This document shows positions 1 through 55,042 of a stretch of 55,042 bases of DNA, one piece after another. The notes beneath the pieces are model-generated. The model saw only the letters and a program-made list of their open reading frames with translations. It did not search any database and was not told the origin of the DNA. The DNA comes from a virus. Lineage: Duplodnaviria > Caudoviricetes. The stretch spans positions 1 through 55,042 of IMG/VR virus record IMGVR_UViG_3300044491_000241; one strand, written 5' to 3'. Numbering within the stretch: the stretch's first letter is position 1; each line of letters opens with the position of its first letter. Made by a program: the position numbers and the translations under genes.

Positions 1-216
1 CTGGTAGAAAGAGAGACTGGGAGTAAATGGTGGTAGATTTTGACATTGATGGTGACGGTAAGATCACTATAGATGAAGTAACAATGAAAGAACGTATGCT
101 TGAAGTAGAGCTACGTGAAGAGAAAGCGGAGTCACAAAAGAAAATGGCTTGGATAGCTATGCTTACCATGATTGTTTTCACAGTATTCCTGTTTACTCCT
201 ATGATGTCAGACAACA
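1..216. repeat. Terminal redundancy with 54827-55042 (circular assembly overlap)
   Basis: Bases 1-127 are identical to 54827-54953. The remaining ~89 nt match with several mostly synonymous third-position differences. Confidence 0.95.
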
Positions 217-356
217 GAGTGTCTGCATTAGCCGATTTACTAGGATTATTCTACATTGCACAGACAGGGATCGTAGCTGCTTACATGGGTGCTACAGCAT
301 ACATGGCAGGTAAGCCTATGGGTAATAAAATAGCATTGAAAAAGGAGACAAGATAA
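27..356 (+). CDS. Membrane protein, holin-like candidate
   Basis: GGAG RBS; two hydrophobic helices; N-terminal DxDGDGKI EF-hand-like loop; lies near the endolysin. Confidence 0.55.
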   Translation: MVVDFDIDGDGKITIDEVTMKERMLEVELREEKAESQKKMAWIAMLTMIVFTVFLFTPMMSDNRVSALADLLGLFYIAQTGIVAAYMGATAYMAGKPMGNKIALKKETR

Positions 357-727
357 TGTCAGAAGAAAAGAAAAAAGGATACCATGCTGGAGGTAGGGTA
401 GACCAAAGATCTACGAGAAGACCTACACCCAAACCCAGAACTAGGTCTACAACTAGGTCTAGATCTACGACTGGATCTGCAGCTAGGCCCACCCCTAGCT
501 TTCTAAGTAGGTTTAGTAGAAAAAGGGTATCTTCTGCAAACAGAAACCCTGCAGCTAGACCTGCAGCTAGACCTGCAGCTAGACCTGCAGCTAGACCTGC
601 AGCTAGACCTGCAGCTAGACCTGCAGCTAGACCTGCAAGTAGACCTACACGTAGCAGCCAGAGGGGTAATGTATTGCAGAGACGTTTGGCTAGTCGTTCA
701 AGAAGACCTATGTCCAGAAGAAGGTAG
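356..727 (+). CDS. Arg/Ser-rich basic protein with (PAAR)7 repeat
   Basis: GGAG RBS; start coupled to upstream stop (TAATG); protamine-like composition. Confidence 0.65.
   Translation: MSEEKKKGYHAGGRVDQRSTRRPTPKPRTRSTTRSRSTTGSAARPTPSFLSRFSRKRVSSANRNPAARPAARPAARPAARPAARPAARPAARPASRPTRSSQRGNVLQRRLASRSRRPMSRRR
548..637 (+). repeat. 12-bp tandem repeat (CCTGCAGCTAGA)x7 plus a partial copy
   Basis: Read directly from the sequence; the units are nucleotide-identical. Confidence 0.95.
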
Positions 728-733
728 TTTCAC

Positions 734-1201
734 ATGAGTTTTGGGTTAAGTCAAAGATCGTTAAATAAACTAGATGGCGTACATCCTGATATGGTGGCAG
801 TTGTTCAACGTGCTATTGAACTGACCGATGTAGACTTTGGTGTTACCTACGGTGTACGTACACTGGAAGAACAAAAAGAGCTATACAACTCTGGTCGTAG
901 TCAGACTATGAAATCTAAACATCTTATTCAAGATGATGGATATGCATACGCTGTAGATCTTGTGGCTTACTTTGGTTCTAACGTTTCATGGGAACTAAAT
1001 GTCTATGATAACATTTGTGATGCAATGAAAGAGGCAGCTAAAGAGCTTGGTGTAGCAATCAAGTGGGGTGCAGCTTGGTCAGAGGGTGATATTAGATCTT
1101 ACCCAGGTTCATCGGAAGATGCTATGATGGCTTACGTAGACTTGAGGCGGAGTCAAGGCAGAAGGCCCTTTATTGATGGCCCTCACTTCGAGTTGATGTA
1201 G
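734..1201 (+). CDS. Endolysin, peptidase M15 (L-alanyl-D-glutamate peptidase-like)
   Basis: SxRS..L.GVHP start, G.RT..EQ, SKH...AVD and DGPHFEL zinc-peptidase motifs. Confidence 0.88.
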   Translation: MSFGLSQRSLNKLDGVHPDMVAVVQRAIELTDVDFGVTYGVRTLEEQKELYNSGRSQTMKSKHLIQDDGYAYAVDLVAYFGSNVSWELNVYDNICDAMKEAAKELGVAIKWGAAWSEGDIRSYPGSSEDAMMAYVDLRRSQGRRPFIDGPHFELM

Positions 1202-1203
1202 CT

Positions 1204-1434
1204 ATGTTGGAAATGATTAACATAGTAATGCAGTGGCTGGTGGCTCCGATCATTGCAGCAGTCTGGATGCTCTATAATAAGGCAAATAAGAACGAGACAG
1301 ATATAGCTGTTCTTAAGGCTATGTACGATTCTAGTGCTGTTCACCATGACAGAGAAATGAAAGAGATGAGAGATACCATTAAGGCTATCTTCAACAAATT
1401 AGATAATATAGAGCAGTCTCTAAGGAATAGGTAG
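1204..1434 (+). CDS. Small membrane protein (holin/antiholin-like)
   Basis: N-terminal TM helix plus coiled coil, directly after the endolysin. Confidence 0.55.
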   Translation: MLEMINIVMQWLVAPIIAAVWMLYNKANKNETDIAVLKAMYDSSAVHHDREMKEMRDTIKAIFNKLDNIEQSLRNR

Positions 1435-1608
1435 TTGTTGTGTGTGTTGGCCTTTGTTTCATTCGGTCACGCATGGACTGACAGTGGTAACAGGTTGTTT
1501 CAGTATTGTTACTACGATTGTGGGTTACCTAAAAACGGTTTGTTTTACGATAGGGTATACAGAGTAGATTATAATTATTCTTGTCCTATTGAAATTAAAT
1601 TCAAATAG
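1435..1608 (+). CDS. Hypothetical small protein (57 aa)
   Basis: Manually translated open frame (TTG start) filling the gap in the lysis cluster; not in the ORF track. Confidence 0.4.
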   Translation: MLCVLAFVSFGHAWTDSGNRLFQYCYYDCGLPKNGLFYDRVYRVDYNYSCPIEIKFK

Positions 1609-1626
1609 AAGTATAATTAACATAAA

Positions 1627-2004
1627 ATGAAATGGTTTGTTCTAGTATTGTTCTTATCTGGTTGTGGGCTTTCAGCACTTAACCCCTTTTCAGGTGGTGG
1701 TCCTACAGTAAACAGTAATGCTCAGATAGGGGCAGAGAACCGACAAGCTGTAATGTCAGTAGAACAAACAGAAGAAGTTACTGCTGGCAGAGATGTAGTC
1801 CAAACAGAGATAGTAAAAGAAGTTGAGACAGGATCTGTGGAAACTCTAGAAATATTTAACACTAATATCCCCCCTTGGGTCATTGTACTCCTTATCCTTG
1901 GGTGGCTGTTACCCACACCTACAGAAATGGTTAGAGGTTTCACAAATTTTGTGTTAACATTATTTGGGCGAAAAGATAATCCTAAGTATAACAGATTTAA
2001 ATAG
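1627..2004 (+). CDS. Lipoprotein, probable unimolecular spanin
   Basis: Lipobox LSG/C at residue 13, beta-rich middle, C-terminal TM (PPWVIVLLILGWLLP); sits in the lysis cluster. Confidence 0.7.
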   Translation: MKWFVLVLFLSGCGLSALNPFSGGGPTVNSNAQIGAENRQAVMSVEQTEEVTAGRDVVQTEIVKEVETGSVETLEIFNTNIPPWVIVLLILGWLLPTPTEMVRGFTNFVLTLFGRKDNPKYNRFK

Positions 2005-2057
2005 AAAAGGATAAAGGGGTAAAACAGTGATCGTCCCATGTTCCCCCTTACTATTAC

Positions 2058-2375
2058 ATGGCTATACCTGAGAGAGTAAAAACAAAGATGGAACAAGCTG
2101 GCCTCAAAGGGGTCAACAAGCCGCAGCGTCTAAATGACAGCAGCGGTAAGTCTCATCATGTTATGGCCTCTGAAGGTGGCAAGTATAAATATATTAAGTT
2201 TGGTCAGAAGGGTGTAAAAACCAATCAGACTGCGGGACAGAGGGAAGCCTTTAAGTCCAGACACGCGAAGAACATATCAAAAGGTAAAATGTCTGCTGCG
2301 TACTGGGCTGACAAAGTAAAATGGTCTTCCTCTAAAACAAAATCACCTAGCAAGAAATGGGTAAAAGGATCTTAG
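2058..2375 (+). CDS. Lys-rich basic phage protein
   Basis: KFGQKG...F.SRH...SAAYWA pattern typical of small basic phage proteins. Confidence 0.7.
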   Translation: MAIPERVKTKMEQAGLKGVNKPQRLNDSSGKSHHVMASEGGKYKYIKFGQKGVKTNQTAGQREAFKSRHAKNISKGKMSAAYWADKVKWSSSKTKSPSKKWVKGS

Positions 2376-2378
2376 AAA

Positions 2379-2741
2379 ATGAATAAACTATTATTAGCTA
2401 CAGCAATCACGCTTGCTACAACGACAGCCTATGCTGCTGACTTAGAATTACTTGGTCAAACTATTTCTGTTGGAGCAGAGTCCGACATTAACTACACTAC
2501 AGGTGTAGAAGAGTGGGAATGGACTGCGACACCATACGCAGCCTTTACCACATCACTTGGGGTAGTGTTGACTGCAGAGACAGAGTTTGACATTCTTGGT
2601 TTAGATGAAGAAGAAGTATTCAAAGGTATGGACTACACCGCAGAGTACGGTGTCAACGGTGTTACAGTTTACACTGAAGTTTCTTCTGATCGTGACTGGG
2701 ACTTTGGGAATGTCACCGTAGGCATGAAAGCTCTGTTCTAG
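2379..2741 (+). CDS. Outer-membrane beta-barrel-like protein
   Basis: Sec signal ending AYA/A, alternating amphipathic strands, C-terminal Phe. Confidence 0.65.
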   Translation: MNKLLLATAITLATTTAYAADLELLGQTISVGAESDINYTTGVEEWEWTATPYAAFTTSLGVVLTAETEFDILGLDEEEVFKGMDYTAEYGVNGVTVYTEVSSDRDWDFGNVTVGMKALF

Positions 2742-2743
2742 TC

Positions 2744-2929
2744 ATGTGGGTTGCTGTAATGCTCTTGTGCTACGACATGACTTCCTTATCGTGTATGGTT
2801 TCTGCTAGTCCAGAATCTTTTGACACTGAGGAAGTCTGTCAGGCAACAGCAGAAGCAGCAGCCATTGAGATGAGAAAAAGAGGTGTTTACAGTGTTCCTG
2901 GTTGTTTTCAGATAGGAAGGTCTGTATAG
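2744..2929 (+). CDS. Small Cys-containing hypothetical protein
   Basis: Tightly packed ORF with hydrophobic N-terminus and 4 Cys. Confidence 0.55.
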   Translation: MWVAVMLLCYDMTSLSCMVSASPESFDTEEVCQATAEAAAIEMRKRGVYSVPGCFQIGRSV

Positions 2930-3261
2930 TGGCAGTAGAAAAAGTAGAAGGTGGTTTTCGTTGGGGTAAAACTGGAAAGATTTACAAAAGACGGATCAAT
3001 GCTGTAAAGGCAGGAGAAAAAAAGACTTCTAAAAAAAGCAGTACAGGACACTCTACAGGTGGCGTAGTAAAATCAGGTATGTCTAAGGGTGGATCTACTG
3101 TCAACGCAGCAGGTAACTACACTAAGCCAACGATGCGTAAGAACCTTGTAGCCAGTGCTAAGGCTGGATCTAAGGGTGGTAAGCCTGGTCAGTGGTCTGC
3201 TCGTAAAGCACAGATGGTAGCAAAACAATACAAGGCTAAGGGTGGGGGCTATAAGTCATGA
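2929..3261 (+). CDS. Lys/Gly-rich basic protein
   Basis: GTG start overlapping the upstream stop; NYTKP.MRK...GGKPGQWSARKAQ...YK..GGGY motif. Confidence 0.7.
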   Translation: MAVEKVEGGFRWGKTGKIYKRRINAVKAGEKKTSKKSSTGHSTGGVVKSGMSKGGSTVNAAGNYTKPTMRKNLVASAKAGSKGGKPGQWSARKAQMVAKQYKAKGGGYKS

Positions 3262-3722
3262 AAGCGCCACAGAAATCCCTTAAGGACTGGGGTAAGCAGA
3301 AGTGGAGAACCTCCGATGGATCTCCTTCTAAGGGTAAGAAAAGATATTTACCTGACAAAGCCTGGGATTCTTTAAGTGCCAGTGAAAAGGCTGCCACTAA
3401 TAAAGCCAAGTCCAAAGGTAATAAACAAGGTAAACAGTTTGTAGCACAGCCCAAGGGTGTAGCTAAAAAAGTAAAACAATTTAGAGCAGCAGAGGGTGGC
3501 ATGGCTAAAGGTACTAAGAAAACTTGTCCTAAGTGTAAGGGCGCAGGGTGTTCACACTGTGGTGGTAAAGGCTACCACACAGGTATGAATGCAGGGGGTT
3601 CTATGCAAAAACCAATGAATTCGGGTATGAAAGCCCTTAAGAAGGCAGCACCTAAAGTAGCTAAGAAAATGGGATACAACAAAGGCGGCATGGCAAAATG
3701 CGGCGCATCATATAAAGGTTAA
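3258..3722 (+). CDS. Basic protein (DUF5872-like) with CxxCxGxG zinc finger
   Basis: QKSLKDW.KQKW...RYLP.KAW motif; CPKCKGAG and CSHCGGKG. Confidence 0.7.
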   Translation: MKAPQKSLKDWGKQKWRTSDGSPSKGKKRYLPDKAWDSLSASEKAATNKAKSKGNKQGKQFVAQPKGVAKKVKQFRAAEGGMAKGTKKTCPKCKGAGCSHCGGKGYHTGMNAGGSMQKPMNSGMKALKKAAPKVAKKMGYNKGGMAKCGASYKG

Positions 3723-3727
3723 ATAGA

Positions 3728-4321
3728 ATGGCTTCGTATAAAGACTACAAATCTGTTTCTGCTGCTAAAAAAGCAGGATCAATGTACTTCATGGGTAAAG
3801 ACGGTAAAAAGAAACTTGCTGTCACCAAAGAGCAATTAGATGCTTGGAAGAAAAAGAACAAAGGTAAGTTCAAAGGTTCAGCACTTACTGCTTGGGCAAA
3901 TGCCAAAGGTAAAAACATTGGCGGCGCTCCTTCATCTTCTCTTCGCCCCAAGGCAAGACCTGGATCAGATGTATCTGGTTTTACACCAAGCCCAATTGAA
4001 GTTAAAAATCTGGTAAAAGGTGGTCGTGGGGACGGGAGATCCGAAACACTAAAAAGAAGAATAAAATTACTCTCTGATAAAAAGAAAGCTGAGGCTAATA
4101 AACCAGAAGATCTCAAGGGTGCGGCTTGGATGAAAGCCAATACTCGTTCAGCTTACATGAACCTTTCAAAGTCTGAGGCTCGTGCGCTTGGTCTGCCAGC
4201 AACAACAGTCGCAGCTACTCAACACAAACTAAGAAATCAAAAATTTAAAGATGGTAAAACTTTCTTTGATAATAGCAGCCCTAAAGCTAAAAGTGCTGGA
4301 AGAAATAGTCCTCGTAATTAA
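3728..4321 (+). CDS. Lys-rich basic hypothetical protein
   Basis: Long ORF in operon context; contains SLRPKARP. Confidence 0.65.
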   Translation: MASYKDYKSVSAAKKAGSMYFMGKDGKKKLAVTKEQLDAWKKKNKGKFKGSALTAWANAKGKNIGGAPSSSLRPKARPGSDVSGFTPSPIEVKNLVKGGRGDGRSETLKRRIKLLSDKKKAEANKPEDLKGAAWMKANTRSAYMNLSKSEARALGLPATTVAATQHKLRNQKFKDGKTFFDNSSPKAKSAGRNSPRN

Positions 4322-4337
4322 AGGTAGTTAGTAAGTA

Positions 4338-4601
4338 ATGAAACTTGAGAATGATAAAGTAGTAGATCATATTGGCACTGTCCTTGCTGAAAAGATCAGA
4401 GGCGAGTGGCATACCAAGAGTGATGTAGTCATGCTCTTTATCTTAGCTTCAGAAAGGGGTGATCTTGCTTCGCAAAAGGAGGACGAACTAGAAATGGTTC
4501 GTGCTCGTAACGAGAAGGGTCATTACATTTCTGATGACCCTACCACTGAAGTAAACGAAGCTTGGGTTGTTAAAAAAGTTAAGAAAGCTCTAAAAAAATG
4601 A
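4338..4601 (+). CDS. Hypothetical protein
   Basis: ORF in operon; RARNEKGHY..DDP.T..NEAW motif. Confidence 0.6.
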   Translation: MKLENDKVVDHIGTVLAEKIRGEWHTKSDVVMLFILASERGDLASQKEDELEMVRARNEKGHYISDDPTTEVNEAWVVKKVKKALKK

Positions 4602-4963
4602 CAGCACTACCTACAGCAAAGTTCTTTAGTGCAGCTAAAGACCTAACGGCTACAGCAGGTGGGGCAAGTGGGGATGTTCTCTACACTTGTCCCAACAACT
4701 TTATTTCTTTGATTAGGTTCTTGCACGTATCTATTGGGGCTAACGCTACAAAAAAATATAGTTTACAGTGGTACGAAGCTTCTACGACTACTTATCATTT
4801 TATTGTAGATGAGCACAGTGTTGCAGGTAACAGTTTAGAAGAAGTCATTCAAGGTGGTAGCTATCTTGCTTTAAGACCTGGCGACAAAATTGTAGGCTTT
4901 GAAGAGTCTGATGCAGATGCTCACGTTATCATCTCAGGTGAGGAGCATTACCAACCCACATAA
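4598..4963 (+). CDS. Hypothetical beta-rich protein, possibly structural
   Basis: ATGA overlap with the upstream gene; LYTCP...L.PGD pattern. Confidence 0.6.
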   Translation: MTALPTAKFFSAAKDLTATAGGASGDVLYTCPNNFISLIRFLHVSIGANATKKYSLQWYEASTTTYHFIVDEHSVAGNSLEEVIQGGSYLALRPGDKIVGFEESDADAHVIISGEEHYQPT

Positions 4964-4968
4964 CGGGA

Positions 4969-4997
4969 TTGCAATATTGGCAATAGTGTGGTATAAC
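4969..4997 (+). promoter_or_regulatory. Sigma70-like promoter
   Basis: TTGCAA-N17-TATAAC upstream of the DUF1127 gene. Confidence 0.65.
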
Positions 4998-5057
4998 TAG
5001 ATATGATATAACTTCCATGCATACAAAAGGTATGTTCATGAAACAGGAGTTATAAAC

Positions 5058-5210
5058 ATGAAATGGTTAATTAATTGGTTTGAAGCAGTAGCTGTAGCAC
5101 AACAACGAAGAGCAGACTATTGGCTCTTAAAAAATATGTCGGATAAAGAATTAAAAGATATTGGAATATCTCGTGGGGAGATTGCTCAAAAAGTCTTTTT
5201 AGGTAAATAA
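5058..5210 (+). CDS. DUF1127 (YjiS-like) small protein, 50 aa
   Basis: Manually translated: MKWLINWFEAVAVAQQRRADYWLLKNMSDKELKDIGISRGEIAQKVFLGK; AGGAG RBS; L..MSD..L.DIGISR.EI signature. Confidence 0.85.
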   Translation: MKWLINWFEAVAVAQQRRADYWLLKNMSDKELKDIGISRGEIAQKVFLGK

Positions 5211-5252
5211 TCTATACTATAAGTAGGTAGATGAGACTTTGGGGGGAGGCTC

Positions 5253-5708
5253 GTGGATCCAATTACCATAATGGCTGGAGCATCAGCTGCGTTTAATGCC
5301 ATAAAAAAGGGTATTGAGGTAGGCAGGGGCTTACAAGATATGTCTGGTCAACTGTCTCAGTGGGCAGGAGCCATGTCTGACTTAGGTCGGGCAGAGACAA
5401 AAGCTAAAAACCCCCCTTGGTGGAAATCACTAAGTGGGGGTGTCGAACAAGAAGCTATGCAAATTTTTGCTGCTAAGAAAAAAGCAGAAGAGATGCGTAA
5501 GGAGCTTAAACAATACATATCATTTAGTATGGGTCCATCCGCTTGGGAAGAACTTCTCCGAATTGAGTCTCAAGTACGTAAAAGAAAACAAGAGCAAGAG
5601 TATCGTAGGATTGAGTTAAAAGAAACAATAATAATGTGGACCGTTACTTGTCTTACTTTACTAGTAGGGATTGGGATATTGGGGTTTATAACTTACATGC
5701 TTGTTTAA
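5253..5708 (+). CDS. Hypothetical protein with coiled coil and C-terminal TM
   Basis: GGAGG RBS, GTG start, MDPIT N-terminus. Confidence 0.7.
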   Translation: MDPITIMAGASAAFNAIKKGIEVGRGLQDMSGQLSQWAGAMSDLGRAETKAKNPPWWKSLSGGVEQEAMQIFAAKKKAEEMRKELKQYISFSMGPSAWEELLRIESQVRKRKQEQEYRRIELKETIIMWTVTCLTLLVGIGILGFITYMLV

Positions 5709-5807
5709 TTAAGAAAGGTAGTAGGTACTATGTCTTTGACAAGAATGGTAAAATACTTATTATCACTACCAATAAAAGAATAGCTATAGGAATTCATAGG
5801 AAAAACA

Positions 5808-6170
5808 ATGGCAAGAAATCTAACAGAAAAACAGCAGAAGTTTCTTGATGTCCTCTTCGAAGAGGCTAAAGGAGACCCTGTACAAGCTAAGAAGCTTGCA
5901 GGGTATGCTGATGCTGTATCTTCAACAAGCATTGTTAATTCCTTGACGGACGAGATAGTAGATGTTACAAAGAAATTTATAGCACAATCGTCTACTAAAG
6001 CTGCTTATACTATGTTCTCTGTTATGTCTGATCCCACAGATCTAGGTGTAAAAGAAAAGATGTTAGCAGCTAAAGACATTCTAGATCGTGCAGGATTTAC
6101 TAAAACGGATAAGGTAGAGGTAAAAGCTTCAGAGCCTTTGTTTATTCTACCTGCGAAAGAAGATGAGTAA
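5808..6170 (+). CDS. Probable terminase small subunit
   Basis: LTEKQ..F...A...AGY HTH and A.DILDRAG motif; upstream of TerL. Confidence 0.65.
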   Translation: MARNLTEKQQKFLDVLFEEAKGDPVQAKKLAGYADAVSSTSIVNSLTDEIVDVTKKFIAQSSTKAAYTMFSVMSDPTDLGVKEKMLAAKDILDRAGFTKTDKVEVKASEPLFILPAKEDE

Positions 6171-6666
6171 GAGAGCTTCACAAGCAAACCACCCAACCAA
6201 AGTTGACTGGCAGATACCGTTGCAAGGGGAAAACGGAGAATGGTATCCTGTTATCAGAGTGGGGAGACACGTACCCTTTGGTTATAAACAGGATGAAGAA
6301 GACGAAATGCTTCTCATCCCTATCCCTGAAGAATTAGAACTTTTTGAAAAAGCAAAGAAGTTTCTTCAAGAGTACAGTTTAAGGCAGGTAGCCCAGTGGT
6401 TGTCTGCCCAATCTGGAAGAAACATCTCACATGTAGGGTTATACAAACGTGTCCGAATCGAAGAAAAAAGACGCAGGGCCTCTTCCAACTACCGCCAGTA
6501 TGCCAAGAAATACAAAGAAGCGGCAAGGAAAAGCCAGAAAATCGAAGAAGAAAGACTTGGTGGCAAGCACACCAGAACTATCTCAACAGAAGATGAGTAC
6601 ATCAACCTCAAAGACGGAGAGTGTTGTCCCTTCTGTGGTCAAACAAAAGGTAATATTCGAACCTAA
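6163..6666 (+). CDS. HTH-containing protein preceding TerL
   Basis: PFGY...SLRQVAQWL....GR.ISHVGL.KR motif; 3' end overlaps terL. Confidence 0.65.
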   Translation: MSKRASQANHPTKVDWQIPLQGENGEWYPVIRVGRHVPFGYKQDEEDEMLLIPIPEELELFEKAKKFLQEYSLRQVAQWLSAQSGRNISHVGLYKRVRIEEKRRRASSNYRQYAKKYKEAARKSQKIEEERLGGKHTRTISTEDEYINLKDGECCPFCGQTKGNIRT

Positions 6667-8035
6667 TCCAGGACCACAAACTAGGTTCTTAGCCGCAACA
6701 GAACAAGAGGTACTCTATGGTGGAGCAGCAGGAGGTGGTAAGTCGTATTCGCTGGTGGCTGATCCAGTTAGATACTTTTCGAATCCACATTCACGAATGC
6801 TACTTGTTCGTAGGAGTACAGAAGAGTTACGAGAACTTATTTCTGTAAGTAAACAACTCTATCCTCAAGCTGTACCAGGCATTAAGTTTATGGAGAGAGA
6901 CAAGACCTGGGTAGCCCCTAACGGCTCAACACTCTGGATGTCTTACCTTGATCGTGATGATGATGTGATGAGATACCAAGGTCAAGCCTTTAACTGGATT
7001 GGTTTTGATGAGTTAACTCAATGGCCTAGTCCCTATGCGTGGTCATATATGCGCTCAAGGCTTCGTGCAACAAAGGCAAGTGGCTTGCCTCTCTACATGA
7101 GAGCGACATCCAACCCAGGGGGGCCAGGCCACCAATGGGTTAAGAAAACCTTCCTTGACCCTAGTACCCCAGACAGACCATTTTGGGCTACGGATGAGAA
7201 TGGAGAAACTATTAAGTGGCCTGTAGGCCATAGTCGAGAGGGTGAGCCTCTATTCAAAAGAAAATTTATACCAGCCACCCTCTTCGACAACCCTTACCTA
7301 TCAGAAGATGGCATGTATGAAGCAAACCTTTTATCTCTGCCAGAGCATCAAAGAAGACAGTTGCTTGAAGGAGATTGGGACATCAATGAAGGCGCTGCCT
7401 TCCCAGAGTTTAACAGACGCATACACGTAATTGACCCCTTTGAAATCCCTGGCAATTGGCTTCGCTTTAGAGCTTGTGACTACGGATACGGATCTTACAC
7501 TGGTGTAGTCTGGTTCGCAGTTGCTCCAGGATCTGAACAGCTAATAGTCTACAGAGAGCTATATGTATCTAAGATAATTGCTACTGATTTGGCTGACATG
7601 ATCCTGGACATTGAAAGTGAAGAAAGGGTAAGGTACGGAGTTCTTGACTCTTCTCTTTGGCACAATCGTGGTGACACTGGCCCTAGTCTTGCTGAACAAA
7701 TGATTATGAAGGGGTGTCGTTGGAGACCTTCAGACAGATCAAAAGGATCTCGTGTGGCAGGTAAGAACGAGTTACACAGAAGACTTCAAGTGGATGAGTT
7801 TACAGAGGAACCAAGGCTTGTCGTATTTTCTAGCTGCACTAATCTTATATCTCAGCTTCCCTCTATTCCTCTCGATAAAAGAAATCCTGAAGATGTAGAC
7901 ACTAACTCTGAAGATCACTTGTATGATGCCCTGAGATATGGTGTTATGACAAGACCACGAAGCAACATATTTGATTTTGATCCTGCTTCGCAGAGGTCAG
8001 GCTTTCAAGCTTCAGACCCCACATTCGGCTATTAA
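6593..8035 (+). CDS. terL: Terminase large subunit
   Basis: Walker A YGGAAGGGKS, Walker B IGFDE, ATSNPGG, nuclease DYG and DH.YDALRY. Start is uncertain (frame open from 6449; ATG at 6593). Confidence 0.95.
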   Translation: MSTSTSKTESVVPSVVKQKVIFEPNPGPQTRFLAATEQEVLYGGAAGGGKSYSLVADPVRYFSNPHSRMLLVRRSTEELRELISVSKQLYPQAVPGIKFMERDKTWVAPNGSTLWMSYLDRDDDVMRYQGQAFNWIGFDELTQWPSPYAWSYMRSRLRATKASGLPLYMRATSNPGGPGHQWVKKTFLDPSTPDRPFWATDENGETIKWPVGHSREGEPLFKRKFIPATLFDNPYLSEDGMYEANLLSLPEHQRRQLLEGDWDINEGAAFPEFNRRIHVIDPFEIPGNWLRFRACDYGYGSYTGVVWFAVAPGSEQLIVYRELYVSKIIATDLADMILDIESEERVRYGVLDSSLWHNRGDTGPSLAEQMIMKGCRWRPSDRSKGSRVAGKNELHRRLQVDEFTEEPRLVVFSSCTNLISQLPSIPLDKRNPEDVDTNSEDHLYDALRYGVMTRPRSNIFDFDPASQRSGFQASDPTFGY

Positions 8036-8044
8036 GGAATACCT

Positions 8045-10174
8045 ATGGAAGAAGATGATATTTTTGAATCAGATGATCTGTCTATGGATGAGGTAACATC
8101 ATCTTACATAGAAGACACAAAAGACTCTGATGGACAAAGTGATCCAACTGTCGGGACTATAGTCGGCTTTGTTGAAGGGCGGTACAGTACAGCCGAAAAA
8201 GCTAGGTACTCAGATGAACAACGTTGGATAAAAGCATATCAGAACTACAGAGGTATATACGGACCAGACGTACAGTTTACGTCCACAGAAAAATCTCGTG
8301 TCTTTGTAAAGGTTACTAAGACTAAAGTTCTTGCTGCCTACGGGCAGATTGTTGACGTTCTTTTTGGGTCACATAAATTTCCTATCTCCATTAATCCTAC
8401 TAAACTTCCTGATGGTATCGTGGAAGCTGTTCACTTTGAATCAAATCCAGAGATTAAGAAAGCTAACGAAAAGCCATCTTTAGACCAAGATGAAACTAAG
8501 CTAAAGCCTGGTGAAACTATTATAGATTTACGGGAACGTTTAGGCGGTATGCGGTCTAAACTAGAGCCTGTTATGGGTGACCTTAAAGAGGGAGAGGGCA
8601 CTACCCCATCTCAACCTACTTTTCATCCTGCGATGGTTGCCGCTAAAAAAATGGAAAAGAAAATCCATGATCAGCTAGAAGAGTCTAACGCAAGCAAGCA
8701 ACTTCGTAACACCGCCTTTGAGACTGCTCTCTTTGGTACAGGTATTATGAAAGGCCCGTTTGCCTTAGATAAAGAGTACCCTAATTGGGATGAGACTGGT
8801 TCTTACTCCCCAATGTACAAAACTATTCCTCAAACTTCTTCTGTTAGCATTTGGAACTTCTATCCAGACCCAGACGCTAACAACATGGACGAAGCAGAGT
8901 ACGTAGTAGAACGCCACAAGATGTCTCGTTCTCAAATGAGATCTTTAAAGAACAGACCTTTCTTTAGATCTAACTCAATTGATAGTGCAATAGAAATAGG
9001 AGAGTCCTACTCCAAAGAGTGGTGGGAACAAGTGATGGAGGACGCTGATCAAGAGACTAGATCAGAACGTTTTAACGTCCTTGAATTCTGGGGTTACGTA
9101 GACACAGACATTCTAAAAGATCATGACGTAGAAATTCCAAAAGAGTTAAAAGATAAAGACCAAGTATCTGTAAATATCTGGGTTTGTAATGGTCAGGTTT
9201 TACGTCTTGTAATGAACCCTTTTACTCCTGCTATTCTTCCGTACTATGCAGTACCCTACGAAGTAAACCCTTACAGCTTCTTTGGGGTAGGTATCGCAGA
9301 GAACATGGATGACACTCAAACACTCATGAATGGCTTCATGCGTATGTCGGTGGACAATGCTGCTCTGTCTGGTAATTTACTTATTGAAGTGGACGAAACT
9401 AACTTAGCTCCTGGTCAAGACCTATCTATTTACCCAGGAAAAGTACTACGGAGAATGGGGGGTGCCCCAGGACAGAGCATCTTTGGCACCAAGTTCCCTA
9501 ACGTGTCTAATGAGAATATGCAAATGTTTGATAAGGCTAGGGTTCTGGCTGATGAAAGCACTGGGTTCCCTTCTTTTGCGCATGGTCAAACTGGCGTTTC
9601 GGGTGTGGGCCGTACGGCATCTGGTATTAGTATGCTTATGTCTGCTGCCAATGGTTCTATACGAACTGTTGTAAAGAACATTGATGACTACTTGCTTGGC
9701 CCTTTAGCTAAAGCATTCTTTAGTTTTAATATGCAGTTTGATTTCGACTCTGATATTAAAGGGGACTTAGAGGTTAAAGCAGAGGGTACTAACTCTTTGA
9801 TGGCTAATGAAGTACGTAGCCAACGTCTGATGCAATTCTTGGGTGTTGTACAAAATCCAGCACTTGCACCATTTGCTAAAATGGATTATATTATCAGAGA
9901 GATTGCAAACTCTATGGATCTTGATCCTGATAAAGTAGCAAACTCAATGACTGACGCAGCAATTCAAGCGGAGATCCTCAAGAAGTTTCAAGAAGCTAAC
10001 CCGCCACCTGCTCCGCCTCAGGCTCCCCCAGGAGCAGCACCACAAGGTGCAGTACCTGCAGGGGCACAAGCACAGGACACACAAGGTTCTGGCGGTGGTC
10101 AGGTAGGTACAGGTAGTGCTCCTACTCCAGGTGAACCAGGATTCTCAGGCAATACAGGACAAGGGCAAGGATGA
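8045..10174 (+). CDS. Portal protein
   Basis: 709 aa directly after TerL; FYPDP, FFGVG and RTASG.SML patterns; Pro/Gly/Gln-rich tail as in P22-like portals. Confidence 0.88.
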   Translation: MEEDDIFESDDLSMDEVTSSYIEDTKDSDGQSDPTVGTIVGFVEGRYSTAEKARYSDEQRWIKAYQNYRGIYGPDVQFTSTEKSRVFVKVTKTKVLAAYGQIVDVLFGSHKFPISINPTKLPDGIVEAVHFESNPEIKKANEKPSLDQDETKLKPGETIIDLRERLGGMRSKLEPVMGDLKEGEGTTPSQPTFHPAMVAAKKMEKKIHDQLEESNASKQLRNTAFETALFGTGIMKGPFALDKEYPNWDETGSYSPMYKTIPQTSSVSIWNFYPDPDANNMDEAEYVVERHKMSRSQMRSLKNRPFFRSNSIDSAIEIGESYSKEWWEQVMEDADQETRSERFNVLEFWGYVDTDILKDHDVEIPKELKDKDQVSVNIWVCNGQVLRLVMNPFTPAILPYYAVPYEVNPYSFFGVGIAENMDDTQTLMNGFMRMSVDNAALSGNLLIEVDETNLAPGQDLSIYPGKVLRRMGGAPGQSIFGTKFPNVSNENMQMFDKARVLADESTGFPSFAHGQTGVSGVGRTASGISMLMSAANGSIRTVVKNIDDYLLGPLAKAFFSFNMQFDFDSDIKGDLEVKAEGTNSLMANEVRSQRLMQFLGVVQNPALAPFAKMDYIIREIANSMDLDPDKVANSMTDAAIQAEILKKFQEANPPPAPPQAPPGAAPQGAVPAGAQAQDTQGSGGGQVGTGSAPTPGEPGFSGNTGQGQG

Positions 10175-10368
10175 GCCTTAAATTATTAGTAAATAATAAA
10201 GACATCTGGGATTCTTTTGTAGAAGAACTGGATTCTAAACTAAATCGCATCCACACCCAAATAGAGCAATCTACAGCTATAGAAGACGTGTACAGGCTAC
10301 AGGGACATGCCGCCTGTCTTCGTAGATTAAAAAGACTGAGGGACGAAGTAAATGGTAAATCAGACTGA
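10171..10368 (+). CDS. Hypothetical protein downstream of portal
   Basis: ATGA overlap; YRLQG...L..L..LR motif. Confidence 0.7.
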   Translation: MSLKLLVNNKDIWDSFVEELDSKLNRIHTQIEQSTAIEDVYRLQGHAACLRRLKRLRDEVNGKSD

Positions 10369-13300
10369 AGAAGTTTTTGGAAACCCTAACCAAGTTGGTA
10401 TAGGTAGTGTTTCAAGTGCCAGACCACGAGGGGTAATGGGGAGCATACCCCTAAGTGATGCAACCAATGCTTTAGATGTTATTGCAGAAGACACAAAAAA
10501 TTCTAACAAATTAAAATTAAATGACAGTTTAAAAAAAGATGTTGAGTCTATACTTGCTAATGACGAAGAACCAGAGATTAGCCCCAGTACTCCTCCCGTT
10601 GAGGGTGGAATTGGCAGTGTAAGACCAAAGTCTAGACCAATCGTAAGACCAAGAGCTAGGCCAAAACCAAAAAGATTTAGTCCTGTTGATAAAGTTTTAG
10701 AACTTAACTATCTTTTAAAAGGTAAAGCAAACCCTCAATCAGAAACAACCAGAATAATATCTGGTCTTGACCAAAGAAACCCTGATCATCAAAAGACTAT
10801 AAAAGGTTTTTTTGATAGTGCTGTAGGTGGGGAGTCGGGGTTTGATCCAACAACACAAGCCTGGTGTGCTGCTTTTGTTTCCCATATCCTTGAAGAGCTT
10901 GGAGCAGATCCTTTACAATCAAAAGATAAATACGACAGACTTAGAGCAGACAAGTTTAAAAGCTATGGTACAGAGGTTAAACCTGACGGTATCAAAGAAG
11001 GTGACATAGTTGTTTTTGATTTTGATCAAGATGGTAAAGCAGACCACGTAACTTTTTACGCAGGTGATAGAATAACCTCTCAAGGTATGGGGGGTTACAT
11101 TAATGTTTTAGGTGGAAATCAAAGTGGACAGGTTAGCATTAGAGAAAACCATCCCTTTTACACTTGGAATAATGTAGCTGCTATCAGACGAGTTACGTAT
11201 AACGATATTGATTTTGATTTCACAAAAGAAATGGCGGAACGAGATCCTGTATTTAACGAGTTTATGCCTGACTACGCAGGTTCTTCCCAACCATCTCCAG
11301 CAACCTTCGATAAAGGTGGTTTAGCTCAACAAACAGAAGAGTCTTTGGGTTGGGCTGCGGAGGGAAAGAAACTCGCAGTAGATACCCCAGAGGTATCTTT
11401 TAGAGATGCTGCTACTTTTGTTGCTGAGATGACACCTATTGTTGGTGACGCTATGGCGGCTAAGGAAGTCTATGATGAACTACAGAAAGATGAGCCTAAC
11501 TATTACTTAGCAGGTGCGCTAGGCGGTGCGGCTCTTGTAGGTCTTGTTCCTGGCATAGGTGACGCCGCCGCTAAAGCTATTAAGAAGGGCGCTAGAGAAG
11601 TCTTTGATTTGGCAAGGCGCGTAGAGGTTGCCCCTGACACTATGGGGTCTGGCCTTGGTAATGTTAGATTAGCTCCTAAGGCAACAAGTAAAAGCAAACC
11701 TTCTTATACTGACGCAGAACTTTTAGAAGCAGATGACATTATTGATGAATGGGGTAAAGGAAATCTTACCAACACAGAGCTACGTAATAAAATGCGTGAC
11801 AAAGGTTTTGCTATAGAAAATAAAAGAATATCTCCCAAAATGTCAGGAGGTGATCTAGAAGTTGTTGGTCCTGACGGAAACATAATTCCTTGGCAAGACA
11901 TGCCACGTGGTTCAGAAGAAAGAATACCTATAAGACCAATTAACCAATCTAGATTAGAGGCTAGTGGTCTTCCTTACAAACAGGGTGGTGAGTTTACTGA
12001 CGCAAGAACAAAAGAAATACTAACTAATAAAAATGCAAGATCAGTTAACATAAAAGTAAAAACAAATGAACCTCCTAAAGGGGGGATGCCTCAAGCTTCT
12101 ATGGATGCAGCAGGACTAGACGTTGATGAAATAGGATCTTCTGGACCAAAGATATACAGTAACTTAGTTAAGCCAACATCAAAAGGTGGTAAAGCAGGTT
12201 GGAAGTGGCTTAGTAGAAAAGATGAAAACTTAGACACAAATACTCTTGTATCAGTGGTACAAAGAAATCAACATTACTTTACCCTTGAGGCTGACTTCAG
12301 TAAAGGCGCTAAACTACAAACCTATCCCAACAAAGTAGACGAGCCCAGACTAAGGCCCACTGTAAATGGACAATTAGAGTTTGATGAAGAAGTAGGGACT
12401 ATCTCCTTAAGGGGTAAAGAACATCCAGTCTATAGAAAAATAGTAGCTTTTAACCAAGGTGGCCAAGTAATGAATAATCAAATGGAAATGGCATTTATGA
12501 AGCAAGGTGGCATCAAAGACGATGGCATGAACAAAGATCCTGTTTCTGGTAATCCTATTCCTCCTGGTTCTATGGCTAAGGAAGTCAGAGATGATATTCC
12601 CGCTATGCTGTCTGAGGGTGAGTACGTAGTTCCTGCTGACGTTCTTCGTTTTTATGGGGTAAATTTCTTTGAGAATCTTCGTGGTCAAGCAAAACAGGGC
12701 TTGAACACAATGGAACAAAGTGGTAGGATTGGTGGTGAACCTCTTTCTCCCCAGCAAGTTCAACAAAATATGGGTAAGGCTCCAGTTACAGCTAACGCTG
12801 GGGTTTACATGGCTGGACAACCTCAAGGGCTACAGCAGTCACAGACAGCATCTCAGAACTTCAACCCTATGAACTACCCCATAGTGGGTGGCTCCACACT
12901 AAGGGGTGTGCAAGAAAGTGTAACAACCTTTAAGACATTTGTTAATTCTGTAGATGGGAGGACACAAATTGTAGAGTTTGTTGACGGTAAGATCAAAAAC
13001 CCAACAATGACAAAGTTTACTCAACCTCCTTATTTTGAACAAGGTTCCTCTGCTCTTAAGGATGCAAAGAAAGCTGCAGCACAGCCTACTTCTTCTGGTG
13101 GAGGTGGTGGTGGTGGCGCTCCCCCACCAGAACCTAAAGACCCTAACGAGTGGGCTGAAAAAATTACAGACCCTATGGCATGGGCAAACGAGAACCTACA
13201 AGGTAAAGCTAACACTATTCTTAGCACAATTAGTCTTGGTACAAGTGTAGCTAGAGTAAATGCTATGGCTATCGTAGCAGAAGCACAAGGTAAAAAAGAT

Positions 13301-13735
13301 TTAGCAGATCAACTTAGAACTAAAGCTAGAGAGTTTGTTGCAGCAAACCCAGTTCTTAACTCAATTCCTAATGCTTGGATTGACGGTGACAGAATTGCTG
13401 CTGACTTACAAAAAGACAAGAATATAGTTAATACCTTGTTTGTGCCTAAAGCTAGAAAAAAACAGATGGAAGTAGCAGAGGCTACACCAGAGTTTGATGT
13501 TACAAAATCTAAAGCTCCAGATGATGATAGCGGAAACTTTTTAAAGACTATTATGGCCGCAAATAAAGCAGCAAAAGACGCAGGTAAAACTGAAGTTAGT
13601 TCTACCATTACAAACGCAGGAACGGCAGAACAAGAAGTCTCTGGGGGAACACAAGCAGAACAAGACTATCTTACGTCTGCAGCAGCAGGTAACAAAGGCG
13701 GTCTAATGATGAAAAAAAATAGTAAGAAAAAATAG
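10352..13735 (+). CDS. Large modular virion protein with TIGR02594/NlpC-P60-like and pre-toxin-TG-like segments
   Basis: WCAAFV...GDIVVF...HVTF...VLGGNQS; TPIVGD...GLVPGIGD; DDIPAMLSEGEYVVPAD. Confidence 0.75.
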   Translation: MVNQTEEVFGNPNQVGIGSVSSARPRGVMGSIPLSDATNALDVIAEDTKNSNKLKLNDSLKKDVESILANDEEPEISPSTPPVEGGIGSVRPKSRPIVRPRARPKPKRFSPVDKVLELNYLLKGKANPQSETTRIISGLDQRNPDHQKTIKGFFDSAVGGESGFDPTTQAWCAAFVSHILEELGADPLQSKDKYDRLRADKFKSYGTEVKPDGIKEGDIVVFDFDQDGKADHVTFYAGDRITSQGMGGYINVLGGNQSGQVSIRENHPFYTWNNVAAIRRVTYNDIDFDFTKEMAERDPVFNEFMPDYAGSSQPSPATFDKGGLAQQTEESLGWAAEGKKLAVDTPEVSFRDAATFVAEMTPIVGDAMAAKEVYDELQKDEPNYYLAGALGGAALVGLVPGIGDAAAKAIKKGAREVFDLARRVEVAPDTMGSGLGNVRLAPKATSKSKPSYTDAELLEADDIIDEWGKGNLTNTELRNKMRDKGFAIENKRISPKMSGGDLEVVGPDGNIIPWQDMPRGSEERIPIRPINQSRLEASGLPYKQGGEFTDARTKEILTNKNARSVNIKVKTNEPPKGGMPQASMDAAGLDVDEIGSSGPKIYSNLVKPTSKGGKAGWKWLSRKDENLDTNTLVSVVQRNQHYFTLEADFSKGAKLQTYPNKVDEPRLRPTVNGQLEFDEEVGTISLRGKEHPVYRKIVAFNQGGQVMNNQMEMAFMKQGGIKDDGMNKDPVSGNPIPPGSMAKEVRDDIPAMLSEGEYVVPADVLRFYGVNFFENLRGQAKQGLNTMEQSGRIGGEPLSPQQVQQNMGKAPVTANAGVYMAGQPQGLQQSQTASQNFNPMNYPIVGGSTLRGVQESVTTFKTFVNSVDGRTQIVEFVDGKIKNPTMTKFTQPPYFEQGSSALKDAKKAAAQPTSSGGGGGGGAPPPEPKDPNEWAEKITDPMAWANENLQGKANTILSTISLGTSVARVNAMAIVAEAQGKKDLADQLRTKAREFVAANPVLNSIPNAWIDGDRIAADLQKDKNIVNTLFVPKARKKQMEVAEATPEFDVTKSKAPDDDSGNFLKTIMAANKAAKDAGKTEVSSTITNAGTAEQEVSGGTQAEQDYLTSAAAGNKGGLMMKKNSKKK

Positions 13736-13815
13736 GGAACAGTCACCTATACTAGTAACGCTAAGGCGATAAGGCTACCCAGCAATAATGCTGGCCCCAA
13801 CATAAGGAAAACAAC

Positions 13816-14766
13816 ATGCCTGAAATGACAGAAATGCAAACCCCTAAGACAGCAGGGTTTGTTCAACGTGGAAGTAACTACGCACGTAAACAAAAACAAA
13901 TGGAAGAAGAAGAAAAAGAAATTGCAAGACTAGAGGCTGAAGCTCGTGGTGAAGAAATTGTTGAAGGTGAACCCAGTGGCAAAGATACTGAGGACACCCA
14001 GGTACAAGCCTCAAGTAATACCCAACAAGAAGAACAAGAACCCTCGCAAGGGGAAGCACAAGCAGACGACGACTCAGGACTAAGTGCTGAAGAAAAGTCT
14101 TTTAAGAAACGCTACGGCGACTTGCGTAGACATATGCAAGAAAAAGACAAAGAGTGGAACGAAAAGTTAGAAGCTCTTAGCACTAATAAAAAACGTGCTG
14201 GCATTGTCCCTCCTAAGTCTGATGAAGACATTGAGGCTTGGGCTAAAGAATACCCAGACGTAGCAGGTATTGTAGAAACAATAGCAGCTAAAAAAGCTAA
14301 AGAATTATTTAGTAAGGCTGAGTCACGCCTATCAGAGTTAGATGAAGCTCACAACGAAGCCCTACGAATGAAAGCAGAGAATGTTATTCGTAAGACCCAT
14401 GAAGACTTTGATGACTTAAGGCAAGAAGACAAGTTCCACGATTGGGCGGAGGAACAACCTAAGTGGGTTAAGGATGCTCTATACGAGAATATGGATGATC
14501 CTGCTTCTGTTATTCGTGTAATTGATCTTTACAAAATGGATAACGGTATGACCCTCGCAGCTAAAAAAGACAGAAGAAAAGCTGCAGCTTCTACTGTTAC
14601 AAAAGGAACTCGTACTTCTATTGACGCTAAAGGCACATCAGGTCAGATCAAAGAGTCTGACGTAGCCAAAATGTCAAACAAGCAGTTCGAAGAGAATCTA
14701 GACAACATTAACGATGCCATGCGTAACGGTACTTTTGTCTACGATGTTTCTGGCGGTGCCAGATAA
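13816..14766 (+). CDS. Capsid scaffolding protein
   Basis: Acidic coiled coil with FKKRYGDLRRH, located between portal and capsid; AAGGA RBS. Confidence 0.8.
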   Translation: MPEMTEMQTPKTAGFVQRGSNYARKQKQMEEEEKEIARLEAEARGEEIVEGEPSGKDTEDTQVQASSNTQQEEQEPSQGEAQADDDSGLSAEEKSFKKRYGDLRRHMQEKDKEWNEKLEALSTNKKRAGIVPPKSDEDIEAWAKEYPDVAGIVETIAAKKAKELFSKAESRLSELDEAHNEALRMKAENVIRKTHEDFDDLRQEDKFHDWAEEQPKWVKDALYENMDDPASVIRVIDLYKMDNGMTLAAKKDRRKAAASTVTKGTRTSIDAKGTSGQIKESDVAKMSNKQFEENLDNINDAMRNGTFVYDVSGGAR

Positions 14767-14770
14767 AAGG

Positions 14771-14798
14771 TTGACACTTTAAAAGTGTTACATATAAC
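14771..14798 (+). promoter_or_regulatory. Sigma70-like promoter for the capsid gene
   Basis: TTGACA-N16-TATAAC, overlapped by the palindrome ACACTTT-A-AAAGTGT. Confidence 0.75.
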
Positions 14799-14981
14799 TA
14801 CCCGTATCTCTATGTAGAGCCTCCTTTTGGACTACCTCTACCAGATACTTTTCTTAAAAGTCTAAACTAAAAAGAACTACCTGAACAACTACAGGCCCAC
14901 GTAAGTGTCACCCTGGAACGTCCAGCCTCTTTGAGGTGTTTAGCTTTTCCTACAAAGCCAAATATCATGGAGGATTCAATC

Positions 14982-16055
14982 ATGGCTTTTACCACCGCAG
15001 GTGGCTATGGAAATTTACCAAACGGAAATTTTTCCAGCGTCATCTATTCCAAAAAGGTTCAGCTTGCCTTTAGAAAAGCTACAGTTGTAGGCGATATCAC
15101 CAATAGTGACTATTTTGGTGAGATTGCTGCCCAAGGGGACACTGTGAAAATTATTAAGGAGCCAGAAATTTCGGTGGCGTCATATGCACGTGGCCAGAAT
15201 ATTACTGCACAAGACCTTGATGATGAAGACTTCTCCCTCGTAATCGACAAAAGCAACTACTATGCCTTCAAAATCGACGACATCGAAGAAGCGCATTCTC
15301 ATGTAAACTTCATGCAACTTGCTACGGATCGTGCAGCCTATCGTTTGGCTGATCAACATGACCAAGAAGTTTTGGGTTACTTGACAGGTTATAAACAGTC
15401 TGCACTACATGGTTCTGCAGATGCTGTGAATGACGTTGTTAATGGCACAAAAGCTGTAACAACTGCAGGTTCAGACGAACTTCTTTCTTCAATGAAATTG
15501 AAAAAGAGTGACTTTGGTAACATCACAACAGCTTCTGCTGGTGACCACTCAATCCCTGTTGCAGCACGTCTACCAGGTGCAACTGCACTGCCAACTGCTA
15601 CGATCTCACCAGCTATGTTGGTGGCACGTATGGCTCGTTTGCTTGACCAACAGCAAGTTGACAAGCAAGGGCGTTTTATCGTCGTTGACCCCGTATTCAT
15701 GGAAGTACTTCGTGACGAAGATTCACGCTTCATGAATGCAGACTACGGTGAAGCAGGTGGCCTACGTAACGGTCTTGTCTTGAGCAACTTTCATGGCTTT
15801 AGAGTCTACAGTTCAAGCAACTTGCCCGCAGTAGGTACTGGTCCAGGTACAACAGGTACTGCAAACCAGAACGCTAACTTTGGTGCAATCGTAGCTGGTC
15901 ATGATTCTGCTGTCGCAACTGCGGAGCAAATCAGCAAGACTGAAACTTATCGTGACCCTGACAGCTTCGCTGACATTGTTCGTGGTATGCACCTTTACGG
16001 CAGAAAAATTCTGAGGCCAGAAGCCTTGGTTACTGCTAAATACAACTTGGCATAA
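14982..16055 (+). CDS. Major capsid protein
   Basis: GGAGG RBS before ATG 14982; ITN.DY.GEI...GDTVKI and YRDPDSFADIVRGMHLYG.K.LRPE motifs. Confidence 0.92.
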   Translation: MAFTTAGGYGNLPNGNFSSVIYSKKVQLAFRKATVVGDITNSDYFGEIAAQGDTVKIIKEPEISVASYARGQNITAQDLDDEDFSLVIDKSNYYAFKIDDIEEAHSHVNFMQLATDRAAYRLADQHDQEVLGYLTGYKQSALHGSADAVNDVVNGTKAVTTAGSDELLSSMKLKKSDFGNITTASAGDHSIPVAARLPGATALPTATISPAMLVARMARLLDQQQVDKQGRFIVVDPVFMEVLRDEDSRFMNADYGEAGGLRNGLVLSNFHGFRVYSSSNLPAVGTGPGTTGTANQNANFGAIVAGHDSAVATAEQISKTETYRDPDSFADIVRGMHLYGRKILRPEALVTAKYNLA

Positions 16056-16068
16056 GGGAGATTAGACA

Positions 16069-16467
16069 ATGACACCTAACGGAATCCGTATGATCTCTGT
16101 AGAACTTGAAGCAACAGCCCTGTCTGCTGGTGCCAATACAGTTGCTACACTTCCTGCTCAAACAGTCATTTTGGCTGCTGGTGTAGAAGTCACAGAAGCA
16201 CTCACAGGTGCATCTGCTTTGACTTTCGACATTGGCACTGGCCTTGATGATGATGCTTTTGTTGCAGCTTATGCAATGGCTGGTAAAGCTGTAGGTGCAG
16301 TAGCACCTTCTATTGCTGGCATTGCTTATCTGACAGCAGAAGACACACTCGACCTTACAATTGATACCCTAACAGGTACAGCAACTGCAGGTAAACTACG
16401 TGTGTGGGCAATGACTGCTGACGTTGATGGCAAAGGGGCTGCAGAAGTAGCTCGTGATCAAGTATAA
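16069..16467 (+). CDS. Capsid decoration/minor structural protein
   Basis: Small Ala/Thr-rich beta protein after the MCP and before a terminator. Confidence 0.6.
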   Translation: MTPNGIRMISVELEATALSAGANTVATLPAQTVILAAGVEVTEALTGASALTFDIGTGLDDDAFVAAYAMAGKAVGAVAPSIAGIAYLTAEDTLDLTIDTLTGTATAGKLRVWAMTADVDGKGAAEVARDQV

Positions 16468-16480
16468 ATAGTTAATCTTT

Positions 16481-16504
16481 AGGGGCTGGGAAACTGGCCC
16501 CTTT
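16481..16504 (+). terminator. Intrinsic terminator
   Basis: AGGGGCTGG-GAAA-CTGGCCCCT hairpin followed by a short T tract. Confidence 0.7.
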
Positions 16505-16527
16505 AGGGCATCTGAAGGATTTTTGTA

Positions 16528-17256
16528 ATGGCAACTTACGTTACTCTTGTTAATGAGCTACTTCGTAGATTAAACGAGGTTACTCTTGATACGGCAGGTG
16601 ATGGCTTTGGGACAGTACGTAACGTACAAGCCTTGGCTAAAGATGCAATAAATAGTTCCATTAGAAATATCTTACAGACAGGCCAGGAGTGGCCTTTTCT
16701 TAAAACAACTTATACTCAAGAATTAACTGCAGGAACAAGACAGTACAGCTTTCCTGCAGACTTTTCTAGAGCAGACTGGCAAACTTTCTACATAAAGAAA
16801 CTTTCTTCTGCAGACAACACACCTATGTCTTTACACACTATTACTTATGACGAGTACATACAAAGGTACAGACACTACGATGATACTGGAGAGCAAACAG
16901 GTATTTCAGCCCCTACTCTTGTCTATCAAACTAATGAAGACAAGTTTGGTGTGACTCCTATTCCAGATCAAGCCTACGAGATTGAGTACGTGTACTGGTC
17001 TTTTCCTTCTGATCTTACATCATTTGATGATACAACAGTTGTTCCCGACAGATTTAAACACGTAATTATTGATGGCGCAATGATGTACCTTATGCGGTTC
17101 AGGTCTAATGAGCAGAGTGCTCAGATACATCAAGGCGTGTTTCAAGATGGTATTAAGTCTATGAGAAGAATACTTGTAGATGAACCTCTCCGTATTAGAT
17201 CTACAGTAGTGGATCGCGCTAACTCTTCTAATCAAGTGTTGGGTAGAGTAGTTTAA
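16528..17256 (+). CDS. Head-tail adaptor (tail tubular protein A-like)
   Basis: LVN.LL..LNE start and WPF motif; size and position. Confidence 0.75.
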   Translation: MATYVTLVNELLRRLNEVTLDTAGDGFGTVRNVQALAKDAINSSIRNILQTGQEWPFLKTTYTQELTAGTRQYSFPADFSRADWQTFYIKKLSSADNTPMSLHTITYDEYIQRYRHYDDTGEQTGISAPTLVYQTNEDKFGVTPIPDQAYEIEYVYWSFPSDLTSFDDTTVVPDRFKHVIIDGAMMYLMRFRSNEQSAQIHQGVFQDGIKSMRRILVDEPLRIRSTVVDRANSSNQVLGRVV

Positions 17257-18800
17257 TGGCAGACAACTTAGGTTCCTTTAAAGTATTTGCTCAAGGTGGC
17301 TTGAACCTAAACAGAGATGTTCTATCTCAAGGGGAAATTGCACCTGGTTCAGCTATAACACTTCTAAACTATGAACCAGCTATTACGGGTGGTTACAGAC
17401 GTGTGAGTGGTTTTACTAATGCGTATGGTACGGTCACAGGAACAGGAAGTGTTCTTGGGGTAGTAGTAGCAAATGGGATAAACGATGGTATTCTAGCTGC
17501 TCGTAAACCTTCTAGTGGAAATAACTACTTACATAAATGGAACAACTCTAGTTCATCTTGGGATGCAGTAACGACTTCTGGTTCTCCTACAATGGTGGGT
17601 GTAACTAAGGTTAGATTTACAAGGTACAACTTTGGTAGCCCAAAGGTTATTCTTACAGATGGTATAAATCCTGCAGCTACCTACGATGGTACAACCTACA
17701 CGCAGATTACAGCGTCAGGAGCACCTGACGATCCTAAGTTCTCTGCAGTGTTTCAAAACCATATGTTCTTAGCTGGTGACCCTAACGAGAACACAAACCT
17801 TTACTTTAGTGCACCATACGATGAAACAGATTTTGATCCTGCTAATGGATCAGGGGTAATTAATGTAGGTTTTCCTATTGTAGCAATAAAACCGTTTAGA
17901 GATCAGCTTTTTATATTTGGTACAACTAATATAAAAAGACTAGAGGGAAATAATATAACTAACTTTGCAGCCAGTGAGGTAACAAATGATCTTGGTTGCA
18001 TTGCGTCAGACAGTGTAGTTGAAATTGCAGGTGATTTGCTTTTCTTATCTCAAGATGGCCTACGTCCTATTTCAGGAACCAACAAAATTGGGGACGTTAA
18101 CCTTGAGACTATATCAAAAAACATTCAGTCTTTGTTTACTGATGTTGTATTTGAACAAGATCTAGATGCTTTATCTTCTGTAGTAATTAGAGGTAAGTCA
18201 CAATTCAGACTTTTCTATGATATTGACAACTCTAACGGTTTGATTGGTGGTCTACGATTAGGGCAACAGGGTGGAATTAACTTTGAGTTTGGACAGCTAC
18301 TAGGTATCGAAGTTACTTGCGCTGCGAGTGGATACATAGGACAAAACGAGGTTGTTATACATGGTGACAAGTCTGGTGCTGTGCACAGACAAGAGCAAGG
18401 AAATAACTTTGGTGGCAACAATATTGTAAGTGTCTACCAAACACCATTCTTGCACATGCAAGATCCAGAGCAACGTAAGATTATTCATAACGTTGCTACT
18501 TATCTTAGATCAGAAGGTAATAACGAGATCATAATGTCCGTAGTCTACGATTATGATGATACTACTATTCTTAATCCAACTAACTTTACACTGACAAATG
18601 AAGGTGCGGCTGCTTTCTATAACGAAGCAATCTACGATGAAGCCAACACAATTTGGAGTGGTAACCCATCTCCAGTCAAAAGGGTTAATGTTTCAGGGTC
18701 AGGTAAATCAGTTTCTTTTAGGTACGTTACAAATGACACGAATGCGGCACACAGTATACAAGGTATTGTTGTGACGTTTGGTGTGGGGGATAGATTATAA
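17256..18800 (+). CDS. Tail nozzle/stabilisation protein (P22 gp10-like)
   Basis: GGLN start, GC.A.DSV.EI.GDL.FLSQDGLR beta-propeller pattern; position. Confidence 0.75.
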   Translation: MADNLGSFKVFAQGGLNLNRDVLSQGEIAPGSAITLLNYEPAITGGYRRVSGFTNAYGTVTGTGSVLGVVVANGINDGILAARKPSSGNNYLHKWNNSSSSWDAVTTSGSPTMVGVTKVRFTRYNFGSPKVILTDGINPAATYDGTTYTQITASGAPDDPKFSAVFQNHMFLAGDPNENTNLYFSAPYDETDFDPANGSGVINVGFPIVAIKPFRDQLFIFGTTNIKRLEGNNITNFAASEVTNDLGCIASDSVVEIAGDLLFLSQDGLRPISGTNKIGDVNLETISKNIQSLFTDVVFEQDLDALSSVVIRGKSQFRLFYDIDNSNGLIGGLRLGQQGGINFEFGQLLGIEVTCAASGYIGQNEVVIHGDKSGAVHRQEQGNNFGGNNIVSVYQTPFLHMQDPEQRKIIHNVATYLRSEGNNEIIMSVVYDYDDTTILNPTNFTLTNEGAAAFYNEAIYDEANTIWSGNPSPVKRVNVSGSGKSVSFRYVTNDTNAAHSIQGIVVTFGVGDRL

Positions 18801-21800
18801 ATGGCAGGTTATCAGAGAAAAAGTGCTGGGGATATTGTTGCGGGGGCGGTTGTTAAAGCTGCACCAGTAGACACAGAGTTTAATTGTCTAAGAGACGCAT
18901 TCAACGAATCCACAGGTCACAAACACGATGGATCTTCAACAGAAGGTGCTTACGTTCCTATTATCGCAGACTCAGACGCAAATAATAAAGTCTGTGTTGA
19001 TACATCAAATAATAGATTAAGCTTCTTTACAGAGGTTTCTTCTGCTGCGACTGAGCAAATGAGGGTTCAAGACGGAGCCATCGTACCTGTAACGGATGAT
19101 GACATTGACCTTGGTATTACAACTACAAACAGATTTAAAAATCTATTTCTATCAGGTAATGCTACGGTTGGAGGAACATCCACTGTAACAGGAAACAGTA
19201 CTTTTGCTGGTACTCTTGGAGTTACAGGTGTTGCTACTTTTTCTGATACAGTTTGTGTGCCAGCTTTTAAAGCTACAGGGACATCAACTCTAACTACTGT
19301 GGACATCAATGCAGGTAATATTGATGGCACTGTTATCGGTGCTTCTACTGCTGCTGCTGGCAGCTTTACTACAGTTAGTACGTCAGGACAGGGTACTTTT
19401 GCTACAGTCGATGTCAATGGCGGTACTATTGATGGTGTTATTATTGGCGGCACTACGCCAGGTCTTATAACTGGTACAACCATCACAGGTACTAGTCTTG
19501 TAGGTCCAGTTACAGGTAATGTCACAGGTAACATTACTGGTAACGTAACAGGTGACCTAACAGGTAATGTTGCAGGAAACGTAACAGGTGATGTCACTGG
19601 GGATCTCACAGGAAATGTTACAGGAGATGTAACAGGAGACCTGACTGGTAACGTTACAGGTAATGTAACTGGTAATGTAACTGGTGACTTGACAGGTGAC
19701 GTAACTGGAGATGTAACAGGTGATGTTACAGGCAATGTTACAGGAAACGTAACAGGGAATGTCACTGGTAACCTAACAGGAAATGTTACAGGTAACGTAA
19801 CTGGTGACTTAACTGGGGATGTTACTGGTGACTTAACTGGTAATGTTACTGGTGACTTAACTGGTGATGTCACAGGAGATGTTACTGGAGATCTGACTGG
19901 TAATGTTACTGGAAATGTTACAGGTGACGTAACTGGTGACGTAACTTCAACAGGAACGTCTACCTTTACAACCTTGCAGCTAACAGGGGATATGGATGCT
20001 AACAGTAATAAGATTACAAATTTAGCAGAGCCTGTTTCTGATTCTGATGCAGCCACAAAATTGTATGTAGATAATGCAGTTGAAGGTTTGGATGTAAAAG
20101 GTTCTGTTAGAGTTGCTACAACTGCAAACATTACTTTGAGTGGTACTCAAACTATTGATGGTATTGCTGTAGTTGCAGACAACAGAGTTCTTGTTAAAGA
20201 TCAAAGCACAGCTTCAGAGAATGGTGTGTACGTAGTTGCTGCAGGTGCTTGGTCTAGATCAGATGACGCAGATACTTTTGATAAACATGTAGGTGCTTTC
20301 TTCTTTGTCGAAGAAGGTACAACAAATGGTGACAATGGTTTTGTAGGCACTGCAGATTCTGGTGGTACTCTTGATACTACTGACATAACATTTGTACAAT
20401 TCTCAGGTGCAGGTCAGATTACAGCAGGTACTGGTCTTACTAAGTCTGGAAACACTATTAATGTTGTTACTGCTGACTCAGGGAGAATTGTAACAAATGC
20501 AGATAATATTGATCTTGCTACTACAGGTGTGAGTGCAGGAACTTATAAGTCTGTTACCACAGATGTTTATGGTCGTATTACAAGTGGTACAAATCCAACT
20601 ACTCTTTCTGGTTATGGTATTGCTGATGCCTATACAATTACATGCTTAGATACTTTACTTGATGCTAAGTTAGATGTAGCAGGAGATACAATGACTGGGA
20701 ACCTTTCAATGGGTTCTAACAAAGTCACATCTACTGCAACTCCAACAACTGATGATGACCTTACTCGTAAAGGTTACGTTGATAGTCAAGATGCTCTTAA
20801 GTTTAACTTAACTGGTGGGACTCTTACTGGTGATTTAACTCTTGGTAGTAATAAAGCCACATCTACAGCTACTCCTACAACAGATGATACTCTTACACGT
20901 AAGGGCTATGTTGATACTCAACGTGATACAAGACTAGCTTGTACAGGTGGGACTTTATCAGGAAGTGTAGAAACTACTTGTCCTATTATTTCTTGTTACA
21001 CACCTGCCAATGCATGTGACCTGACTAATAAGTGTTACGTTGATGGTATATTACAATCAGCTACTGCAGCCTGTACTTCTGCTGCTTGTGCATTAGCAAG
21101 TCAGACTGCTGCAGCAACCTCTGAAACAAATGCAAGTAACTCAGCTTCTGCTGCTGCTACTTCAGCCAATAATGCTGCTACATCTTATGACGATTTTGAT
21201 GATAGGTACCTTGGTGATAAGGCATCAAATCCCTCTGTTGATAACGATGGAGATGCCCTTCTGACAGGAGCAATCTACTGGAACTCAACAGACAATGCAC
21301 TAAAAATTTATACAGGTTCTGCATGGAACAGTGCAGCATTTACTCTTGGTGATGCTCTTACTGCTGTTTCTGAGGATACTTCTCCAACACTAGGTGGAAA
21401 CTTAGCAGGTAACTCTCAATGTATTACTGGTGTTGCAAACATTTGTGCTACTAACCTTTATGGCGCTGTAACAGGTAATGTGACAGGAAACGTAACTGGC
21501 AATGTTTCAGGTAATCTTACAGGTAATGTAACTTCTTCTGGCACAAGTTGTTTTGCTACAGTTTGTACAACTGGTAACAGTACTCTTGTAGGAAACCTTA
21601 CTGTTAATGGAAACACTACCCTAGGTAATGCAGCTAGTGACACTGTAACTCTTACAGCAGACGTTGCTTCTAATATTATTCCAAGTGCTGATAGCACTCA
21701 CAGCCTAGGTGACAGTTCTAACTACTGGTCACATGGATACATAGATGCTATCACAACAACAGGAGCAGTTGTAATTGGAGGAGATCTAACTGTTAATGGT

Positions 21801-22817
21801 ACAACCACTACTGTAGCTACGACAAACACAGTTGTATCAGATTCCTTGATAGAATTAGGAAATGGAACATCTGGTTCCCCATCTAATGACGCAGGTATTG
21901 TTATTGAACGTGGTAGCAGTGCCAACGCATTCATGGGTTTTGATGAGTCAGCAGACAAGTTTATTGTAGGTACAGGTACATTTACTGGTGCATCTACAGG
22001 AAACCTTTCTATTACAACAGGTACACTTGTAGCTAACGTAGAGGGTAATGTAACAGGAGATGTCACTGGTAATGCTGATACTGCAACAACACTAGAAACT
22101 GCACGTACAATAGGTGGTGTTTCTTTTAATGGTTCAGCTAACATAAACCTACCAGGTGTTAACACTGCAGGAAACCAGAACACATCTGGTAATGCAGCTA
22201 CAGCAACTGCTTGGGCTACAGCTAGAACACTTTGTATTTGTGGGGATGCTACAGGCTCTGCTTCTATTGATGGATCTGGTAATGTAAACTTGACGGTTGC
22301 AGTAGTGGATGATAGCCACAACCACACAGTAGCTAACGTTGATGGACTAGCTACCTGCTTATCTAATAAAGCTTCTACTACCTGTGCAGGTACTATTGTT
22401 ACCTGTTTAGCAGGTAAGGCAGCAATAGCTGGTGCAACTACTCAAAACTTTAGTGCGCTATGTGCAATTGGTGCAAATTGTATGATAGCCCCTGTTATTT
22501 GTGGTACGACCTGTGTCGTAGCACCTGACATCAATGCAACGTCTGACTGCAGATGCAAGAGTAACATTGTTACAGTTGAGAATGCTTACTGCAAGTTAGG
22601 TCAAATACGTGGGGTTAACTACAACTGGAAAGACTCAGGAAAATACACAATAGGTGTTATTGCACAAGAAGTAGAAGAAGTTCTTCCAGAACTTGTAACT
22701 ACAGATGACGATGGCATGAAGGCAGTAAACTATAACGGCATCGTAGGTGTTCTAGTTGAAACAGTGAAATGCCTTCAAAGCAAAGTAGAGGAACTAGAGA
22801 ATGGCTCTAAAGGTTAG
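18801..22817 (+). CDS. Long tail fibre with C-terminal peptidase S74 chaperone
   Basis: GHKHDG N-terminal anchor, TKxYVD repeats, xTG[ND] repeats, SDxRxKxNI...GVIAQEVE...VNY chaperone; about 28 Cys. Confidence 0.9.
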   Translation: MAGYQRKSAGDIVAGAVVKAAPVDTEFNCLRDAFNESTGHKHDGSSTEGAYVPIIADSDANNKVCVDTSNNRLSFFTEVSSAATEQMRVQDGAIVPVTDDDIDLGITTTNRFKNLFLSGNATVGGTSTVTGNSTFAGTLGVTGVATFSDTVCVPAFKATGTSTLTTVDINAGNIDGTVIGASTAAAGSFTTVSTSGQGTFATVDVNGGTIDGVIIGGTTPGLITGTTITGTSLVGPVTGNVTGNITGNVTGDLTGNVAGNVTGDVTGDLTGNVTGDVTGDLTGNVTGNVTGNVTGDLTGDVTGDVTGDVTGNVTGNVTGNVTGNLTGNVTGNVTGDLTGDVTGDLTGNVTGDLTGDVTGDVTGDLTGNVTGNVTGDVTGDVTSTGTSTFTTLQLTGDMDANSNKITNLAEPVSDSDAATKLYVDNAVEGLDVKGSVRVATTANITLSGTQTIDGIAVVADNRVLVKDQSTASENGVYVVAAGAWSRSDDADTFDKHVGAFFFVEEGTTNGDNGFVGTADSGGTLDTTDITFVQFSGAGQITAGTGLTKSGNTINVVTADSGRIVTNADNIDLATTGVSAGTYKSVTTDVYGRITSGTNPTTLSGYGIADAYTITCLDTLLDAKLDVAGDTMTGNLSMGSNKVTSTATPTTDDDLTRKGYVDSQDALKFNLTGGTLTGDLTLGSNKATSTATPTTDDTLTRKGYVDTQRDTRLACTGGTLSGSVETTCPIISCYTPANACDLTNKCYVDGILQSATAACTSAACALASQTAAATSETNASNSASAAATSANNAATSYDDFDDRYLGDKASNPSVDNDGDALLTGAIYWNSTDNALKIYTGSAWNSAAFTLGDALTAVSEDTSPTLGGNLAGNSQCITGVANICATNLYGAVTGNVTGNVTGNVSGNLTGNVTSSGTSCFATVCTTGNSTLVGNLTVNGNTTLGNAASDTVTLTADVASNIIPSADSTHSLGDSSNYWSHGYIDAITTTGAVVIGGDLTVNGTTTTVATTNTVVSDSLIELGNGTSGSPSNDAGIVIERGSSANAFMGFDESADKFIVGTGTFTGASTGNLSITTGTLVANVEGNVTGDVTGNADTATTLETARTIGGVSFNGSANINLPGVNTAGNQNTSGNAATATAWATARTLCICGDATGSASIDGSGNVNLTVAVVDDSHNHTVANVDGLATCLSNKASTTCAGTIVTCLAGKAAIAGATTQNFSALCAIGANCMIAPVICGTTCVVAPDINATSDCRCKSNIVTVENAYCKLGQIRGVNYNWKDSGKYTIGVIAQEVEEVLPELVTTDDDGMKAVNYNGIVGVLVETVKCLQSKVEELENGSKG
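19509..19940 (+). repeat. 36 tandem [VLI][TA]G[ND] tetrapeptide repeats
   Basis: Counted from the translation; codons vary between units. Confidence 0.9.
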
Positions 22818-23016
22818 TGGCACAGACGTAATAGACAATAGCAAGAATATACCATCAGGTACTCCATCAGTACAGGGTACTATAGTTACTGCTACAGTTC
22901 TTACGGCACCTTCAGGTAACACTGCAGGTAGACCTGCTTCCCCAAACACAGGCCACATCTACTTCGATACAGACGAAGGTAAGTTATTAGCTTACAACGG
23001 AACTGAATGGGCTTAA
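22801..23016 (+). CDS. Small tail-fibre-associated protein, paralogous to the N-terminus of the next gene
   Basis: PSG.TA.RP.SP.TG.IYFDTDE..L.AY.G..W is shared with the 23047 ORF. Confidence 0.75.
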   Translation: MALKVSGTDVIDNSKNIPSGTPSVQGTIVTATVLTAPSGNTAGRPASPNTGHIYFDTDEGKLLAYNGTEWA

Positions 23017-23046
23017 TTCACGATAGTCTTAGGACGGAGAATATAA

Positions 23047-24531
23047 ATGGCGTATAAGATTAATGGCACTACGGTTGTCGATAACAGCAGGAACGTATGT
23101 GCCTGTTGTGTTACCTCGTGTTGTATTACAGCTAGTTCTAGGATGGATGTACCATCAGGCGATACAGCCAGTAGACCAGGATCTCCTGCTACTGGTTCTA
23201 TTTATTTTGATACAGATGAAACTTCACTTGTAGCCTATGATGGTTCAGCTTGGGCTTCTGTAGGTGGTGGTGGATATCCTCAAATAGCTGCTCATTGCAA
23301 TGCTGTACCTACTATAAATGGTACAATTCAGGATAGGCAAGTAAAAGTACCAGTCTCTTTTAATAATATGGTCCACAGTATAAATGGTTCTTACAAAGCA
23401 GGTAATCCCTACAACAATTCTCTTTTTGTAGGTCTGAAAACAACAGGTACTACTCTAGAACTATGTAACGTCAGTGGCGGTGGTACTAGCACACTAGGTG
23501 CTTGGTTCACAGGAGGTAGTTTTGTATCCCCAGATAAAAATTTCTATTCTTTTAGTACTGGGGGTGAAAGTAATTTCTGTGTCTGCGGTAAAAGTTTTGG
23601 ATTCTCACCAGAAAAGATTTACCAGATGTCTTCCTGTAACAGGTCCACAAGTGTAGCTGGTACTATTATGACCCTAGGGGCTTATTCAGGTAACACCAAA
23701 ATATTTGGGATTCATGCGTCTGGGCATTTTGGTATGTGGTGTTGTACTGGCACTTTAATATGTATGGGTCGAATATGTCAGAACAATCAATCTTTTGCTA
23801 ATGCCTATGGTTTATTTACAACGTGTTCTGGTGATATTGGCCTGTTCCTTTGTAACGGTAAATTTATTGTTCATTTAGATGTTGATACTTTATCTATTCA
23901 ATGTCAGTTTTGCTACACCATTACAGAGCCTACAAAGATGGATGGGCAAGGTGGAGCACCAAGAGAAACAACGACTGCAGTTGGATTTCCTGGTTGCTGT
24001 AAGTACGGGTACGTTTGGGATAAAGTCAATTGTTGTATGTACAATATTATTTCTAGCAACGGCTCAAATCAGTTTGAAACCAAGCCAACTTGGATGTCTG
24101 TGAATGACAGTCTTTACTTTAAAACCTTTGGGTGCTACGGGGGTGGAAAATGTTGTACTAAACTAGAAAGGGTTAACGCAAATGGCACTAGAGACTGTTA
24201 TATAAGTGTTTGCGGTGGACTGAGTTATTTTTGGACCACTGATTTTGATACGTATATTGCTAATAATTTAGGTGAAAAGTTAATAAGTGTTCCTGGCACT
24301 GCCTGTGATAATGGGATATTTCCAGCATACGCCGTTAACGTAGACGTTAGTGTTAGTCATAGTGCGTGGAAAAGTGGAGTTTTAAGCTGTATTTTTCCTT
24401 CTGGTGGTGCCATGTCTTGCACAGCATCACCTGCTGCTAGTCAAGGCACACACAGTATTTACGTTGTGCAACTTAACTGTACCTACTGTATACAATCTTG
24501 TCTTTGTGTAACGGATGTTGTACGGACTTAA
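23047..24531 (+). CDS. Cys-rich tail fibre/receptor-binding protein
   Basis: GGAG RBS; MAYKINGTTVVDNSRN docking N-terminus; about 34 Cys in 494 aa. Confidence 0.75.
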   Translation: MAYKINGTTVVDNSRNVCACCVTSCCITASSRMDVPSGDTASRPGSPATGSIYFDTDETSLVAYDGSAWASVGGGGYPQIAAHCNAVPTINGTIQDRQVKVPVSFNNMVHSINGSYKAGNPYNNSLFVGLKTTGTTLELCNVSGGGTSTLGAWFTGGSFVSPDKNFYSFSTGGESNFCVCGKSFGFSPEKIYQMSSCNRSTSVAGTIMTLGAYSGNTKIFGIHASGHFGMWCCTGTLICMGRICQNNQSFANAYGLFTTCSGDIGLFLCNGKFIVHLDVDTLSIQCQFCYTITEPTKMDGQGGAPRETTTAVGFPGCCKYGYVWDKVNCCMYNIISSNGSNQFETKPTWMSVNDSLYFKTFGCYGGGKCCTKLERVNANGTRDCYISVCGGLSYFWTTDFDTYIANNLGEKLISVPGTACDNGIFPAYAVNVDVSVSHSAWKSGVLSCIFPSGGAMSCTASPAASQGTHSIYVVQLNCTYCIQSCLCVTDVVRT

Positions 24532-24549
24532 TTGTTAAAAGCAAAGACC

Positions 24550-24578
24550 TTGCCTTTGCCTATAAAAAGTACTAATAT
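24550..24578 (+). promoter_or_regulatory. Candidate promoter for the modification cassette
   Basis: TTGCCT-N17-TAATAT in the intergenic gap. Confidence 0.4.
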
Positions 24579-24630
24579 ACTCACCAAAACCTGTGAGGTT
24601 TTGTAAAGATAATAATAAGAAAGAGTATGC

Positions 24631-25557
24631 ATGAAAACTGTCTTTATGATTGACGGTGGTGCGGGGAGAGCTATTGCAGCAATTCCTGCTCTCATCAAGT
24701 ACAGTAAGAGTAATCCTGACTTTAGGGTTATAGTACATGGTTGGGATACTTTGTACTGGGGTATTCCTGAGCTTCATGACAAGGTGTTTAACCCAGACCA
24801 GAAGGGTGCCTTTGAGCAGTTTTTTATGGATGCTGATATAGTTCTTTCCCCAGAACCTTACAGAGTACCTGGGTACTACAGACAAGAAAAGTCTTTGTCA
24901 GAGGCCTTTGACTACTTGATTAACGAAACAGACGATCACTCTGACCTTGTTGCTCCTATGCTTAAAACAAATAGAAACGAGGAGTTACAAGCTGCTAACT
25001 TTATGCAGCAAGTTAGGCAGCAGCAACAGAAGCAGAAGACTATTGTTATACAGCCCTTTGGTCGATCAATAGAAAAGCCACAAGAGGGTGTTCTACTAGA
25101 CCAGTCTTCTCGTTCTATTAATCCTGATACGTATATCAAACTGGTAAAGAAGTTAGCTACTAAATACAACCTAGTGTTGTTTGCAGAGAAGGCCTTCTGG
25201 ATGGAAGAAGATACGTACACAATGAAGCCTGAGGCTGACTTGCGTATGTGGACTGCCTTTATTGATGCAGCAGACTATTTCATTGGTTGTGACTCTGTTG
25301 GTCAACATATGGCTCGTGCTATGAATAAACCTGGGACTGTTGTCATTGGTTCTACCTTTGCTATCAACACTTCCTATCCTAATTACTTTAACATTATTGA
25401 AAGGGATGTTCAGAAGAAATACTCACCTATTCGTATCTCAGGTCTTGAGTCTCACTTGGCAGATAGAGCTAATGAAGCTACTGTTGAGTTCACAGACGAA
25501 GAGATCAACAAGATGTACGAGTCTATTGTAAAAGACATTGAAAAGAAGGTGAAGTAA
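24631..25557 (+). CDS. GT9-like (heptosyltransferase-fold) glycosyltransferase
   Basis: N-terminal GGAGR...IPAL (family G.GD...P.L); C-terminal ADYFIGCDSVGQHMARAMNKP matching G.DSG..H.A.A...P. Confidence 0.75.
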   Translation: MKTVFMIDGGAGRAIAAIPALIKYSKSNPDFRVIVHGWDTLYWGIPELHDKVFNPDQKGAFEQFFMDADIVLSPEPYRVPGYYRQEKSLSEAFDYLINETDDHSDLVAPMLKTNRNEELQAANFMQQVRQQQQKQKTIVIQPFGRSIEKPQEGVLLDQSSRSINPDTYIKLVKKLATKYNLVLFAEKAFWMEEDTYTMKPEADLRMWTAFIDAADYFIGCDSVGQHMARAMNKPGTVVIGSTFAINTSYPNYFNIIERDVQKKYSPIRISGLESHLADRANEATVEFTDEEINKMYESIVKDIEKKVK

Positions 25558-25558
25558 T

Positions 25559-27274
25559 ATGAACATTCTAGGAATTAACCCAGGACATAACGGTGCAGCT
25601 GCTCTCCTTGTAGACGGTGAGCTTGAGTTCTACATTGAAGAAGAACGTCTGTCTCGTAGTAAGTATGACGGTAACCCCTTCATGGGTATTCTTGAGGGAT
25701 TAAAGTATGGTATTGACGTTCTGGTACTGGGTGGAACAAGCCCACAGCACCCTAGTCTGCCTTGGACAGGGGAAGATCCTTACAGTGCGTTAATCAGGAA
25801 GCACAACCCTAAAGTCCAAGTTATAAACGTAGGGCATGCACATCACCTTGGTCATGCTGCCTCATCCTTCTACAACTCAGGCTTTGAGGATGCTGCTGCT
25901 GTTATTGTGGACGGGTCTGGTACACGCCAAGAAATCCAAGTAAATGAAGAGGGTCAGAAGAACCCTGGTTTTGAGACTGAGACAATCTTCAACTGTGACT
26001 ACGAAGAGGGTATCAAGCCAGTGTTTCAGTCCTTCGGTGGTAATGCTGATACACAACGTGTAGTAGGGGATGCCATTGAGATGGACTCAGCTATTACCTT
26101 AGTTAAAGCATACGAGGCTGTATCTGAGTACTTAGGCTTTGGGTTCATCGAAGCAGGTAAGACTATGGGTCTTGCACCTTACGGTAAAAACGATGATCTT
26201 ATCCCTTCTCTTTTCTACGGTGGGCGTGGTAACAAGAACGTCTTTGTTCCTAACTATCCTGCTGGTGCTCATATTGACCACACACGTCACCCATACCTGA
26301 CACTGAAGCAAGACCCACGTACTTGGCACAATGACCCTTCTAAAGTAACAGATGCTGCCAAGAACCTAGCATGGGCTGTCCAGGATGAGACACAACGTCT
26401 TGTTGGTGACCTGATTGAGAAGGCTGTTAAGCTTACAGGCAAGAAGAACATCGTTATTGCTGGTGGCTATGGACTCAACTGTGTAGCCAATTACTACTAC
26501 CAGAAACGGTTCCCTGACCTGAACATCTATATAGATCCCATCTCACACGATGGTGGTACTGCACTGGGTCTAGCACAGTTGGTTCACTACACAGAGACTA
26601 AGGACAAGACTATTCGTCCACTAAAGACCCTGTACCTTGGACCTGAACGTGAGGAGTCATACGACTTCGGTGATATCAAAACAACAGACGTAACACCAGA
26701 AGACATTGCTGCTCTTCTCGTTGATCGTAAGATTGTTACTATGTTCCAAGGTCGATCAGAGGCTGGTCCTCGTGCTCTAGGTAATCGTTCTATCTTGTAC
26801 GATCCCACTGACCCTAAGGGTAAGGATTACGTCAACAAGGTAAAAGGTAGAGAGTGGTTTCGTCCCTTTGCTGGTTCTATGTTGCAGGAGGATTTTGAGG
26901 AATGGTTCGAGACATACGGAATGAAAGAGTCTCCCTTCATGATGTATGCAATGGACTTCAAGCTGGCTAAACATGGTGAAGTTCCTGCTATCACACACGT
27001 AGACGGTACTTGCCGTATTCAGACTGTGACAAAAGAACAGAACCCTGTGTACTACAGCCTGATCAAAGTCTTCAAAGAGAAGACTGGTGTACCTATAGTG
27101 TTCAACACTAGCTTCAACCTTGCAGGTGAGCCTCTCGTTGAGACCATTGCGGATGCTGTACATACAATCAAGAACTCAGACCTTGAGTACCTGTACGTAC
27201 CAGAAGTAGGGAAGTTGTTGCACTACCCCTACAACGATAAGGAAGTAGAGATAGTTGAGGAGAAAGCTGCTTAA
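25559..27274 (+). CDS. Carbamoyltransferase, NodU/CmcH/TobZ family
   Basis: ILGIN.GH...EEERLSR.K, HH.GHA, VDG.G, GK.MGLAPYG, GG..LNC.AN, GPRALGNRS, RE.FRPFA, HVDGT.R.QTV, NTSFN..GEP. Confidence 0.95.
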   Translation: MNILGINPGHNGAAALLVDGELEFYIEEERLSRSKYDGNPFMGILEGLKYGIDVLVLGGTSPQHPSLPWTGEDPYSALIRKHNPKVQVINVGHAHHLGHAASSFYNSGFEDAAAVIVDGSGTRQEIQVNEEGQKNPGFETETIFNCDYEEGIKPVFQSFGGNADTQRVVGDAIEMDSAITLVKAYEAVSEYLGFGFIEAGKTMGLAPYGKNDDLIPSLFYGGRGNKNVFVPNYPAGAHIDHTRHPYLTLKQDPRTWHNDPSKVTDAAKNLAWAVQDETQRLVGDLIEKAVKLTGKKNIVIAGGYGLNCVANYYYQKRFPDLNIYIDPISHDGGTALGLAQLVHYTETKDKTIRPLKTLYLGPEREESYDFGDIKTTDVTPEDIAALLVDRKIVTMFQGRSEAGPRALGNRSILYDPTDPKGKDYVNKVKGREWFRPFAGSMLQEDFEEWFETYGMKESPFMMYAMDFKLAKHGEVPAITHVDGTCRIQTVTKEQNPVYYSLIKVFKEKTGVPIVFNTSFNLAGEPLVETIADAVHTIKNSDLEYLYVPEVGKLLHYPYNDKEVEIVEEKAA

Positions 27275-27918
27275 GGTAGCTTCTCAACAAAGCTAAGAAG
27301 GTTGTCGAAGACCTTTGTCTTCTTTCTTAACTTCTCCTTAGAGAACTTTGATAACTCTTCTTCAGTAACCACGCCATGTCCTGTACGCACTAGGATCGGG
27401 GTGGCACCAATTCTTTCAGCAGCTTTGAGGTCAGACATCTTGTCCCCTACATAGAAACCACCCTGTTTAAAACGGGCCTTTCCCTCAAAGATTTCTTTCT
27501 CTGCTCTTTGAAACATACCAATATTAGGTTTGGCATATATATCTTCTTTTAAGGAGGACTCAGAATAAAAGAGGCCATCAATCGTGTATATACCAGCCCT
27601 GCCAAATATCTCAAACATACGTTGATGCACAGATTCTACCTGCTCATGGGTTTGTAACCCCTTAATAATACCACCTTGGTTAGTAAGTATAACTACTTTG
27701 TACCCTTTAATACGTAGCTTATGAATGGCTGCTAAAGACTCAGGTATAATTTCAAAGTCTTCGGGGTCTGTGATGTAGTGTCCTTTGTCTACGTTGATAA
27801 CACCGTCACGATCTAACCCTACAATAGCTTTAGGAAAGACTGTAGGCCAATCTGGTGGTAACTCCTGCTGAGGTTGTTGACTTGGTTCTTGTGTGATAAT
27901 ATGCTTGAATCTAGACAT
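27271..27918 (-). CDS. gmhB: D,D-heptose 1,7-bisphosphate phosphatase (HAD family)
   Basis: LDRDGVIN, TNQGGI, KPNIGM, VGDKMSDLKAA, LVRTGHG motifs. Confidence 0.9.
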   Translation of the reverse strand: MSRFKHIITQEPSQQPQQELPPDWPTVFPKAIVGLDRDGVINVDKGHYITDPEDFEIIPESLAAIHKLRIKGYKVVILTNQGGIIKGLQTHEQVESVHQRMFEIFGRAGIYTIDGLFYSESSLKEDIYAKPNIGMFQRAEKEIFEGKARFKQGGFYVGDKMSDLKAAERIGATPILVRTGHGVVTEEELSKFSKEKLRKKTKVFDNLLSFVEKLP

Positions 27919-27935
27919 ACTAGGGTATTTACCTC

Positions 27936-28337
27936 ATGAAGAAAGTTTTTGTTAACGGTGCATTCGATGTGTTGCACTCTGGTCACCTAGATCTTCTTGA
28001 GTTTGCAGAGATGTTAGGCGGTCATTTGCTAGTAGCTATTGACACAGATAGGCGTATTGAGTATAACAAGGGTATCGGGAGACCTTTTAATTCTTTGTCA
28101 ATACGTAAACATATAATGTCTATGTTAAAGCCTGTCAATAGTGTCAAAGTATTTGATACAGACGAGGACTTAGTAGGTATTATAAAAGATTACCAGCCTG
28201 ACGTAATGGTAAAAGGATCTGACTGGAAGGGAAAGACAATACTTGGGGAGGAGTACTGCAAAGAAATAGTATTCTACGAGAGAACCAATGGTCAGTCCAC
28301 AACAAAAACAATTCAAGATTTTATTGATAGGCGATAG
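27936..28337 (+). CDS. hldC: Heptose-1-phosphate nucleotidyltransferase (RfaE domain II/HldC)
   Basis: NG.FDVLH.GH, KG..RP, PDV.VKG.DW, STT motifs. Confidence 0.85.
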   Translation: MKKVFVNGAFDVLHSGHLDLLEFAEMLGGHLLVAIDTDRRIEYNKGIGRPFNSLSIRKHIMSMLKPVNSVKVFDTDEDLVGIIKDYQPDVMVKGSDWKGKTILGEEYCKEIVFYERTNGQSTTKTIQDFIDRR

Positions 28338-29043
28338 TTGCTACGATGATTACCACTACGGCAGCATAAACAGAATAAGCCCAGAAGCTCCTGTCCCTGT
28401 CTTAGATATGGATAGAGTTGTTACAAAAAAGGGCATGACTTTTAATGTCTTTAATAACGTACTTGCTCTTGGTGCAGAAGCTCACATCATAACAGAGTTC
28501 AGTGAAAGAAAACACAGGTATCTTGACAGTAAGACTGGTCAGCAACTCCTTAGAGTAGACGAGAAGATTGATAAGAAGATTGTTGATACGGCAGAGGAAA
28601 ACCTTAACGATTACGATGTAGTCATTGTCTCAGACTATAACAAGGGTTTCTTCAACGAAGATGACATCACTGAAATTATAAGTAAGTATGATGGTCCCAT
28701 TTTTGTTGATACTAAGAAGAGAGATCTATCTATCTTTGATGGATGCTTTGTTAAGATTAATCAGTATGAGTACGAAGCCTCTGAAAGGCTGACAGAAGAA
28801 CTCATAGTCACCTACGGCTCAAAGAAAGTCGAGTACAAAAACAAGACCTACACCCCTCCTAAAGTGGGAGCCTACGATGTGTGTGGAGCAGGTGATACAT
28901 TTTTAGCTGCTCTTGCCTATAAGTACTGTGAAGAATATAATATGGATGAAGCTATAAAGTTTGCAATGGTTGCTGCTTCACTTACAGTACAACACATAGG
29001 TGTGTATGCACCCACACTAGAGGAAATACAAAATGCGGCTTGA
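28288..29043 (+). CDS. hldA: Heptose-7-phosphate kinase (RfaE domain I/HldA, PfkB family)
   Basis: IGD...D.Y..G...RISPEAPVPV, QQLLRVD, SDYNKG, DVCGAGDT. Confidence 0.9.
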   Translation: MVSPQQKQFKILLIGDSCYDDYHYGSINRISPEAPVPVLDMDRVVTKKGMTFNVFNNVLALGAEAHIITEFSERKHRYLDSKTGQQLLRVDEKIDKKIVDTAEENLNDYDVVIVSDYNKGFFNEDDITEIISKYDGPIFVDTKKRDLSIFDGCFVKINQYEYEASERLTEELIVTYGSKKVEYKNKTYTPPKVGAYDVCGAGDTFLAALAYKYCEEYNMDEAIKFAMVAASLTVQHIGVYAPTLEEIQNAA

Positions 29044-29386
29044 GGGCGTAGTGGAAAAGGGTTGGGGGTCTGAGTTGATCTGGGCAACCAACGACAAGTA
29101 TTGCGGTAAGTTCATGAACTTTAAGCAGGGTGCTAAGTTCTCAATGCACTTCCACAGAGAGAAAGATGAGACTTGGTTTGTTCTTACTGGTAAGTTCTTA
29201 GTAACTTGGATTGATACTGATGATGCAAGTGAGCACGTAGAAGAGCTTAACGAGGGTGACACTTGGCATAACCCACCTCTGGTTCCACACCGCATTACCT
29301 GCCTAGAAGAAGGAGTAGTTGTTGAAGTATCTACACCAGACTCTGTTGAGGATAACTATCGTGTAGCTAAGGGCGACAGCCAATAA
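29033..29386 (+). CDS. Cupin (sugar isomerase/epimerase-like)
   Basis: KGWG.E, SMHFH..KDETW and P...HR...E.ST cupin motifs. Confidence 0.8.
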   Translation: MRLEGVVEKGWGSELIWATNDKYCGKFMNFKQGAKFSMHFHREKDETWFVLTGKFLVTWIDTDDASEHVEELNEGDTWHNPPLVPHRITCLEEGVVVEVSTPDSVEDNYRVAKGDSQ

Positions 29387-30156
29387 TGAAGATTTTAGTT
29401 ACTGGTGCAAGTGGGTTCATTGGTCAGAACATGGTCACTGGACTCAGAGAAGAGCACGAAGTTATACCTCATGAGTGGGGTCAGACGATCTCTAAGGTAA
29501 ATGAGGTAGATTGGGTTGTACACTTAGGTGCCATAAGTTCTACTGTAGAACAAAATATAAGTAAGATATATAAGCAAAACCTAGACTTCTCTATTAATCT
29601 CTATGAGGAGTGTATAAAGAACAACGTAAATTTTCAGTTTGCTAGTAGTGCTTCTGTGTACGGGTTGAAGTCATCCTTCAAGGAGAGTGATCCTCTTGAT
29701 CCCCAGAACCACTACGCTCGTAGCAAGGCGATGTTTGAGAAATACGTAGAGCTAAGAAAAGCTCCTATTATTACTCAGACGTTTCGATACTTCAACGTGT
29801 ATGGGCCACACGAAGACCACAAAGGCGGTCAGGCAAGCCCTCATACTCAATTTACTAAACAGGCTAAGGAGACTGGTCTTATAAAACTCTTTGAGGGATC
29901 AGAGAAATATAAGAGAGACTTCATAAACGTAGCTCAGATTGTAGACCACCACAAACGTTTCTTTTCTGTAGAGGAGTCAGGTGTCTGGAACATGGGTACG
30001 GGTGTAGCTAAAAGCTTTTATGACGTGGCTAAAGAGATAGCCCGATACCATGCAGCTAAACTAGAGTACATCAAAATGCCACAGGTCTTAAAAAATAACT
30101 ACCAAGAATTTACACAAGCAAACACGTATAAGCTTCGTAAGACTTTATTGCTATAA
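29386..30156 (+). CDS. hldD: ADP-L-glycero-D-manno-heptose 6-epimerase-like SDR
   Basis: TGASGFIG, HLGAISST, ASSASVYG, YARSK, RYFNVYGP.E.HKG, RDFI. Confidence 0.85.
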   Translation: MKILVTGASGFIGQNMVTGLREEHEVIPHEWGQTISKVNEVDWVVHLGAISSTVEQNISKIYKQNLDFSINLYEECIKNNVNFQFASSASVYGLKSSFKESDPLDPQNHYARSKAMFEKYVELRKAPIITQTFRYFNVYGPHEDHKGGQASPHTQFTKQAKETGLIKLFEGSEKYKRDFINVAQIVDHHKRFFSVEESGVWNMGTGVAKSFYDVAKEIARYHAAKLEYIKMPQVLKNNYQEFTQANTYKLRKTLLL

Positions 30157-30170
30157 GGTAACAGATAAAC

Positions 30171-33100
30171 ATGGCACTAATCGTAGAAAAAGAAAATCCA
30201 CCAGCAGGTACTAACTATAAAGTTGGTGATAATGCAGAGCTTGATGCAGCAATTCAGGCTGGTGAAGCTCCTGGTATCACTGTAGGGGCTGACGGATACT
30301 ATATTAAAGAAGACGGTGGTCGTATTGAGTCTGCGGGTGGTACAATTAAGGTTGTTGATCTATCGAGTGCTACTGCAGAGGATATGGCTAATATCGCCAA
30401 ACTTGCAGAAGCTCATTTCCTTGCACAGACTACGGGTGTTTCAGGCTCAGTTCTGAATGCTGCAAAAGAAGCCGTTGGTATTGACCCTAACGATTACTCA
30501 CAAGATGCCCTGTACTATAAACTCTTAGACGAGTCTGGGTATGACTCAGGTGACCCCAGTAAAACTTTTAACAAGAATGGGTACACAGGTACTGACCCTG
30601 CTGTAAATATTCTACGGGATCGTCTTGACCAACGGCCTACAGACGAAGAGTTAGAAGCTGCGGGACTAGACCCTTCAGAGTATACTGTAGTTAATAATAA
30701 CGCAGCTAACGCATTCTACCTAGAGCAGGAACTAACTAAGCAAGGTTTAGGTTACTCATCTACGAATGCTGTTAGAGCCTCTACCAGAGGGTATTTAGGT
30801 CGTGATAACGATACAATGCAGCAAGTCAGAGACTCTCAAGATGCTTTGATGCTTAAGACAAAAGGTGAAGGTAACTTCAGAACGTCTGACAAAGAGTTAG
30901 ATATGCTTGAGTGGGATCTTATTAAGAAGAAGAAAACTGGAGTAGACACTACAGGAGGAACGACGGCTACAGTAACAGGGGCTAACTTTACTGGACAAGG
31001 GCAAGGCCAGATTACAGGTGGTGCAACAGGTACGATTACTCCTCCCTCCTATTCAAGTACACCCACAATTGGTGTTGTAACCCCTACCTATGGTGCAGGT
31101 CAGACAGGAACCAGTGAGACAACTATCCCCACCTATGAGGATGGTCTGAAGAAGCAAGCCACTCAGTTTCAGAATAGAGCCACATGCCAAGCAACCTTCT
31201 ATCAACCTCAAACACTAGCAGAGCAAGAAGCTGCAGGAACAGTATCAGCCTTTGAGAACGTACTGTACCGTAACAGGTTTGGTATGAGCATGTATGTGCA
31301 ACACATTAATGGTGTACCCTCTCAGCCGATCCCACCAGGATACTTTAAAGTACAGCAGTTCACTACTCAGGACCAAACACAAGGTGCTGCTGCAGGTGCT
31401 CAAGGCAAGAACCAAGGTGGTATGATCCAAGGGCTTATGGGTGGTGGTGTTGTATCACCCTTTACTGATGACGATAGAAAGAAGTTCAGAATCTTCTACC
31501 CAAATGGGACTTACTCAAGTACATCTTATAACACAGAAGCACAAGCACAAGCTGCGATAGACCAACAAAACGCAGCAGCTGGTTGGAATGGCTCAGGAGG
31601 TTCTGGCTCAGGTTCTAATCCGTATGCTGACGCTACGGTAAACCCAGCCTTAAATTATACGCCTGGTGGTCGAGTTACTGCTCAGTCTGACGGAACATTT
31701 GTACTTACTTACCCAGATGGTACTACGTCCCAAGCCTACAGTACTTCTGAAGAAGCACAGCAAGCCGATAACCTAGGAAAGGCTAGCAAAGGTATTCTAA
31801 CCTTTGATGAGTATAGTCAGTCTCAAGGGTACAACCCAGACCTACCTGGTTATGACCAAATTTCTGTGGAGAACCTGTACAACACATACGTTACAGACAC
31901 TTACTCTTCACAAGAGGCTGCAGATGCTGCAGCAAAAGCCCCACCTCCAGAGGCAGATGTAAATACAGATTTTGTTTCTGGGGAAACACAAGTATCCAAA
32001 GAAGACTTAGGTCAGTACCAAGCTAACCTAAATGCTCAAGTATACGCTAACCCTGCTGGTGCTGTAGCTGCTGCTCCTGTGTCATACATTGACCCTAATA
32101 CCCCAGGCTCAGTCATTGAATCTACTGCAGGTCGGGCTCAGGATACTGCACCTATGGTTGAGAGTGATCAAGTGGCTCAGATTAGTGCAGCTACTACAGC
32201 CGACACACCTCAGAAGATTGGTGCTTCTCAAGTAGACCCTAACTATGTATTCTCTGACGTACAGAACGCTACGGCAGGGATGACTGCAGCACAAAGTACT
32301 GGTCCTACCCAGACTATTGATGCCGCACAACAGACAGATACTTCACTCTCTGGACTCACATCTGCTACTGGTGACTCTGTAGATGTTACTGGTGCCCCAA
32401 CTCGTACACTAGAAACTATAGATGGTCAAAGTGAGTTAATTACTGGAACTGGGGTAGATCAGTCTAAAGTACTTAGTGCTTTTGGAGAGGGCGAGATTAA
32501 AGCTGCATCTGTTCAGGACGAACTAACTGGTCTGATGCGACAGTTTGAGGGTGGCGAAACACCAGCTTGGGCTGCAGGTTCTATGAGGTCAGCTATGGCT
32601 ACCCTTGCTGCTAGGGGGCTAGGTGCTTCAAGCATGGCAGGACAAGCAGTAATACAAGCTGCTATGGAATCCGCTCTTCCTATTGCCCAGATTGATGCTG
32701 GTAACAAGCAACAGATGGCTCTGTTTAAAGGGGAGCAGAGAGCTAAGTTCTTACAGATGGACTTCGATCAAGCATTCCAAGCTAAGGTTATGAATGCTGC
32801 GAAGGTATCTGAGATTGCTAACATGAACTTCACTGCTGAACAGCAGATTGCTTTGGAAAACTCTAGGGCTGCTAACACCATGCAGCTACAGAACCTCAAT
32901 AACTCTCAGGCGTTGATTATGGCTGAGGCTGCTGCCTTGTCACAGATGGATACGCAGAACCTGAACAACAGGCAACAGGCTAATGTTCAGAATGCTCAGA
33001 ACTTTTTGCAAATAGACATGGCTAACCTATCTAATGAGCAGCAGACTGCACTCTTCAAGCAACAGTCCCTAGTCAACAGTCTGCTTACAGATCAGGCTGC

Positions 33101-33632
33101 GGCTAATGCTGCACTACAGTTCAATGCTAGCTCTGAGAACCAGACCAACCAGTTCTTCGCAAATCTTTCTTCTTCAGTAAATCAGTTCAATTCTGCACAG
33201 ATGAATGCCATGAAGCAGTTTAACGCTGACGAAGTTAACTCTCTTCTAGAGTTTAACGCAGGTATGCAGAACCAAAGAGAAATGTTTAACGCACAGAACT
33301 ACCTTGTTGTAGCCCAAGCTAACGCTCAGTGGAGACAGAACTTATCTACTATTAACACTGCTACTGCTAACGAAAGCAATATGGCATACACTCAGGCTGT
33401 CAACGGTTTGACCATGACATCCTTAGATGAGATATGGCAGAGAGAAAGGGACATTCTTTCTATGGCCTTTCAAATATCAGAGAACAATGCTAACAGAGCT
33501 AATGAAATTGTACTTCAAAAACTTTCCGCTGATGCTGGAACAGATGCTGCAAAACTACAGGCAGAGATCGAGGCTTCTTCGGGGGCAGGGGATTTTGTAA
33601 AAGAAGTATTCTTAAAAATTATAGGAATTTAA
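30171..33632 (+). CDS. Large internal virion/ejection protein
   Basis: Gln/Asn/Ala helical C-terminal half; P.WA.G..R.A....RGL.ASSMAG motif; position. Confidence 0.65.
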   Translation: MALIVEKENPPAGTNYKVGDNAELDAAIQAGEAPGITVGADGYYIKEDGGRIESAGGTIKVVDLSSATAEDMANIAKLAEAHFLAQTTGVSGSVLNAAKEAVGIDPNDYSQDALYYKLLDESGYDSGDPSKTFNKNGYTGTDPAVNILRDRLDQRPTDEELEAAGLDPSEYTVVNNNAANAFYLEQELTKQGLGYSSTNAVRASTRGYLGRDNDTMQQVRDSQDALMLKTKGEGNFRTSDKELDMLEWDLIKKKKTGVDTTGGTTATVTGANFTGQGQGQITGGATGTITPPSYSSTPTIGVVTPTYGAGQTGTSETTIPTYEDGLKKQATQFQNRATCQATFYQPQTLAEQEAAGTVSAFENVLYRNRFGMSMYVQHINGVPSQPIPPGYFKVQQFTTQDQTQGAAAGAQGKNQGGMIQGLMGGGVVSPFTDDDRKKFRIFYPNGTYSSTSYNTEAQAQAAIDQQNAAAGWNGSGGSGSGSNPYADATVNPALNYTPGGRVTAQSDGTFVLTYPDGTTSQAYSTSEEAQQADNLGKASKGILTFDEYSQSQGYNPDLPGYDQISVENLYNTYVTDTYSSQEAADAAAKAPPPEADVNTDFVSGETQVSKEDLGQYQANLNAQVYANPAGAVAAAPVSYIDPNTPGSVIESTAGRAQDTAPMVESDQVAQISAATTADTPQKIGASQVDPNYVFSDVQNATAGMTAAQSTGPTQTIDAAQQTDTSLSGLTSATGDSVDVTGAPTRTLETIDGQSELITGTGVDQSKVLSAFGEGEIKAASVQDELTGLMRQFEGGETPAWAAGSMRSAMATLAARGLGASSMAGQAVIQAAMESALPIAQIDAGNKQQMALFKGEQRAKFLQMDFDQAFQAKVMNAAKVSEIANMNFTAEQQIALENSRAANTMQLQNLNNSQALIMAEAAALSQMDTQNLNNRQQANVQNAQNFLQIDMANLSNEQQTALFKQQSLVNSLLTDQAAANAALQFNASSENQTNQFFANLSSSVNQFNSAQMNAMKQFNADEVNSLLEFNAGMQNQREMFNAQNYLVVAQANAQWRQNLSTINTATANESNMAYTQAVNGLTMTSLDEIWQRERDILSMAFQISENNANRANEIVLQKLSADAGTDAAKLQAEIEASSGAGDFVKEVFLKIIGI

Positions 33633-33633
33633 T

Positions 33634-34446
33634 ATGTCACTAGATGCAAGACAAGAGCGGCAAAGACGATCTGTTTTTAATTCTGCTTTAGAAAACTGGA
33701 GATTAAACTCAGATCAGAAAGCTCAGGAGAGTATTAAGCGGGGGCGTGGAATTGTAAGTGATACAAGACTATCTCAGAATGATGCCTCAAGAAGAGTTCA
33801 GTCTTCCATGCGTCAAAAACAGGTAAGTAGTGCTGCCCCAGACAATGACCCTAATAAAGAAATAGCCGCCTTCCTTGGAAGCTGGTCTTCAATCATTGAT
33901 GAGGAGTTTGGTGGGGAGCCATTCGCAGAGGATGAAGAGAGACCAAACCTAGGAGAAGATTCAAAATCAACTAAACCTCCAAGGGTAACTCAACGTGAAG
34001 CAGACGATGGTATGTTTATGCCCTTTGATCTTGAAGAAGATATGGATAACGCATTGACTGCCCTTGGAACAATCGAAAGCTCTAAGGACTATAGTGCTCT
34101 TGGTCCTGTTATAACTATTGAAGATAGTATGTACTACGGAGACAGGGCACATGGATACTATCAAGTTATGGGTAATAATATTGGGCCTTGGACAAAGAAA
34201 TACCTTGGGAAAGAAATGACTAAGGAAGATTTCCTTTCAGATACAGAAGCACAAGACAAACTTGCTAAAACTTTTTTAACTGAAGAGTATAAGAAGCATG
34301 GAACTATCGAGGATGCAATCTCTGTATGGTTTACTGGTAGCCCTTTAGCTAAGGCTAAAAAGAGGGGTGCAGCGGATCAGAACATATCGGTCAACGAGTA
34401 CGTTGAAAGATGGAGACAGGGCTACGTTAAGCTATTAGAAGGTTAA
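33634..34446 (+). CDS. Internal virion protein with lysozyme/lytic transglycosylase-like domain
   Basis: IESS..Y...GP, A.G.YQVM..N...W, WF.G and V..YV motifs. Confidence 0.7.
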   Translation: MSLDARQERQRRSVFNSALENWRLNSDQKAQESIKRGRGIVSDTRLSQNDASRRVQSSMRQKQVSSAAPDNDPNKEIAAFLGSWSSIIDEEFGGEPFAEDEERPNLGEDSKSTKPPRVTQREADDGMFMPFDLEEDMDNALTALGTIESSKDYSALGPVITIEDSMYYGDRAHGYYQVMGNNIGPWTKKYLGKEMTKEDFLSDTEAQDKLAKTFLTEEYKKHGTIEDAISVWFTGSPLAKAKKRGAADQNISVNEYVERWRQGYVKLLEG

Positions 34447-34450
34447 ACTA

Positions 34451-34996
34451 ATGTCAGCAATGAACAGACCAATACCAGGACAGTCCCTTACGGACGAGCC
34501 GAAGAACTACGCTTGGGAAAGACCTCCAGAAATTACAGACCCAAATGAGGCTGTGAAGTACCACCTCGAAAGAGTTGCTGACCCAGAGGTTATAGACAAC
34601 GTGTTCTATGCCTTGGACATGGGTATGCCTGTTAAGACTCTGACAGATTCTATGATGACTGGGGCTTATGCAAAAGGTATTCACAATATAGATATTGGTC
34701 TTCTTGTAGAGCCTTTAGTGCGTAGGGCTGTTATGAAAATTGCAGACAGAGCTAAGGTTCCATACAAAGAAACCTTTGACGAAGAAGGTTCAAGCGTAGA
34801 AGAACGTGCTGCTAGAATGGTAAAGATTGTGGAGTCTACTCCAGAAGAGGATCGTGATGCTGGTTACGATTTCTTATCTGAGGTTAGCTCTAATGTTAAA
34901 GAAACACCTTCTCCTGATTTAGAGATGAGTGAAGAACCTGAAATGTCAGAGGACACAATGGTTGAACAGAAACCTAAAGGTTTGATGGCGAGGTAG
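34451..34996 (+). CDS. Internal virion protein
   Basis: PIPGQSLT.EP....WERPP start; KPKGLMAR end. Confidence 0.7.
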   Translation: MSAMNRPIPGQSLTDEPKNYAWERPPEITDPNEAVKYHLERVADPEVIDNVFYALDMGMPVKTLTDSMMTGAYAKGIHNIDIGLLVEPLVRRAVMKIADRAKVPYKETFDEEGSSVEERAARMVKIVESTPEEDRDAGYDFLSEVSSNVKETPSPDLEMSEEPEMSEDTMVEQKPKGLMAR

Positions 34997-35000
34997 TACT

Positions 35001-35963
35001 ATGGGATTTTTTGGTAAAATTGCGTTAGGGTCTGCTCTTGGTGGTCTTGCTGCTGACATGAAAGAGAATAGGCAGTACGCAAAAGATAAGTCCGAAAGGG
35101 TGCAGGACTACCTGTACCAACGTGGCTTGGAGAGAAGGCAAGAAGTTAATAAAACTCGTAATGCCTTACAGAATTCAGTTGAGTACCTGCAGTCTAAGGA
35201 CATGGACAGCAGATCTCTTAATGCCCTGTTGATGCAAAACCCAAAGGAAGTTCTTAGGCTTGCTCAAGCCGCTCAAGAGGCTGAACAGGAAGGAAGACTT
35301 ACTAAGTCTATTCTTAATCAAGCTGTCGAGGTTGCTTCAGACTTTGATGACCAAGGTCTTACTGCTTCTGAATTAATAAAGAGAGCAACTCCAGACTTCG
35401 TGTCAGGAGCAGCCTTAAAGAAACCAGAAGAAGTAGAACGAAACGCTATGCAAAAATTGTTTGGCAGAAAATCTTCCCAAGATATTCTTTACGATGTTTA
35501 CTCTGAAAGTTTGTTTGGAGATAAAACTACTGGCGCTGACGTGGCTGCGAGTATCTCTGCCCCTACAATTAAAGGGCGTAAGGAGGGGCCAAACGATGTG
35601 TCTGTAGACCTTGGTGTTCTGGCTGAAAATGAAACCTATGACAGCGCATACAAAATTAATGCGGCAAAGGATATTAAAGATAATTATGATAGGTTTCTTA
35701 CAGAAGAAACAAAAAGGATAGCTGACGAGATTGAGGCTGAAGAAGATCAAACAGCTAAAAATATTTTGCTGGCTCAACAAGCAGAACTAACAAGAATTAA
35801 CAATATAGAAAACGCCGCAACTAGGTACTATGAGTTAATGAAGGCCAACCCAAGTATTGTAGAAAACATTATGGTTCCTGGTTACCTGGTAGTTCTTTCT
35901 GATCCAGATTATTTTAAAGATGGTACTGCAGATCTTTTCACAAGTTCTGATGAGGATGAATAA
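35001..35963 (+). CDS. Internal virion protein (putative)
   Basis: Gly-rich amphipathic N-terminus, helical body, position. Confidence 0.6.
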   Translation: MGFFGKIALGSALGGLAADMKENRQYAKDKSERVQDYLYQRGLERRQEVNKTRNALQNSVEYLQSKDMDSRSLNALLMQNPKEVLRLAQAAQEAEQEGRLTKSILNQAVEVASDFDDQGLTASELIKRATPDFVSGAALKKPEEVERNAMQKLFGRKSSQDILYDVYSESLFGDKTTGADVAASISAPTIKGRKEGPNDVSVDLGVLAENETYDSAYKINAAKDIKDNYDRFLTEETKRIADEIEAEEDQTAKNILLAQQAELTRINNIENAATRYYELMKANPSIVENIMVPGYLVVLSDPDYFKDGTADLFTSSDEDE

Positions 35964-35965
35964 GG

Positions 35966-38900
35966 ATGAGCACATATCAAGAGCTACAAGAGCAAATTAC
36001 AAAACGCAGAGAAGAACTTGCGGCTCAGAATCCTGAGGTAGAACAGCGGGAAGAAGAACCAGAACAAGAGGGAATGACCCTCATTGAAACTCTGTCTACT
36101 GACCAAAACTTTAAAACAATAAACAGTTACATGTCTGATAGATTTGGTATGGAGGAAGACAAGTATTCTAAAAGAGAAATTATTGACTCTTACATAAATC
36201 AAATGAGGGGGTTTAACGCTGGTCAGTCTGTCATAACAGTATCTGAGTTAGCACATTTAAACTCTGGGGAAGGGGATAAGCTGGCAAGTAGAAGAAGAAC
36301 AGCTGCAGAAGCTTACGAACTCTTCGACAGTCTTGGTGGTGCTTTCAGTGAGGGTAGAACCTTCGGGGAAAAAGCTGATGCTGTAAAGGACTACGCCAGA
36401 GCACTTCTGATAGACCCCCTTAACTTAGTAACCCTTGGTGTTGGTAAAATTTTTACTCAGGCTGCTGCAAAAACAGCTACCCAAGGTGTTAAAATGTTAG
36501 CCTTTAGGGCAGGTAGGCAAGCTGCCTATCAGGCTTTGAAGAAAGGTTCCTCGAAGAAAGCTGCGGAACAGATCCAAAGAGAGGCAACACAAAAAGCTTT
36601 TCAAGAGGCACTAAAAAGATCTAAAACAAAAGCTATATTAAACAAGGCAGACAAGAAGGGTATCTACGCTAGTCTTGGTTTTGACATGGCAGCAGCAGGT
36701 GGGATAGATGCTCTGCAACAAAAGGCTGAAGTAACGTCTGGCTTTAAAGAAGAGATAGACTGGTTTCAAACTGGTATATCTACAGCCACTGGTGCTTTGG
36801 GGGGAGGACTTCAGCTAGGCTTGGTAGCAATAAAAAATAAAAAGAATATACCCCTTGCCTCTATCCAACTTCATAGGTCAAGGCTGATTCAAGAAGCTAC
36901 AGATGAGTCTATAAAGTCCCTTAGTAAAGAACAAAGAAAAGAAGTTCTTGCTAGTGAGAACGTAACTGAGGCTTTGTTGGAACTAAAGAAGAAGACTCAG
37001 TCTTGGGCGACTAAGGTAGCAGAAGGTAAAAAACTTTTAAAGGTTGGAGATAATCCTAAGTCTTCCATAGACTACGACACTGAGTTTGCTCAAATGTTTT
37101 TTATAGGAAATAAAACTGCACAGCTAGAAGATGGAGCGGTCTCAGGGTTCAAAGGACTTGTAAGTATTATAGGTGAAGCAGGGTACAAACAATCAAATGA
37201 TATGAACTTTACTGATTTTATGGGTGAAGCTTTTGGAGATCTATCAGAAGAAAATAGAAAGATTGTTGTAGACGCTTACGAAGTTTTAAGAGAAACCTCA
37301 GATCAACTAAAGCCTTTTAATTTTGAAGAGTTTATAAAAATAGATGCAGCCTCTGTTTCTGAAGCTGCAAGAATTATGCAGGTTAAATCACAAGCACAGC
37401 AAATGTTTAACAAAATTGGGTTAAGCGCAACTGAGACAGATGCCGCTACAGTAGCAAAAGTTTTGCTTGATCCTGCAGATGAAGAAACAGTGAAGGGTAT
37501 CTTTAGTAAGTTTAGACCTTTACAAGATAATTTAATAAGAAGCATTGTAACCCATCCAGGTACAACGGCTCTCAACTTAGTAGGTTGGCAAGCCGCAACA
37601 GTAAATCAAAGTCTGTCTGATCTGGTGCGTTCTGCATTGTACAGTGGGGCTGCCGCTGGAAGCTTAATAACATTCAACAAAACTAACGCTACTAAATACT
37701 TTAAAATGAGCAGACAAATGATGGACCTTCAGAGGCAGAAGGTCAGGAATATGGTTGATCCTTACGGAACTAAGGACTCAGTCATGGATTATTTGGCAGT
37801 AAGGCCTGAAGCACAAAAAGAAATGTTTAGGTACATCAATGGTGGCGTAGAGATAAAAGGTATCCTTGATGAGTTCGAGTTGAATCCTAATGCAGTTCCA
37901 AACAAAACAAATTTTCAAAAGTACAATGAGTTCTTTGAGACTTTGTACGCAGTGAAAGCTCAAGATTTTATTACAAAGACACAAGAGTTTTCTTATGCTT
38001 TAGATAAACAGATGAGACTAAAATATGATAAGACTTTATCTGAATTCTTAAATGATCCTGAGTTAGTACAGTACTTATCTGAACCAGGTACAAAAAGATT
38101 TAAAGAGTTTGCTGAAATCGAGGCAGCTGCAGTTGAGGATGCCTTGCGTAACACCTTCTCAAAGAAGTTTGGCGACAACAAATCGTTTGTAGGCCAGGCT
38201 GCTGGAATGATTGAAGGGCTAAGGACCATCCCTGGTGTTGGTGCTCTTGCTCCTTTCGGTCAATTCTGGAACAATAGTGTAGCGTTTATGCTTGATCACT
38301 CTGGTATAAGTCTTATTAATAAGTACACTGTAAAAGCAGGAGGTGCCAGAGCAGTAAGTCGAGACTCTATGGATCTCCTGACTAAGTCTGCTGTTGGTTG
38401 GGGTGCTGTAGGTATAGGGGTTTACAAACAATTAGACAACCTTGAACAAGGTTTGGCCTGGTACGAAGACAGAGATGACTTCGGCGCTGTTAGAAGTTCT
38501 TTGTATGACTACCCAAGAAACGTACCAATGCTGGTTGGTCGTATGGGGGCACACCTTGTTAGGGACGGTAAGATTCCATCGGATTTACTTGTTGCTTTTG
38601 GGGACAACTTCGGAACTCGTGCTTTAACTAGGGATCTTGGTGATGCTTACGGCGCTGTAACTGAAGGCTTTGTAATGGCTGCAAATGCAGACGATGTTGA
38701 AGTCCTTGAAGTTATTAAACAAATGTTTGGATCTATGGTTTCTCAGTACGCATCTGGATTTACAAGAAGGTTCGAACCAGTAAATCAAATAATGGCTATG
38801 AAAAGAGGAGAGGACTACGAGTCCGTAGATAAAAAACAAGGCGCTCAATGGGTTAATGACTCAACAAGATATGTCGATCAAATCTTTGAGGCTATAACTG

Positions 38901-39472
38901 GCATGCAGCCAACAGAACTTATTACTGACAGACCCCAAGAAAAAACTAACGCTCTATCTAACGAACCTCTTCCTGTTCCTATTGGAAAGATAACTGGGTA
39001 CAGGGAAATCTTACCTTCCTCTACAATTGAAAAGTTGTTTAATGATATTGGAAGATCCAAATGGAAGACTGAAATTAGAAGTAAATCTCCTGAGGCCGCT
39101 AATACTTTTAATGATTTTGTAAGGCCGCAGATAGAAATGCTTGCTGAGATTGTTATGTATAACGGGGAGTGGGATGGTAAGAGCCTTGAAGACAAAGAAA
39201 AAATAGTAGCTACTATTCTTAAAGTAGCTAAAGGAAATGCTATGGATAGTTTAGAACTGTCTATTGATCCTGTCGAAAGAAAAACAAAACTTATCTTTGA
39301 CGTTAAAAAAATAACCACTAAAAAGAACTTAGGTAAAGTTCTTAAATACTTTGACATTAAAGAGGAAGAGATGTGGAAGCTTGACGTGAACGAGCTTCTT
39401 ATTGTCGAAGACTTCTTAAAGTCTATGAAAGAAGATGATGCTGGCCTCAGTAAAAGGCTGGGCATTGAATAA
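35966..39472 (+). CDS. Large internal virion/ejection protein
   Basis: 1168-aa helical protein, last late gene; DPLN...G and hydrophobic Gly/Ala segments. Confidence 0.65.
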   Translation: MSTYQELQEQITKRREELAAQNPEVEQREEEPEQEGMTLIETLSTDQNFKTINSYMSDRFGMEEDKYSKREIIDSYINQMRGFNAGQSVITVSELAHLNSGEGDKLASRRRTAAEAYELFDSLGGAFSEGRTFGEKADAVKDYARALLIDPLNLVTLGVGKIFTQAAAKTATQGVKMLAFRAGRQAAYQALKKGSSKKAAEQIQREATQKAFQEALKRSKTKAILNKADKKGIYASLGFDMAAAGGIDALQQKAEVTSGFKEEIDWFQTGISTATGALGGGLQLGLVAIKNKKNIPLASIQLHRSRLIQEATDESIKSLSKEQRKEVLASENVTEALLELKKKTQSWATKVAEGKKLLKVGDNPKSSIDYDTEFAQMFFIGNKTAQLEDGAVSGFKGLVSIIGEAGYKQSNDMNFTDFMGEAFGDLSEENRKIVVDAYEVLRETSDQLKPFNFEEFIKIDAASVSEAARIMQVKSQAQQMFNKIGLSATETDAATVAKVLLDPADEETVKGIFSKFRPLQDNLIRSIVTHPGTTALNLVGWQAATVNQSLSDLVRSALYSGAAAGSLITFNKTNATKYFKMSRQMMDLQRQKVRNMVDPYGTKDSVMDYLAVRPEAQKEMFRYINGGVEIKGILDEFELNPNAVPNKTNFQKYNEFFETLYAVKAQDFITKTQEFSYALDKQMRLKYDKTLSEFLNDPELVQYLSEPGTKRFKEFAEIEAAAVEDALRNTFSKKFGDNKSFVGQAAGMIEGLRTIPGVGALAPFGQFWNNSVAFMLDHSGISLINKYTVKAGGARAVSRDSMDLLTKSAVGWGAVGIGVYKQLDNLEQGLAWYEDRDDFGAVRSSLYDYPRNVPMLVGRMGAHLVRDGKIPSDLLVAFGDNFGTRALTRDLGDAYGAVTEGFVMAANADDVEVLEVIKQMFGSMVSQYASGFTRRFEPVNQIMAMKRGEDYESVDKKQGAQWVNDSTRYVDQIFEAITGMQPTELITDRPQEKTNALSNEPLPVPIGKITGYREILPSSTIEKLFNDIGRSKWKTEIRSKSPEAANTFNDFVRPQIEMLAEIVMYNGEWDGKSLEDKEKIVATILKVAKGNAMDSLELSIDPVERKTKLIFDVKKITTKKNLGKVLKYFDIKEEEMWKLDVNELLIVEDFLKSMKEDDAGLSKRLGIE

Positions 39473-39503
39473 AAAAAACCCCCAGGTACAAGCTGGGGGT
39501 TTA
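39471..39503. terminator. Bidirectional intrinsic terminator
   Basis: A8-CCCCCAG-loop-CTGGGGG-TTT between the two convergent genome halves. Confidence 0.85.
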
Positions 39504-39505
39504 GT

Positions 39506-39751
39506 TCATGACGATTTATCTTTTTGTTTTTTGTAATCTAGCATTAGGCATGAATAACAAAATGCTTGATTAACGATCTCGTCTGATCGTCCATGTACCC
39601 CAGAGGCTAGGAGACCTGAAAGGGCTGCTCCTGCGAAGTAATCTCTGGAAGGTATCTCTCCACTTATTATTGGTTTCTGTGTGAACTCTTGAGCTTCTTG
39701 CTCAAGGGTTTTCTTTTTTATGCTACTTCCGTTAGTCTCTTTAGATACCAC
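39506..39751 (-). CDS. Hypothetical protein
   Basis: RDYFAG.ALSGLLA motif common in phage proteins. Confidence 0.7.
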   Translation of the reverse strand: MVSKETNGSSIKKKTLEQEAQEFTQKPIISGEIPSRDYFAGAALSGLLASGVHGRSDEIVNQAFCYSCLMLDYKKQKDKSS

Positions 39752-39993
39752 TGGGCTTTCTCCAAGTCTTGAGTTCCATTCTTATACCGCCATCTGTGCA
39801 TGTACTTTGCAATGTTCCCTCGAAGATAGCCAATAAATTCTTCTCTTGTTAGGAAGTCTTTGATGTAGTCAATACACTCAATATCCCCCTGACCATAGTG
39901 ACTAGGTCTTTCTACTGCGTCAAACAAATTATCACACTCCCCACATACACCGTTATCATCTAGTAAGTTAGCACAAACACTACAGTAAATCAT
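39718..39993 (-). CDS. DUF3310 family protein
   Basis: V..PSHY..G.IECID...GN..KY..R...KNG..DL.KA.WYL. Confidence 0.88.
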   Translation of the reverse strand: MIYCSVCANLLDDNGVCGECDNLFDAVERPSHYGQGDIECIDYIKDFLTREEFIGYLRGNIAKYMHRWRYKNGTQDLEKAQWYLKRLTEVA

Positions 39994-40472
39994 ACGTCCA
40001 CCACATGTGAGGCGTGTTCTTTAACGTAGTCTAAAGGAAGGATCGTAATTAGGTCACCCCTTCCTGGCCTAGACAGCAAACCAAACTCACCCTTAAAATA
40101 TTCAGTACACTTCTTTCTGAGGTCATCTATGATGTTAGATGGATTAACCAAGTAAAAAGATTTCTCTGAACGGACAGCAACAAACCTGTCTATACCGTTG
40201 GGTACACCCCAACCTTCTGTGGGCTTCCAGGCTGGGGGTCTTTTTACTGTACGTAATTCCCACCAAATAGTATAGTCTACTGGTCCCTTTCTTTCAAAAC
40301 GCTTGGCTGCTTTGACATCAACCTTGCCAAACTCAGAGTCAAGAACATCCCAATGTTCAAATATGTCTTCTTCTCTAGTAGCCGACCGTACAAATTTATC
40401 TCCCCGTAGGTTAATAAACTCTTTCTCTGCTGCGGTTCCTTCTCTAATAGAAGAAGCATTTCTTTTTTTCAT
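39990..40472 (-). CDS. PD-(D/E)xK-like nuclease (putative)
   Basis: G...E..F...D..EHWD.....VDVK...W.E pattern. Confidence 0.55.
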   Translation of the reverse strand: MKKRNASSIREGTAAEKEFINLRGDKFVRSATREEDIFEHWDVLDSEFGKVDVKAAKRFERKGPVDYTIWWELRTVKRPPAWKPTEGWGVPNGIDRFVAVRSEKSFYLVNPSNIIDDLRKKCTEYFKGEFGLLSRPGRGDLITILPLDYVKEHASHVVDV

Positions 40473-40657
40473 TTGTCTTGATCCCTATACTTTAGTTCGT
40501 GGATAAGTTTAGTCTGCTCGTAGCTAGACAGTAGCATCCAATCCCGTATCTCGTCAAGTGTCCTTTTACACCCCACGCAATAACCTTTCTCTATGCGGCA
40601 GGTTTTTACGCAGGGTGATGGTACAGTACCTAGTTTTTTTCTACGTTGTCTACTCAC
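40469..40657 (-). CDS. DUF1289 family Cys-cluster protein
   Basis: SPC...C.....C.GC.RT..EI..W. Confidence 0.85.
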   Translation of the reverse strand: MSRQRRKKLGTVPSPCVKTCRIEKGYCVGCKRTLDEIRDWMLLSSYEQTKLIHELKYRDQDK

Positions 40658-42407
40658 ACTGGCGAAGACCAGTGGCTACATCAAAGTAACAAGCACCGCC
40701 TTCGTCTACGAAGTCCTGTGTTTCTTCAACCACTTGCTCTTCAACTACTTCTTCAGAAGCAGATGCGTTCAAGATACCATATCGTTTACCTGCTGATCTG
40801 AATGTTGTGCAACCAGAGGAGCCACCATCGTAAGCATCCATGTAAACTTTCTTGAAGTCTTCCCAAGATACATCTTCGCCAACGTTACAGGTCTTTGAAC
40901 AAGCAGAGTCAACAAAACGTGAGGCAACATTAAGAACTTTAACGTGATCAAACACTGACAGTTCGTCTGCAGTCTGACCCTTCACGCCAAACACTCTGTA
41001 GCCGTAGTCTTCTACTCGTTCAACCTTAGGTCCGTCAAAGGTTTGGATAGTTCTGTCATAGAAGTGAGAGAAGACTGGTTCAATACCTGAGGATACGTTG
41101 TCTGCTGATAGGCTGATAGTTCCTGTTGGAGCAACAGAAAGCAAGTGACTGTTACGAATACCATGCGTACTAATGATTTCTCTAATGTCATCAGGCAAAG
41201 ACTTAGCAAAATCAGATTCTAAGTAAGCCTGAGTAAAGAGAGGAAATGGTCCCTTCTCTATAGCCAACTCAACAGATGTTTTATATGAGACATCCCTAAT
41301 AACCCCCATGATTTCTTCAAGGGTCTGCAGGAATCTATTACTACCATACGAGAACCCCAATGCTTCTACAGCATTCGCCACCCCTGTTACCCCTAGGCCC
41401 ATACGCCTTTTACTCTTAGCTTCTATCTCTTGTTCCTTTAGAGGATAGGTTGCTCTATCCACGACATTATCCATAGCTCTAACGACATGAGGTATGTCAT
41501 TACGAAGTTGGTTCATGTTGAATGTGTACTTACCGTCATGCTCAATTACGTACTTAGCTAAGTTAAATGAACCAAGTAGACATGCCCCGTTAGGTGGCAG
41601 TGGTTGCTCACCACATGGGTTGGTGGCAGCAATCTTCTCGCAGTAGTGAAGGTTATTTTTCTTATTGATACGGTCAATGAAGAGGATACCAGGCTCTGCC
41701 CAGTCCCACGTAGACCTTAAGATCTGATCCCATAATGCAGTAGCACTTACTGTTTTGTAGACACGCCCTTGAAAGGTGAGGTCAAAGTCTTTGTCTTCTT
41801 TTACTGCAGTCATAAACTCGTCTGTCACACCCACAGATATGTTGAACTGTGTTAGTGTATCACTGTTATTCTTTGCTGTAATAAACTCTTCAATGTCAGG
41901 GTGATCCACCCTTAGCACACCCATTTGTGCTCCACGTCTGTGCCCTGCAGAAGCAATAGTCCTGCAGACAGAATCGAAAATACCCATGAAGGACAAAGGC
42001 CCAGAGGATTTAGAATCAAGGGACTTAATCAATGTTCCTCTTGGACGTAGTGTGCTGAAGTCGTAGCCGATACCACCACCTAGTCTCATAGTTTCTGCTG
42101 CACGTCTTGCAGCCTCCATGATACCGTCCATGCTGTCTTCAATCGTCATAGACACGAAGCAGTTGTACGGTGTCACACGTCTGGGCGCACCCATAGCTGA
42201 CTGAACACGTCCTGCTGGCAAGAACCTTTGGTTGTACAAGATGTTTCTAAAATTATTGAAGTGACCTTCATTATCTTTGAGTGCTTCAGCAACACGAGTC
42301 ATAGCTTCTTTAAATGATTCGCCCTTGCTGCGATACTTCATAGCATGAATATCTTCTGAGACTGGTAGTGTTGGGCCGTACTCTGGTTCTGTATTAGGTA
42401 TGTTCAT
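40650..42407 (-). CDS. nrdJ: Class II (adenosylcobalamin-dependent) ribonucleotide reductase
   Basis: PAGR...NCFV, RRGAQM, TNPCGEQ.LP..GACLLGS.NL, APTGTIS; no beta subunit gene in the genome. Confidence 0.9.
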   Translation of the reverse strand: MNIPNTEPEYGPTLPVSEDIHAMKYRSKGESFKEAMTRVAEALKDNEGHFNNFRNILYNQRFLPAGRVQSAMGAPRRVTPYNCFVSMTIEDSMDGIMEAARRAAETMRLGGGIGYDFSTLRPRGTLIKSLDSKSSGPLSFMGIFDSVCRTIASAGHRRGAQMGVLRVDHPDIEEFITAKNNSDTLTQFNISVGVTDEFMTAVKEDKDFDLTFQGRVYKTVSATALWDQILRSTWDWAEPGILFIDRINKKNNLHYCEKIAATNPCGEQPLPPNGACLLGSFNLAKYVIEHDGKYTFNMNQLRNDIPHVVRAMDNVVDRATYPLKEQEIEAKSKRRMGLGVTGVANAVEALGFSYGSNRFLQTLEEIMGVIRDVSYKTSVELAIEKGPFPLFTQAYLESDFAKSLPDDIREIISTHGIRNSHLLSVAPTGTISLSADNVSSGIEPVFSHFYDRTIQTFDGPKVERVEDYGYRVFGVKGQTADELSVFDHVKVLNVASRFVDSACSKTCNVGEDVSWEDFKKVYMDAYDGGSSGCTTFRSAGKRYGILNASASEEVVEEQVVEETQDFVDEGGACYFDVATGLRQCE

Positions 42408-42784
42408 CTGTTATCTCCCGATCCTTTTAATGTTCCACGTTTCTGTCTGTCGTCTAGCTTGGCAATGTTTAAATCAACTACTTCTTGTAGTCCACCTCCA
42501 TAAATATTTGCTAGGGCAGTAGCATAAAACACTACATCTCCTAGCTCCTTTAGAATCTCTTCGTTAGAAAACCTACTCTTGTCTCTGATAAGCTTCTTAA
42601 TCTTTTCTGCTACTTCTCCAGCTTCCCCGACAAGACCTAGAGTATTCTCAACCAGTCTGTCTTGCCCTTCAGTCATTATCTTTTCTTCTACCCAATCTGA
42701 ATAACTGTCTGCCCATTTACCCTTACTTGGTTTATCAAAATTATCGTAGTAGCCAAAGGCTTCTAGGTCTTCCGCACTTATCAT
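42404..42784 (-). CDS. mazG: MazG-like nucleotide pyrophosphohydrolase
   Basis: LGL.GEAGEVAEK.KK...KELGDV.FY...N..KL..R..RG...GSGDNR. Confidence 0.88.
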   Translation of the reverse strand: MISAEDLEAFGYYDNFDKPSKGKWADSYSDWVEEKIMTEGQDRLVENTLGLVGEAGEVAEKIKKLIRDKSRFSNEEILKELGDVVFYATALANIYGGGLQEVVDLNIAKLDDRQKRGTLKGSGDNR

Positions 42785-42936
42785 TTTTCTTTTACCTCTA
42801 TTTCTTTTAGTTCTAACTCGTCAATATCATATATGGTATCTTGAAGAAGATCTTCAAGACTTGTCTTAACACTATCTGAAGCAATGAAGTTTGCCTCAAG
42901 GTCTAGATCTATTAGCATTGTCACTTCAAACAACAC
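42781..42936 (-). CDS. Small acidic hypothetical protein (51 aa)
   Basis: Manually translated; GGAGG RBS, GTG start, stop overlaps the mazG start. Confidence 0.6.
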   Translation of the reverse strand: MLFEVTMLIDLDLEANFIASDSVKTSLEDLLQDTIYDIDELELKEIEVKEK

Positions 42937-42948
42937 AGGAACCTCCAA

Positions 42949-42976
42949 GTTATATAAACAATTTTAAATCCGTCAA
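42949..42976 (-). promoter_or_regulatory. Sigma70-like promoter
   Basis: TTGACG-N16-TATAAC on the minus strand. Confidence 0.65.
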
Positions 42977-42979
42977 CAA

Positions 42980-43372
42980 CTATTCTTCTAACCAAGCATC
43001 TGGAATTGATTTATCAGCATACTTAAAACCGTACTTGTCACACCAGTCTGCGTAAGAAGACTTGGCACCCTTGTAAAGCTTTGATCTGCTGTTATAAAAT
43101 ACGAATCGGATATCAAGATCAGGAAACTGCTTCTTGATTTCTTTATGTTTGCGTCTGTCATTTGAAATAAACCGTCCCTTGGTCTCGATTATGATACCGT
43201 TACCAAGAACAAAGTCAGGTGTGTACGTTCTTACTTTTAAATCAACCCACTTAATCTTTTCTTTTTCGTAGGTAAACTTAATACCTTTAGACTGTAGCTC
43301 TTTTGCAACATCATCCTCAAAGCCTGAACGATAACCTGCTTTAAGTGCTGATGCTCTGAATCTCTTGTTCAT
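42980..43372 (-). CDS. Endonuclease I (T7 gp3-like Holliday junction resolvase)
   Basis: YRSGFE, YTPDF.L.NGIIIETKGRF...DR.KH, LDIRFVF, YADWC.K.GF. Confidence 0.92.
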   Translation of the reverse strand: MNKRFRASALKAGYRSGFEDDVAKELQSKGIKFTYEKEKIKWVDLKVRTYTPDFVLGNGIIIETKGRFISNDRRKHKEIKKQFPDLDIRFVFYNSRSKLYKGAKSSYADWCDKYGFKYADKSIPDAWLEE

Positions 43373-44225
43373 TGTAGGTAAGATCCTCTGGTACATTTGG
43401 TTTCTTTACCACATCTACCAAAAGAACGTCACCATTACCGTAGACAAATCTTCTGGCTTCAGGCCAGCACTTCTTATTAAACTCACAGAAGCCGCAGGAA
43501 GGGTGTAGTTTTTTATTGGGGCTTGTCTTTGATTGAGGTACAGGTTCAAAGCCTCTGTCTGGGATACCTCCTTTAACCATTGACTTAACGTTCTCTACTT
43601 CCTTTTCCTTCTGCTCTAGCTCAGGAGTAAAATCGTAGACATCAAGACAGATGGACCCACTTACTTTACATACAACAAGGAAAGCTCCATGTGTTTTGTT
43701 TGTTACGAGAGGATCATCCTTGGCTGCGTACACGTAAGAACTTAGTTGACTGATATAACCAAAGGGATCTTCATCTCTTAAGTTACCTTCAGTAAACTTT
43801 TTAAAGGAGTAAGGAGAAGCAGACTTAACATCTACTGTCATACCATCAATCACTGCATCTCTGTGACCAGATAGACTGTTGATACGCATACGATCTTGCT
43901 GACCTGTCACGCTGTGGCCTGATGCCTGGACAATAGCAAGCACTAGCTCTTCGATCATGTCTCCATAAAAGAACTTTAAAAGGTCTGATGGAGCAAGAGG
44001 CTTTGCTGTATTAGTCTCGTTGATTTTGTACCACAGTTTTCTTTTACAAGGACTGCCTATAGAAGAGAAGGATAAGTACCCTCTTGGTTTCTGTGGTTCT
44101 TTAAATCTAGAAGAGGCTGCTCTACCAATACGTTCAGCCATCTCAAGGCTTATCATACGATCCCAGCCCTTGAGACCAAGGATGGTATCTTCCATATCTT
44201 TAACAAGTGTGTTGATGTCAGCCAT
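43341..44225 (-). CDS. PD-(D/E)xK (Cas4-like) exonuclease
   Basis: S.IG.PC.RKLWY, GH.DA.IDG..VDVKSAS, Y..QL..Y, C.FC.F...CW. Confidence 0.8.
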   Translation of the reverse strand: MADINTLVKDMEDTILGLKGWDRMISLEMAERIGRAASSRFKEPQKPRGYLSFSSIGSPCKRKLWYKINETNTAKPLAPSDLLKFFYGDMIEELVLAIVQASGHSVTGQQDRMRINSLSGHRDAVIDGMTVDVKSASPYSFKKFTEGNLRDEDPFGYISQLSSYVYAAKDDPLVTNKTHGAFLVVCKVSGSICLDVYDFTPELEQKEKEVENVKSMVKGGIPDRGFEPVPQSKTSPNKKLHPSCGFCEFNKKCWPEARRFVYGNGDVLLVDVVKKPNVPEDLTYNEQEIQSIST

Positions 44226-44302
44226 GTTCTATCCTTTTTTTGGTTGTACCCCCACCCAGTTAAGGGTGAGGGCTGTCTTCTAGGGAAAGGGAACAGGGAA
44301 AC

Positions 44303-44815
44303 CTAGAAGGGGATCGAGTCCTCTGGTTCTTGTGTGGGAGTAGAATCCCCAGCAGAACTCGAATGGTCTGTAAACATTGGGGGCTGGGAGGAACCACCTT
44401 CTGATTCATAGACCACATGATTTAGGACTTGTAGTCCTAACAAACGTGAACCTTTACGTGCACCTGCATCGTACAGTTCAAACTTTACAATACCTTCACT
44501 GCCATTGCCGATAAAACCTTTGTCCTCAAGATTCCAAGTCTTACCTGTAATGTCAGCAACAACAGGCTGACCACCCTGCCAGTCGTACCGTCCTTTGTGT
44601 GGGCGATCCAGAGTGACAGCCCAACCACCATCTGTTTCTTTGAATGTTTTACCTAAGCCTTCTTTCTTCATAGACTTCATGGTAGCTTCGTCAGTGACGA
44701 CTGTAACTTTGTACATACCATCAGTCTCTGTGTGAAAGTCTGCACGATCCCGATTGACCTCAAACACTTTGGCCCATTCAATCTTACCTTTAATCTCGTG
44801 TTGTGTTGATGGCAT
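44303..44815 (-). CDS. Single-stranded DNA-binding protein (T7 gp2.5-like)
   Basis: IGNGS motif; acidic tail ending IPF; next to the polymerase. Confidence 0.75.
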   Translation of the reverse strand: MPSTQHEIKGKIEWAKVFEVNRDRADFHTETDGMYKVTVVTDEATMKSMKKEGLGKTFKETDGGWAVTLDRPHKGRYDWQGGQPVVADITGKTWNLEDKGFIGNGSEGIVKFELYDAGARKGSRLLGLQVLNHVVYESEGGSSQPPMFTDHSSSAGDSTPTQEPEDSIPF

Positions 44816-44841
44816 CTTGCCCTCCTTTTTTTGATATTGAA

Positions 44842-44870
44842 CACTTAGTCTTTCTACCAGAGTATGTCAA
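44842..44870 (-). promoter_or_regulatory. Sigma70-like promoter for ssb
   Basis: TTGACA-N17-TAAGTG on the minus strand, followed by a GGAGG RBS. Confidence 0.55.
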
Positions 44871-46828
44871 TGGGTATCAGACCAATTTTTTCCTACGTCA
44901 TATGAACCTGGCGTAGGGATCTTGAAACCTAACTCTTGCCCAGCCTCAAGCATACAGTCTGCTTGGATCTGACCAAGACGCTTGGCTTCTTCTTCTGTGC
45001 CTATGACCTCTACTTGATACTCGTCATGGATAAAACCTACCATCTTAAACTTGATCCCTTCCTTACGGGCAACGTCATGCCAGCGCAGTAGGGTGTGCTT
45101 CATGAGGCAAGCCTCCCCATTCTGCAGTATACCAGCGAGAGCCTTGTGGGTACTAGGTACTTTGACCTTTCGTCCATCGTATCCTTTGAACCAACCATTC
45201 TCCCCAACCTCTTTGATGTATCTGTTCTTCAATTCAAAGAGGCCACCGATACTCATTTCAAAACGAGTACGTGCATCCTGTGCTTCCTTCATTCCAACCT
45301 TAAGTATCTGTGCAGTCTTAGCCACACCTGCCCCCAGCAACCAAGCATAGATGAAAGTCTTTGCCATGTCTCGTGTACCGTTGGGTACATCAAGGGCGTT
45401 CTTGTTGACGTTGTGGATGTCTGTCTCGTTTTCTTTCTTACCTTCCATGATAGCCTTGGCATACTGATCTTCATCAAACATTCTCCAAAGGTAATCAGCA
45501 AGGACTCGTAACTGAATACCGTCGGCATCTGTACCAACAAGCCAAGAGCCTGAGGGTACAGTCCAGCAAGCACGTAGGTGTACATCGTACTGCTTCTTTA
45601 CCTCTTCTACTGCAGTCTTAGCAGACCCATGAAAAGGAGAAGAGATGTTAGCTGTGTTAGGTTCTTTATGGGAACACCGTCCAGTCCAAGCACCAATACT
45701 ATTTATCCTACCATGTATACGCTGATCATCCTTACACTGCCCTATCCACTCCACCAGGGATGAACGCCTACCTTCTAGGGTCAGCCACTGTGCGAGAGCC
45801 TTAGCCCCTGTGGGGGCGTCCTCAGGCAGTGTGTTAAGGTTGTCCTCTGATACAGTGAACCCGTACTTATCAAGATGTTTTTTCTTTTGATCGTAGAACT
45901 CTTGATCCATAGCCTCAACTGATTTGCCGTAAGGATCACCAACTTTCTTACGTGCGAAGTTAATAGCTGTCTTAGTTTTATCTACTGGCAACCAACCCGC
46001 ACTCCATAAGGCATCTATCCGATCCTTGGGTGAGCCAGGTTTAAATTCAATCCAGTCAGAGCAAACAAGATCTTCACCCTCAACGTTAGTAAGGGCGTAC
46101 TTCTCCTTCGACTTAGATACCGTAGCCATTTCAGTGCCATCCTTTTTAAGACGGTACTTGATGCGGTTTACCTCAGTAAGTTTAGGTGGGAAGTCTACTT
46201 GAAACTGTTCTTCAAGTGTCTTCATCTTTTCTTTTACTGAGTTAAGTAAGAACTCTGCCTTTGTCTTATCAAAGTAAAAGCCATAGTACTGTGTGCGTAC
46301 CAGTTCTATCTGAACATCGTGCTCTGTCCTTAAAGACTTAGACCAAGAGCGATCCCAAATAATAGCAGAGAAATGTTCATAAAGATTATGTGTAACCTCG
46401 ATATCTCCATACCAGTACTCAACCATTTCGTCACTGAATTTATCAAACTCATGAAAGTCTCCTTTGTGTTTGTTTAGTCTGATACCCCAAGCCTTTAGAC
46501 TGTGGGGATACTTAGCACCTTTAGGTATATCTATGTCGTAGTCTACGAGTCGGCTCACTATCAGTGTGTCTATAACTTTCTTTGGGTCAATCAACCTAGG
46601 CTTCAACAGTTTGTTTAACATGGGTGCGTCAAACTGTATGAAGTTGTGACCAACAATCAGATCTGCTGATTCGTACCATGCAATAGCTGCTGCCTTAGCC
46701 ACTGGATCTTCGTGGCAGTTCTCAAACTTGTGTACTTCACCAGTAGAAAGATCCTTCCCACCACAAAGCCACAGCTTATCACTGTCCTCCAGTCCATTTG
46801 TTTCTATGTCACTGATAACTATCTTCAT
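44867..46828 (-). CDS. polA: DNA polymerase family A (T7-like) with 3'-5' exonuclease
   Basis: DIET, GHN...FD, HSL.AWG; TGR.S...PN; motif A DADGIQLR, motif B RDMAKTFIY, motif C IHDE. Confidence 0.95.
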   Translation of the reverse strand: MKIVISDIETNGLEDSDKLWLCGGKDLSTGEVHKFENCHEDPVAKAAAIAWYESADLIVGHNFIQFDAPMLNKLLKPRLIDPKKVIDTLIVSRLVDYDIDIPKGAKYPHSLKAWGIRLNKHKGDFHEFDKFSDEMVEYWYGDIEVTHNLYEHFSAIIWDRSWSKSLRTEHDVQIELVRTQYYGFYFDKTKAEFLLNSVKEKMKTLEEQFQVDFPPKLTEVNRIKYRLKKDGTEMATVSKSKEKYALTNVEGEDLVCSDWIEFKPGSPKDRIDALWSAGWLPVDKTKTAINFARKKVGDPYGKSVEAMDQEFYDQKKKHLDKYGFTVSEDNLNTLPEDAPTGAKALAQWLTLEGRRSSLVEWIGQCKDDQRIHGRINSIGAWTGRCSHKEPNTANISSPFHGSAKTAVEEVKKQYDVHLRACWTVPSGSWLVGTDADGIQLRVLADYLWRMFDEDQYAKAIMEGKKENETDIHNVNKNALDVPNGTRDMAKTFIYAWLLGAGVAKTAQILKVGMKEAQDARTRFEMSIGGLFELKNRYIKEVGENGWFKGYDGRKVKVPSTHKALAGILQNGEACLMKHTLLRWHDVARKEGIKFKMVGFIHDEYQVEVIGTEEEAKRLGQIQADCMLEAGQELGFKIPTPGSYDVGKNWSDTH

Positions 46829-48420
46829 CCGTTAAACACAACCTCTTCCAGGATCGTAGTCTCAGGATCATAGTACACAGAACCTGCATTACCTAACTTA
46901 GCAAAGGGTCTGTTCTTATCAACAATAAACTGTGTTGTGTTACGAACAACCTCGTCATCCGATTCGGTATCACGTTCAAGTTTGACACAGATGATTGCTT
47001 CCTCTTCAAGGGATGCTGCATACTTGGTTCGTCCATCCTCGTTGACCTGAGAGATAAAGACTACACCAATGTTCAACTCCTTAGCGAGTTGAGCCATACG
47101 TGCACCTAGTGTGGTGAGGGTGCTGGTTGCAGCGTCAACCCCTGAGTTAGACAGGTAAGCAAGACGTTGTACGTGATCAATGAATATAAACTCTGCCCCG
47201 TAGACTGTTGAGGCAAGGCGTACATACTCAAGTAATTGCATGGGATCGTCATGTGCTTGCATCTCAAAGATGATAGTGCTTTCACCACCAGCCATCTTCT
47301 GTGCAGCCTGTATGACTTGATCCTCAGTGTAGCCCGTAGCTACAGCATCCTCTTTGGTACGTACATTCCAGCCTAACTCATAGGTTGCCATAGCCCGATA
47401 GGTTGTAGACTTCATCTCTTCCATGTGAAGCAAAGCAATACGTGTCTGTTGCTTAAGTAAAGCTACTTCGAAGTACCTGACTAACTCAGTCTTACCCTGC
47501 CCACGCATAGCCTTGATGAACGTAAGACCACCCTTCACTAGGCCACGCATCTTATCGTCTAAGCCTGTGTGTCCTGTTGGTACGTACTCGTATGGGTTCT
47601 CTGTCGAGATTGCTTTCTCTACTTCAAGGTCACCAACAAAGAAGTTGTCAGGACTGAACCGTTGAGGCTTGAGTGCTGCCCACTTGAGATCCTCGCTGTC
47701 ACCTTCCATAAGGAATTCGTTGGCATCTTTCCACTTGGACATAGGCACATAGTAAAACTTGTCAGGCATCATGCTGTACAGTTTCTGTGCTGCACCCTTA
47801 CCTGCTGCGTCAAGCTCACCTCCGTACACCACCATCTCAAACGAGTTGATGTACTCGAAGTTGTCCTTGATAAACTTCTCTGACAGTGAGGCAGAAGGCA
47901 GCGACTTAACAGGGAATGATTTACCTAGTACCTGATACAGACTGGCGGCATCAAACTCACCCTCTGTAATGTAAAGACGTTTGCTTGAACCTGCGTTGAA
48001 GTCAGGACCATACAAATCAGTGGGTGCCCCACGTTCTTTAGTCCAGAACTTTTTCTCAGCATACCCACGATACTTGACGTTGTTAGGGTACTTGAAAGCA
48101 TACCGCACTGGTGTGTTGTTCTCACCGTACTGCAGTTGGATGTTGTATAACTTTGCTACGTCTTCATCTAGCCCACGAATACCGTTGAACCTACCACTAA
48201 TAATCTTGGTGCTGCGTAGGTCTACCTTAGGTGGCGGCGGTGGATAGGTGCCTTCAGCCCACGCAAATTTTTTGTCTCTCCCAGGGTATCCTCTATTGCA
48301 CGACTGACAATGCCCAACCTTTGATAATACATTGTAGCTAAAGGCATCACTGCTTGCGCAGTCCTCAAATGGGCAAGGCTGGTGTGTTACCTCGTTGCTG
48401 CTGTTTATTGCTGCTGTCAT
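46825..48420 (-). CDS. Primase-helicase (T7 gp4-like)
   Basis: Zn finger CP..DC...[17 protein letters not shown] and KDANE, Walker A GQGKT, Walker B FIDH, KNR. Confidence 0.92.
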
Positions 48421-48697
48421 TGGACTGTTCCCTTTCCTTTGATCGTTGACGTTCTTCATGTGTCATAGCACGAATTTCTTTTGATGGCAATGCACCGCTT
48501 AGTACATCCTCATACTTGTTGAACAGTTGTTCAAACTTCCATTGGTATAGTTGTTGCATACCCATTAGTGTGTTCATCAGTTCATCATGGGTGGGGTCAC
48601 GTTCACCGTCACCTATCTGCCTGAACACAACCTGTAGGTCATCACACACATGCCAGCAATCCATGATCATTGGTTCTAGGTCATACAGTTTAGGCAT
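48365..48697 (-). CDS. Hypothetical protein
   Basis: AGGAG RBS; DLE..IM.CW...DD motif. Confidence 0.6.
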
Positions 48698-49161
48698 CAG
48701 TATTCTCCTATTAGTTTGAGTGCTGCCTTATACCGATTAAGGCGATGGATATCTTTCTGAGTTATATCATTGATACGTGAGATATCTAAGTTATCCTTGA
48801 TATCTGCAGCCTTGACTTTCAGGCCAATTCTATTGGCTTTGGTGCGCTCTATGAACCGAAGGTAATGATCGAGCCTTTGGTCTTCGGGAAGAGATTGGTA
48901 TTCTGCCTCTTCCTCTGGCGTTTTGCTCACACTCTTCAGTGCCTGAATGACCTCTTCGGAAAACCCCTCAGTCTCAAGACCCTCCCAACTCCATCCTTCA
49001 CAATCCTCCACAACATCATGAAGAACACCCACGATACGTTCCTCTTCTTTATCGAGAGATAGCATCACTCGAAGTGGATGTAGGATATAAGGATTGCCTC
49101 CTTTATCGACTTGTCCTGTGTGTGCCTCTAAGGCAATCTCTATGGCAATTTCTAAGTTCAT
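48697..49161 (-). CDS. HD-domain (p)ppGpp hydrolase-like protein (small alarmone hydrolase)
   Basis: [27 protein letters not shown] motifs of the RelA/SpoT HD domain. Confidence 0.85.
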
Positions 49162-49229
49162 TCCTTATCCTTTCTAATAATCTTGAAGCCTTGCTTCTCA
49201 AGTGCCTATATCAACCGTTCTAGGACTCT

Positions 49230-49886
49230 CTAAGTGTCACTATCATCATCCTCCGTCAGTGCATCCCACGATACAGGGAATAGTTCAATCATCTTACGAT
49301 CAATCTGACGTGCTACCTCTCGTGTCTCTGCCTGTGTGTCAGACTTGCAGCGTAGGTTACACATACGAGAAAAGGCATCAACGCTACCTGACCAGTACCA
49401 CTCAGTCATCGTGGACTGTGGTAGTTCCATACGGGCTTGCTCAGGTGCTACCCCAAGACCTATAAGATCTTTGTAGGCTTTAAGTGCTGCCCAATTAACA
49501 CTGCCCCAGTCACCCACGTCAACGACACCATCAGAGCCTTGCTTCTTATCAGCACTACGCCCACGCCATACCTCAGGCACATAGAACTCAGGTTCATCAT
49601 CGACATACCTACGGCTGATCTCATTCCATCTCAAGAACTTATGCTTGACTAGCTGACGTGCTACAAATATCGGAGCCTTGACGTGGAAGCTGGCGAAGCA
49701 ATGTCCGAATGGAGAAATATGGCGATGCTTGGCTAGATAACGGATCAGCCTATCATCCTTAGACTTGAGCTTTGGTGGGCCCCAAGGATCGTCTTCCATC
49801 TCACTTGTCTTACCAAAGGATACTCGTGCTGCGTTAGCTACGGTCAGGTCATTGCCCATGTGGTTTATGTATGTCGCTTTAATCAC
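49230..49886 (-). CDS. thyX: FAD-dependent thymidylate synthase
   Basis: NAARVSF, H.SPF.H, PIFVARQ..KH....NE.SRRY, APEQAR..LP, Q.E.R. Confidence 0.93.
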   Translation of the reverse strand: MIKATYINHMGNDLTVANAARVSFGKTSEMEDDPWGPPKLKSKDDRLIRYLAKHRHISPFGHCFASFHVKAPIFVARQLVKHKFLRWNEISRRYVDDEPEFYVPEVWRGRSADKKQGSDGVVDVGDWGSVNWAALKAYKDLIGLGVAPEQARMELPQSTMTEWYWSGSVDAFSRMCNLRCKSDTQAETREVARQIDRKMIELFPVSWDALTEDDDSDT

Positions 49887-50058
49887 CTATCTGTACTCCA
49901 ATACATTGCACTGTCTCATTCTTTTCATTGACCATAATTAGAGCTTTATTCAGTCCGACTTTACATAAGGTTTCGTTATCATATGTACCCAGTTGGTAGT
50001 ACTGTACACCGTTCTCTGGTACTACAACAAACCAAATCAAAACAAATATAGTTTTCAC
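49879..50058 (-). CDS. Small hypothetical protein (59 aa)
   Basis: Manually translated (MKTIFVLIWFVV...); GGGGA RBS, GTG start. Confidence 0.5.
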   Translation of the reverse strand: MKTIFVLIWFVVVPENGVQYYQLGTYDNETLCKVGLNKALIMVNEKNETVQCIGVQIGD

Positions 50059-50078
50059 TTGTCTTCCCCTTCGTTGTT

Positions 50079-50155
50079 TGGCCCACCCTGCAGGACTCGA
50101 ACCTGCAACCTACTGCTTAGAAGGCAGTTGCTCTATCCAGTTGAGCTAAGGATGG
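50079..50155 (-). tRNA. tRNA-Arg(UCU)
   Basis: Acceptor stem CCATCCT/AGGGTGG, D arm AGCTCAACTGGATAGAGC, anticodon arm ACTGC-CTTCTAA-GCAGT, TTCGAGT T-loop, encoded CCA. Confidence 0.95.
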
Positions 50156-50211
50156 TATCTCTAGTTTACTTTAGTCTCCCAACCCAATGTGATACGTCAT
50201 CATGTGGGTCA

Positions 50212-50424
50212 TCAATCTCTTTTGTCGTCGCTCCATTCAATACTAAATTCCTTCCCTGTGTGCTTTTCTACAGCGTCAATCACAGAGTAGGCTCCCTTCT
50301 CAAACCCTTCACTGAATGCCTCTGCAATATCTTCTTTGTCGTTATATTTTCTATATAGAAAACCGATTAAGAAAGAGAGGACTATAAGAAGAATTGTTAA
50401 GGGTTCAGGTATGTAGATAGTCAA
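50212..50424 (-). CDS. Small membrane protein
   Basis: N-terminal TM helix; overlap-coupled with the upstream gene. Confidence 0.6.
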   Translation of the reverse strand: MTIYIPEPLTILLIVLSFLIGFLYRKYNDKEDIAEAFSEGFEKGAYSVIDAVEKHTGKEFSIEWSDDKRD

Positions 50425-50621
50425 TGGTACGCCCTTAAATCTTTTTTATCTTTCCAAACTTGAAACTGTTTTGGGGTTAGACCTTGCTCTTCCATAAATT
50501 CTTGCAGGTCATAGACAGCTTCCATCAGTTCAGTGTTGGTAAGCATTATCTTTTTAATGAAGTCATCTGTGTCTACCTCATTCAGTAAAGATAAAACCTT
50601 TTTATATTCTTCCTCTGTCAT
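50421..50621 (-). CDS. Hypothetical protein
   Basis: ORF with purine-rich RBS. Confidence 0.6.
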   Translation of the reverse strand: MTEEEYKKVLSLLNEVDTDDFIKKIMLTNTELMEAVYDLQEFMEEQGLTPKQFQVWKDKKDLRAYH

Positions 50622-50639
50622 GTGTCCGTCCCTTTCTTG

Positions 50640-50709
50640 TAGTATTACTAACAGTACCTTATTTCTATAAGAGATATAAAGATATTAGTTTAGACTGTTA
50701 GTAATACTA
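50640..50709. repeat. Perfect 16-bp inverted repeat in an AT-rich gap
   Basis: TAGTATTACTAACAGT (50640-50655) and ACTGTTAGTAATACTA (50694-50709). Confidence 0.85.
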
Positions 50710-50837
50710 TTAGTAGTTATACACACAGAATTTCATTTCAAGTATGACAGATTGTCACACTTATCTTAAAAGGTAGTACATCCACAGGTAAAATCCAATG
50801 CAAACCCCTAGAGTTACTAAGTCACTGATCATACCAC

Positions 50838-51206
50838 CTAGTCCAGACGGGATGATGCGTGTGCATCCAGGCCAAAGGCCTTAAGAATTCGGGCTGCTGC
50901 TCGTGCGCCTTCTTCCTTGCAGTCTACGTTCTGGAAGTGGCTGTTGCTGGGGTTCCACCACTGGAATGTTTTACCAGTCCAGTCTAACTCCAAGCCCAGC
51001 GCACGTATTAGCTTGCGTTCTTCACGCCCCAGCTTGGTGTTCCCTTTGTGCTTAGGTGTCACTGTAACCCAAGCAAAACCACAGGCGTACTTGTCCTCAC
51101 CACCCAGATGTTTCTGGATATACTTGTCTGTTGCTACAACAGCTGAAGCCCATGCTTCTTGGCGAATAATCGGTGCGGTTTCAATTGTAAGTTCCATTTC
51201 TTTCAT
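50838..51206 (-). CDS. Hypothetical early protein
   Basis: CGFAWV...KE.GA.A.A..L...G..A...SRLD pattern seen in phage early genes. Confidence 0.75.
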   Translation of the reverse strand: MKEMELTIETAPIIRQEAWASAVVATDKYIQKHLGGEDKYACGFAWVTVTPKHKGNTKLGREERKLIRALGLELDWTGKTFQWWNPSNSHFQNVDCKEEGARAAARILKAFGLDAHASSRLD

Positions 51207-51225
51207 CCCTTTTTAGATAGGTGTC

Positions 51226-51615
51226 TTATTTAGTTCTTGTTGGCTGTAAATTCAAGGCCCAAAGATCCATCAGTTCTTTTTCTTTTTCGTGTGCTTCCTT
51301 CTCTTGCCACCTGTCCCAGTAGTCGCTTGTTGTGTCCATCACCAAGCACTTCAGGTACTGCGACACGTGTACCATCTCATGAAACACCGTCAGGGCCATC
51401 TTGTTTGTAGGCATCAGTTGGTTTAGGCGGATGGTGAATTCGTTATCATCCTCAAACATTACATCACCACAGTACTCATCCTTCCTGCGTATGGCTTCGA
51501 AGTTTAGGTGCACATCATCCTCGTCTGGAAACAGATGACCCTGAGAAAAGTCAACCAATTCGCAGATCATATTTTGTTTTCTTTTCGAAAACCTACCGTT
51601 AAAAAATACTATCAT
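51226..51615 (-). CDS. HEXXH metallopeptidase-like protein
   Basis: T.FHEMVHV.QY...Y...W.E.EA. Confidence 0.7.
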   Translation of the reverse strand: MIVFFNGRFSKRKQNMICELVDFSQGHLFPDEDDVHLNFEAIRRKDEYCGDVMFEDDNEFTIRLNQLMPTNKMALTVFHEMVHVSQYLKCLVMDTTSDYWDRWQEKEAHEKEKELMDLWALNLQPTRTK

Positions 51616-51797
51616 TTGTCTGTCCTGTTTAAGATGTTACCCTTCACATCCTTGAAGATTACTCTGTGCACCCCATGCCTTTTGAGTAGCCGCCTTTCCA
51701 GTTTCTTTGCTTCCTCTTTTGTGAAAACTGTTGTTACGAAATCCCCGTAGGGGTCACCCAAAAATTCGTAGACCTTGATTGCTCTTGATGCTATCAT
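51612..51797 (-). CDS. Hypothetical protein
   Basis: ATGA-coupled small ORF. Confidence 0.55.
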   Translation of the reverse strand: MIASRAIKVYEFLGDPYGDFVTTVFTKEEAKKLERRLLKRHGVHRVIFKDVKGNILNRTDK

Positions 51798-52006
51798 TTC
51801 TTTGATCCTTCCATAGCTAGTATGTCTTGTGTCATACGCTCAAACTTTTCTCGCAGTTCATCATGCTCAAAGTATAGGTATTCCTCAGGCACACGCCCAT
51901 GCATAAAAGATTGAACTTCTTTGTCTGTCCACCAGTGCCAGTCATCAGGCAGAGCCTCAGTTAGGAAGTGCCCTGAAATCATTGCATATACTTCATTATG
52001 TTTCAT
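51794..52006 (-). CDS. Hypothetical protein
   Basis: Coupled small ORF. Confidence 0.6.
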   Translation of the reverse strand: MKHNEVYAMISGHFLTEALPDDWHWWTDKEVQSFMHGRVPEEYLYFEHDELREKFERMTQDILAMEGSKK

Positions 52007-52242
52007 TACTCTACCTCTTCCCCTGCTAATTCGTCTTGCCTTGCTTCATGTTGTGCCACGATATAAACTGCGTAGTCCAATCTTTCTTTGTATCCCCTTA
52101 GAAATTCCCCTTCGATTGCTAGGTCTGCCGACACACTGCCACGCCGCACACCCGATTGCCTCATTGAATTGATCTGATCTTGCTTGGCCTTAACCATGCT
52201 TTCCATCAGTTTAATTTCTTCTAGTGCTTCCTGATATGTCAT
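52006..52242 (-). CDS. Hypothetical coiled-coil protein
   Basis: Coupled small ORF with GGAGG RBS. Confidence 0.6.
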   Translation of the reverse strand: MTYQEALEEIKLMESMVKAKQDQINSMRQSGVRRGSVSADLAIEGEFLRGYKERLDYAVYIVAQHEARQDELAGEEVE

Positions 52243-52529
52243 TGGCTTATCCTCCAGTCATGTTGCTTTGCCATAAGCATGGGTGAACTATGGTCATCTC
52301 TATTCACAAACACATACCCGTTCTCTGTTGATCCCATGCGCCACATGCCAAGCCAGCCTAGCTTGTCCAATAGTTTCTGTGCTACGTCAGCATGGTTGCC
52401 TTCTACGTCAAGGCTGTCATCCCATTCCACAGTGTAGGTTGAACCTCTGTGACCGCTGGATGTCATGGCCTTAACTCTTGGGCCTCTTGTGTTGGTTGGC
52501 CCCAAATATTTTGTCGATATCGTTTGCAT
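52239..52529 (-). CDS. Hypothetical early protein
   Basis: MQ.I.TKYLGPTNTRG.R.KA motif; AGGA RBS before ATG 52529. Confidence 0.7.
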   Translation of the reverse strand: MQTISTKYLGPTNTRGPRVKAMTSSGHRGSTYTVEWDDSLDVEGNHADVAQKLLDKLGWLGMWRMGSTENGYVFVNRDDHSSPMLMAKQHDWRISQ

Positions 52530-52692
52530 TATATGTCCTTTCCTATCACCCAATTTGATAGCATCACCACCAAAAATATTATCACCATCACTGGTATTGC
52601 TTCCAGCGGATCTTGTACAAAGGGAACAAAGATACACACAAAGATCCCTAGAAAGTTGATGATTGTCAGAAGAAAAACGATCACGTTCTGTT

Positions 52693-52893
52693 TCATTTTG
52701 TAACCTTTACCCTATGTTGTTCTGGCGCATCTGGATTTACTTCTAAGCGCAATCCGCCAAGCGCATCCCTAACTGTTATTGTCCCTAATTGTTTCGATAA
52801 CTTAAGGGCTTGTTGCTTTGCTTCCCCCATTGAGTAGACTACATCTAGGGCTGTGCCTCTATCAAACCCACTATATATATAAAAGCTTCTCAT
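52693..52893 (-). CDS. Hypothetical protein
   Basis: GGAGG RBS; follows the upstream gene closely. Confidence 0.55.
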   Translation of the reverse strand: MRSFYIYSGFDRGTALDVVYSMGEAKQQALKLSKQLGTITVRDALGGLRLEVNPDAPEQHRVKVTK

Positions 52894-52897
52894 TTTT

Positions 52898-53509
52898 TTA
52901 TACCTCCACCAGATCTACACATTCCACATGATAGCGGGAAACAATATCTCCATTGTCAAGTTGACGGTTGGCTTTGTTACCTGCTACATATTCGCACCAT
53001 GTATTCCACCAATATTCGGTGCCCTCTTGTTGCGTCATTGCAACATATTCTGTAATTTTCTTGCGGCGTGTTTCAGGTTTAACCTTGCCAAGCTTCACTT
53101 GGTTTTCGTTCATGCCTAGTCTTTTGAGATTATGGCTATCAATACATGCCACGTTAAAACCTAGGCATTGAGCAACAAATGCAGCCTTGACCATCCCTAG
53201 ATTGGGCACTGGTAAGAATAACTCTATTGCTGCTACGCAAGCTTCGACGCTATCTGTTCCCATTGTCTCTTTGATATGGTTGATTTTACCCCACAAGAAT
53301 GCGTCATTGCTTCGCATGTATTGTAAACCATCCCCCTTTTTACCCCACATAAAACGGGATTTTGTGCCCTCAATGTTTGTAGTTTTTATTTGACCTTTGC
53401 ACGTAGATAGTCCTGATTGAATTGTTGTCAGTACAAACAATCCTACTGGCACCACAGATTGTTTTTCTTCGCAAACCTCAATGATAGCTTTTACATCACG
53501 TTGATACAT
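52898..53509 (-). CDS. HhH-GPD DNA glycosylase-like protein
   Basis: VPNLGMVKA.F.....G...ACIDSH resembles a helix-hairpin-helix followed by the catalytic D-x-H. Confidence 0.55.
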   Translation of the reverse strand: MYQRDVKAIIEVCEEKQSVVPVGLFVLTTIQSGLSTCKGQIKTTNIEGTKSRFMWGKKGDGLQYMRSNDAFLWGKINHIKETMGTDSVEACVAAIELFLPVPNLGMVKAAFVAQCLGFNVACIDSHNLKRLGMNENQVKLGKVKPETRRKKITEYVAMTQQEGTEYWWNTWCEYVAGNKANRQLDNGDIVSRYHVECVDLVEV

Positions 53510-53574
53510 TTTATTTTCCCTTTTCTACTGTTGATCTTATTGAATAGCACCTTGAAAGATGCTATCTTATAAAA

Positions 53575-53724
53575 TCAATCTACTGGAATAACTAACGGCA
53601 AAGAAAGTGCTTCCTCTTTTGTTATCATCATCCAAGCGAATGGATGTTTTTTTGCGTAATTCCCTATTTTCTTGAGATTAGCTTCTGTTGGATTCTCTTT
53701 GTATTTTTGAATAAGCTTAGACAT
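53575..53724 (-). CDS. Small hypothetical protein (49 aa)
   Basis: Manually translated (MSKLIQKYKENPTEANLKKI...). Confidence 0.45.
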   Translation of the reverse strand: MSKLIQKYKENPTEANLKKIGNYAKKHPFAWMMITKEEALSLPLVIPVD

Positions 53725-54033
53725 TGTTTTGTGTTTCCCGTTGTTTGTTTCGATGATTCATAATTGCTTTTATTTTCATTGATTGCAAGAAAATCTATTT
53801 GTTTGTTTTCAGCACGTTAGAATTTTTTTTAAATTTATTTTCAAGTATTATCTGTAATTTTTGTAGTGTTCTTCTTTTGTTCTTGTTGTCTGATTCGTTC
53901 CTGATTCGTTCCGTATTGCACAGGGGATATACTATATAGTGCAGCCATTATTTTTGAGGGGATAGGGTATTTCAGTGACCATTTGACTATAGGGGATATA
54001 CATAAAACTATTTGTTATACCTATTACCCGAAA

Positions 54034-54151
54034 TAGTTTAAGGCTAAACGATATTCAGGAAGAATTAGTTTAATGTTAAACTACTTTTATACAATATGGT
54101 TTAATATTAAACTACTTTTCCCCCAGAATAGTTGAACGTTAAACTACTTTT
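54034..54151. repeat. Four phased quasi-palindromic repeats, consensus TAGTTTAAnnTTAAACTACTTTT
   Basis: Cores start at 54036, 54068, 54099 and 54131; the first copy is degenerate. Confidence 0.85.
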
Positions 54152-54546
54152 AGAGGGTCGGGCATGGGCCACTGGGGGGTATAGCGTACGTATATATGCC
54201 CATTGACAGAGAGGGGTATTTTAGGTCTGTTAACCACATTTGGTAAAATAAGTAACGTAATGTTACAATATGTTACAGACTGGGTGTATATCTAGTAGTA
54301 TATACTGCGACATGTTGTCCTTTTATCTTCTTTTTCCTTGTTTAATACTTGAAGCGCGTATAACTATTGGTATAATATACTTATAGTAATACTAAGAGTA
54401 CTACTCTTCTACTTATTACTCTTATACATTATACTAAGTATAAGTAATATACTGTAAGTATTACTATTAGTACCCTCTCACCATTGTTTGTAGTCCCTTT
54501 CAGAATAAGTTCGTAGAACTTTTCGAAAGAAAATTCACAACTTAGG

Positions 54547-54574
54547 TTGACTTGTGGAGTACTTTGCGTACAAC
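54547..54574 (+). promoter_or_regulatory. Sigma70-like promoter at the start of the + strand block
   Basis: TTGACT-N16-TACAAC. Confidence 0.55.
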
Positions 54575-54597
54575 TACAGAAATTAGAAGAACTAAAA

Positions 54598-54852
54598 ATG
54601 AATAAAAAGATAAAGTACTTTGAGTCTGACTCAGTACTTGAAGAATTCTACAAAGCCCTAGCAGATAAAAACGAAAAGAGACTACGAAGAGTACACATTC
54701 CTCGTTCTGATGTCTTCTATGTTCGTAGAGCTTACTATGAGTCTACAGGTAATTGGATATCGCTAGATAGAATGGAACGATCTATGTACCTTGAGGGTAT
54801 GCTAAGGCGACAGGACGTACTAGATCCTGGTAGAAAGAGAGACTGGGAGTAA
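54598..54852 (+). CDS. Hypothetical protein
   Basis: ATG at 54598; HIPRSDVFYVR motif; directly abuts the wrap-around gene. Confidence 0.65.
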   Translation: MNKKIKYFESDSVLEEFYKALADKNEKRLRRVHIPRSDVFYVRRAYYESTGNWISLDRMERSMYLEGMLRRQDVLDPGRKRDWE

Positions 54853-55042
54853 ATGGTGGTAGATTTTGACATTGATGGTGACGGTAAGATCACTATAGAT
54901 GAAGTAACAATGAAAGAACGTATGCTTGAAGTAGAGCTACGTGAAGAGAAAGCAGAATCCCAAAAGAAAATGGCTTGGATAGCTATGCTTACCATGATTG
55001 TTTTCACAGTATTTCTGTTTACCCCTATGATGTCGGACACTA

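Follow-up and report, generated by a model that had tools for sequence, protein, structure and literature searches.

Cysteine-rich tail proteins of tailed phages are coupled to a predicted carbamoyl-heptose cassette and may be its substrates

Why the distal half of a tail fibre should be crowded with cysteines is the question raised by a 55,042-nucleotide stretch of a Caudoviricetes genome (IMG/VR record IMGVR_UViG_3300044491_000241; the whole stretch is referred to below as the window). The fibre gene (positions 18801 to 22817, + strand) encodes a 1338 aa protein with matches to Peptidase_S74 (Pfam, E = 8.6e-14) and to PHROG tail-fibre families, is homologous to the fibre genes of Roseobacter phages CRP-1, CRP-2, CRP-9 and CRP-13, and is ordered as an N-terminal anchor, GNVTG-type repeats, a distal Cys-rich half and an S74 chaperone. 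A first-pass annotation had counted about 28 cysteines with about 25 of them distal, and translation gave 28 (22 TGT and 6 TGC codons), with 4 in residues 1-669 and 24 in the remainder; 25 lie beyond residue 610, in the distal half (20631 to 22817, + strand; residues 611-1338). The motif pairs quoted in that annotation, TATPTTDDDLTRKGYVD / CYTPANACDLTNKCYVD, TSTGTSTFTTL / TSSGTSCFATVC and ETARTIGG / ATARTLCICG, are all present in the translation, as is SDCRCKSNI. The statement that other structural proteins are nearly Cys-free holds for 12 other ORFs of the structural block (6 Cys in 6506 aa, 0.09%), but fails for the next ORF at 23047-24531 (34 Cys in 494 aa). At the structural-ORF rate of 0.09%, the binomial probability of 25 Cys in 729 residues is 1e-30. 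Per 100 codons, frame 0 of the distal fibre contains 3.4 TGY triplets and that of the proximal fibre 0.5, with no matching rise in frame 1 (0.0 distal versus 0.7 proximal) or frame 2 (11.1 versus 13.4), indicating that the Cys excess lies at the codon and protein level and is not due to nucleotide bias.

Cys content is bimodal among fibre homologues, being either none or 1.5-4.7%; the excess is common to 41 of 199 distinct homologues, while 138 are under 0.3% Cys. Cys variants of whole motifs are kept across the Cys-rich class, and this conservation, together with the frame-specific excess and its presence in 41 of 199 homologues, supports the earlier suggestion of selection for thiols. The fibre does not have the marks of a diversity-generating retroelement target: its repeats vary at every type of base and not only at adenines, and none of the 50 ORFs scanned in the window matched a reverse transcriptase family. 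The S74 intramolecular chaperone (PF13884; 22542 to 22817, + strand; residues 1248-1338) was matched over its full length (profile 1-58 of 58, residues 1248-1300, 52 bits with the cut-off at 22). In an alignment with PDB 6F45, Ser1248 and Lys1253 fall on the S and K of its SSDRRIKKDI, placing the S-D-x-R-x-K motif of the catalytic Ser and Lys in the fibre. The domain thus resembles the S74 domains of endosialidases and long tail fibres in being full-length, C-terminal and equipped with the Ser...Lys motif, but differs in reading SDCRCK for SDxRLK and in having four Cys (1250, 1252, 1264 and 1324) that are conserved in the Cys-rich class. The change of SDxRLK into SDCRCK noted previously is real and class-wide: the Leu position is Cys in all 27 motif-bearing Cys-rich fibres (26 SDCRCK, 1 SDMRCK) and in 0 of 11 Cys-poor fibres. 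Characterised S74 chaperones are cleaved off, so the four conserved Cys in this domain suggest that some of the cysteines are not surface sites once the virion is mature.

The placement of the cysteines departs from the earlier description of them as mostly isolated. Successive distal Cys are separated by 24 gaps, 12 of which span no more than 8 residues (5.9 expected under random placement, P = 0.001), so that 20 of the 25 have a neighbouring Cys at a distance of 8 residues or less. Seven Cys (residues 714, 727, 732, 739, 745, 758 and 763) fall in the third YVD-type repeat (20940 to 21089, + strand) and are absent from the six closest full-length fibre homologues; its core unit, PIISCYTPANACDLTNKCYVD (residues 727-745), is common to other Cys-rich fibres, which identifies the repeat as a mosaic block. 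In the CIC of ATARTLCICG (22233 to 22241, + strand), Cys1145 and Cys1147 align with the two Thr of the TARTITLTG motif of Dec, a protein of solved structure (PDB 6E3C), and these positions are Cys in 28 of 40 and 27 of 40 Cys-rich homologues, respectively. Residues 855 and 887 co-vary: six homologues have Cys at both, whereas the window fibre has Cys at neither. When the residues replaced were tabulated from Cys-poor homologues at the 28 Cys positions of the window fibre, Thr was found at 10, Ala at 8, Val/Leu/Ile at 6, and Gly, Ser, Asp and Glu at one each; the positions are therefore small and for the most part polar, which bears out only in part the proposal that the thiols occupy polar ones. 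Conservation of the fibre Cys (15/25 to 20/28, against 72-77% overall identity) is not above average.

The ORF directly downstream (23047 to 24531, + strand) encodes a 494 aa hyper-Cys protein with 34 Cys (6.9%), in which the N-terminal 75 aa, including CACCVTSCC, are conserved and the body is all-beta and variable. Homologues of this protein are at 6.3-12.7% Cys in 42 of 44 cases, and library representatives sharing its N-terminus at 6.8-13.0% in 53 of 61. In a set of marine phages, then, the host-proximal tail proteins as a group are rich in Cys, and the fibre marks the lower end of a range that runs from about 3% in its distal half to 7% in the next protein and up to 13% in relatives. The composition of hyper-Cys ORFs is shifted by +9.5 points for Cys, -3.3 for Thr, -2.5 for Asp, -2.4 for Ala and -2.0 for Ser. 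Among the residues of the ~1140-aa hyper-Cys proteins, Cys ranks highest in conservation (0.54, followed by Gly at 0.43; pairwise identities 0.21-0.46), and in a second hyper-Cys alignment Cys conservation is 0.57 at 0.42 overall identity, with Cys and Gly the most conserved. About 46% of Cys positions turn over at a nearly constant content of around 10%, and Cys counts follow no parity rule (25 odd and 19 even across 44 proteins). These values (0.54-0.57 conservation, 25 odd and 19 even counts), together with the average conservation of the fibre Cys, do not describe a classical disulfide-rich domain, for which near-invariant Cys positions and even counts would be expected. No sequence context was found around 3239 Cys in 44 non-redundant proteins (all log2 odds within 0.8), and CxC and CC are slightly over-represented (log2 +0.4 to +0.5).

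A predicted sugar cassette follows. Its first gene (24631 to 25557, + strand; 308 aa, 1 Cys) encodes a GT9-like glycosyltransferase, putatively a heptosyltransferase, that falls under the curated cut-offs for GT9 (PF01075 E = 0.0015, 18.4 bits against 22; TIGR02201 26.6 bits against 170). Matches to NCBIfam heptosyltransferase III, RfaQ and I (E = 3e-6 to 4e-3) lie in the C-terminal half, and the resemblance to LPS heptosyltransferases is limited to this sugar-nucleotide half; as family matches span residues 121-244 only, an N-terminal acceptor domain of the LPS-core type is not recognised. A profile built from 12 relatives matched no PDB sequence with an E value of 1 or less. Two structure models were built, both of low confidence (pLDDT 52.8 and 41.8), and the Foldseek top ten for the GT9-like model (pLDDT 52.8) were all GT9 (3TOV, WaaC, WaaF and TibC; E = 9e-6 to 1e-4, TM 0.35-0.44). 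The next gene (25559 to 27274, + strand; 571 aa, PHROG 1601) encodes a NodU/CmcH-type carbamoyltransferase with both Pfam domains above cut-off (Carbam_trans_C E = 4e-62, 209 bits; Carbam_trans_N E = 2e-22, 80 bits), a member of the family and not NodU itself (145 bits for NF041651, whose cut-off is 1000). Directly downstream lie predicted genes for the ADP-heptose donor of the GT9-like enzyme: a GmhB-like HAD phosphatase of the heptose 1,7-bisphosphate phosphatase type (27271 to 27918, - strand; NF006506 E = 3e-37, under the equivalog cut-off), an HldE domain II-like heptose-1-phosphate adenylyltransferase (27936 to 28337, + strand; TIGR02199 E = 8e-28, PHROG 7878), an HldE domain I-like heptose-7-phosphate kinase of the PfkB family (28288 to 29043, + strand; TIGR02198 E = 7e-42) and an HldD-like ADP-glyceromanno-heptose 6-epimerase (29386 to 30156, + strand; TIGR02197 E = 5e-64, under cut-off). 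All four steps best match the right families, every one below its equivalog cut-off. Between the kinase and epimerase genes stands a small cupin (29033 to 29386, + strand; Pfam Cupin_2) whose PHROG, 7851, is labelled 'cysteine dioxygenase'; it gave no cysteine dioxygenase family match up to E = 10, and weak matches to mannose-6-P and lyxose isomerases. Because no SIS-type isomerase (GmhA) was found among the 50 ORFs scanned, the cupin is possibly the isomerase of the heptose pathway.

In the samples examined, Cys-rich fibres and hyper-Cys proteins were seen only directly upstream of GT9-like, NodU-like and ADP-heptose genes. Of 33 cassette loci found via the GT9-like gene, each with at least 3 kb of upstream sequence, 32 (26 distinct sets) are immediately preceded by between one and three ORFs with a Cys content of 6.5% or more. 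When loci were instead sampled by the nozzle gene, each with at least 8.4 kb downstream, a hyper-Cys ORF was present in 13/13 cassette loci versus 0/9 cassette-free loci, and in a sample picked by fibre the cassette and a hyper-Cys ORF accompanied 14/14 fibres of at least 1% Cys versus 0/14 Cys-poor fibres; many of the sampled contigs are mutually related, and block inheritance alone can keep adjacent genes together. The same cysteines in relatives lacking the cassette would have refuted the earlier interpretation, but these relatives are without fibre Cys: the fibres of the cassette-free isolates CRP-1, CRP-9 and HMO-2011 contain 0 Cys. The exception among cassette loci, a 47.7 kb contig that is 85% complete (L038 / G001), has no ORF of at least 4% Cys anywhere, showing that the cassette can occur without Cys-rich proteins, and Cys-free fibres at 6 of 27 cassette loci show that the fibre itself need not be Cys-rich.

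The same gene order was found in 6/6 further records examined, comprising the T4-like cyanophages P-SSM2, S-SSM7, S-CAM3 and Sf-FS3 and the single-cell virus records AG-345-O18 and AG-345-P14, where a GT9-like gene (35-52% identical), a carbamoyltransferase gene and heptose genes come after ORFs with 8-11.6% Cys. When 50,697 phage records were searched, 21 matched the hyper-Cys family of the cyanophages and 23 the GT9-like gene, and the two sets are the same phages except for AG-345-O18 and AG-345-P14, which have other hyper-Cys ORFs. Genetic coupling is therefore near one-to-one across two unrelated phage groups. The cyanophages infect picocyanobacteria and the nearest isolates of the window infect Roseobacter and SAR116, a difference in hosts which argues that the companion of the cassette is the Cys-rich proteins and not a host envelope. 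The 'LPS gene clusters' of P-SSM2, S-SM2 and S-SSM7 have been read as host-surface modification or 'stuffer DNA' in passages of PMC1079782 and PMC3037559, and P-SSM2 T4-GC 302-308 are the same genes (GT9-like, Nol-like carbamoyltransferase and heptose genes). The word cysteine is absent from the main text of both papers, and their passages on these clusters mention neither the ~10% Cys ORFs just upstream nor the same module in HMO-2011-type podophages.

Parts of this arrangement have known counterparts. The autotransporter heptosyltransferases TibC and AAH place heptose on the passenger domains of adhesins, the acceptor being a repetitive beta-rich surface protein encoded beside the enzyme; they modify Ser in bacterial adhesins and form a dodecamer with a Cys-based iron finger. 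The low-confidence GT9-like model may resemble them in a GT-B fold, with TibC (4RAP, 4RB4) in the Foldseek top ten, and they use ADP-heptose, the donor proposed for the phage enzyme; unlike them, the phage gene has its own predicted ADP-heptose pathway, a carbamoyltransferase and Cys-rich neighbours. With 1 Cys in 308 aa, the GT9-like protein does not have the iron finger of this (BAHT) type. The glycocin enzymes SunS, GccA and ThuS attach an S-linked sugar to Cys of a gene-neighbour substrate that also bears disulfides; they are GT2 (GT-A) enzymes that transfer a hexose onto one Cys of a small secreted peptide, whereas the phage enzyme is GT9-like, its predicted sugar heptose, its possible sites tens to more than 100 on virion-type proteins, and its S-linkage hypothetical. 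The sole glycosyltransferase found in the window is GT9-like (probably GT-B), not GT2. Mycobacteriophages decorate structural proteins through their own glycosyltransferases, with O-linked sugars on capsid and tail-tube proteins, and differ from the window in having neither Cys-rich substrates nor a heptose pathway or carbamoyltransferase. In the LPS inner core of Pseudomonas aeruginosa, a GT9 heptosyltransferase and a NodU-family carbamoyltransferase yield 7-O-carbamoyl-heptose on the LPS core; the N-terminal half of the phage GT9-like protein is without similarity to such LPS enzymes.

The reading we prefer, with a probability of roughly 55%, is that the Cys-rich proteins are the protein substrates of the cassette and that close Cys pairs form disulfide staples. 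Of the three roles first proposed for the thiols, modification sites are favoured by the link to a glycosylation cassette, and crosslinks by the close pairing and the co-varying residues 855 and 887. We infer the following steps: ADP-heptose would be made by the phage late in infection, the GT9-like enzyme would add heptose to the tip of the fibre and to the hyper-Cys protein, and the sugar would be carbamoylated by the carbamoyltransferase; after lysis, in oxic seawater, close and co-varying fibre Cys pairs would become intra- or inter-chain staples. The staples are suggested by the close pairing, the 855/887 co-variation and the rank of Cys as the most conserved residue of the ~1140-aa proteins. 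A substrate role is favoured by the genetic coupling and its recurrence in an independent lineage with other hosts, by the restriction of the LPS-enzyme resemblance to the sugar-nucleotide half of the GT9-like protein, and by the replacement of small polar residues by Cys. Counting against a substrate role are the lack of sequence context at Cys, the four Cys of the S74 chaperone, the contig with the cassette alone, the Cys-free fibres at 6 of 27 loci and block inheritance.

Disulfide staples alone, oxidised after lysis, could instead toughen the tail tip while the cassette works elsewhere, on the host envelope or, for example, DNA, and adjoins the Cys-rich genes merely by inherited linkage or shared host type. 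We regard this as rather unlikely, although it would account for the paired and co-varying fibre Cys, the top conservation of Cys and Gly in hyper-Cys proteins and the retention of the cassette by L038 without any hyper-Cys ORF. Passages of PMC1079782 and PMC3037559 present the P-SSM2 clusters as LPS genes altering the host surface, and phage glycosyltransferases are able to attach heptose to 5hmC DNA (bioRxiv 10.1101/2023.12.21.572611). The DNA-heptosylating enzyme described there is, however, T4 beta-GT-like and not GT9, and cytosine hydroxymethylase/TET family matches numbered 0 among the 50 window ORFs scanned. Staples alone leave unexplained why 0/9 and 0/14 cassette-free loci have hyper-Cys proteins, why the phage sets nearly match among 50,697 records and why gene order is kept down to 35% identity despite the different envelopes of the hosts. 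Counts without parity also speak against them, as does the turnover of Cys positions, which far exceeds that of classical disulfide-rich domains; scans of the window detected no thiol oxidase or isomerase.

Metal binding, the third role first proposed, would have Cys, including the CxC of CIC and CRC, coordinate ions such as Zn, Fe or Cu, either in clusters or along the axis of the trimer, with a stabilising effect on the tip. The mild excess of CxC and CC fits, odd counts are permitted, and Cys1145 and Cys1147, two apart in what the Dec alignment suggests is a beta-strand motif, are unlikely to bond with each other. We consider it improbable nonetheless: histidine (2.0% against 1.2%) is not enriched as for mixed sites, no metal-binding family was matched (Pfam, PHROG), ~130 Cys per chain is well beyond the needs of discrete sites, the open ocean is poor in trace metals, and a link to a sugar cassette is absent. 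That the thiols are functionless, Cys drifting upward and being tolerated in a fast-evolving, recombining region, would agree with the mosaic blocks and with fibre Cys being conserved no better than other residues, but is highly improbable given that the excess is frame-specific, its distribution bimodal and not graded, the Thr or Ala to Cys change mostly a matter of two base changes, whole Cys-bearing motifs kept across the class, and neighbouring structural genes at 0.09% Cys.

If the Cys-rich proteins are substrates, as we prefer, the choice between S-linkage of the sugar to Cys (thiol capping) and O-linkage to Ser/Thr is nearly even, leaning slightly to O-linkage. Protein S-glycosylation, in which a GT9-family enzyme fed by phage ADP-heptose heptosylates tens to more than 100 Cys thiols and a NodU-type enzyme carbamoylates the sugar, is put forward only tentatively, and we know of no GT9 enzyme acting on Cys. 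Were it true, its targets would be the fibre tip and hyper-Cys receptor-binding proteins, and the cysteines would serve as densely packed acceptor sites for a sugar coat that resists glycosidases and covers the host-facing portion of the virion. No paper on Cys-rich phage fibres or hyper-Cys proteins linked to a carbamoyl-heptose cassette was found in the literature, and the cassette-linked Cys-rich tail proteins suggest an undescribed way to build a viral host-recognition tip.

The 28 Cys of the 1338-aa tail fibre (18801-22817, plus strand) are distributed unevenly, with four in residues 1-669 and 24 beyond, and 25 of the 28 lying after residue 610 in the distal half. The 12 other structural-block ORFs together contain six Cys in 6506 aa, and at their rate the binomial probability of finding 25 Cys among 729 residues is 1e-30. 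The motif pairs in which the first-pass annotation saw Cys substitutions were all found in the fibre translation, and its statement that the other structural proteins are nearly Cys-free held for these 12 ORFs but not for ORF494, the next ORF after the fibre (23047-24531, plus strand), which has 34 Cys in 494 aa (6.9%). The fibre Cys are not "mostly isolated", as had been described: 12 of the 24 gaps between neighbouring distal Cys are no longer than eight residues, where 5.9 would be expected (P = 0.001), with close pairs at 727/732, 739/745, 758/763, 874/882, 917/922, 1145/1147, 1195/1202, 1221/1227, 1234/1238 and 1250/1252. In frame 0, the TGT/TGC frequency per 100 codons rises from 0.5 in the proximal fibre to 3.4 in the distal fibre, with no matching rise in the other two distal frames; as the increase is confined to the reading frame, nucleotide-level bias was ruled out as the cause of the Cys excess. 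No other genetic code is needed, all ORFs being open under table 11. A diversity-generating retroelement was rejected, the fibre repeats differing at all base types, and among the 50 window ORFs scanned there was no family match to a reverse transcriptase, or to a thiol oxidase, thioredoxin, Dsb or Erv protein.

Among the 120 top database relatives of the distal 639 fibre residues, 20 contained 1.45-4.4% Cys, 45 contained none and 55 contained less than 1%, and of 199 distinct fibre-like proteins 138 had less than 0.3% and 41 at least 1.2%. At the 28 positions occupied by Cys in the window, the commonest residue in the Cys-poor set was Thr at ten, Ala at eight, Val, Leu or Ile at six, and Gly, Ser, Asp and Glu at one each. 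The S74 chaperone motif was SDCRCK in 26 Cys-rich fibres and SDMRCK in one, and SDxRLK in 11/11 Cys-poor fibres. In the six closest full-length relatives (72-77% identical), between 15/25 and 20/28 of the fibre Cys are conserved, no better than residues in general; 18 Cys positions are shared by all, or almost all, of the six, and positions 855 and 887 are both Cys in 6/6 and both non-Cys in the window. The third YVD repeat is, from these alignments, a mosaic block, because its seven Cys (714-763) are missing from all six closest relatives and its core, PIISCYTPANACDLTNKCYVD (residues 727-745), is found as an exact copy in other Cys-rich fibres.

The virus record (55,042 bases, 98% complete by CheckV) is classed by gene similarity as an HMO-2011-type marine podophage, because its capsid, portal, adaptor and nozzle genes are nearest to those of Roseobacter phages CRP-1 and CRP-9 and Puniceispirillum phage HMO-2011. 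The structural genes occupy the plus strand from approximately 6.4 to 39.5 kb. Within this block, a 1127-aa protein (10352-13735) has an endolysin-like stretch at residues 167-265 (PHROG 21357) and the nozzle-position protein (17256-18800) matches a PHROG labelled 'amidase', and both products probably have virion-associated wall-degrading functions. Two antisense ORFs overlap the fibre, at 19067-20131 (minus strand, 354 aa) and 21722-22327 (minus strand, 201 aa), and neither is likely to be a gene; the former reads SPVT repeats and is a shadow of GNVTG/GDVTG repeat codons. A promoter and terminator scan of 18500-30400 gave results at or under the shuffled expectation, and the sole tRNA gene is a tRNA-Arg with anticodon TCT (50079-50155, minus strand).

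Seven genes follow ORF494, encoding a GT9-like glycosyltransferase (24631-25557; weak C-terminal matches and a low-confidence model), a NodU/CmcH-type carbamoyltransferase (25559-27274), a GmhB-like phosphatase (27271-27918), HldE domain II-like and domain I-like proteins, a small cupin (29033-29386; generic cupin match) and an HldD-like epimerase (ending at 30156). The phosphatase gene is the sole minus-strand gene in the co-directional block, a lone position that is also seen in related podophage loci. By sequence similarity, the cassette joins two enzymes, a transferase and a carbamoyltransferase, to an ADP-heptose pathway; the best matches of the heptose genes are to the right families, yet fall under the NCBIfam equivalog cut-offs. 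As a SIS-type GmhA is absent from the cassette, the cupin is the isomerase candidate and may supply that step, its weak Pfam matches being to generic cupin and sugar-isomerase cupins. The label 'cysteine dioxygenase' applied to this cupin in PHROG 7851 and cyanophage GenBank records (including the cupin at 16295-16651 of cyanophage locus L056) was rejected, with no such Pfam family matched up to E 10; the label is striking beside Cys-rich proteins, and unsupported. In cyanophages, a 106-114 aa 'phosphoheptose isomerase' opens with a DIDGT motif typical of HAD phosphatases. All ten best PDB matches of the GT9-like protein model (pLDDT 52.8) were GT9 structures, comprising LPS enzymes and the protein heptosyltransferase TibC, which is a fold lead only, and single-sequence and profile searches against PDB sequences returned nothing meaningful. 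The N-terminal half of this protein, which is the acceptor-binding part in this fold, does not resemble LPS enzymes.

Related viral contigs were sampled in three ways, by the GT9-like gene, by the nozzle gene and by two Cys-rich fibres; the samples share contigs and many contigs are related, so the counts are not independent events. The GT9-gene sample comprised 38 loci, 33 with at least 3 kb upstream and 27 with the fibre in view. Directly upstream of the gene, 32/33 loci carried between one and three ORFs with a Cys content of 6.5% or more (26 distinct sets; 200 to 1190 aa, the extreme being 145 Cys in 1141 aa), and the fibre had at least 1% Cys in 21/27 and less than 0.3% in 6/27. In the nozzle sample, whose selection ignored the cassette (80 loci, of which 22 extend 8.4 kb or more downstream), a hyper-Cys ORF was present in 13/13 cassette loci, three of which carry identical proteins, versus 0/9 cassette-free loci, whose fibres had at most 0.1% Cys. 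The fibre sample contained 120 loci with 84 distinct fibres. Both the cassette and a hyper-Cys ORF were present here in 14/14 loci whose fibre reached 1% Cys or more (9 kb or more of downstream sequence), and in 0/14 loci whose fibre was Cys-poor (7.6 kb or more of downstream sequence). The cassette-free isolates CRP-1, CRP-9 and HMO-2011 have no fibre Cys and no regional ORF above 3.2% Cys. The exception is a 47.7-kb contig (L038/G001) that has the cassette, a fibre with three Cys in 1272 aa, and no ORF of at least 4% Cys anywhere; it is the only such cassette contig, and also has no match to the GmhB-like phosphatase. The Cys enrichment is selected, a class trait, and genetically tied to the cassette.

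The same arrangement was found in a second phage group. Comparison of the GT9-like protein with 50,697 phage records matched 23 (35-52% identity), all of them T4-like cyanophages or viruses from single-cell amplifications. Six were opened (P-SSM2, S-SSM7, S-CAM3, Sf-FS3, AG-345-O18 and AG-345-P14), and 6/6 had a tail fibre, one to three ORFs of 8-11.6% Cys, the GT9-like gene, the carbamoyltransferase and heptose genes, in the same order as the window. Searching these 50,697 records with one of the S-SSM7 hyper-Cys proteins matched 21, from the same phages as the GT9-like search except AG-345-O18 and AG-345-P14, which carry hyper-Cys ORFs of a different type. The cyanophage hyper-Cys proteins include P-SSM2 gp304 and gp306 and S-SSM7 gp114-116 (PHROGs 35878 and 4205, both of function unknown), with ORFs at 8919-9989 and 10718-11785 in L056 and at 7857-10250 in a further cyanophage locus, L057; a core region is common to those of P-SSM2, S-SSM7, S-CAM1 and S-CAM3. 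In AG-345-O18 (L143), a single-cell virus contig, the hyper-Cys N-termini resemble those of HMO-type loci L023 and L028 and the GT9-like gene is 52% identical to that of the window, a likeness that may be relevant to which host the podophages with the cassette infect. The cassette genes of P-SSM2 and S-SSM7 are their 'LPS clusters', earlier read as host-surface modification (PMC1079782) and possibly as 'stuffer DNA' (PMC3037559); the word cysteine is absent from the main texts of both papers.

ORF494 belongs to a large family of proteins of up to about 1200 aa, with a conserved 75-aa N-terminus (motif CACCVTSCC) and a fast-diverging body, represented by at least 53 clusters at 50% identity in public data. 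Its relatives (n = 44) have 6.3-12.7% Cys in all but two weak matches. In a library of 1.84 billion representatives, 53/61 proteins of at least 250 aa with the N-terminal module had 6.8-13.0% Cys, and 61/63 proteins matching the common fibre motif internally only had less than 1%. Relative to the Cys-poor proteins that occupy this position in phages without the cassette, Cys is raised by 9.5 points, mainly at the expense of Thr, Asp, Ala, Ser and Gly. Forms of approximately 1140 aa are 21-46% identical, with Cys the best conserved residue (0.54 versus 0.43 for Gly), and nearly half of the Cys positions are unshared between any two. Around the Cys of the hyper-Cys proteins, a sequon was rejected, with no residue preference beyond mild Cys clustering, as was a parity rule for Cys counts (25 odd and 19 even among 44 non-redundant proteins). 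The ORF494 structure models are poor but all-beta (pLDDT 41.8, and 0.41 in Atlas), and their matches, all beta-propellers with TM 0.2-0.3 by query, are a lead only.

A functional tie between the hyper-Cys proteins and the cassette is likelier than chance linkage, because hyper-Cys proteins were never seen without the cassette in the samples, because two phage groups keep the gene order at identities down to 35%, and because the cyanophages and the isolates nearest to the window have different hosts. The simplest such tie would have the Cys-rich proteins as the glycosylation substrates of the cassette, and a GT9-like N-terminal half unlike that of LPS enzymes fits a different acceptor.

In that case the sugar may or may not be S-linked to Cys. 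An S-linkage is favoured by the near one-to-one dependence of hyper-Cys proteins and cassette, by Cys standing where relatives have Thr, Ser or Ala, by the turnover of Cys positions at constant content and the lack of a parity rule, and by the fibre CIC, which aligns to T-x-T on one strand face of the solved Dec protein. It is opposed by the existence of the cassette-only contig, by the missing sequon, by the hyper-Cys proteins conserving Cys more than the average residue, and by the Cys in the S74 chaperone, a domain that is cleaved off in characterised cases; in addition, thiols are not a known target of any GT9 enzyme. Thiols left unmodified on a particle would be expected to oxidise in oxic seawater, and on this basis the closely spaced, co-varying Cys pairs of the fibre are best read, from their positions, as disulfide staples.

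None of the components is of a new kind: the fibre is S74-tipped, the two transferases are GT9-like and NodU-type, and a heptose pathway accompanies them. Their combination and the putative Cys-rich substrate class, which reaches 13% Cys in proteins of more than 1100 aa, are new. In the literature, most subscription journals and supplements aside, no paper was found that describes such Cys-rich phage fibres or connects them with the cassette. Tail fibres are normally near Cys-free (138/199 distinct relatives below 0.3%), and this ocean phage class reverses the rule, in every case alongside an apparently complete carbamoyl-heptose glycosylation cassette. The coupling offers a concrete, testable job for the cyanophage "LPS genes", the function of which has been in question since 2005, and carriers of the module are in culture (P-SSM2, S-SSM7, S-CAM1, S-CAM3 and Sf-FS3). 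If the sugar is S-linked, protein S-glycosylation on this scale would be without precedent, as would S-glycosylation by a GT9 enzyme. More generally, a new way to build host-recognition proteins is suggested, by a glycan coat, thiol chemistry, or both.

What the first reader, a model, noticed from the sequence alone, without database searches (positions are those of the whole stretch)
18801..30156. Candidate virion thiol-glycosylation system: Cys-studded tail fibres next to a heptose, glycosyltransferase and carbamoyltransferase cassette
Seen: two tail-fibre genes with anomalous Cys content are followed at once by a GT9-like transferase, a NodU/CmcH carbamoyltransferase, GmhB, HldC, HldA, a cupin and HldD. 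The cassette sits between tail and ejection genes, not in the DNA-metabolism half. Known: HldA/GmhB/HldC/HldD make ADP-L-glycero-D-manno-heptose; GT9 enzymes use it; AAH/TibC heptosylate repetitive adhesins; NodU/TobZ enzymes O-carbamoylate sugars; S-linked glycosylation exists in glycocins such as sublancin. Inference: the phage makes its own nucleotide-heptose, attaches it to its fibres (possibly on Cys) and carbamoylates it, changing receptor recognition, stability or shielding. Alternatives are host LPS modification for superinfection exclusion, or DNA modification.
Basis: partly seen in the sequence, partly recalled or inferred. Interest (0 to 1): 0.93.

Follow-up and report, generated by a model that had tools for sequence, protein, structure and literature searches.

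The report
Cysteine-rich phage fibres beside heptose-transfer genes
In abundant marine phages, the variable tail-fibre proteins that carry an extraordinary number of cysteines almost always sit next to genes for making, transferring and carbamoylating a seven-carbon sugar, which suggests, but does not prove, that these viruses coat their own fibres with that sugar.

Summary
The window is a near-complete HMO-2011-type marine podophage. Its two distal fibre proteins hold 28 Cys of 1338 residues and 34 of 494; the 13 other proteins of the structural arm that I tallied hold 0-3 each.

Directly downstream lie:
- a glycosyltransferase whose model matches only GT9 heptosyltransferases strongly (Z 19.5-23.9; next fold class 11.9 or less);
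- a TobZ/NodU-type carbamoyltransferase;
- GmhB (on the opposite strand), HldC, HldA, a metal cupin and an HldD-like epimerase.

Counts from related loci:
- 35 of 36 assessable IMG/VR loci with this transferase have an 8.5-12.7% Cys protein just upstream.
- Five related loci without the cassette, plus phages CRP-9 and HMO-2011, have none.
- Six cyanomyovirus or single-cell virus records carry the same module with unrelated 9-12% Cys proteins.
- Cys-rich ORFs: 108 of 855 within 5 kb of the transferase, 3 of 738 elsewhere.

Tree-based tests find only about three independent gains or losses, so formal significance is not reached. Fibre glycosylation with carbamoyl-heptose is my best reading (0.45). 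A sulfur linkage is untested (about 0.2). My literature searches found no description of this link; the 2010 cyanophage comparison calls four of these gene clusters 'LPS genes' of unknown role.

The parts
18801..22817 (+). Proximal long tail fibre (1338 aa) with a C-terminal intramolecular chaperone domain. It has 28 Cys, 25 of them after residue 600.
   Evidence: Pfam Peptidase_S74 8.6e-14 at residues 1248-1300, and many PHROG tail-fibre families. Orthologues in cassette-less relatives have 0.0-0.1% Cys.
22801..23016 (+). 71-aa Cys-free ORF that resembles the N-terminal adaptor of fibre 2. It overlaps the end of fibre 1 by 17 nt.
   Evidence: It hits the same PHROG families as the N-terminus of fibre 2 (phrog_20787, phrog_1325). 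The sequence was read. It is conserved as a 71-72 aa, 0% Cys ORF in many related loci.
23047..24531 (+). Distal fibre or receptor-binding protein (494 aa, 34 Cys, 6.9%). It has a conserved N-terminal adaptor with a Cys cluster, then a fast-diverging Cys-rich body.
   Evidence: Homologues share an N-terminus at 80-92% identity followed by unalignable Cys-rich bodies. In alignment A1, 111 of 549 columns hold a Cys but only 6 in all 11 sequences. No Pfam family matches.
24580..24597 (+). Terminator-like hairpin in the 99-nt gap between fibre 2 and the transferase.
   Evidence: Consensus scan only; function not shown.
24631..25557 (+). GT9-fold glycosyltransferase (308 aa, 1 Cys), a putative heptosyltransferase.
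   Evidence: The AF2 model has pLDDT 97.6. Foldseek top hits are WaaF 2.7e-11, TibC 3e-10 and WaaC. VIA-align gives Z 23.9 for 3tov, 21.9 for WaaF, 21.2 for TibC and 19.7 for WaaC, with the next fold class at 11.9 or less. The family profile aligns its D-S-x-G-x-H-x-A block to WaaF and WaaC. Pfam GT9 matches 33 of 63 family members.
25559..27274 (+). TobZ/NodU/CmcH-type carbamoyltransferase (571 aa).
   Evidence: Pfam Carbam_trans_C 4.4e-62 and Carbam_trans_N 2.3e-22. PDB sequence hits are 7xb6 and TobZ at about 2e-52, then the novobiocin carbamoyltransferase and GdmN.
27271..27918 (-). GmhB-like HAD phosphatase (215 aa), on the opposite strand.
   Evidence: NCBIfam NF006506, heptose 1,7-bisphosphate 7-phosphatase, 3.2e-37 at 127.8 bits, below the 178-bit cut-off.
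27936..28337 (+). HldC-like heptose-1-phosphate adenylyltransferase (133 aa).
   Evidence: TIGR02199 8.3e-28 at 97 bits, below the 181.5-bit cut-off; phrog_7878 4.5e-39.
28288..29043 (+). HldA-like heptose-7-phosphate kinase (251 aa).
   Evidence: TIGR02198 6.8e-42 at 143.7 bits, below the 345-bit cut-off; Pfam PfkB.
29033..29386 (+). Small metal-type cupin (117 aa) that PHROGs labels 'cysteine dioxygenase'. It is more likely a sugar isomerase or epimerase.
   Evidence: Pfam hits are Cupin_2, Cupin_1 and a weak MannoseP_isomer, with no cysteine dioxygenase family. The best PDB sequence hit is the cupin domain of oxalate decarboxylase. An HxH...E...H pattern is read. Viral look-alike clusters carry mannose-6-phosphate or lyxose isomerase families in 13-27% of members.
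29386..30156 (+). HldD-like short-chain dehydrogenase/epimerase (256 aa).
   Evidence: TIGR02197, ADP-glyceromanno-heptose 6-epimerase, 5.1e-64 at 216.4 bits, below the 274.6-bit cut-off. GxxGxxG and YxxxK are read.

Best explanation
This is a late-expressed module that modifies the phage's own fibres. Every step below is inferred; none is shown.

1. The cassette converts a heptose phosphate into ADP-heptose. HldA-like kinase, GmhB-like phosphatase, HldC-like adenylyltransferase and HldD-like epimerase do this. The cupin possibly supplies the isomerase step, for which no GmhA gene is present.
2. The GT9-fold transferase moves the heptose onto the phage's distal, fast-evolving, Cys-rich fibre proteins while they are assembled in the cytoplasm.
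3. The TobZ/NodU-type enzyme adds a carbamoyl group to a hydroxyl of that sugar, as on the second heptose of the Pseudomonas LPS core.

The extreme and position-labile Cys content is part of the same system. Either the thiols are the acceptor sites, or they cross-link a glycan-covered receptor-binding domain. If they are acceptors, Cys would act as an address that needs no sequence motif and that the rest of the Cys-poor virion lacks.

The likely benefit is a chemically shielded or altered receptor-binding surface: protease or oxidation resistance, a changed adsorption spectrum, or less sticking to debris.
For: Shown here:

1. Fold. The transferase is a GT9-fold enzyme, equally close to LPS and protein heptosyltransferases.

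2. Association in close relatives. 35 of 36 assessable GT-anchored IMG/VR loci (38 fetched, 2 with under 1.5 kb upstream) have an ORF of at least 150 aa with 8.5-12.7% Cys directly upstream. Five tailB-anchored loci that run from tail to the next structural gene without the cassette have a maximum of 0.3-2.3%. Isolates CRP-9 and HMO-2011 lack the transferase and have no Cys-rich protein: fibre-region proteins of 200 aa or more have at most 1.1% Cys, and the largest value is 3.2% (5 Cys) in a 157-aa protein.

3. The same module in unrelated phages. S-CAM3, P-SSM2, S-SSM7, S-CAM1, AG-345-O18 and AG-345-P14 all have 9-12% Cys proteins one to three genes upstream of the transferase. Those I scanned from the cyanomyoviruses belong to another family (Gly_rich_2 / phrog_4205).

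4. Converse test. All 11 phage records with a homologue of the P-SSM2 Cys-rich protein belong to phages in the transferase-positive list.

5. Wider family. Of 105 assessable loci, 62 have an adjacent carbamoyltransferase and a Cys-rich neighbour, 14 have the first only, 5 the second only and 24 neither. In clusters at 60% identity the counts are 8, 1, 1 and 9.

6. Fibre identity. Cys-rich genes are followed by tail-fibre assembly chaperones (PF16778) in L004 and L024. Their N-termini carry fibre adaptor motifs.

7. A backbone gene changes too. Fibre 1 has 0.9-4.7% Cys in most cassette-bearing relatives and 0.0-0.1% in cassette-less ones.

8. Cys pattern. The number per protein is kept (34-44 in family A1) while positions drift. 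Parity is odd in 43 of 89 proteins. No Erv1/ALR, glutaredoxin or thioredoxin gene is in the genome.

9. Host context. Marine Synechococcus WH8102 and CC9311 LPS has neither heptose nor Kdo (PMC4515613, passages), so the classical GT9 acceptor is missing in at least one host (WH8102 hosts Sf-FS3).

10. Position. The cassette is packed into the structural arm, with all genes but GmhB on the structural strand.
Against: - No chemistry is shown: donor sugar, acceptor and linkage are all inferred.
- L040 keeps transferase, carbamoyltransferase and four heptose genes, yet its fibres have 0.2-0.3% Cys.
- 14 of 76 carbamoyltransferase-adjacent loci have no protein with at least 6% Cys within 4 kb upstream. 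24 of 29 loci without the carbamoyltransferase have none either. The transferase family therefore does not need Cys-rich neighbours.
- On the transferase tree, carbamoyltransferase adjacency changes only 3 times and the Cys-rich trait 8 times. Independent-pair tests have 3 pairs and p of 0.25-1. Shared descent explains much of the raw count.
- Cys is the best-conserved residue class in family A1 (64% against 43% overall). Many Cys therefore have a fixed structural role, such as disulfides or metal sites.
- There is no clear acceptor motif around Cys: only CC and CxC clustering and a 1.3-fold excess of N-x-C.
- Where Cys replaces a residue in fibre 1, the replaced residues follow background frequencies, with no Ser/Thr preference.
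- The fibre 2 model failed (pLDDT 41.8), so exposure of the Cys is unknown.
- All heptose-pathway enzymes score below equivalog cut-offs, and GmhA is absent.
- No virion proteome of a cassette-bearing phage was found. The 2010 study analysed S-SM1 and used data from two other phages not named in the passages I saw (PMC3037559, passages); its supplementary tables were not seen.
Confidence: 0.45

Rival explanations
1. Host envelope modification. The cassette adds carbamoyl-heptose to a host surface glycan (LPS core or another polysaccharide) during infection. This would block superinfection or stop progeny from sticking to lysed cells. It travels with the receptor-binding genes only because both form one host-range island.
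For: - GT9 enzymes with known function are mostly LPS-core heptosyltransferases. WaaF and WaaC match as well as TibC does.
- Carbamoyl-heptose is a known LPS-core unit in Pseudomonas, made with the putative carbamoyltransferase WapO (PMC8005017, passages).
- The 2010 cyanophage comparison lists T4-GCs 304, 305, 307 and 308 (the cassette's HldC-like, kinase, cupin and epimerase genes in P-SSM2) among 'LPS genes' (PMC3037559, passages).
- In the wider family the transferase sits in larger sugar clusters with GT2, GT4 and sulfotransferase genes.
- L040 keeps the cassette without Cys-rich fibres.
Against: - It gives no reason why the neighbouring fibre proteins, from at least two unrelated families, should have 7-13% Cys, nor why the backbone fibre 1 gains Cys only where the cassette is present.
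- Marine Synechococcus LPS lacks heptose and Kdo, the usual acceptors (PMC4515613).
- The genes lie in the late structural arm, not among early genes.
Confidence: 0.25
2. No biochemical link. The Cys-rich fibres are disulfide-knotted or metal-binding receptor-binding domains that harden after lysis in oxic seawater. The sugar cassette is an independent cargo gene set that lodges in the same recombination-prone spot and is inherited with it.
For: - Cys is the best-conserved residue class in family A1 (64%).
- CC and CxC are enriched (z 12 and 9).
- The association rests on about three independent events on each tree.
- Exceptions exist in both directions.
Against: - The same pairing recurs in podoviruses and myoviruses with non-homologous Cys-rich proteins and different cassette gene orders.
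- Cys-rich ORFs are almost confined to within 5 kb of the transferase: 108 of 855 against 3 of 738.
- Cys parity is random (43 of 89 odd) and positions turn over fast.
- The genome holds no thiol-oxidase or thioredoxin-fold gene.
Confidence: 0.2
3. Direct S-carbamoylation. The carbamoyltransferase acts on the fibre cysteines themselves, as its distant relative HypF does on the C-terminal Cys of HypE (recalled, not tested here). The heptose branch serves something else.
For: A Cys-rich neighbour is found in 62 of 76 loci where the carbamoyltransferase is adjacent to the transferase, against 5 of 29 where it is not.
Against: - By sequence the enzyme is closest to small-molecule O-carbamoyltransferases: TobZ, GdmN and the novobiocin enzyme and NodU.
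- The heptose genes and the GT9 enzyme co-occur with it in most loci, and this reading leaves them unexplained.
Confidence: 0.05
4. DNA modification. The heptose is attached to phage DNA bases.
For: None found here.
Against: The cassette lies in the structural arm, next to the fibre genes and away from the replication arm. The transferase is GT9-fold.
Confidence: 0.02

Closest known systems
Bacterial autotransporter heptosyltransferases (TibC, AAH)
   Same: They are GT9-like GT-B enzymes that use ADP-heptose to glycosylate a surface protein at many sites. TibC matches the phage transferase at Z 21.2, rmsd 2.9 over 263 residues, and Foldseek E 3e-10.
   Different: The match to TibC starts at TibC residue 97, so the phage enzyme lacks TibC's N-terminal part. 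The phage enzyme has only 1 Cys, so it cannot hold a four-Cys iron site (the iron-finger detail is recalled). TibC's acceptor is Ser in repeats of an autotransporter (recalled). No carbamoylation is known there. Sequence identity is about 11%.
LPS inner-core heptosyltransferases WaaC and WaaF, together with the carbamoyl group on the second heptose of the Pseudomonas core (putative carbamoyltransferase WapO, PA5005)
   Same: The enzyme set is the same: ADP-heptose pathway, GT9 transferase and a carbamoyltransferase family protein giving carbamoyl-heptose (PMC8005017, passages). WaaF matches at Z 21.9 and WaaC at 19.7. A nucleotide-sugar motif is shared.
   Different: The phage genes are embedded among tail-fibre genes of lytic marine phages. 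The Kdo/heptose acceptor is missing in marine Synechococcus hosts. The genes are coupled to Cys-rich fibre proteins. The window protein scores below the Pfam GT9 cut-off.
S-glycosyltransferases of glycocins (SunS, ThuS, GccA) (recalled, not tested here)
   Same: They are precedents for sugar linked to cysteine sulfur in a secreted bacterial product.
   Different: They are recalled as GT2 (GT-A) enzymes that put a hexose on one or two Cys of a small peptide. Here the enzyme is GT9 (GT-B), the presumed sugar is heptose, and the candidate acceptors are proteins of about 215 to 1458 residues with tens to more than a hundred Cys. No S-linkage is shown here.
Virion O-glycosylation in mycobacteriophages by phage-encoded glycosyltransferases
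   Same: A phage carries glycosyltransferases that decorate its own virion proteins.
   Different: The hosts, enzymes, sugars and targets differ (recalled as capsid and tail tube, Ser/Thr-rich tails). That system has no sugar-nucleotide synthesis cassette of this kind and no Cys-rich targets.

Membership tests
CAZy GT9 / Pfam PF01075 heptosyltransferases | GT-B fold closest to solved GT9 enzymes | tested here: met
   The GT9 structures 3tov, WaaF, TibC and WaaC score Z 19.5-23.9, and three plant NDH-PSI supercomplex chains score 18.5-19.5. All other GT-B enzymes score 11.9 or less. The Foldseek top 30 shown are all GT9.
CAZy GT9 / Pfam PF01075 heptosyltransferases | Score above the family's curated profile cut-off | tested here: not met
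   The window protein scores 18.4 bits against a 22-bit cut-off. 33 of 63 family members match at E of 0.01 or better, the best at 2.4e-8.
CAZy GT9 / Pfam PF01075 heptosyltransferases | Conserved C-terminal D-(S/T)-G-x-x-H-x-A nucleotide-sugar block (its role is recalled) | tested here: met
   The family profile aligns 'iDSvgqHiA' to WaaF 'nDSGLMHVA' and WaaC 'vDTGLSHLT'. D221 and H226 are invariant in 63 sequences.
CAZy GT9 / Pfam PF01075 heptosyltransferases | Uses ADP-L-glycero-beta-D-manno-heptose as donor | not testable with these tools
   Inferred only, from the adjacent HldA, GmhB, HldC and HldD-like genes.
Autotransporter heptosyltransferases (TibC/AAH) | N-terminal extension and iron-binding Cys site of TibC | tested here: not met
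   The match covers TibC residues 97-394 only. The phage enzyme has 1 Cys in 308 residues.
Autotransporter heptosyltransferases (TibC/AAH) | Protein acceptor | not testable with these tools
   Only genomic linkage to fibre genes supports it.
NodU/CmcH/TobZ carbamoyltransferases | Both family domains above Pfam cut-offs | tested here: met
   Carbam_trans_C scores 209.1 bits (cut-off 27) and Carbam_trans_N 80.4 bits (cut-off 24). TobZ matches at 2.1e-52.
NodU/CmcH/TobZ carbamoyltransferases | Equivalog of NodU | tested here: not met
   NF041651 scores 145.2 bits against a cut-off of 1000.
ADP-L-glycero-D-manno-heptose pathway (GmhA, HldA, GmhB, HldC, HldD) | All five enzymes present | tested here: not met
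   Four are present as best hits below equivalog cut-offs. No SIS-domain GmhA is in the 98%-complete genome. The 'phosphoheptose isomerase' ORFs of cyanophages have no SIS match.
Cysteine dioxygenase (the PHROG label of the cupin) | Match to a cysteine dioxygenase family profile | tested here: not met
   Pfam hits at E of 0.01 or better are Cupin_2, Cupin_1, MannoseP_isomer, DMSP_lyase and Cupin_7 only. The best PDB sequence match is oxalate decarboxylase.
Glycocin S-glycosyltransferases (GT2) | GT-A fold of family GT2 (recalled) | tested here: inconclusive
   The model is GT-B and GT9-like. No GT2 enzyme was compared directly.

The most novel reading that the evidence does not exclude
The cysteine thiols of the hypervariable fibre proteins are themselves the acceptor sites. 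A GT9 enzyme S-links heptose to them and a TobZ-type enzyme carbamoylates the sugar. Because the rest of the virion is almost Cys-free, Cys would work as a motif-free chemical address: receptor-binding proteins could mutate freely and still be coated. That would be the first S-linked heptose, and the first thiol-addressed glycan coat on any virus, in some of the most abundant phages of the ocean.
Probability: 0.2. Interest if true: 0.95.

Novelty: new variant of a known kind. Interest (0 to 1): 0.8.

Why it matters
- **Scale.** HMO-2011-type podoviruses and T4-like cyanomyoviruses are recalled as among the most numerous viruses in the sea, and this transferase alone has 2538 relatives in the protein collection.
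- **Reclassification.** The cassette genes have been treated as 'LPS genes' of unknown use (PMC3037559). If they decorate the virion, they move from host metabolism to virion chemistry.
- **Unexplained proteins.** It would also account for a class of receptor-binding proteins with 7-13% cysteine, up to 134 or more Cys per chain, that I found described in no paper.
- **Ecology and chemistry.** Such a coat could affect host range and virus decay. If sulfur-linked, it would be a new protein modification.
- **Testability.** The hypothesis can be tested directly, because four cassette-bearing cyanophages have been isolated on cultured hosts.

Tried and rejected
- **Fold of fibre 2.** AF2 on alignment A1 (11 sequences) gave pLDDT 41.8, so no fold and no statement on Cys exposure. 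The ESM Atlas's own low-confidence model resembles a beta-propeller at TM about 0.55. A profile comparison with the RCC1-like propellers found beside distant transferases showed nothing (probability 0.2%).
- **Cupin as cysteine dioxygenase.** Rejected.
- **Recoding of Cys codons.** The only tRNA is tRNA-Arg(TCT). This was not pursued further.
- **Database scans.** Three IMG/VR scans with single distant transferases found nothing. Relatives cannot be drawn for a virus record. As a result, host genomes were never searched for heptose genes.
- **Tree tests.** Independent-pair tests on the transferase tree and the tailB tree had too few contrasts: 3 pairs each, p of 1 and 0.25.
- **Acceptor motif around Cys.** Only CC and CxC clustering and a 1.3-fold N-x-C excess were found.
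- **Complex prediction** of transferase with fibre was not run, because enzyme-substrate pairs are outside what that test handles well.
- **Diversity-generating retroelements** were not searched for.
- **Literature.** Searches for any link between Cys-rich fibres and this cassette found nothing relevant: searches returned no paper, and searches returned only unrelated ones. Supplementary tables of PMC3037559 (virion proteomics) could not be seen.

Full report
**What the window is.** The 55,042-base window is a whole virus record, estimated 98% complete. Its major capsid protein is 80% identical to that of Roseobacter phages CRP-9 and CRP-13, and 70% to that of Puniceispirillum phage HMO-2011. 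It is therefore an HMO-2011-type marine podophage.
- The plus-strand arm from 6449 to 39472 holds terminase, portal, capsid, tail proteins, fibres and large unnamed virion-type proteins.
- The minus-strand arm from 39990 holds ribonucleotide reductase, a Cas4-like nuclease, DNA polymerase, primase-helicase and thymidylate synthase.

- Fibre 1 (18801-22817) has a C-terminal endosialidase-type chaperone domain and many tail-fibre family matches. It has 28 Cys in 1338 residues, 25 of them after residue 600.
- Fibre 2 (23047-24531) has 34 Cys in 494 residues.
- The 13 other proteins tallied in the structural arm have 0-3 Cys, including 1 in 1127, 1 in 1153 and 0 in 1168 residues.
- Downstream lie the GT9-like transferase, a carbamoyltransferase, GmhB-like (minus strand), HldC-like, HldA-like, a cupin and an HldD-like gene.
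- All heptose-pathway matches are best hits but below NCBIfam equivalog cut-offs. No SIS-type GmhA is in the genome.

**The enzymes.**
- I aligned 63 diverse homologues and modelled the transferase at pLDDT 97.6. Foldseek's best matches are WaaF (2.7e-11), TibC (3e-10), WaaC and a Veillonella GT9.
- VIA-align gives Z 23.9, 21.9, 21.2 and 19.7 for these, while every other GT-B enzyme is at 11.9 or below. A family profile aligns the D-S-x-G-x-H-x-A block to WaaF and WaaC. It is a GT9-fold enzyme. The fold does not say whether the acceptor is a lipid-linked sugar or a protein.
- The match to TibC begins at TibC residue 97, and the phage enzyme has one Cys. It is therefore not a TibC-type iron enzyme.
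- The carbamoyltransferase is closest to TobZ, GdmN and the novobiocin enzyme.
- The cupin has an HxH...E...H pattern and matches generic metal cupins, not cysteine dioxygenase. Viral look-alike clusters carry mannose-6-phosphate or lyxose isomerase families in 13-27% of members. I therefore suggest, as a lead only, that it replaces GmhA.

- A scan of IMG/VR with the transferase returned 38 loci at 65-93% identity. By gene layout, six of these (two in each of two sets, one in each of two more) duplicate another locus. Of the 36 with at least 1.5 kb upstream, 35 have an ORF of at least 150 aa with 8.5-12.7% Cys just before the transferase. Some are 1141-1156 residues long with about 130 Cys. 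L040 is the one exception.
- A scan with the conserved tail protein returned 80 loci. Most are too short to judge. In the five that run through to the next structural gene without the cassette (L079, L080, L097, L116, L117), the fibre region reaches at most 0.3-2.3% Cys.
- CRP-9 and HMO-2011 lack the transferase. Their fibre-region proteins of 200 aa or more have at most 1.1% Cys.
- Fibre 1, a backbone gene with clear orthologues everywhere, has 0.9-4.7% Cys in most cassette-bearing relatives and 0.0-0.1% in cassette-less ones. A few cassette-bearing loci have a Cys-free fibre 1 plus extra Cys-rich proteins.

**The same module in unrelated phages.** The transferase also occurs in T4-like cyanomyoviruses and single-cell virus contigs.
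- In S-CAM3, P-SSM2, S-SSM7, S-CAM1, AG-345-O18 and AG-345-P14 it is followed by the carbamoyltransferase. HldC-like, kinase, cupin and epimerase genes are also present: downstream in five, upstream in AG-345-O18.
- One to three genes before it lie one to three proteins of 260-760 residues with 9-12% Cys.
- Those I scanned from the cyanomyoviruses belong to the glycine-rich fibre-tip family (PF21722, phrog_4205) and are unrelated to fibre 2.
- All 11 phage records with a homologue of the P-SSM2 Cys-rich protein are from transferase-positive phages.
- In HMO-type loci the Cys-rich gene is often followed by a tail-fibre assembly chaperone (PF16778). This marks it as a fibre tip.

**The wider family, and the limits of the evidence.**
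- A profile scan reached 80 more loci at 35-47% identity to a distant member.
- Over all 105 assessable loci, 62 have an adjacent carbamoyltransferase and a Cys-rich protein within 4 kb upstream. 14 have the first only, 5 the second only and 24 neither. In 60%-identity clusters the counts are 8, 1, 1 and 9.
- Several of the 14 have giant proteins at 3.4-5.6% Cys instead, and no heptose genes in the flank.
- In carbamoyltransferase-less loci the upstream genes are arrays of RCC1-like propellers with 2.4-8.6% Cys, beside sulfotransferase and GT2 genes. A GT4-type gene lies upstream in L163, a carbamoyltransferase-adjacent locus.
- Cys-rich ORFs are almost confined to the transferase neighbourhood: 108 of 855 against 3 of 738.
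- On the transferase tree, however, carbamoyltransferase adjacency changes only 3 times and the Cys-rich trait 8 times.
- On the tail-protein tree the cassette changes 3 times. The Cys-rich trait follows in about 2.5 of 3 contrasts and never opposes (p 0.25).
- The link is therefore consistent but rests on few independent events.

**What the cysteines look like.**
- In the fibre 2 family each sequence has 34-44 Cys. Yet 111 of 549 alignment columns hold a Cys, 37 of them in one sequence only and 6 in all eleven.
- Cys is still the best-conserved residue class: 64% against 43% overall.
- In 89 dereplicated Cys-rich proteins the Cys count is odd in 43. CC and CxC are enriched and N-x-C is 1.3-fold enriched.
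- Where Cys-bearing fibre 1 aligns to Cys-free orthologues, Cys replaces Ala, Thr, Ser, Leu, Gly and Gln near background rates.
- The genome has no Erv1/ALR, glutaredoxin or thioredoxin gene.
- Taken together, this fits neither a fixed disulfide framework nor a strict acceptor motif. It is compatible with a mixture of structural and decorated Cys.

**Context from papers.**
- The 2010 cyanophage comparison lists T4-GCs 304, 305, 307 and 308 (the HldC-like, kinase, cupin and epimerase genes of the P-SSM2 cassette) among 'LPS genes'. It says it is not known whether they function (PMC3037559, passages). Its virion proteome was of S-SM1, with data from two other phages that the passages I saw do not name.
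- A review states that LPS of marine Synechococcus WH8102 and CC9311 has neither heptose nor Kdo (PMC4515613, passages).
- In Pseudomonas the second core heptose carries a carbamoyl group, ascribed to WapO (PMC8005017, passages).
- Searches for any link between Cys-rich fibres and this cassette found nothing relevant.

**Verdict.** The most likely reading (0.45) is that the module glycosylates the phage's own Cys-rich fibre tips with carbamoyl-heptose. A sulfur linkage is possible but untested (about 0.2). Host-surface modification (0.25) and mere co-location (0.2) remain open.

Noticed in passing
window 29033-29386; whole window: The genome holds no SIS-type GmhA, yet a roughly 113-134 aa metal cupin is present with the HldC/HldA-like heptose genes in nearly every fetched locus where those genes are seen. 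Viral look-alike clusters carry mannose-6-phosphate or lyxose isomerase families in 13-27% of members. The cupin may be the missing heptose-7-phosphate isomerase.
   Followed up: partly
L001:15870-16190, L002:15970-16314, L123:7089-7439: The 106-116 aa cyanophage ORFs annotated 'phosphoheptose isomerase' have no SIS match. One weakly resembles an HAD phosphatase domain (E 0.002), so the annotation looks wrong.
   Followed up: partly
window 22801-23016: A 71-aa Cys-free ORF copies the adaptor motif at the N-terminus of fibre 2 but lacks its Cys cluster. It overlaps the end of fibre 1 by 17 nt and is conserved in many related loci. Its role is unknown.
   Followed up: partly
window 19512-19945: A 12-nt tandem repeat, 36 copies, inside fibre 1 encodes a long run of four-residue (T-G-N/D-V/L) units. 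The 354-aa minus-strand ORF at 19067-20131 overlaps it and is probably an artefact of the repeat.
   Followed up: no
L130, L137, L141 (upstream of the transferase): Distant members of the transferase family sit behind arrays of three or four RCC1-like beta-propeller paralogues with 2.4-8.6% Cys. In L137 a sulfotransferase and a GT2 gene lie among them.
   Followed up: partly
L040:4391-9912: This is the one close relative that keeps transferase, carbamoyltransferase and four heptose genes but has no GmhB and Cys-poor fibres (0.2-0.3%). Its 397-aa tip protein is followed by a fibre assembly chaperone. It looks like a natural test case.
   Followed up: partly
L125 (S-SSM7) 14977-21967: In S-SSM7 the cassette is interrupted by a second carbamoyltransferase, a tryptophan halogenase, DNA endonuclease V, a PF05175-domain protein and two 2OG-Fe(II) oxygenases.
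   Followed up: no
window 10352-13735: A 1127-aa structural-arm protein has an endolysin-like stretch at residues 160-265, possibly a virion-borne wall hydrolase.
   Followed up: no
window 50079-50155: The single tRNA gene is tRNA-Arg(TCT), on the minus strand.
   Followed up: no

What the first reader, a model, noticed from the sequence alone, without database searches (positions are those of the whole stretch)
24631..25557. GT9-like enzyme with Arg replacing the catalytic-base Asp (GGAGR instead of GxGD)
Seen: the N-terminal loop reads DGGAGRAIAAIPAL, while the C-terminal donor-binding motif (GCDSVGQHMARA) is intact. Known: WaaC-type GT9 enzymes use the Asp of the N-terminal (S/G)xGD motif as general base for a hydroxyl acceptor. 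Inference: a cationic residue here would suit an already ionised acceptor such as a cysteine thiolate (or a phosphate/carboxylate), which fits the Cys-rich neighbours. This may define an uncharacterised S-heptosyltransferase subfamily.
Basis: partly seen in the sequence, partly recalled or inferred. Interest (0 to 1): 0.85.

Follow-up and report, generated by a model that had tools for sequence, protein, structure and literature searches.

The report
Phage heptosyltransferase with arginine active site
A phage gene encodes a distant relative of bacterial heptose-adding enzymes in which the key catalytic aspartate is replaced by arginine, and it travels with cysteine-rich tail-fibre proteins that it may decorate with sugar.

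Summary
ORF 24631-25557 (+, 308 aa) reads MKTVFMIDGGAGRAIAAIPAL... and carries GCDSVGQHMARA. A profile of 90 relatives aligns to a 13-sequence GT9 profile at 98.95% probability (E 9.5e-18). This places R13 on WaaC D13, R161 on K192, D221 on D261 and H226 on H266.

GGxGR is a feature of the whole family. R13 is present in 273 of 284 sequences and always comes with E75 and R268. The rare non-Arg variants lose these partners too.

The family is almost entirely viral and is listed as function unknown (phrog_8954).

The gene sits in a cassette inside the tail-fibre module: Cys-bearing fibre, Cys-rich protein, GT, TobZ-like O-carbamoyltransferase, ADP-heptose genes. In close relatives, 18 of 18 loci with the GT have an ORF of at least 8% Cys, and 0 of 6 loci without it have one of at least 5%. 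In three cyanomyoviruses all 8 large Cys-rich ORFs lie just upstream of the GT.

However, 12 of 47 loci keep GGAGR without Cys-rich neighbours, and E75 could act as the base.

S-heptosylation remains plausible, at about one in three, and unproven.

The parts
18801..22817 (+). Tail fibre protein, 1338 aa. The proximal part has GNVTGD-type hexapeptide repeats. The distal half carries most of its 28 Cys.
   Evidence: PHROG tail-fibre families, E down to 3e-42. Cys distribution by 100-aa bins. Homologous fibres have 13-58 Cys in 17 of 18 GT-positive relatives and 0-1 Cys in 6 of 6 GT-negative relatives.
22801..23016 (+). Small ORF of 71 aa. It carries the same fibre-type domain that forms the N-terminus of the Cys-rich protein, and has no Cys.
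   Evidence: PHROG hits to virion structural and fibre-like families over residues ~20-70. Cys count.
23047..24531 (+). Cys-rich fibre-associated protein, 494 aa, 34 Cys (6.9%). It has a conserved ~75-aa N-terminal anchor and a unique Cys-rich C-terminal part. This is the proposed acceptor.
   Evidence: Cys count. PHROG hits only over residues ~26-110. Among the fetched loci, all 19 BLAST hits other than the window's own ORF cover only residues 1-80, at 29-89% identity (17 of them at 81-89%), and lie in proteins of 480-1188 aa; the 17 close relatives that were tallied have 9-12% Cys. The phage database matches the N-terminus only.
24631..25557 (+). The finding: a GT9-derived GT-B glycosyltransferase, 308 aa, with the GGAGR loop. 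R13 stands at the position of WaaC D13. Triad R13/E75/R268. Donor-side residues R161, D221, S222, H226.
25559..27274 (+). NodU/TobZ-type O-carbamoyltransferase, 571 aa, starting 2 nt after the GT stop.
   Evidence: Pfam Carbam_trans_C 4.4e-62 and Carbam_trans_N 2.3e-22. PDB: TobZ 2.1e-52, 7xb6, NovN, GdmN. It is the next gene after the GT in 46 of 57 GT clusters and the gene just before it in 2 more.
27271..27918 (-). GmhB-like D-glycero-D-manno-heptose 1,7-bisphosphate phosphatase (HAD-IIIA).
   Evidence: NCBIfam NF006506 3.2e-37.
27936..28337 (+). HldE C-terminal-domain homologue: heptose 1-phosphate adenylyltransferase.
   Evidence: NCBIfam TIGR02199 8.3e-28. phrog_7878.
28288..29043 (+). 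HldE N-terminal-domain homologue: heptose 7-phosphate kinase (PfkB family).
   Evidence: NCBIfam TIGR02198 6.8e-42.
29033..29386 (+). Small metal-type cupin of 117 aa, always found with the heptose genes. Its role is unknown. It is a candidate stand-in for the missing GmhA isomerase, or a sugar epimerase.
   Evidence: Pfam Cupin_2 1.6e-9 and a weak MannoseP_isomer hit at 3.5e-4. phrog_7851. PDB Mn-cupins 1e-10. No gmhA in the genome.
29386..30156 (+). HldD-like ADP-glycero-manno-heptose 6-epimerase.
   Evidence: NCBIfam TIGR02197 5.1e-64.

Best explanation
The ORF encodes a virus-specific, strongly diverged GT9-type (GT-B) glycosyltransferase. It keeps the ADP-heptose (donor) side of WaaC/WaaF, but its acceptor side is rebuilt. 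The catalytic-base Asp is replaced by a nearly invariant Arg (R13), which forms a co-dependent triad with E75 and with R268 in a family-specific C-terminal extension.

The gene belongs to a cassette embedded in the tail-fibre module of this 55-kb phage. [quoted passage not shown]

Proposed mechanism. In the reducing cytoplasm, before virion assembly, the enzyme transfers heptose from ADP-heptose onto the co-encoded Cys-rich fibre proteins. The most likely acceptor atoms are cysteine thiolates. R13, held by E75 and joined by R268, would stabilise the anionic nucleophile instead of abstracting a proton. The neighbouring carbamoyltransferase then O-carbamoylates the sugar.

Shown here: GT9 homology, the R13 = D13 equivalence, the triad co-variation, the cassette structure, and the co-occurrence with Cys-rich proteins.

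Inferred: the donor, the protein acceptor and the S-linkage.

My odds: GT9-derived sugar transferase about 0.9; Cys-rich virion proteins are the acceptors about 0.6; linkage through Cys sulphur about 0.33 overall.
For: (1) Homology and residue equivalence.
- hhalign of the 90-sequence family profile against a 13-sequence GT9 profile gives Prob 98.95%, E 9.5e-18 and 237 columns, covering query 1-252 against WaaC 1-293. The GT9 profile holds E. coli WaaC, WaaF and WaaU plus 10 GT9 ORFs from five MAGs.
- It aligns R13 with D13, R161 with K192, D221 with D261 and H226 with H266.
- A smaller profile gave the C-terminal domain alone at 95.2%.

(2) Family-wide conservation and co-variation.
- The R13/E75/R268 triad is present in 273 of 284 sequences.
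- In the 90-row alignment, all 6 non-R13 rows lack R268 and 5 of 6 lack E75, while 0 of 84 R13 rows lack either.
- The 6 are scattered on the tree: 6 changes, at least 3 of them forced by well-supported branches. They keep the donor-side residues R/K161, D221, S222 and H226, and five of the six keep D157 (P0116 has Y).

(3) Heptose supply. GmhB, both HldE halves and HldD lie directly downstream. At least one heptose gene is present in 35 of 57 GT clusters.

(4) Cys link within the lineage.
- Among loci sharing the 514-aa tail protein at 72-87% identity and with at least 6 kb downstream, 24 of the 80 fetched qualified.
- All 18 with the GT have an ORF of at least 8% Cys between fibre and GT. 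None of the 6 without the GT has an ORF of at least 5% Cys.
- The homologous fibre has 13-58 Cys in 17 of 18 GT-positive loci and 0-1 Cys in 6 of 6 GT-negative loci.

(5) Cys link across lineages.
- ORFs of at least 7% Cys make up 41 of 321 upstream ORFs and 2 of 451 downstream ORFs in 57 dereplicated loci.
- In the cyanomyoviruses P-SSM2, S-SSM7 and S-CAM3, 8 of 564 ORFs are at least 250 aa with at least 8% Cys. All 8 lie within about 4.1 kb upstream of the GT. The count is 0 of 392 in the GT-negative P-RSM4, S-MbCM100 and P-RSM1.
- Homologues of the P-SSM2 Cys-rich protein occur in 11 phage records, all from phages that also hold the GT.

(6) Cys-richness holds without sequence homology.
- The Cys-rich ORFs fall into 29 groups not linked by BLAST.
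- Close relatives share only the ~75-aa anchor.
- 11 of 25 have an odd number of Cys.
- 21-33% of Cys positions differ between seven homologue pairs at 45-65% identity.

(7) The cassette lies on the structural-gene strand between fibre and further large virion-type ORFs.
Against: - 12 of 47 dereplicated loci with at least 3 kb of upstream sequence have no upstream ORF of at least 5% Cys, yet keep GGAGR. R13 is therefore not tied to Cys-rich neighbours.
- Those loci often carry sulfotransferases, GT2-like genes and 2OG oxygenases. One relative is fused to a GT8 domain (P0146). This fits extension of a glycan chain as well as protein priming.
- E75 is 94% conserved and co-varies with R13. It could be a conventional general base for an O-linked product.
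- In the three S-SSM7 paralogues, Cys positions are 91-98% conserved in the two pairs scored, as expected for disulfide or metal sites.
- The counts of loci are not phylogenetically independent. Co-inheritance of one swapped cassette could explain part of the association.
- No structure was obtained, so the spatial proximity of R13, E75, R268 and the anomeric carbon is untested.
- No sequon around Cys was found. CC and CxC are only 1.3-1.4 times expectation.
- S-linked heptose has no precedent in the papers searched.
Confidence: 0.35

Rival explanations
1. Same enzyme and same Cys-rich fibre proteins as acceptors, but the linkage is a conventional O- (Ser/Thr) or N-linkage. E75 acts as the general base. 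R13 and R268 bind the donor diphosphate or an anionic group. The cysteines are structural (disulfides or metal sites) in proteins that also need glycosylation.
For: - E75 is nearly invariant (85 of 90) and is lost together with R13.
- Cys positions are 91-98% conserved in the two S-SSM7 paralogue pairs scored, and overall they are as conserved as Gly and Trp.
- The Cys-rich proteins are also rich in Ser (8.5%), Thr (7.7%) and Asn (6.6%).
- GGAGR enzymes exist without Cys-rich neighbours in 12 of 47 loci.
- From memory, not from a call: inverting GT-B fucosyltransferases pair an Arg on the donor phosphate with a Glu base.
Against: - This does not explain why cysteine content, and not Ser/Thr content, tracks the presence of the GT. 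Fibres of GT-negative relatives have 0-1 Cys in 800-1500 aa.
- It does not explain why sequence-unrelated domains in two phage families are all 8-12% Cys.
- It does not explain why 11 of 25 have odd Cys counts.
Confidence: 0.25
2. The cassette is an auxiliary 'LPS' module that remodels a host envelope glycan during infection, for example to block superinfection. The Cys-rich fibre proteins are merely linked neighbours in the hypervariable host-recognition region.
For: - This is the reading in the literature. Sullivan et al. 2010 call these 'LPS gene clusters' of unknown function, possibly 'stuffer DNA' (PMC3037559, passages).
- The pelagimyophage paper proposes O-chain modification by glycosyltransferases in the fibre region (PMC7029224, passages).
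- The closest characterised relatives, WaaC and WaaF, act on LPS core.
- There is a fusion to a GT8 domain, and sulfotransferase and GT2 neighbours occur in other loci.
Against: - Presence of the GT and presence of Cys-rich proteins coincide perfectly among close relatives: 18 of 18 against 0 of 6. Fibre Cys content follows the same split.
- The same pairing recurs with unrelated Cys-rich proteins in Kyanoviridae.
- The genes lie inside the structural block on the same strand.
- The acceptor-side catalytic residue of the LPS enzymes is not kept.
Confidence: 0.2
3. The enzyme extends a phage-built glycan on some other carrier: a sugar chain started by another GT, a lipid carrier, or DNA. Alternatively it is a non-catalytic sugar-nucleotide-binding protein. 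In either case R13 recognises an anionic group (sulfate, carboxylate or phosphate) of that acceptor.
For: - Loci without heptose genes or Cys-rich ORFs pair the GT with one or two sulfotransferases and GT2-like genes (L062, L047).
- The GT8 fusion.
- A pair of arginines plus a glutamate is a common site for anionic ligands (inference).
Against: - Donor-side residues are nearly invariant: D221 in 89 of 90, H226 in 89 of 90, R161 in 88 of 90. This argues for catalysis.
- None of the Pfam, NCBIfam or PHROG hits obtained for the window ORFs that were scanned is a base-hydroxymethylation gene; many small ORFs were not scanned.
- It leaves the link to Cys unexplained.
Confidence: 0.15

Closest known systems
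LPS core heptosyltransferases WaaC (HepI) and WaaF (HepII), CAZy GT9; PDB 2H1F/2H1H/2GT1/6DFE and 1PSW
   Same: - Two-domain homology over ~240 columns (Prob 98.95%).
- Same N-terminal strand, G-loop and helix with the xxxPAL motif.
- Donor-side K192, D261 and H266 are kept as R161, D221 and H226.
- ADP-heptose synthesis genes lie next door.
   Different: - The catalytic-base Asp13 is Arg.
- The N domain is shorter: about 30 residues around WaaC 86-116 are missing in the alignment.
- A family-specific EPY motif and a ~55-aa C-terminal extension carrying R268 and N281 are present.
- The Pfam GT9 score is below the gathering cut-off (18.4 against 22).
- The family is virus-restricted.
- The context is tail-fibre genes, not an LPS core operon.
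Bacterial autotransporter heptosyltransferases TibC/AAH (BAHT family)
   Same: A GT9-like GT-B catalytic core that transfers heptose from ADP-heptose onto a protein, hyper-glycosylating a repetitive surface protein (PMC4358343, abstract and passages). This is the nearest functional analogy to the proposed role.
   Different: - TibC keeps an Asp base (D110).
- TibC has an N-terminal beta-barrel and a Cys4 iron-finger, forms a dodecamer, and makes O-links to Ser.
- The phage protein is 308 aa with a single Cys, so it has no iron finger and no extra barrel.
- TibC did not appear among the PDB sequence hits of the family profile.
S-glycosyltransferases of glycocins (SunS, ThuS and relatives)
   Same: Known enzymes that put a sugar on a cysteine sulphur of a ribosomal peptide (abstracts listed). 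They show that S-glycosylation of Cys exists in bacteria.
   Different: From memory: these are GT2 (GT-A fold) enzymes using UDP-hexoses on one or two Cys of a small peptide. They are not GT-B/GT9, do not use heptose, do not act on phage virion proteins and do not modify tens of sites. None of the 14 papers found combines heptosyltransferase with S-linkage.
TobZ/NodU/NovN/GdmN O-carbamoyltransferases (the neighbour gene)
   Same: The adjacent ORF matches TobZ at E 2e-52 and has both Carbam_trans domains. These enzymes carbamoylate sugar or aglycone hydroxyls.
   Different: Here the gene is fixed next to the GT9-like gene in phages, adjacent in 48 of 57 clusters. Its substrate is unknown. From memory: 7-O-carbamoyl-heptose is known in Pseudomonas LPS core, and HypF, a distant relative, S-carbamoylates a Cys of HypE.
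Cyanophage 'LPS gene clusters' (T4-GC 302-308 of P-SSM2, S-SSM7, S-SM2)
   Same: The same gene set. T4-GC 302 is the GT9-like gene, 303 the carbamoyltransferase, and 304/305/307/308 the heptose genes.
   Different: - They are described only as LPS-related or possible stuffer DNA.
- T4-GC 302 is annotated as hypothetical.
- Neither the GGxGR feature nor the link to Cys-rich proteins appeared in the passages I read. Supplements were closed.

Membership tests
CAZy GT9 / Pfam PF01075 (heptosyltransferases) | Significant sequence-profile homology to GT9 over both Rossmann-like domains | tested here: met
   hhalign of the family profile against a 13-sequence GT9 profile: Prob 98.95%, E 9.5e-18, 237 columns. 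Profile against PDB: WaaF E 8.5e-4, WaaC 4.8e-3.
CAZy GT9 / Pfam PF01075 (heptosyltransferases) | Score above Pfam's gathering cut-off for PF01075 | tested here: not met
   18.4 bits against a cut-off of 22, covering residues 192-242 only. NCBIfam heptosyltransferase models score 16-27 bits against cut-offs of 170-467. Some relatives do pass, for example P0146 at 22.7 bits.
CAZy GT9 / Pfam PF01075 (heptosyltransferases) | N-terminal GD motif: Asp13 of WaaC as general base | tested here: not met
   R13 occupies the D13 column. None of 284 family members has D, E or H there. In my GT9 sample, 11 of 13 have G-D. D13 is reported present in all HepI-IV (PMC5713226).
CAZy GT9 / Pfam PF01075 (heptosyltransferases) | Donor-side residues K192, D261 and the D(S/T)GxxH motif | tested here: met
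   R161 aligns with K192 (a conservative change; R in 88 of 90 and K in 2). D221-S222 aligns with D261-T262, and H226 with H266.
CAZy GT9 / Pfam PF01075 (heptosyltransferases) | Use of ADP-heptose as donor | not testable with these tools
   Context only. GmhB, both HldE halves and HldD are adjacent, and heptose genes occur in 35 of 57 GT clusters.
CAZy GT9 / Pfam PF01075 (heptosyltransferases) | GT-B fold superposable on WaaC | not tested
No model exists, so no fold search was run.
BAHT (TibC/AAH) protein O-heptosyltransferases | N-terminal beta-barrel, Cys4 iron-finger, Asp110 base | tested here: not met
   The protein is 308 aa with 1 Cys and starts directly with the GT-B strand-loop-helix. 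TibC features are taken from PMC4358343.
Glycocin-type S-glycosyltransferases (GT2) | GT-A fold / GT2 homology | tested here: not met
   No GT2 Pfam hit. The only glycosyltransferase hits are to GT9.

The most novel reading that the evidence does not exclude
This would be the first S-heptosyltransferase. A virus-specific GT9 offshoot has swapped the general-base Asp for an Arg-Glu-Arg site that handles cysteine thiolates. It coats hypervariable, 8-12% Cys tail-fibre tip proteins of marine and freshwater phages with tens of S-linked, O-carbamoylated heptoses. The result would be a 'thio-mucin' layer on the receptor-binding apparatus. It would also explain the long-unexplained 'LPS genes' of cyanophages such as P-SSM2 and S-SSM7.
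Probability: 0.33. Interest if true: 0.9.

Novelty: new variant of a known kind. Interest (0 to 1): 0.78.

Why it matters
- The heptose and carbamoyltransferase genes of cyanophages have been called LPS genes or stuffer DNA since 2005-2010, with no function assigned. The analysis here ties them to a specific set of co-encoded virion proteins and gives a directly testable function: glycosylation of the fibre tips.
- The enzyme family has 371 clusters at 50% identity and is almost only viral. It shows how a well-studied catalytic scaffold, GT9, can lose its catalytic Asp and gain an Arg-Glu-Arg site.
- If the acceptor is Cys, this would be a new enzyme activity and a new kind of virion decoration. 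It could affect host range, resistance to degradation, and the reading of 'auxiliary metabolic genes' in ocean viromes.
- Three carriers (P-SSM2, S-SSM7, S-CAM3) are cultured phages, so the test is a routine mass-spectrometry experiment.

Tried and rejected
No model, fold search or superposition on WaaC or TibC was possible.
- phmmer of the single protein against PDB gave only chance hits.
- hhalign against single WaaC or WaaF sequences aligned the C-terminal domain only, at 67-87%.
- The search for related loci with the 90-row alignment found no stretch conserved enough. The 16-row alignment A2 worked.
- A homologue search with E. coli WaaC returned only 83-96% identical enterobacterial proteins, useless for a diverse profile. 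Diverse GT9 sequences were taken from five MAG genomes instead.
- The Atlas holds no model of the GT. Its model of the Cys-rich protein has pLDDT 0.41, so its beta-propeller look-alikes (TM about 0.5) are only a lead.
- A sequon around Cys was sought and not found.
- Conservation of Cys positions was meant to separate disulfide sites from modification sites, but gave an intermediate, inconclusive result.
- The careful ML tree did not finish, so the quick tree was used.
- Complex prediction was not run: an enzyme with its substrate rarely passes, and a miss would say nothing.
- DNA glycosylation was considered and set aside. None of the family hits obtained for the window ORFs that were scanned is a base-hydroxymethylation gene; many small ORFs were not scanned.
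- Megablast of 12 kb around the gene found no close phage record.
Full report
**What is there**

The window is a nearly complete 55,042-bp phage genome (CheckV 98%). It encodes:
- terminase, portal and major head protein;
- an SU10-type adaptor;
- a DNA polymerase, a primase-helicase and an RNR;
- one tRNA-Arg.

The ORF in question runs 24631-25557 on the + strand and is 308 aa. It reads MKTVFMIDGGAGRAIAAIPALIKY at its start and contains GCDSVGQHMARA at residues 219-230.

**Which family**

Curated libraries barely see the protein:
- Pfam GT9 scores 18.4 bits, below the cut-off of 22, over residues 192-242 only.
- NCBIfam heptosyltransferase I, III and RfaQ models score 16-27 bits.
- phmmer against PDB finds nothing real.

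It does belong to a large family of its own:
- phrog_8954, 'unknown function', E 4.5e-84.
- 371 representative clusters at 50% identity at E up to 0.001.
- The nearest Atlas clusters are 100% viral.
- Only 14 contigs among 185,579 species genomes carry it, all from MAGs.
- 593 relatives occur in IMG/VR.
- Among isolates it is found in T4-like cyanophages: S-CAM1, S-CAM3, S-SSM7, S-SSM6a, Sf-FS3, P-SSM2 and P-SSM5. That is 23 records at 35-52% identity. There it is annotated as hypothetical (T4-GC 302).

**Is the Arg where WaaC has Asp13?**

- A profile of 90 full-length relatives (A1) hit WaaF and WaaC in PDB only through the C-terminal domain. A sub-threshold N-terminal alignment already placed GaGRvicaiPAL on SMGDVLHTLPAL.
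- Against single E. coli sequences, or a six-row profile, only the donor domain aligned, at 67-95% probability. R161 fell on K192, D221 on D261 and H226 on H266.
- I then built a more diverse GT9 profile of 13 sequences: E. coli WaaC, WaaF and WaaU plus ten GT9 ORFs from five MAG genomes.
- Against this profile, hhalign gave 98.95% probability, E 9.5e-18 and 237 aligned columns, from residue 1 of both proteins. R13 sits in the D13 column with per-column confidence 9.
- The review PMC5713226 (passages) states that D13 is the proposed base and is present in all heptosyltransferases I-IV. It reports that D13A, K192A and D261A lower activity 4688-, 926- and 2027-fold.
- TibC uses D110 in the same role (PMC4358343).
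- In my own GT9 sample, 11 of 13 sequences have G-D at this site. Two MAG paralogues have G-S or G-A, and none has Arg.

A 3-D check was not possible.

**A triad, not a lone Arg**

- In A1 the nearly invariant positions are G9, G10, G12, R13, E75, P76, Y77, E117, Q141, P142, G144, D157, R161, S162, R205, D221, S222, H226, G240, N246, Y249, R268 and N281.
- Six of the 90 rows lack R13 (K three times; C, S and A once each). All six also lack R268, and five of the six lack E75.
- None of the 84 R13 rows lacks either residue.
- On a quick ML tree the six are scattered. They need six changes, at least three of which are forced by well-supported branches, and they sit on long branches.
- All six keep the donor-side residues R/K161, D221, S222 and H226, and five of the six keep D157.
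- In 284 distinct sequences the R/E/R combination occurs 273 times.
- R268 lies in a ~55-residue C-terminal extension beyond the GT9 alignment. From general knowledge, the C-terminal segment of GT-B enzymes usually crosses back onto the N domain, so the three residues may meet in space. This is inference.

The pattern says that R13, E75 and R268 form one functional unit on the acceptor side. It also means an acidic residue that could act as base is available, which weakens the argument that no base is present.

**The surroundings**

Downstream, in order:
- a TobZ/NodU-type O-carbamoyltransferase starting 2 nt after the GT stop;
- GmhB on the opposite strand;
- the two halves of HldE as separate genes;
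- a 117-aa cupin;
- HldD.

No gmhA is present.

Upstream, in order:
- a 1338-aa tail fibre;
- a 71-aa ORF;
- a 494-aa protein with 34 Cys (6.9%), against a window mean of 0.89%.

Further large ORFs of unknown family follow the cassette on the same strand.

**How general is the cassette?**

In 57 clusters of loci (at least 85% GT identity), taken from 80 IMG/VR loci, five phage-record loci and the window:
- The carbamoyltransferase is the next gene in 46 clusters and the preceding gene in 2.
- At least one heptose-pathway gene is present in 35.
- ORFs of at least 7% Cys account for 41 of 321 upstream ORFs and 2 of 451 downstream ORFs (Fisher p about 2e-14, not corrected for relatedness). At 5% Cys the figures are 54 of 321 and 6 of 451.
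- The peak is two to three genes upstream of the GT.
- Of 47 clusters with at least 3 kb upstream, 35 have an upstream ORF of at least 5% Cys and 12 have none. All 12 still read GGAGR.
- Loci without heptose genes often carry sulfotransferases, GT2-like genes or 2OG oxygenases beside the GT-carbamoyltransferase pair.
- One relative is a GT8 fusion.

**Controls for the cysteine link**

(a) Within the window's own lineage.
- I fetched 80 loci through the 514-aa tail protein two genes upstream (72-87% identity).
- 24 had at least 6 kb downstream. The other 56 were dropped as too short.
- 18 of these contain the GT, and all 18 have an ORF of at least 8% Cys between fibre and GT.
- 6 lack the GT, and none has an ORF of at least 5% Cys.
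- By gene architecture these are about 13 and 5 distinct cases.
- The homologous fibre protein itself has 13-58 Cys in 17 of the 18 GT-positive loci (one has 0). It has 0-1 Cys in all 6 GT-negative loci, in proteins of 801-1502 aa.

(b) In Kyanoviridae, a different phage family.
- Whole-genome ORF scans find 8 ORFs of at least 250 aa with at least 8% Cys among 564 ORFs of the GT-positive P-SSM2, S-SSM7 and S-CAM3.
- All 8 lie within about 4.1 kb upstream of the GT.
- None is found among 392 ORFs of the GT-negative P-RSM4, S-MbCM100 and P-RSM1.
- These proteins match Pfam Gly_rich_2: one of the three scanned scores above the gathering cut-off, one below it, and one has no hit. The group shows no BLAST link to the other Cys-rich ORFs fetched.
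- Their homologues occur in 11 phage records, all from GT-carrying phages.

(c) Cys-richness persists without homology.
- The 66 Cys-rich ORFs fall into 29 groups not linked by BLAST.
- Relatives of the window protein share only its first 75-80 residues (81-89% identity). Their unrelated remainders are still 9-12% Cys.

**Disulfide sites or modification sites?**

- In seven pairs of homologues at 45-65% identity, 67-79% of Cys positions are conserved. This is about the level of Gly and Trp, and above Ser and Thr (17-61%).
- In the two S-SSM7 paralogue pairs scored the figure is 91-98%.
- 11 of 25 representative proteins have an odd number of Cys.
- CC and CxC are 1.3-1.4 times expectation, CxxC is at expectation, and no flanking sequon appears.

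This is intermediate and does not settle the matter.

**Interpretation**

What is shown:
- a viral GT9 offshoot with a conserved donor site;
- an acceptor site rebuilt around R13, E75 and R268;
- a gene fixed next to an O-carbamoyltransferase, usually alongside an ADP-heptose pathway;
- gain and loss together with Cys-rich fibre-module proteins in two unrelated phage groups.

The simplest reading is that the Cys-rich virion proteins are the acceptors. I put this at about 0.6. The fact that cysteine content, and not just the presence of a protein, follows the enzyme is best explained if Cys is the modified residue. An Arg that lowers a thiol's pKa in place of a proton-abstracting Asp fits that chemistry. 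I therefore commit to S-heptosylation followed by O-carbamoylation as the single most likely mechanism, but only at about one in three.

The alternatives are:
- O- or N-linkage with E75 as base and structural cysteines (0.25);
- remodelling of a host envelope glycan, which is the literature's assumption (0.2);
- extension of some other glycan, or another role (0.15).

**Comparison with what is known**

- The protein works like a GT9 heptosyltransferase on the donor side, but it fails two membership features: the Pfam cut-off and the catalytic Asp.
- It resembles TibC/AAH in the proposed protein-hyperglycosylating role, but it lacks their barrel, iron finger and Asp.
- It is unrelated in fold to the GT2 S-glycosyltransferases of glycocins.
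- The searches did not turn up a paper describing this family, its GGxGR motif, heptose on phage virions, or S-linked heptose.

**Verdict**

This is a real, conserved and previously unremarked variant of a known enzyme kind, with a strong and testable link to Cys-rich fibre proteins. The S-heptosyltransferase idea survives, but it is not demonstrated.

Noticed in passing
window 29033-29386; L001 11870-12190; L003 11970-12314: Neither this phage nor the cyanomyoviruses encode GmhA. There is no gmhA hit in the window. The cyanophage genes annotated 'phosphoheptose isomerase' (106-114 aa) match small HAD phosphatases instead (TIGR01689, E 1e-8 to 4e-9). The 117-aa cupin, which in all four loci read that hold both genes lies next to HldD and is annotated 'cysteine dioxygenase' in records, may be the missing sedoheptulose-7-phosphate isomerase or a heptose epimerase.
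   Followed up: partly
window 19500-20000 (fibre ORF 18801-22817, residues ~235-395): A long run of GNVTGD/GDLTGN hexapeptide repeats, many of them containing N-x-T triplets. The antisense frame is open for 354 aa over the repeats, which is probably an artefact of the repeat.
   Followed up: no
window 23047-24531 and relatives (L006, L008, L020, L114, L117, L122, L165 and others): These are modular proteins. A conserved ~75-aa N-terminal anchor (81-89% identity) is followed by C-terminal parts of 400-1100 aa that do not match the window protein. This is typical of swapped receptor-binding modules, yet all are 9-12% Cys. The same anchor domain occurs alone in the 71-aa ORF 22801-23016.
   Followed up: partly
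L062 8266-9938 and 12624-13490; L047 12639-14248; L075 12730-13899: In related phages that lack heptose genes, the GT-carbamoyltransferase pair is flanked by one or two sulfotransferases, GT2-like proteins or pairs of 2OG-Fe(II) oxygenases. The combination of carbamoyl, sulfate and GT2 functions recalls Nod-factor decoration enzymes.
   Followed up: partly
protein P0146 (558 aa, metagenomic): A natural fusion of a GT8 domain (E 3e-12) to the GT9-like GGxGR domain. This suggests the enzyme can work together with a second glycosyltransferase.
   Followed up: no
L103 and L110 (Bdellovibrionales MAG, G005): Two bacterial GT9 paralogues lack the catalytic Asp, reading G-A and G-S in place of G-D. 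Loss of the base is therefore not unique to the phage family, although Arg at this site is.
   Followed up: no
window 16528-17253 and 50079-50155: An SU10-type adaptor protein (PF24175, E 4.7e-24) points to a podovirus-like particle. There is a single tRNA-Arg(TCT) on the minus strand.
   Followed up: no
window 30171-33632 and 35966-39472: Two ORFs of 1153 and 1168 aa directly after the sugar cassette have no Pfam or PHROG family. They contain 1 and 0 Cys respectively.
   Followed up: no
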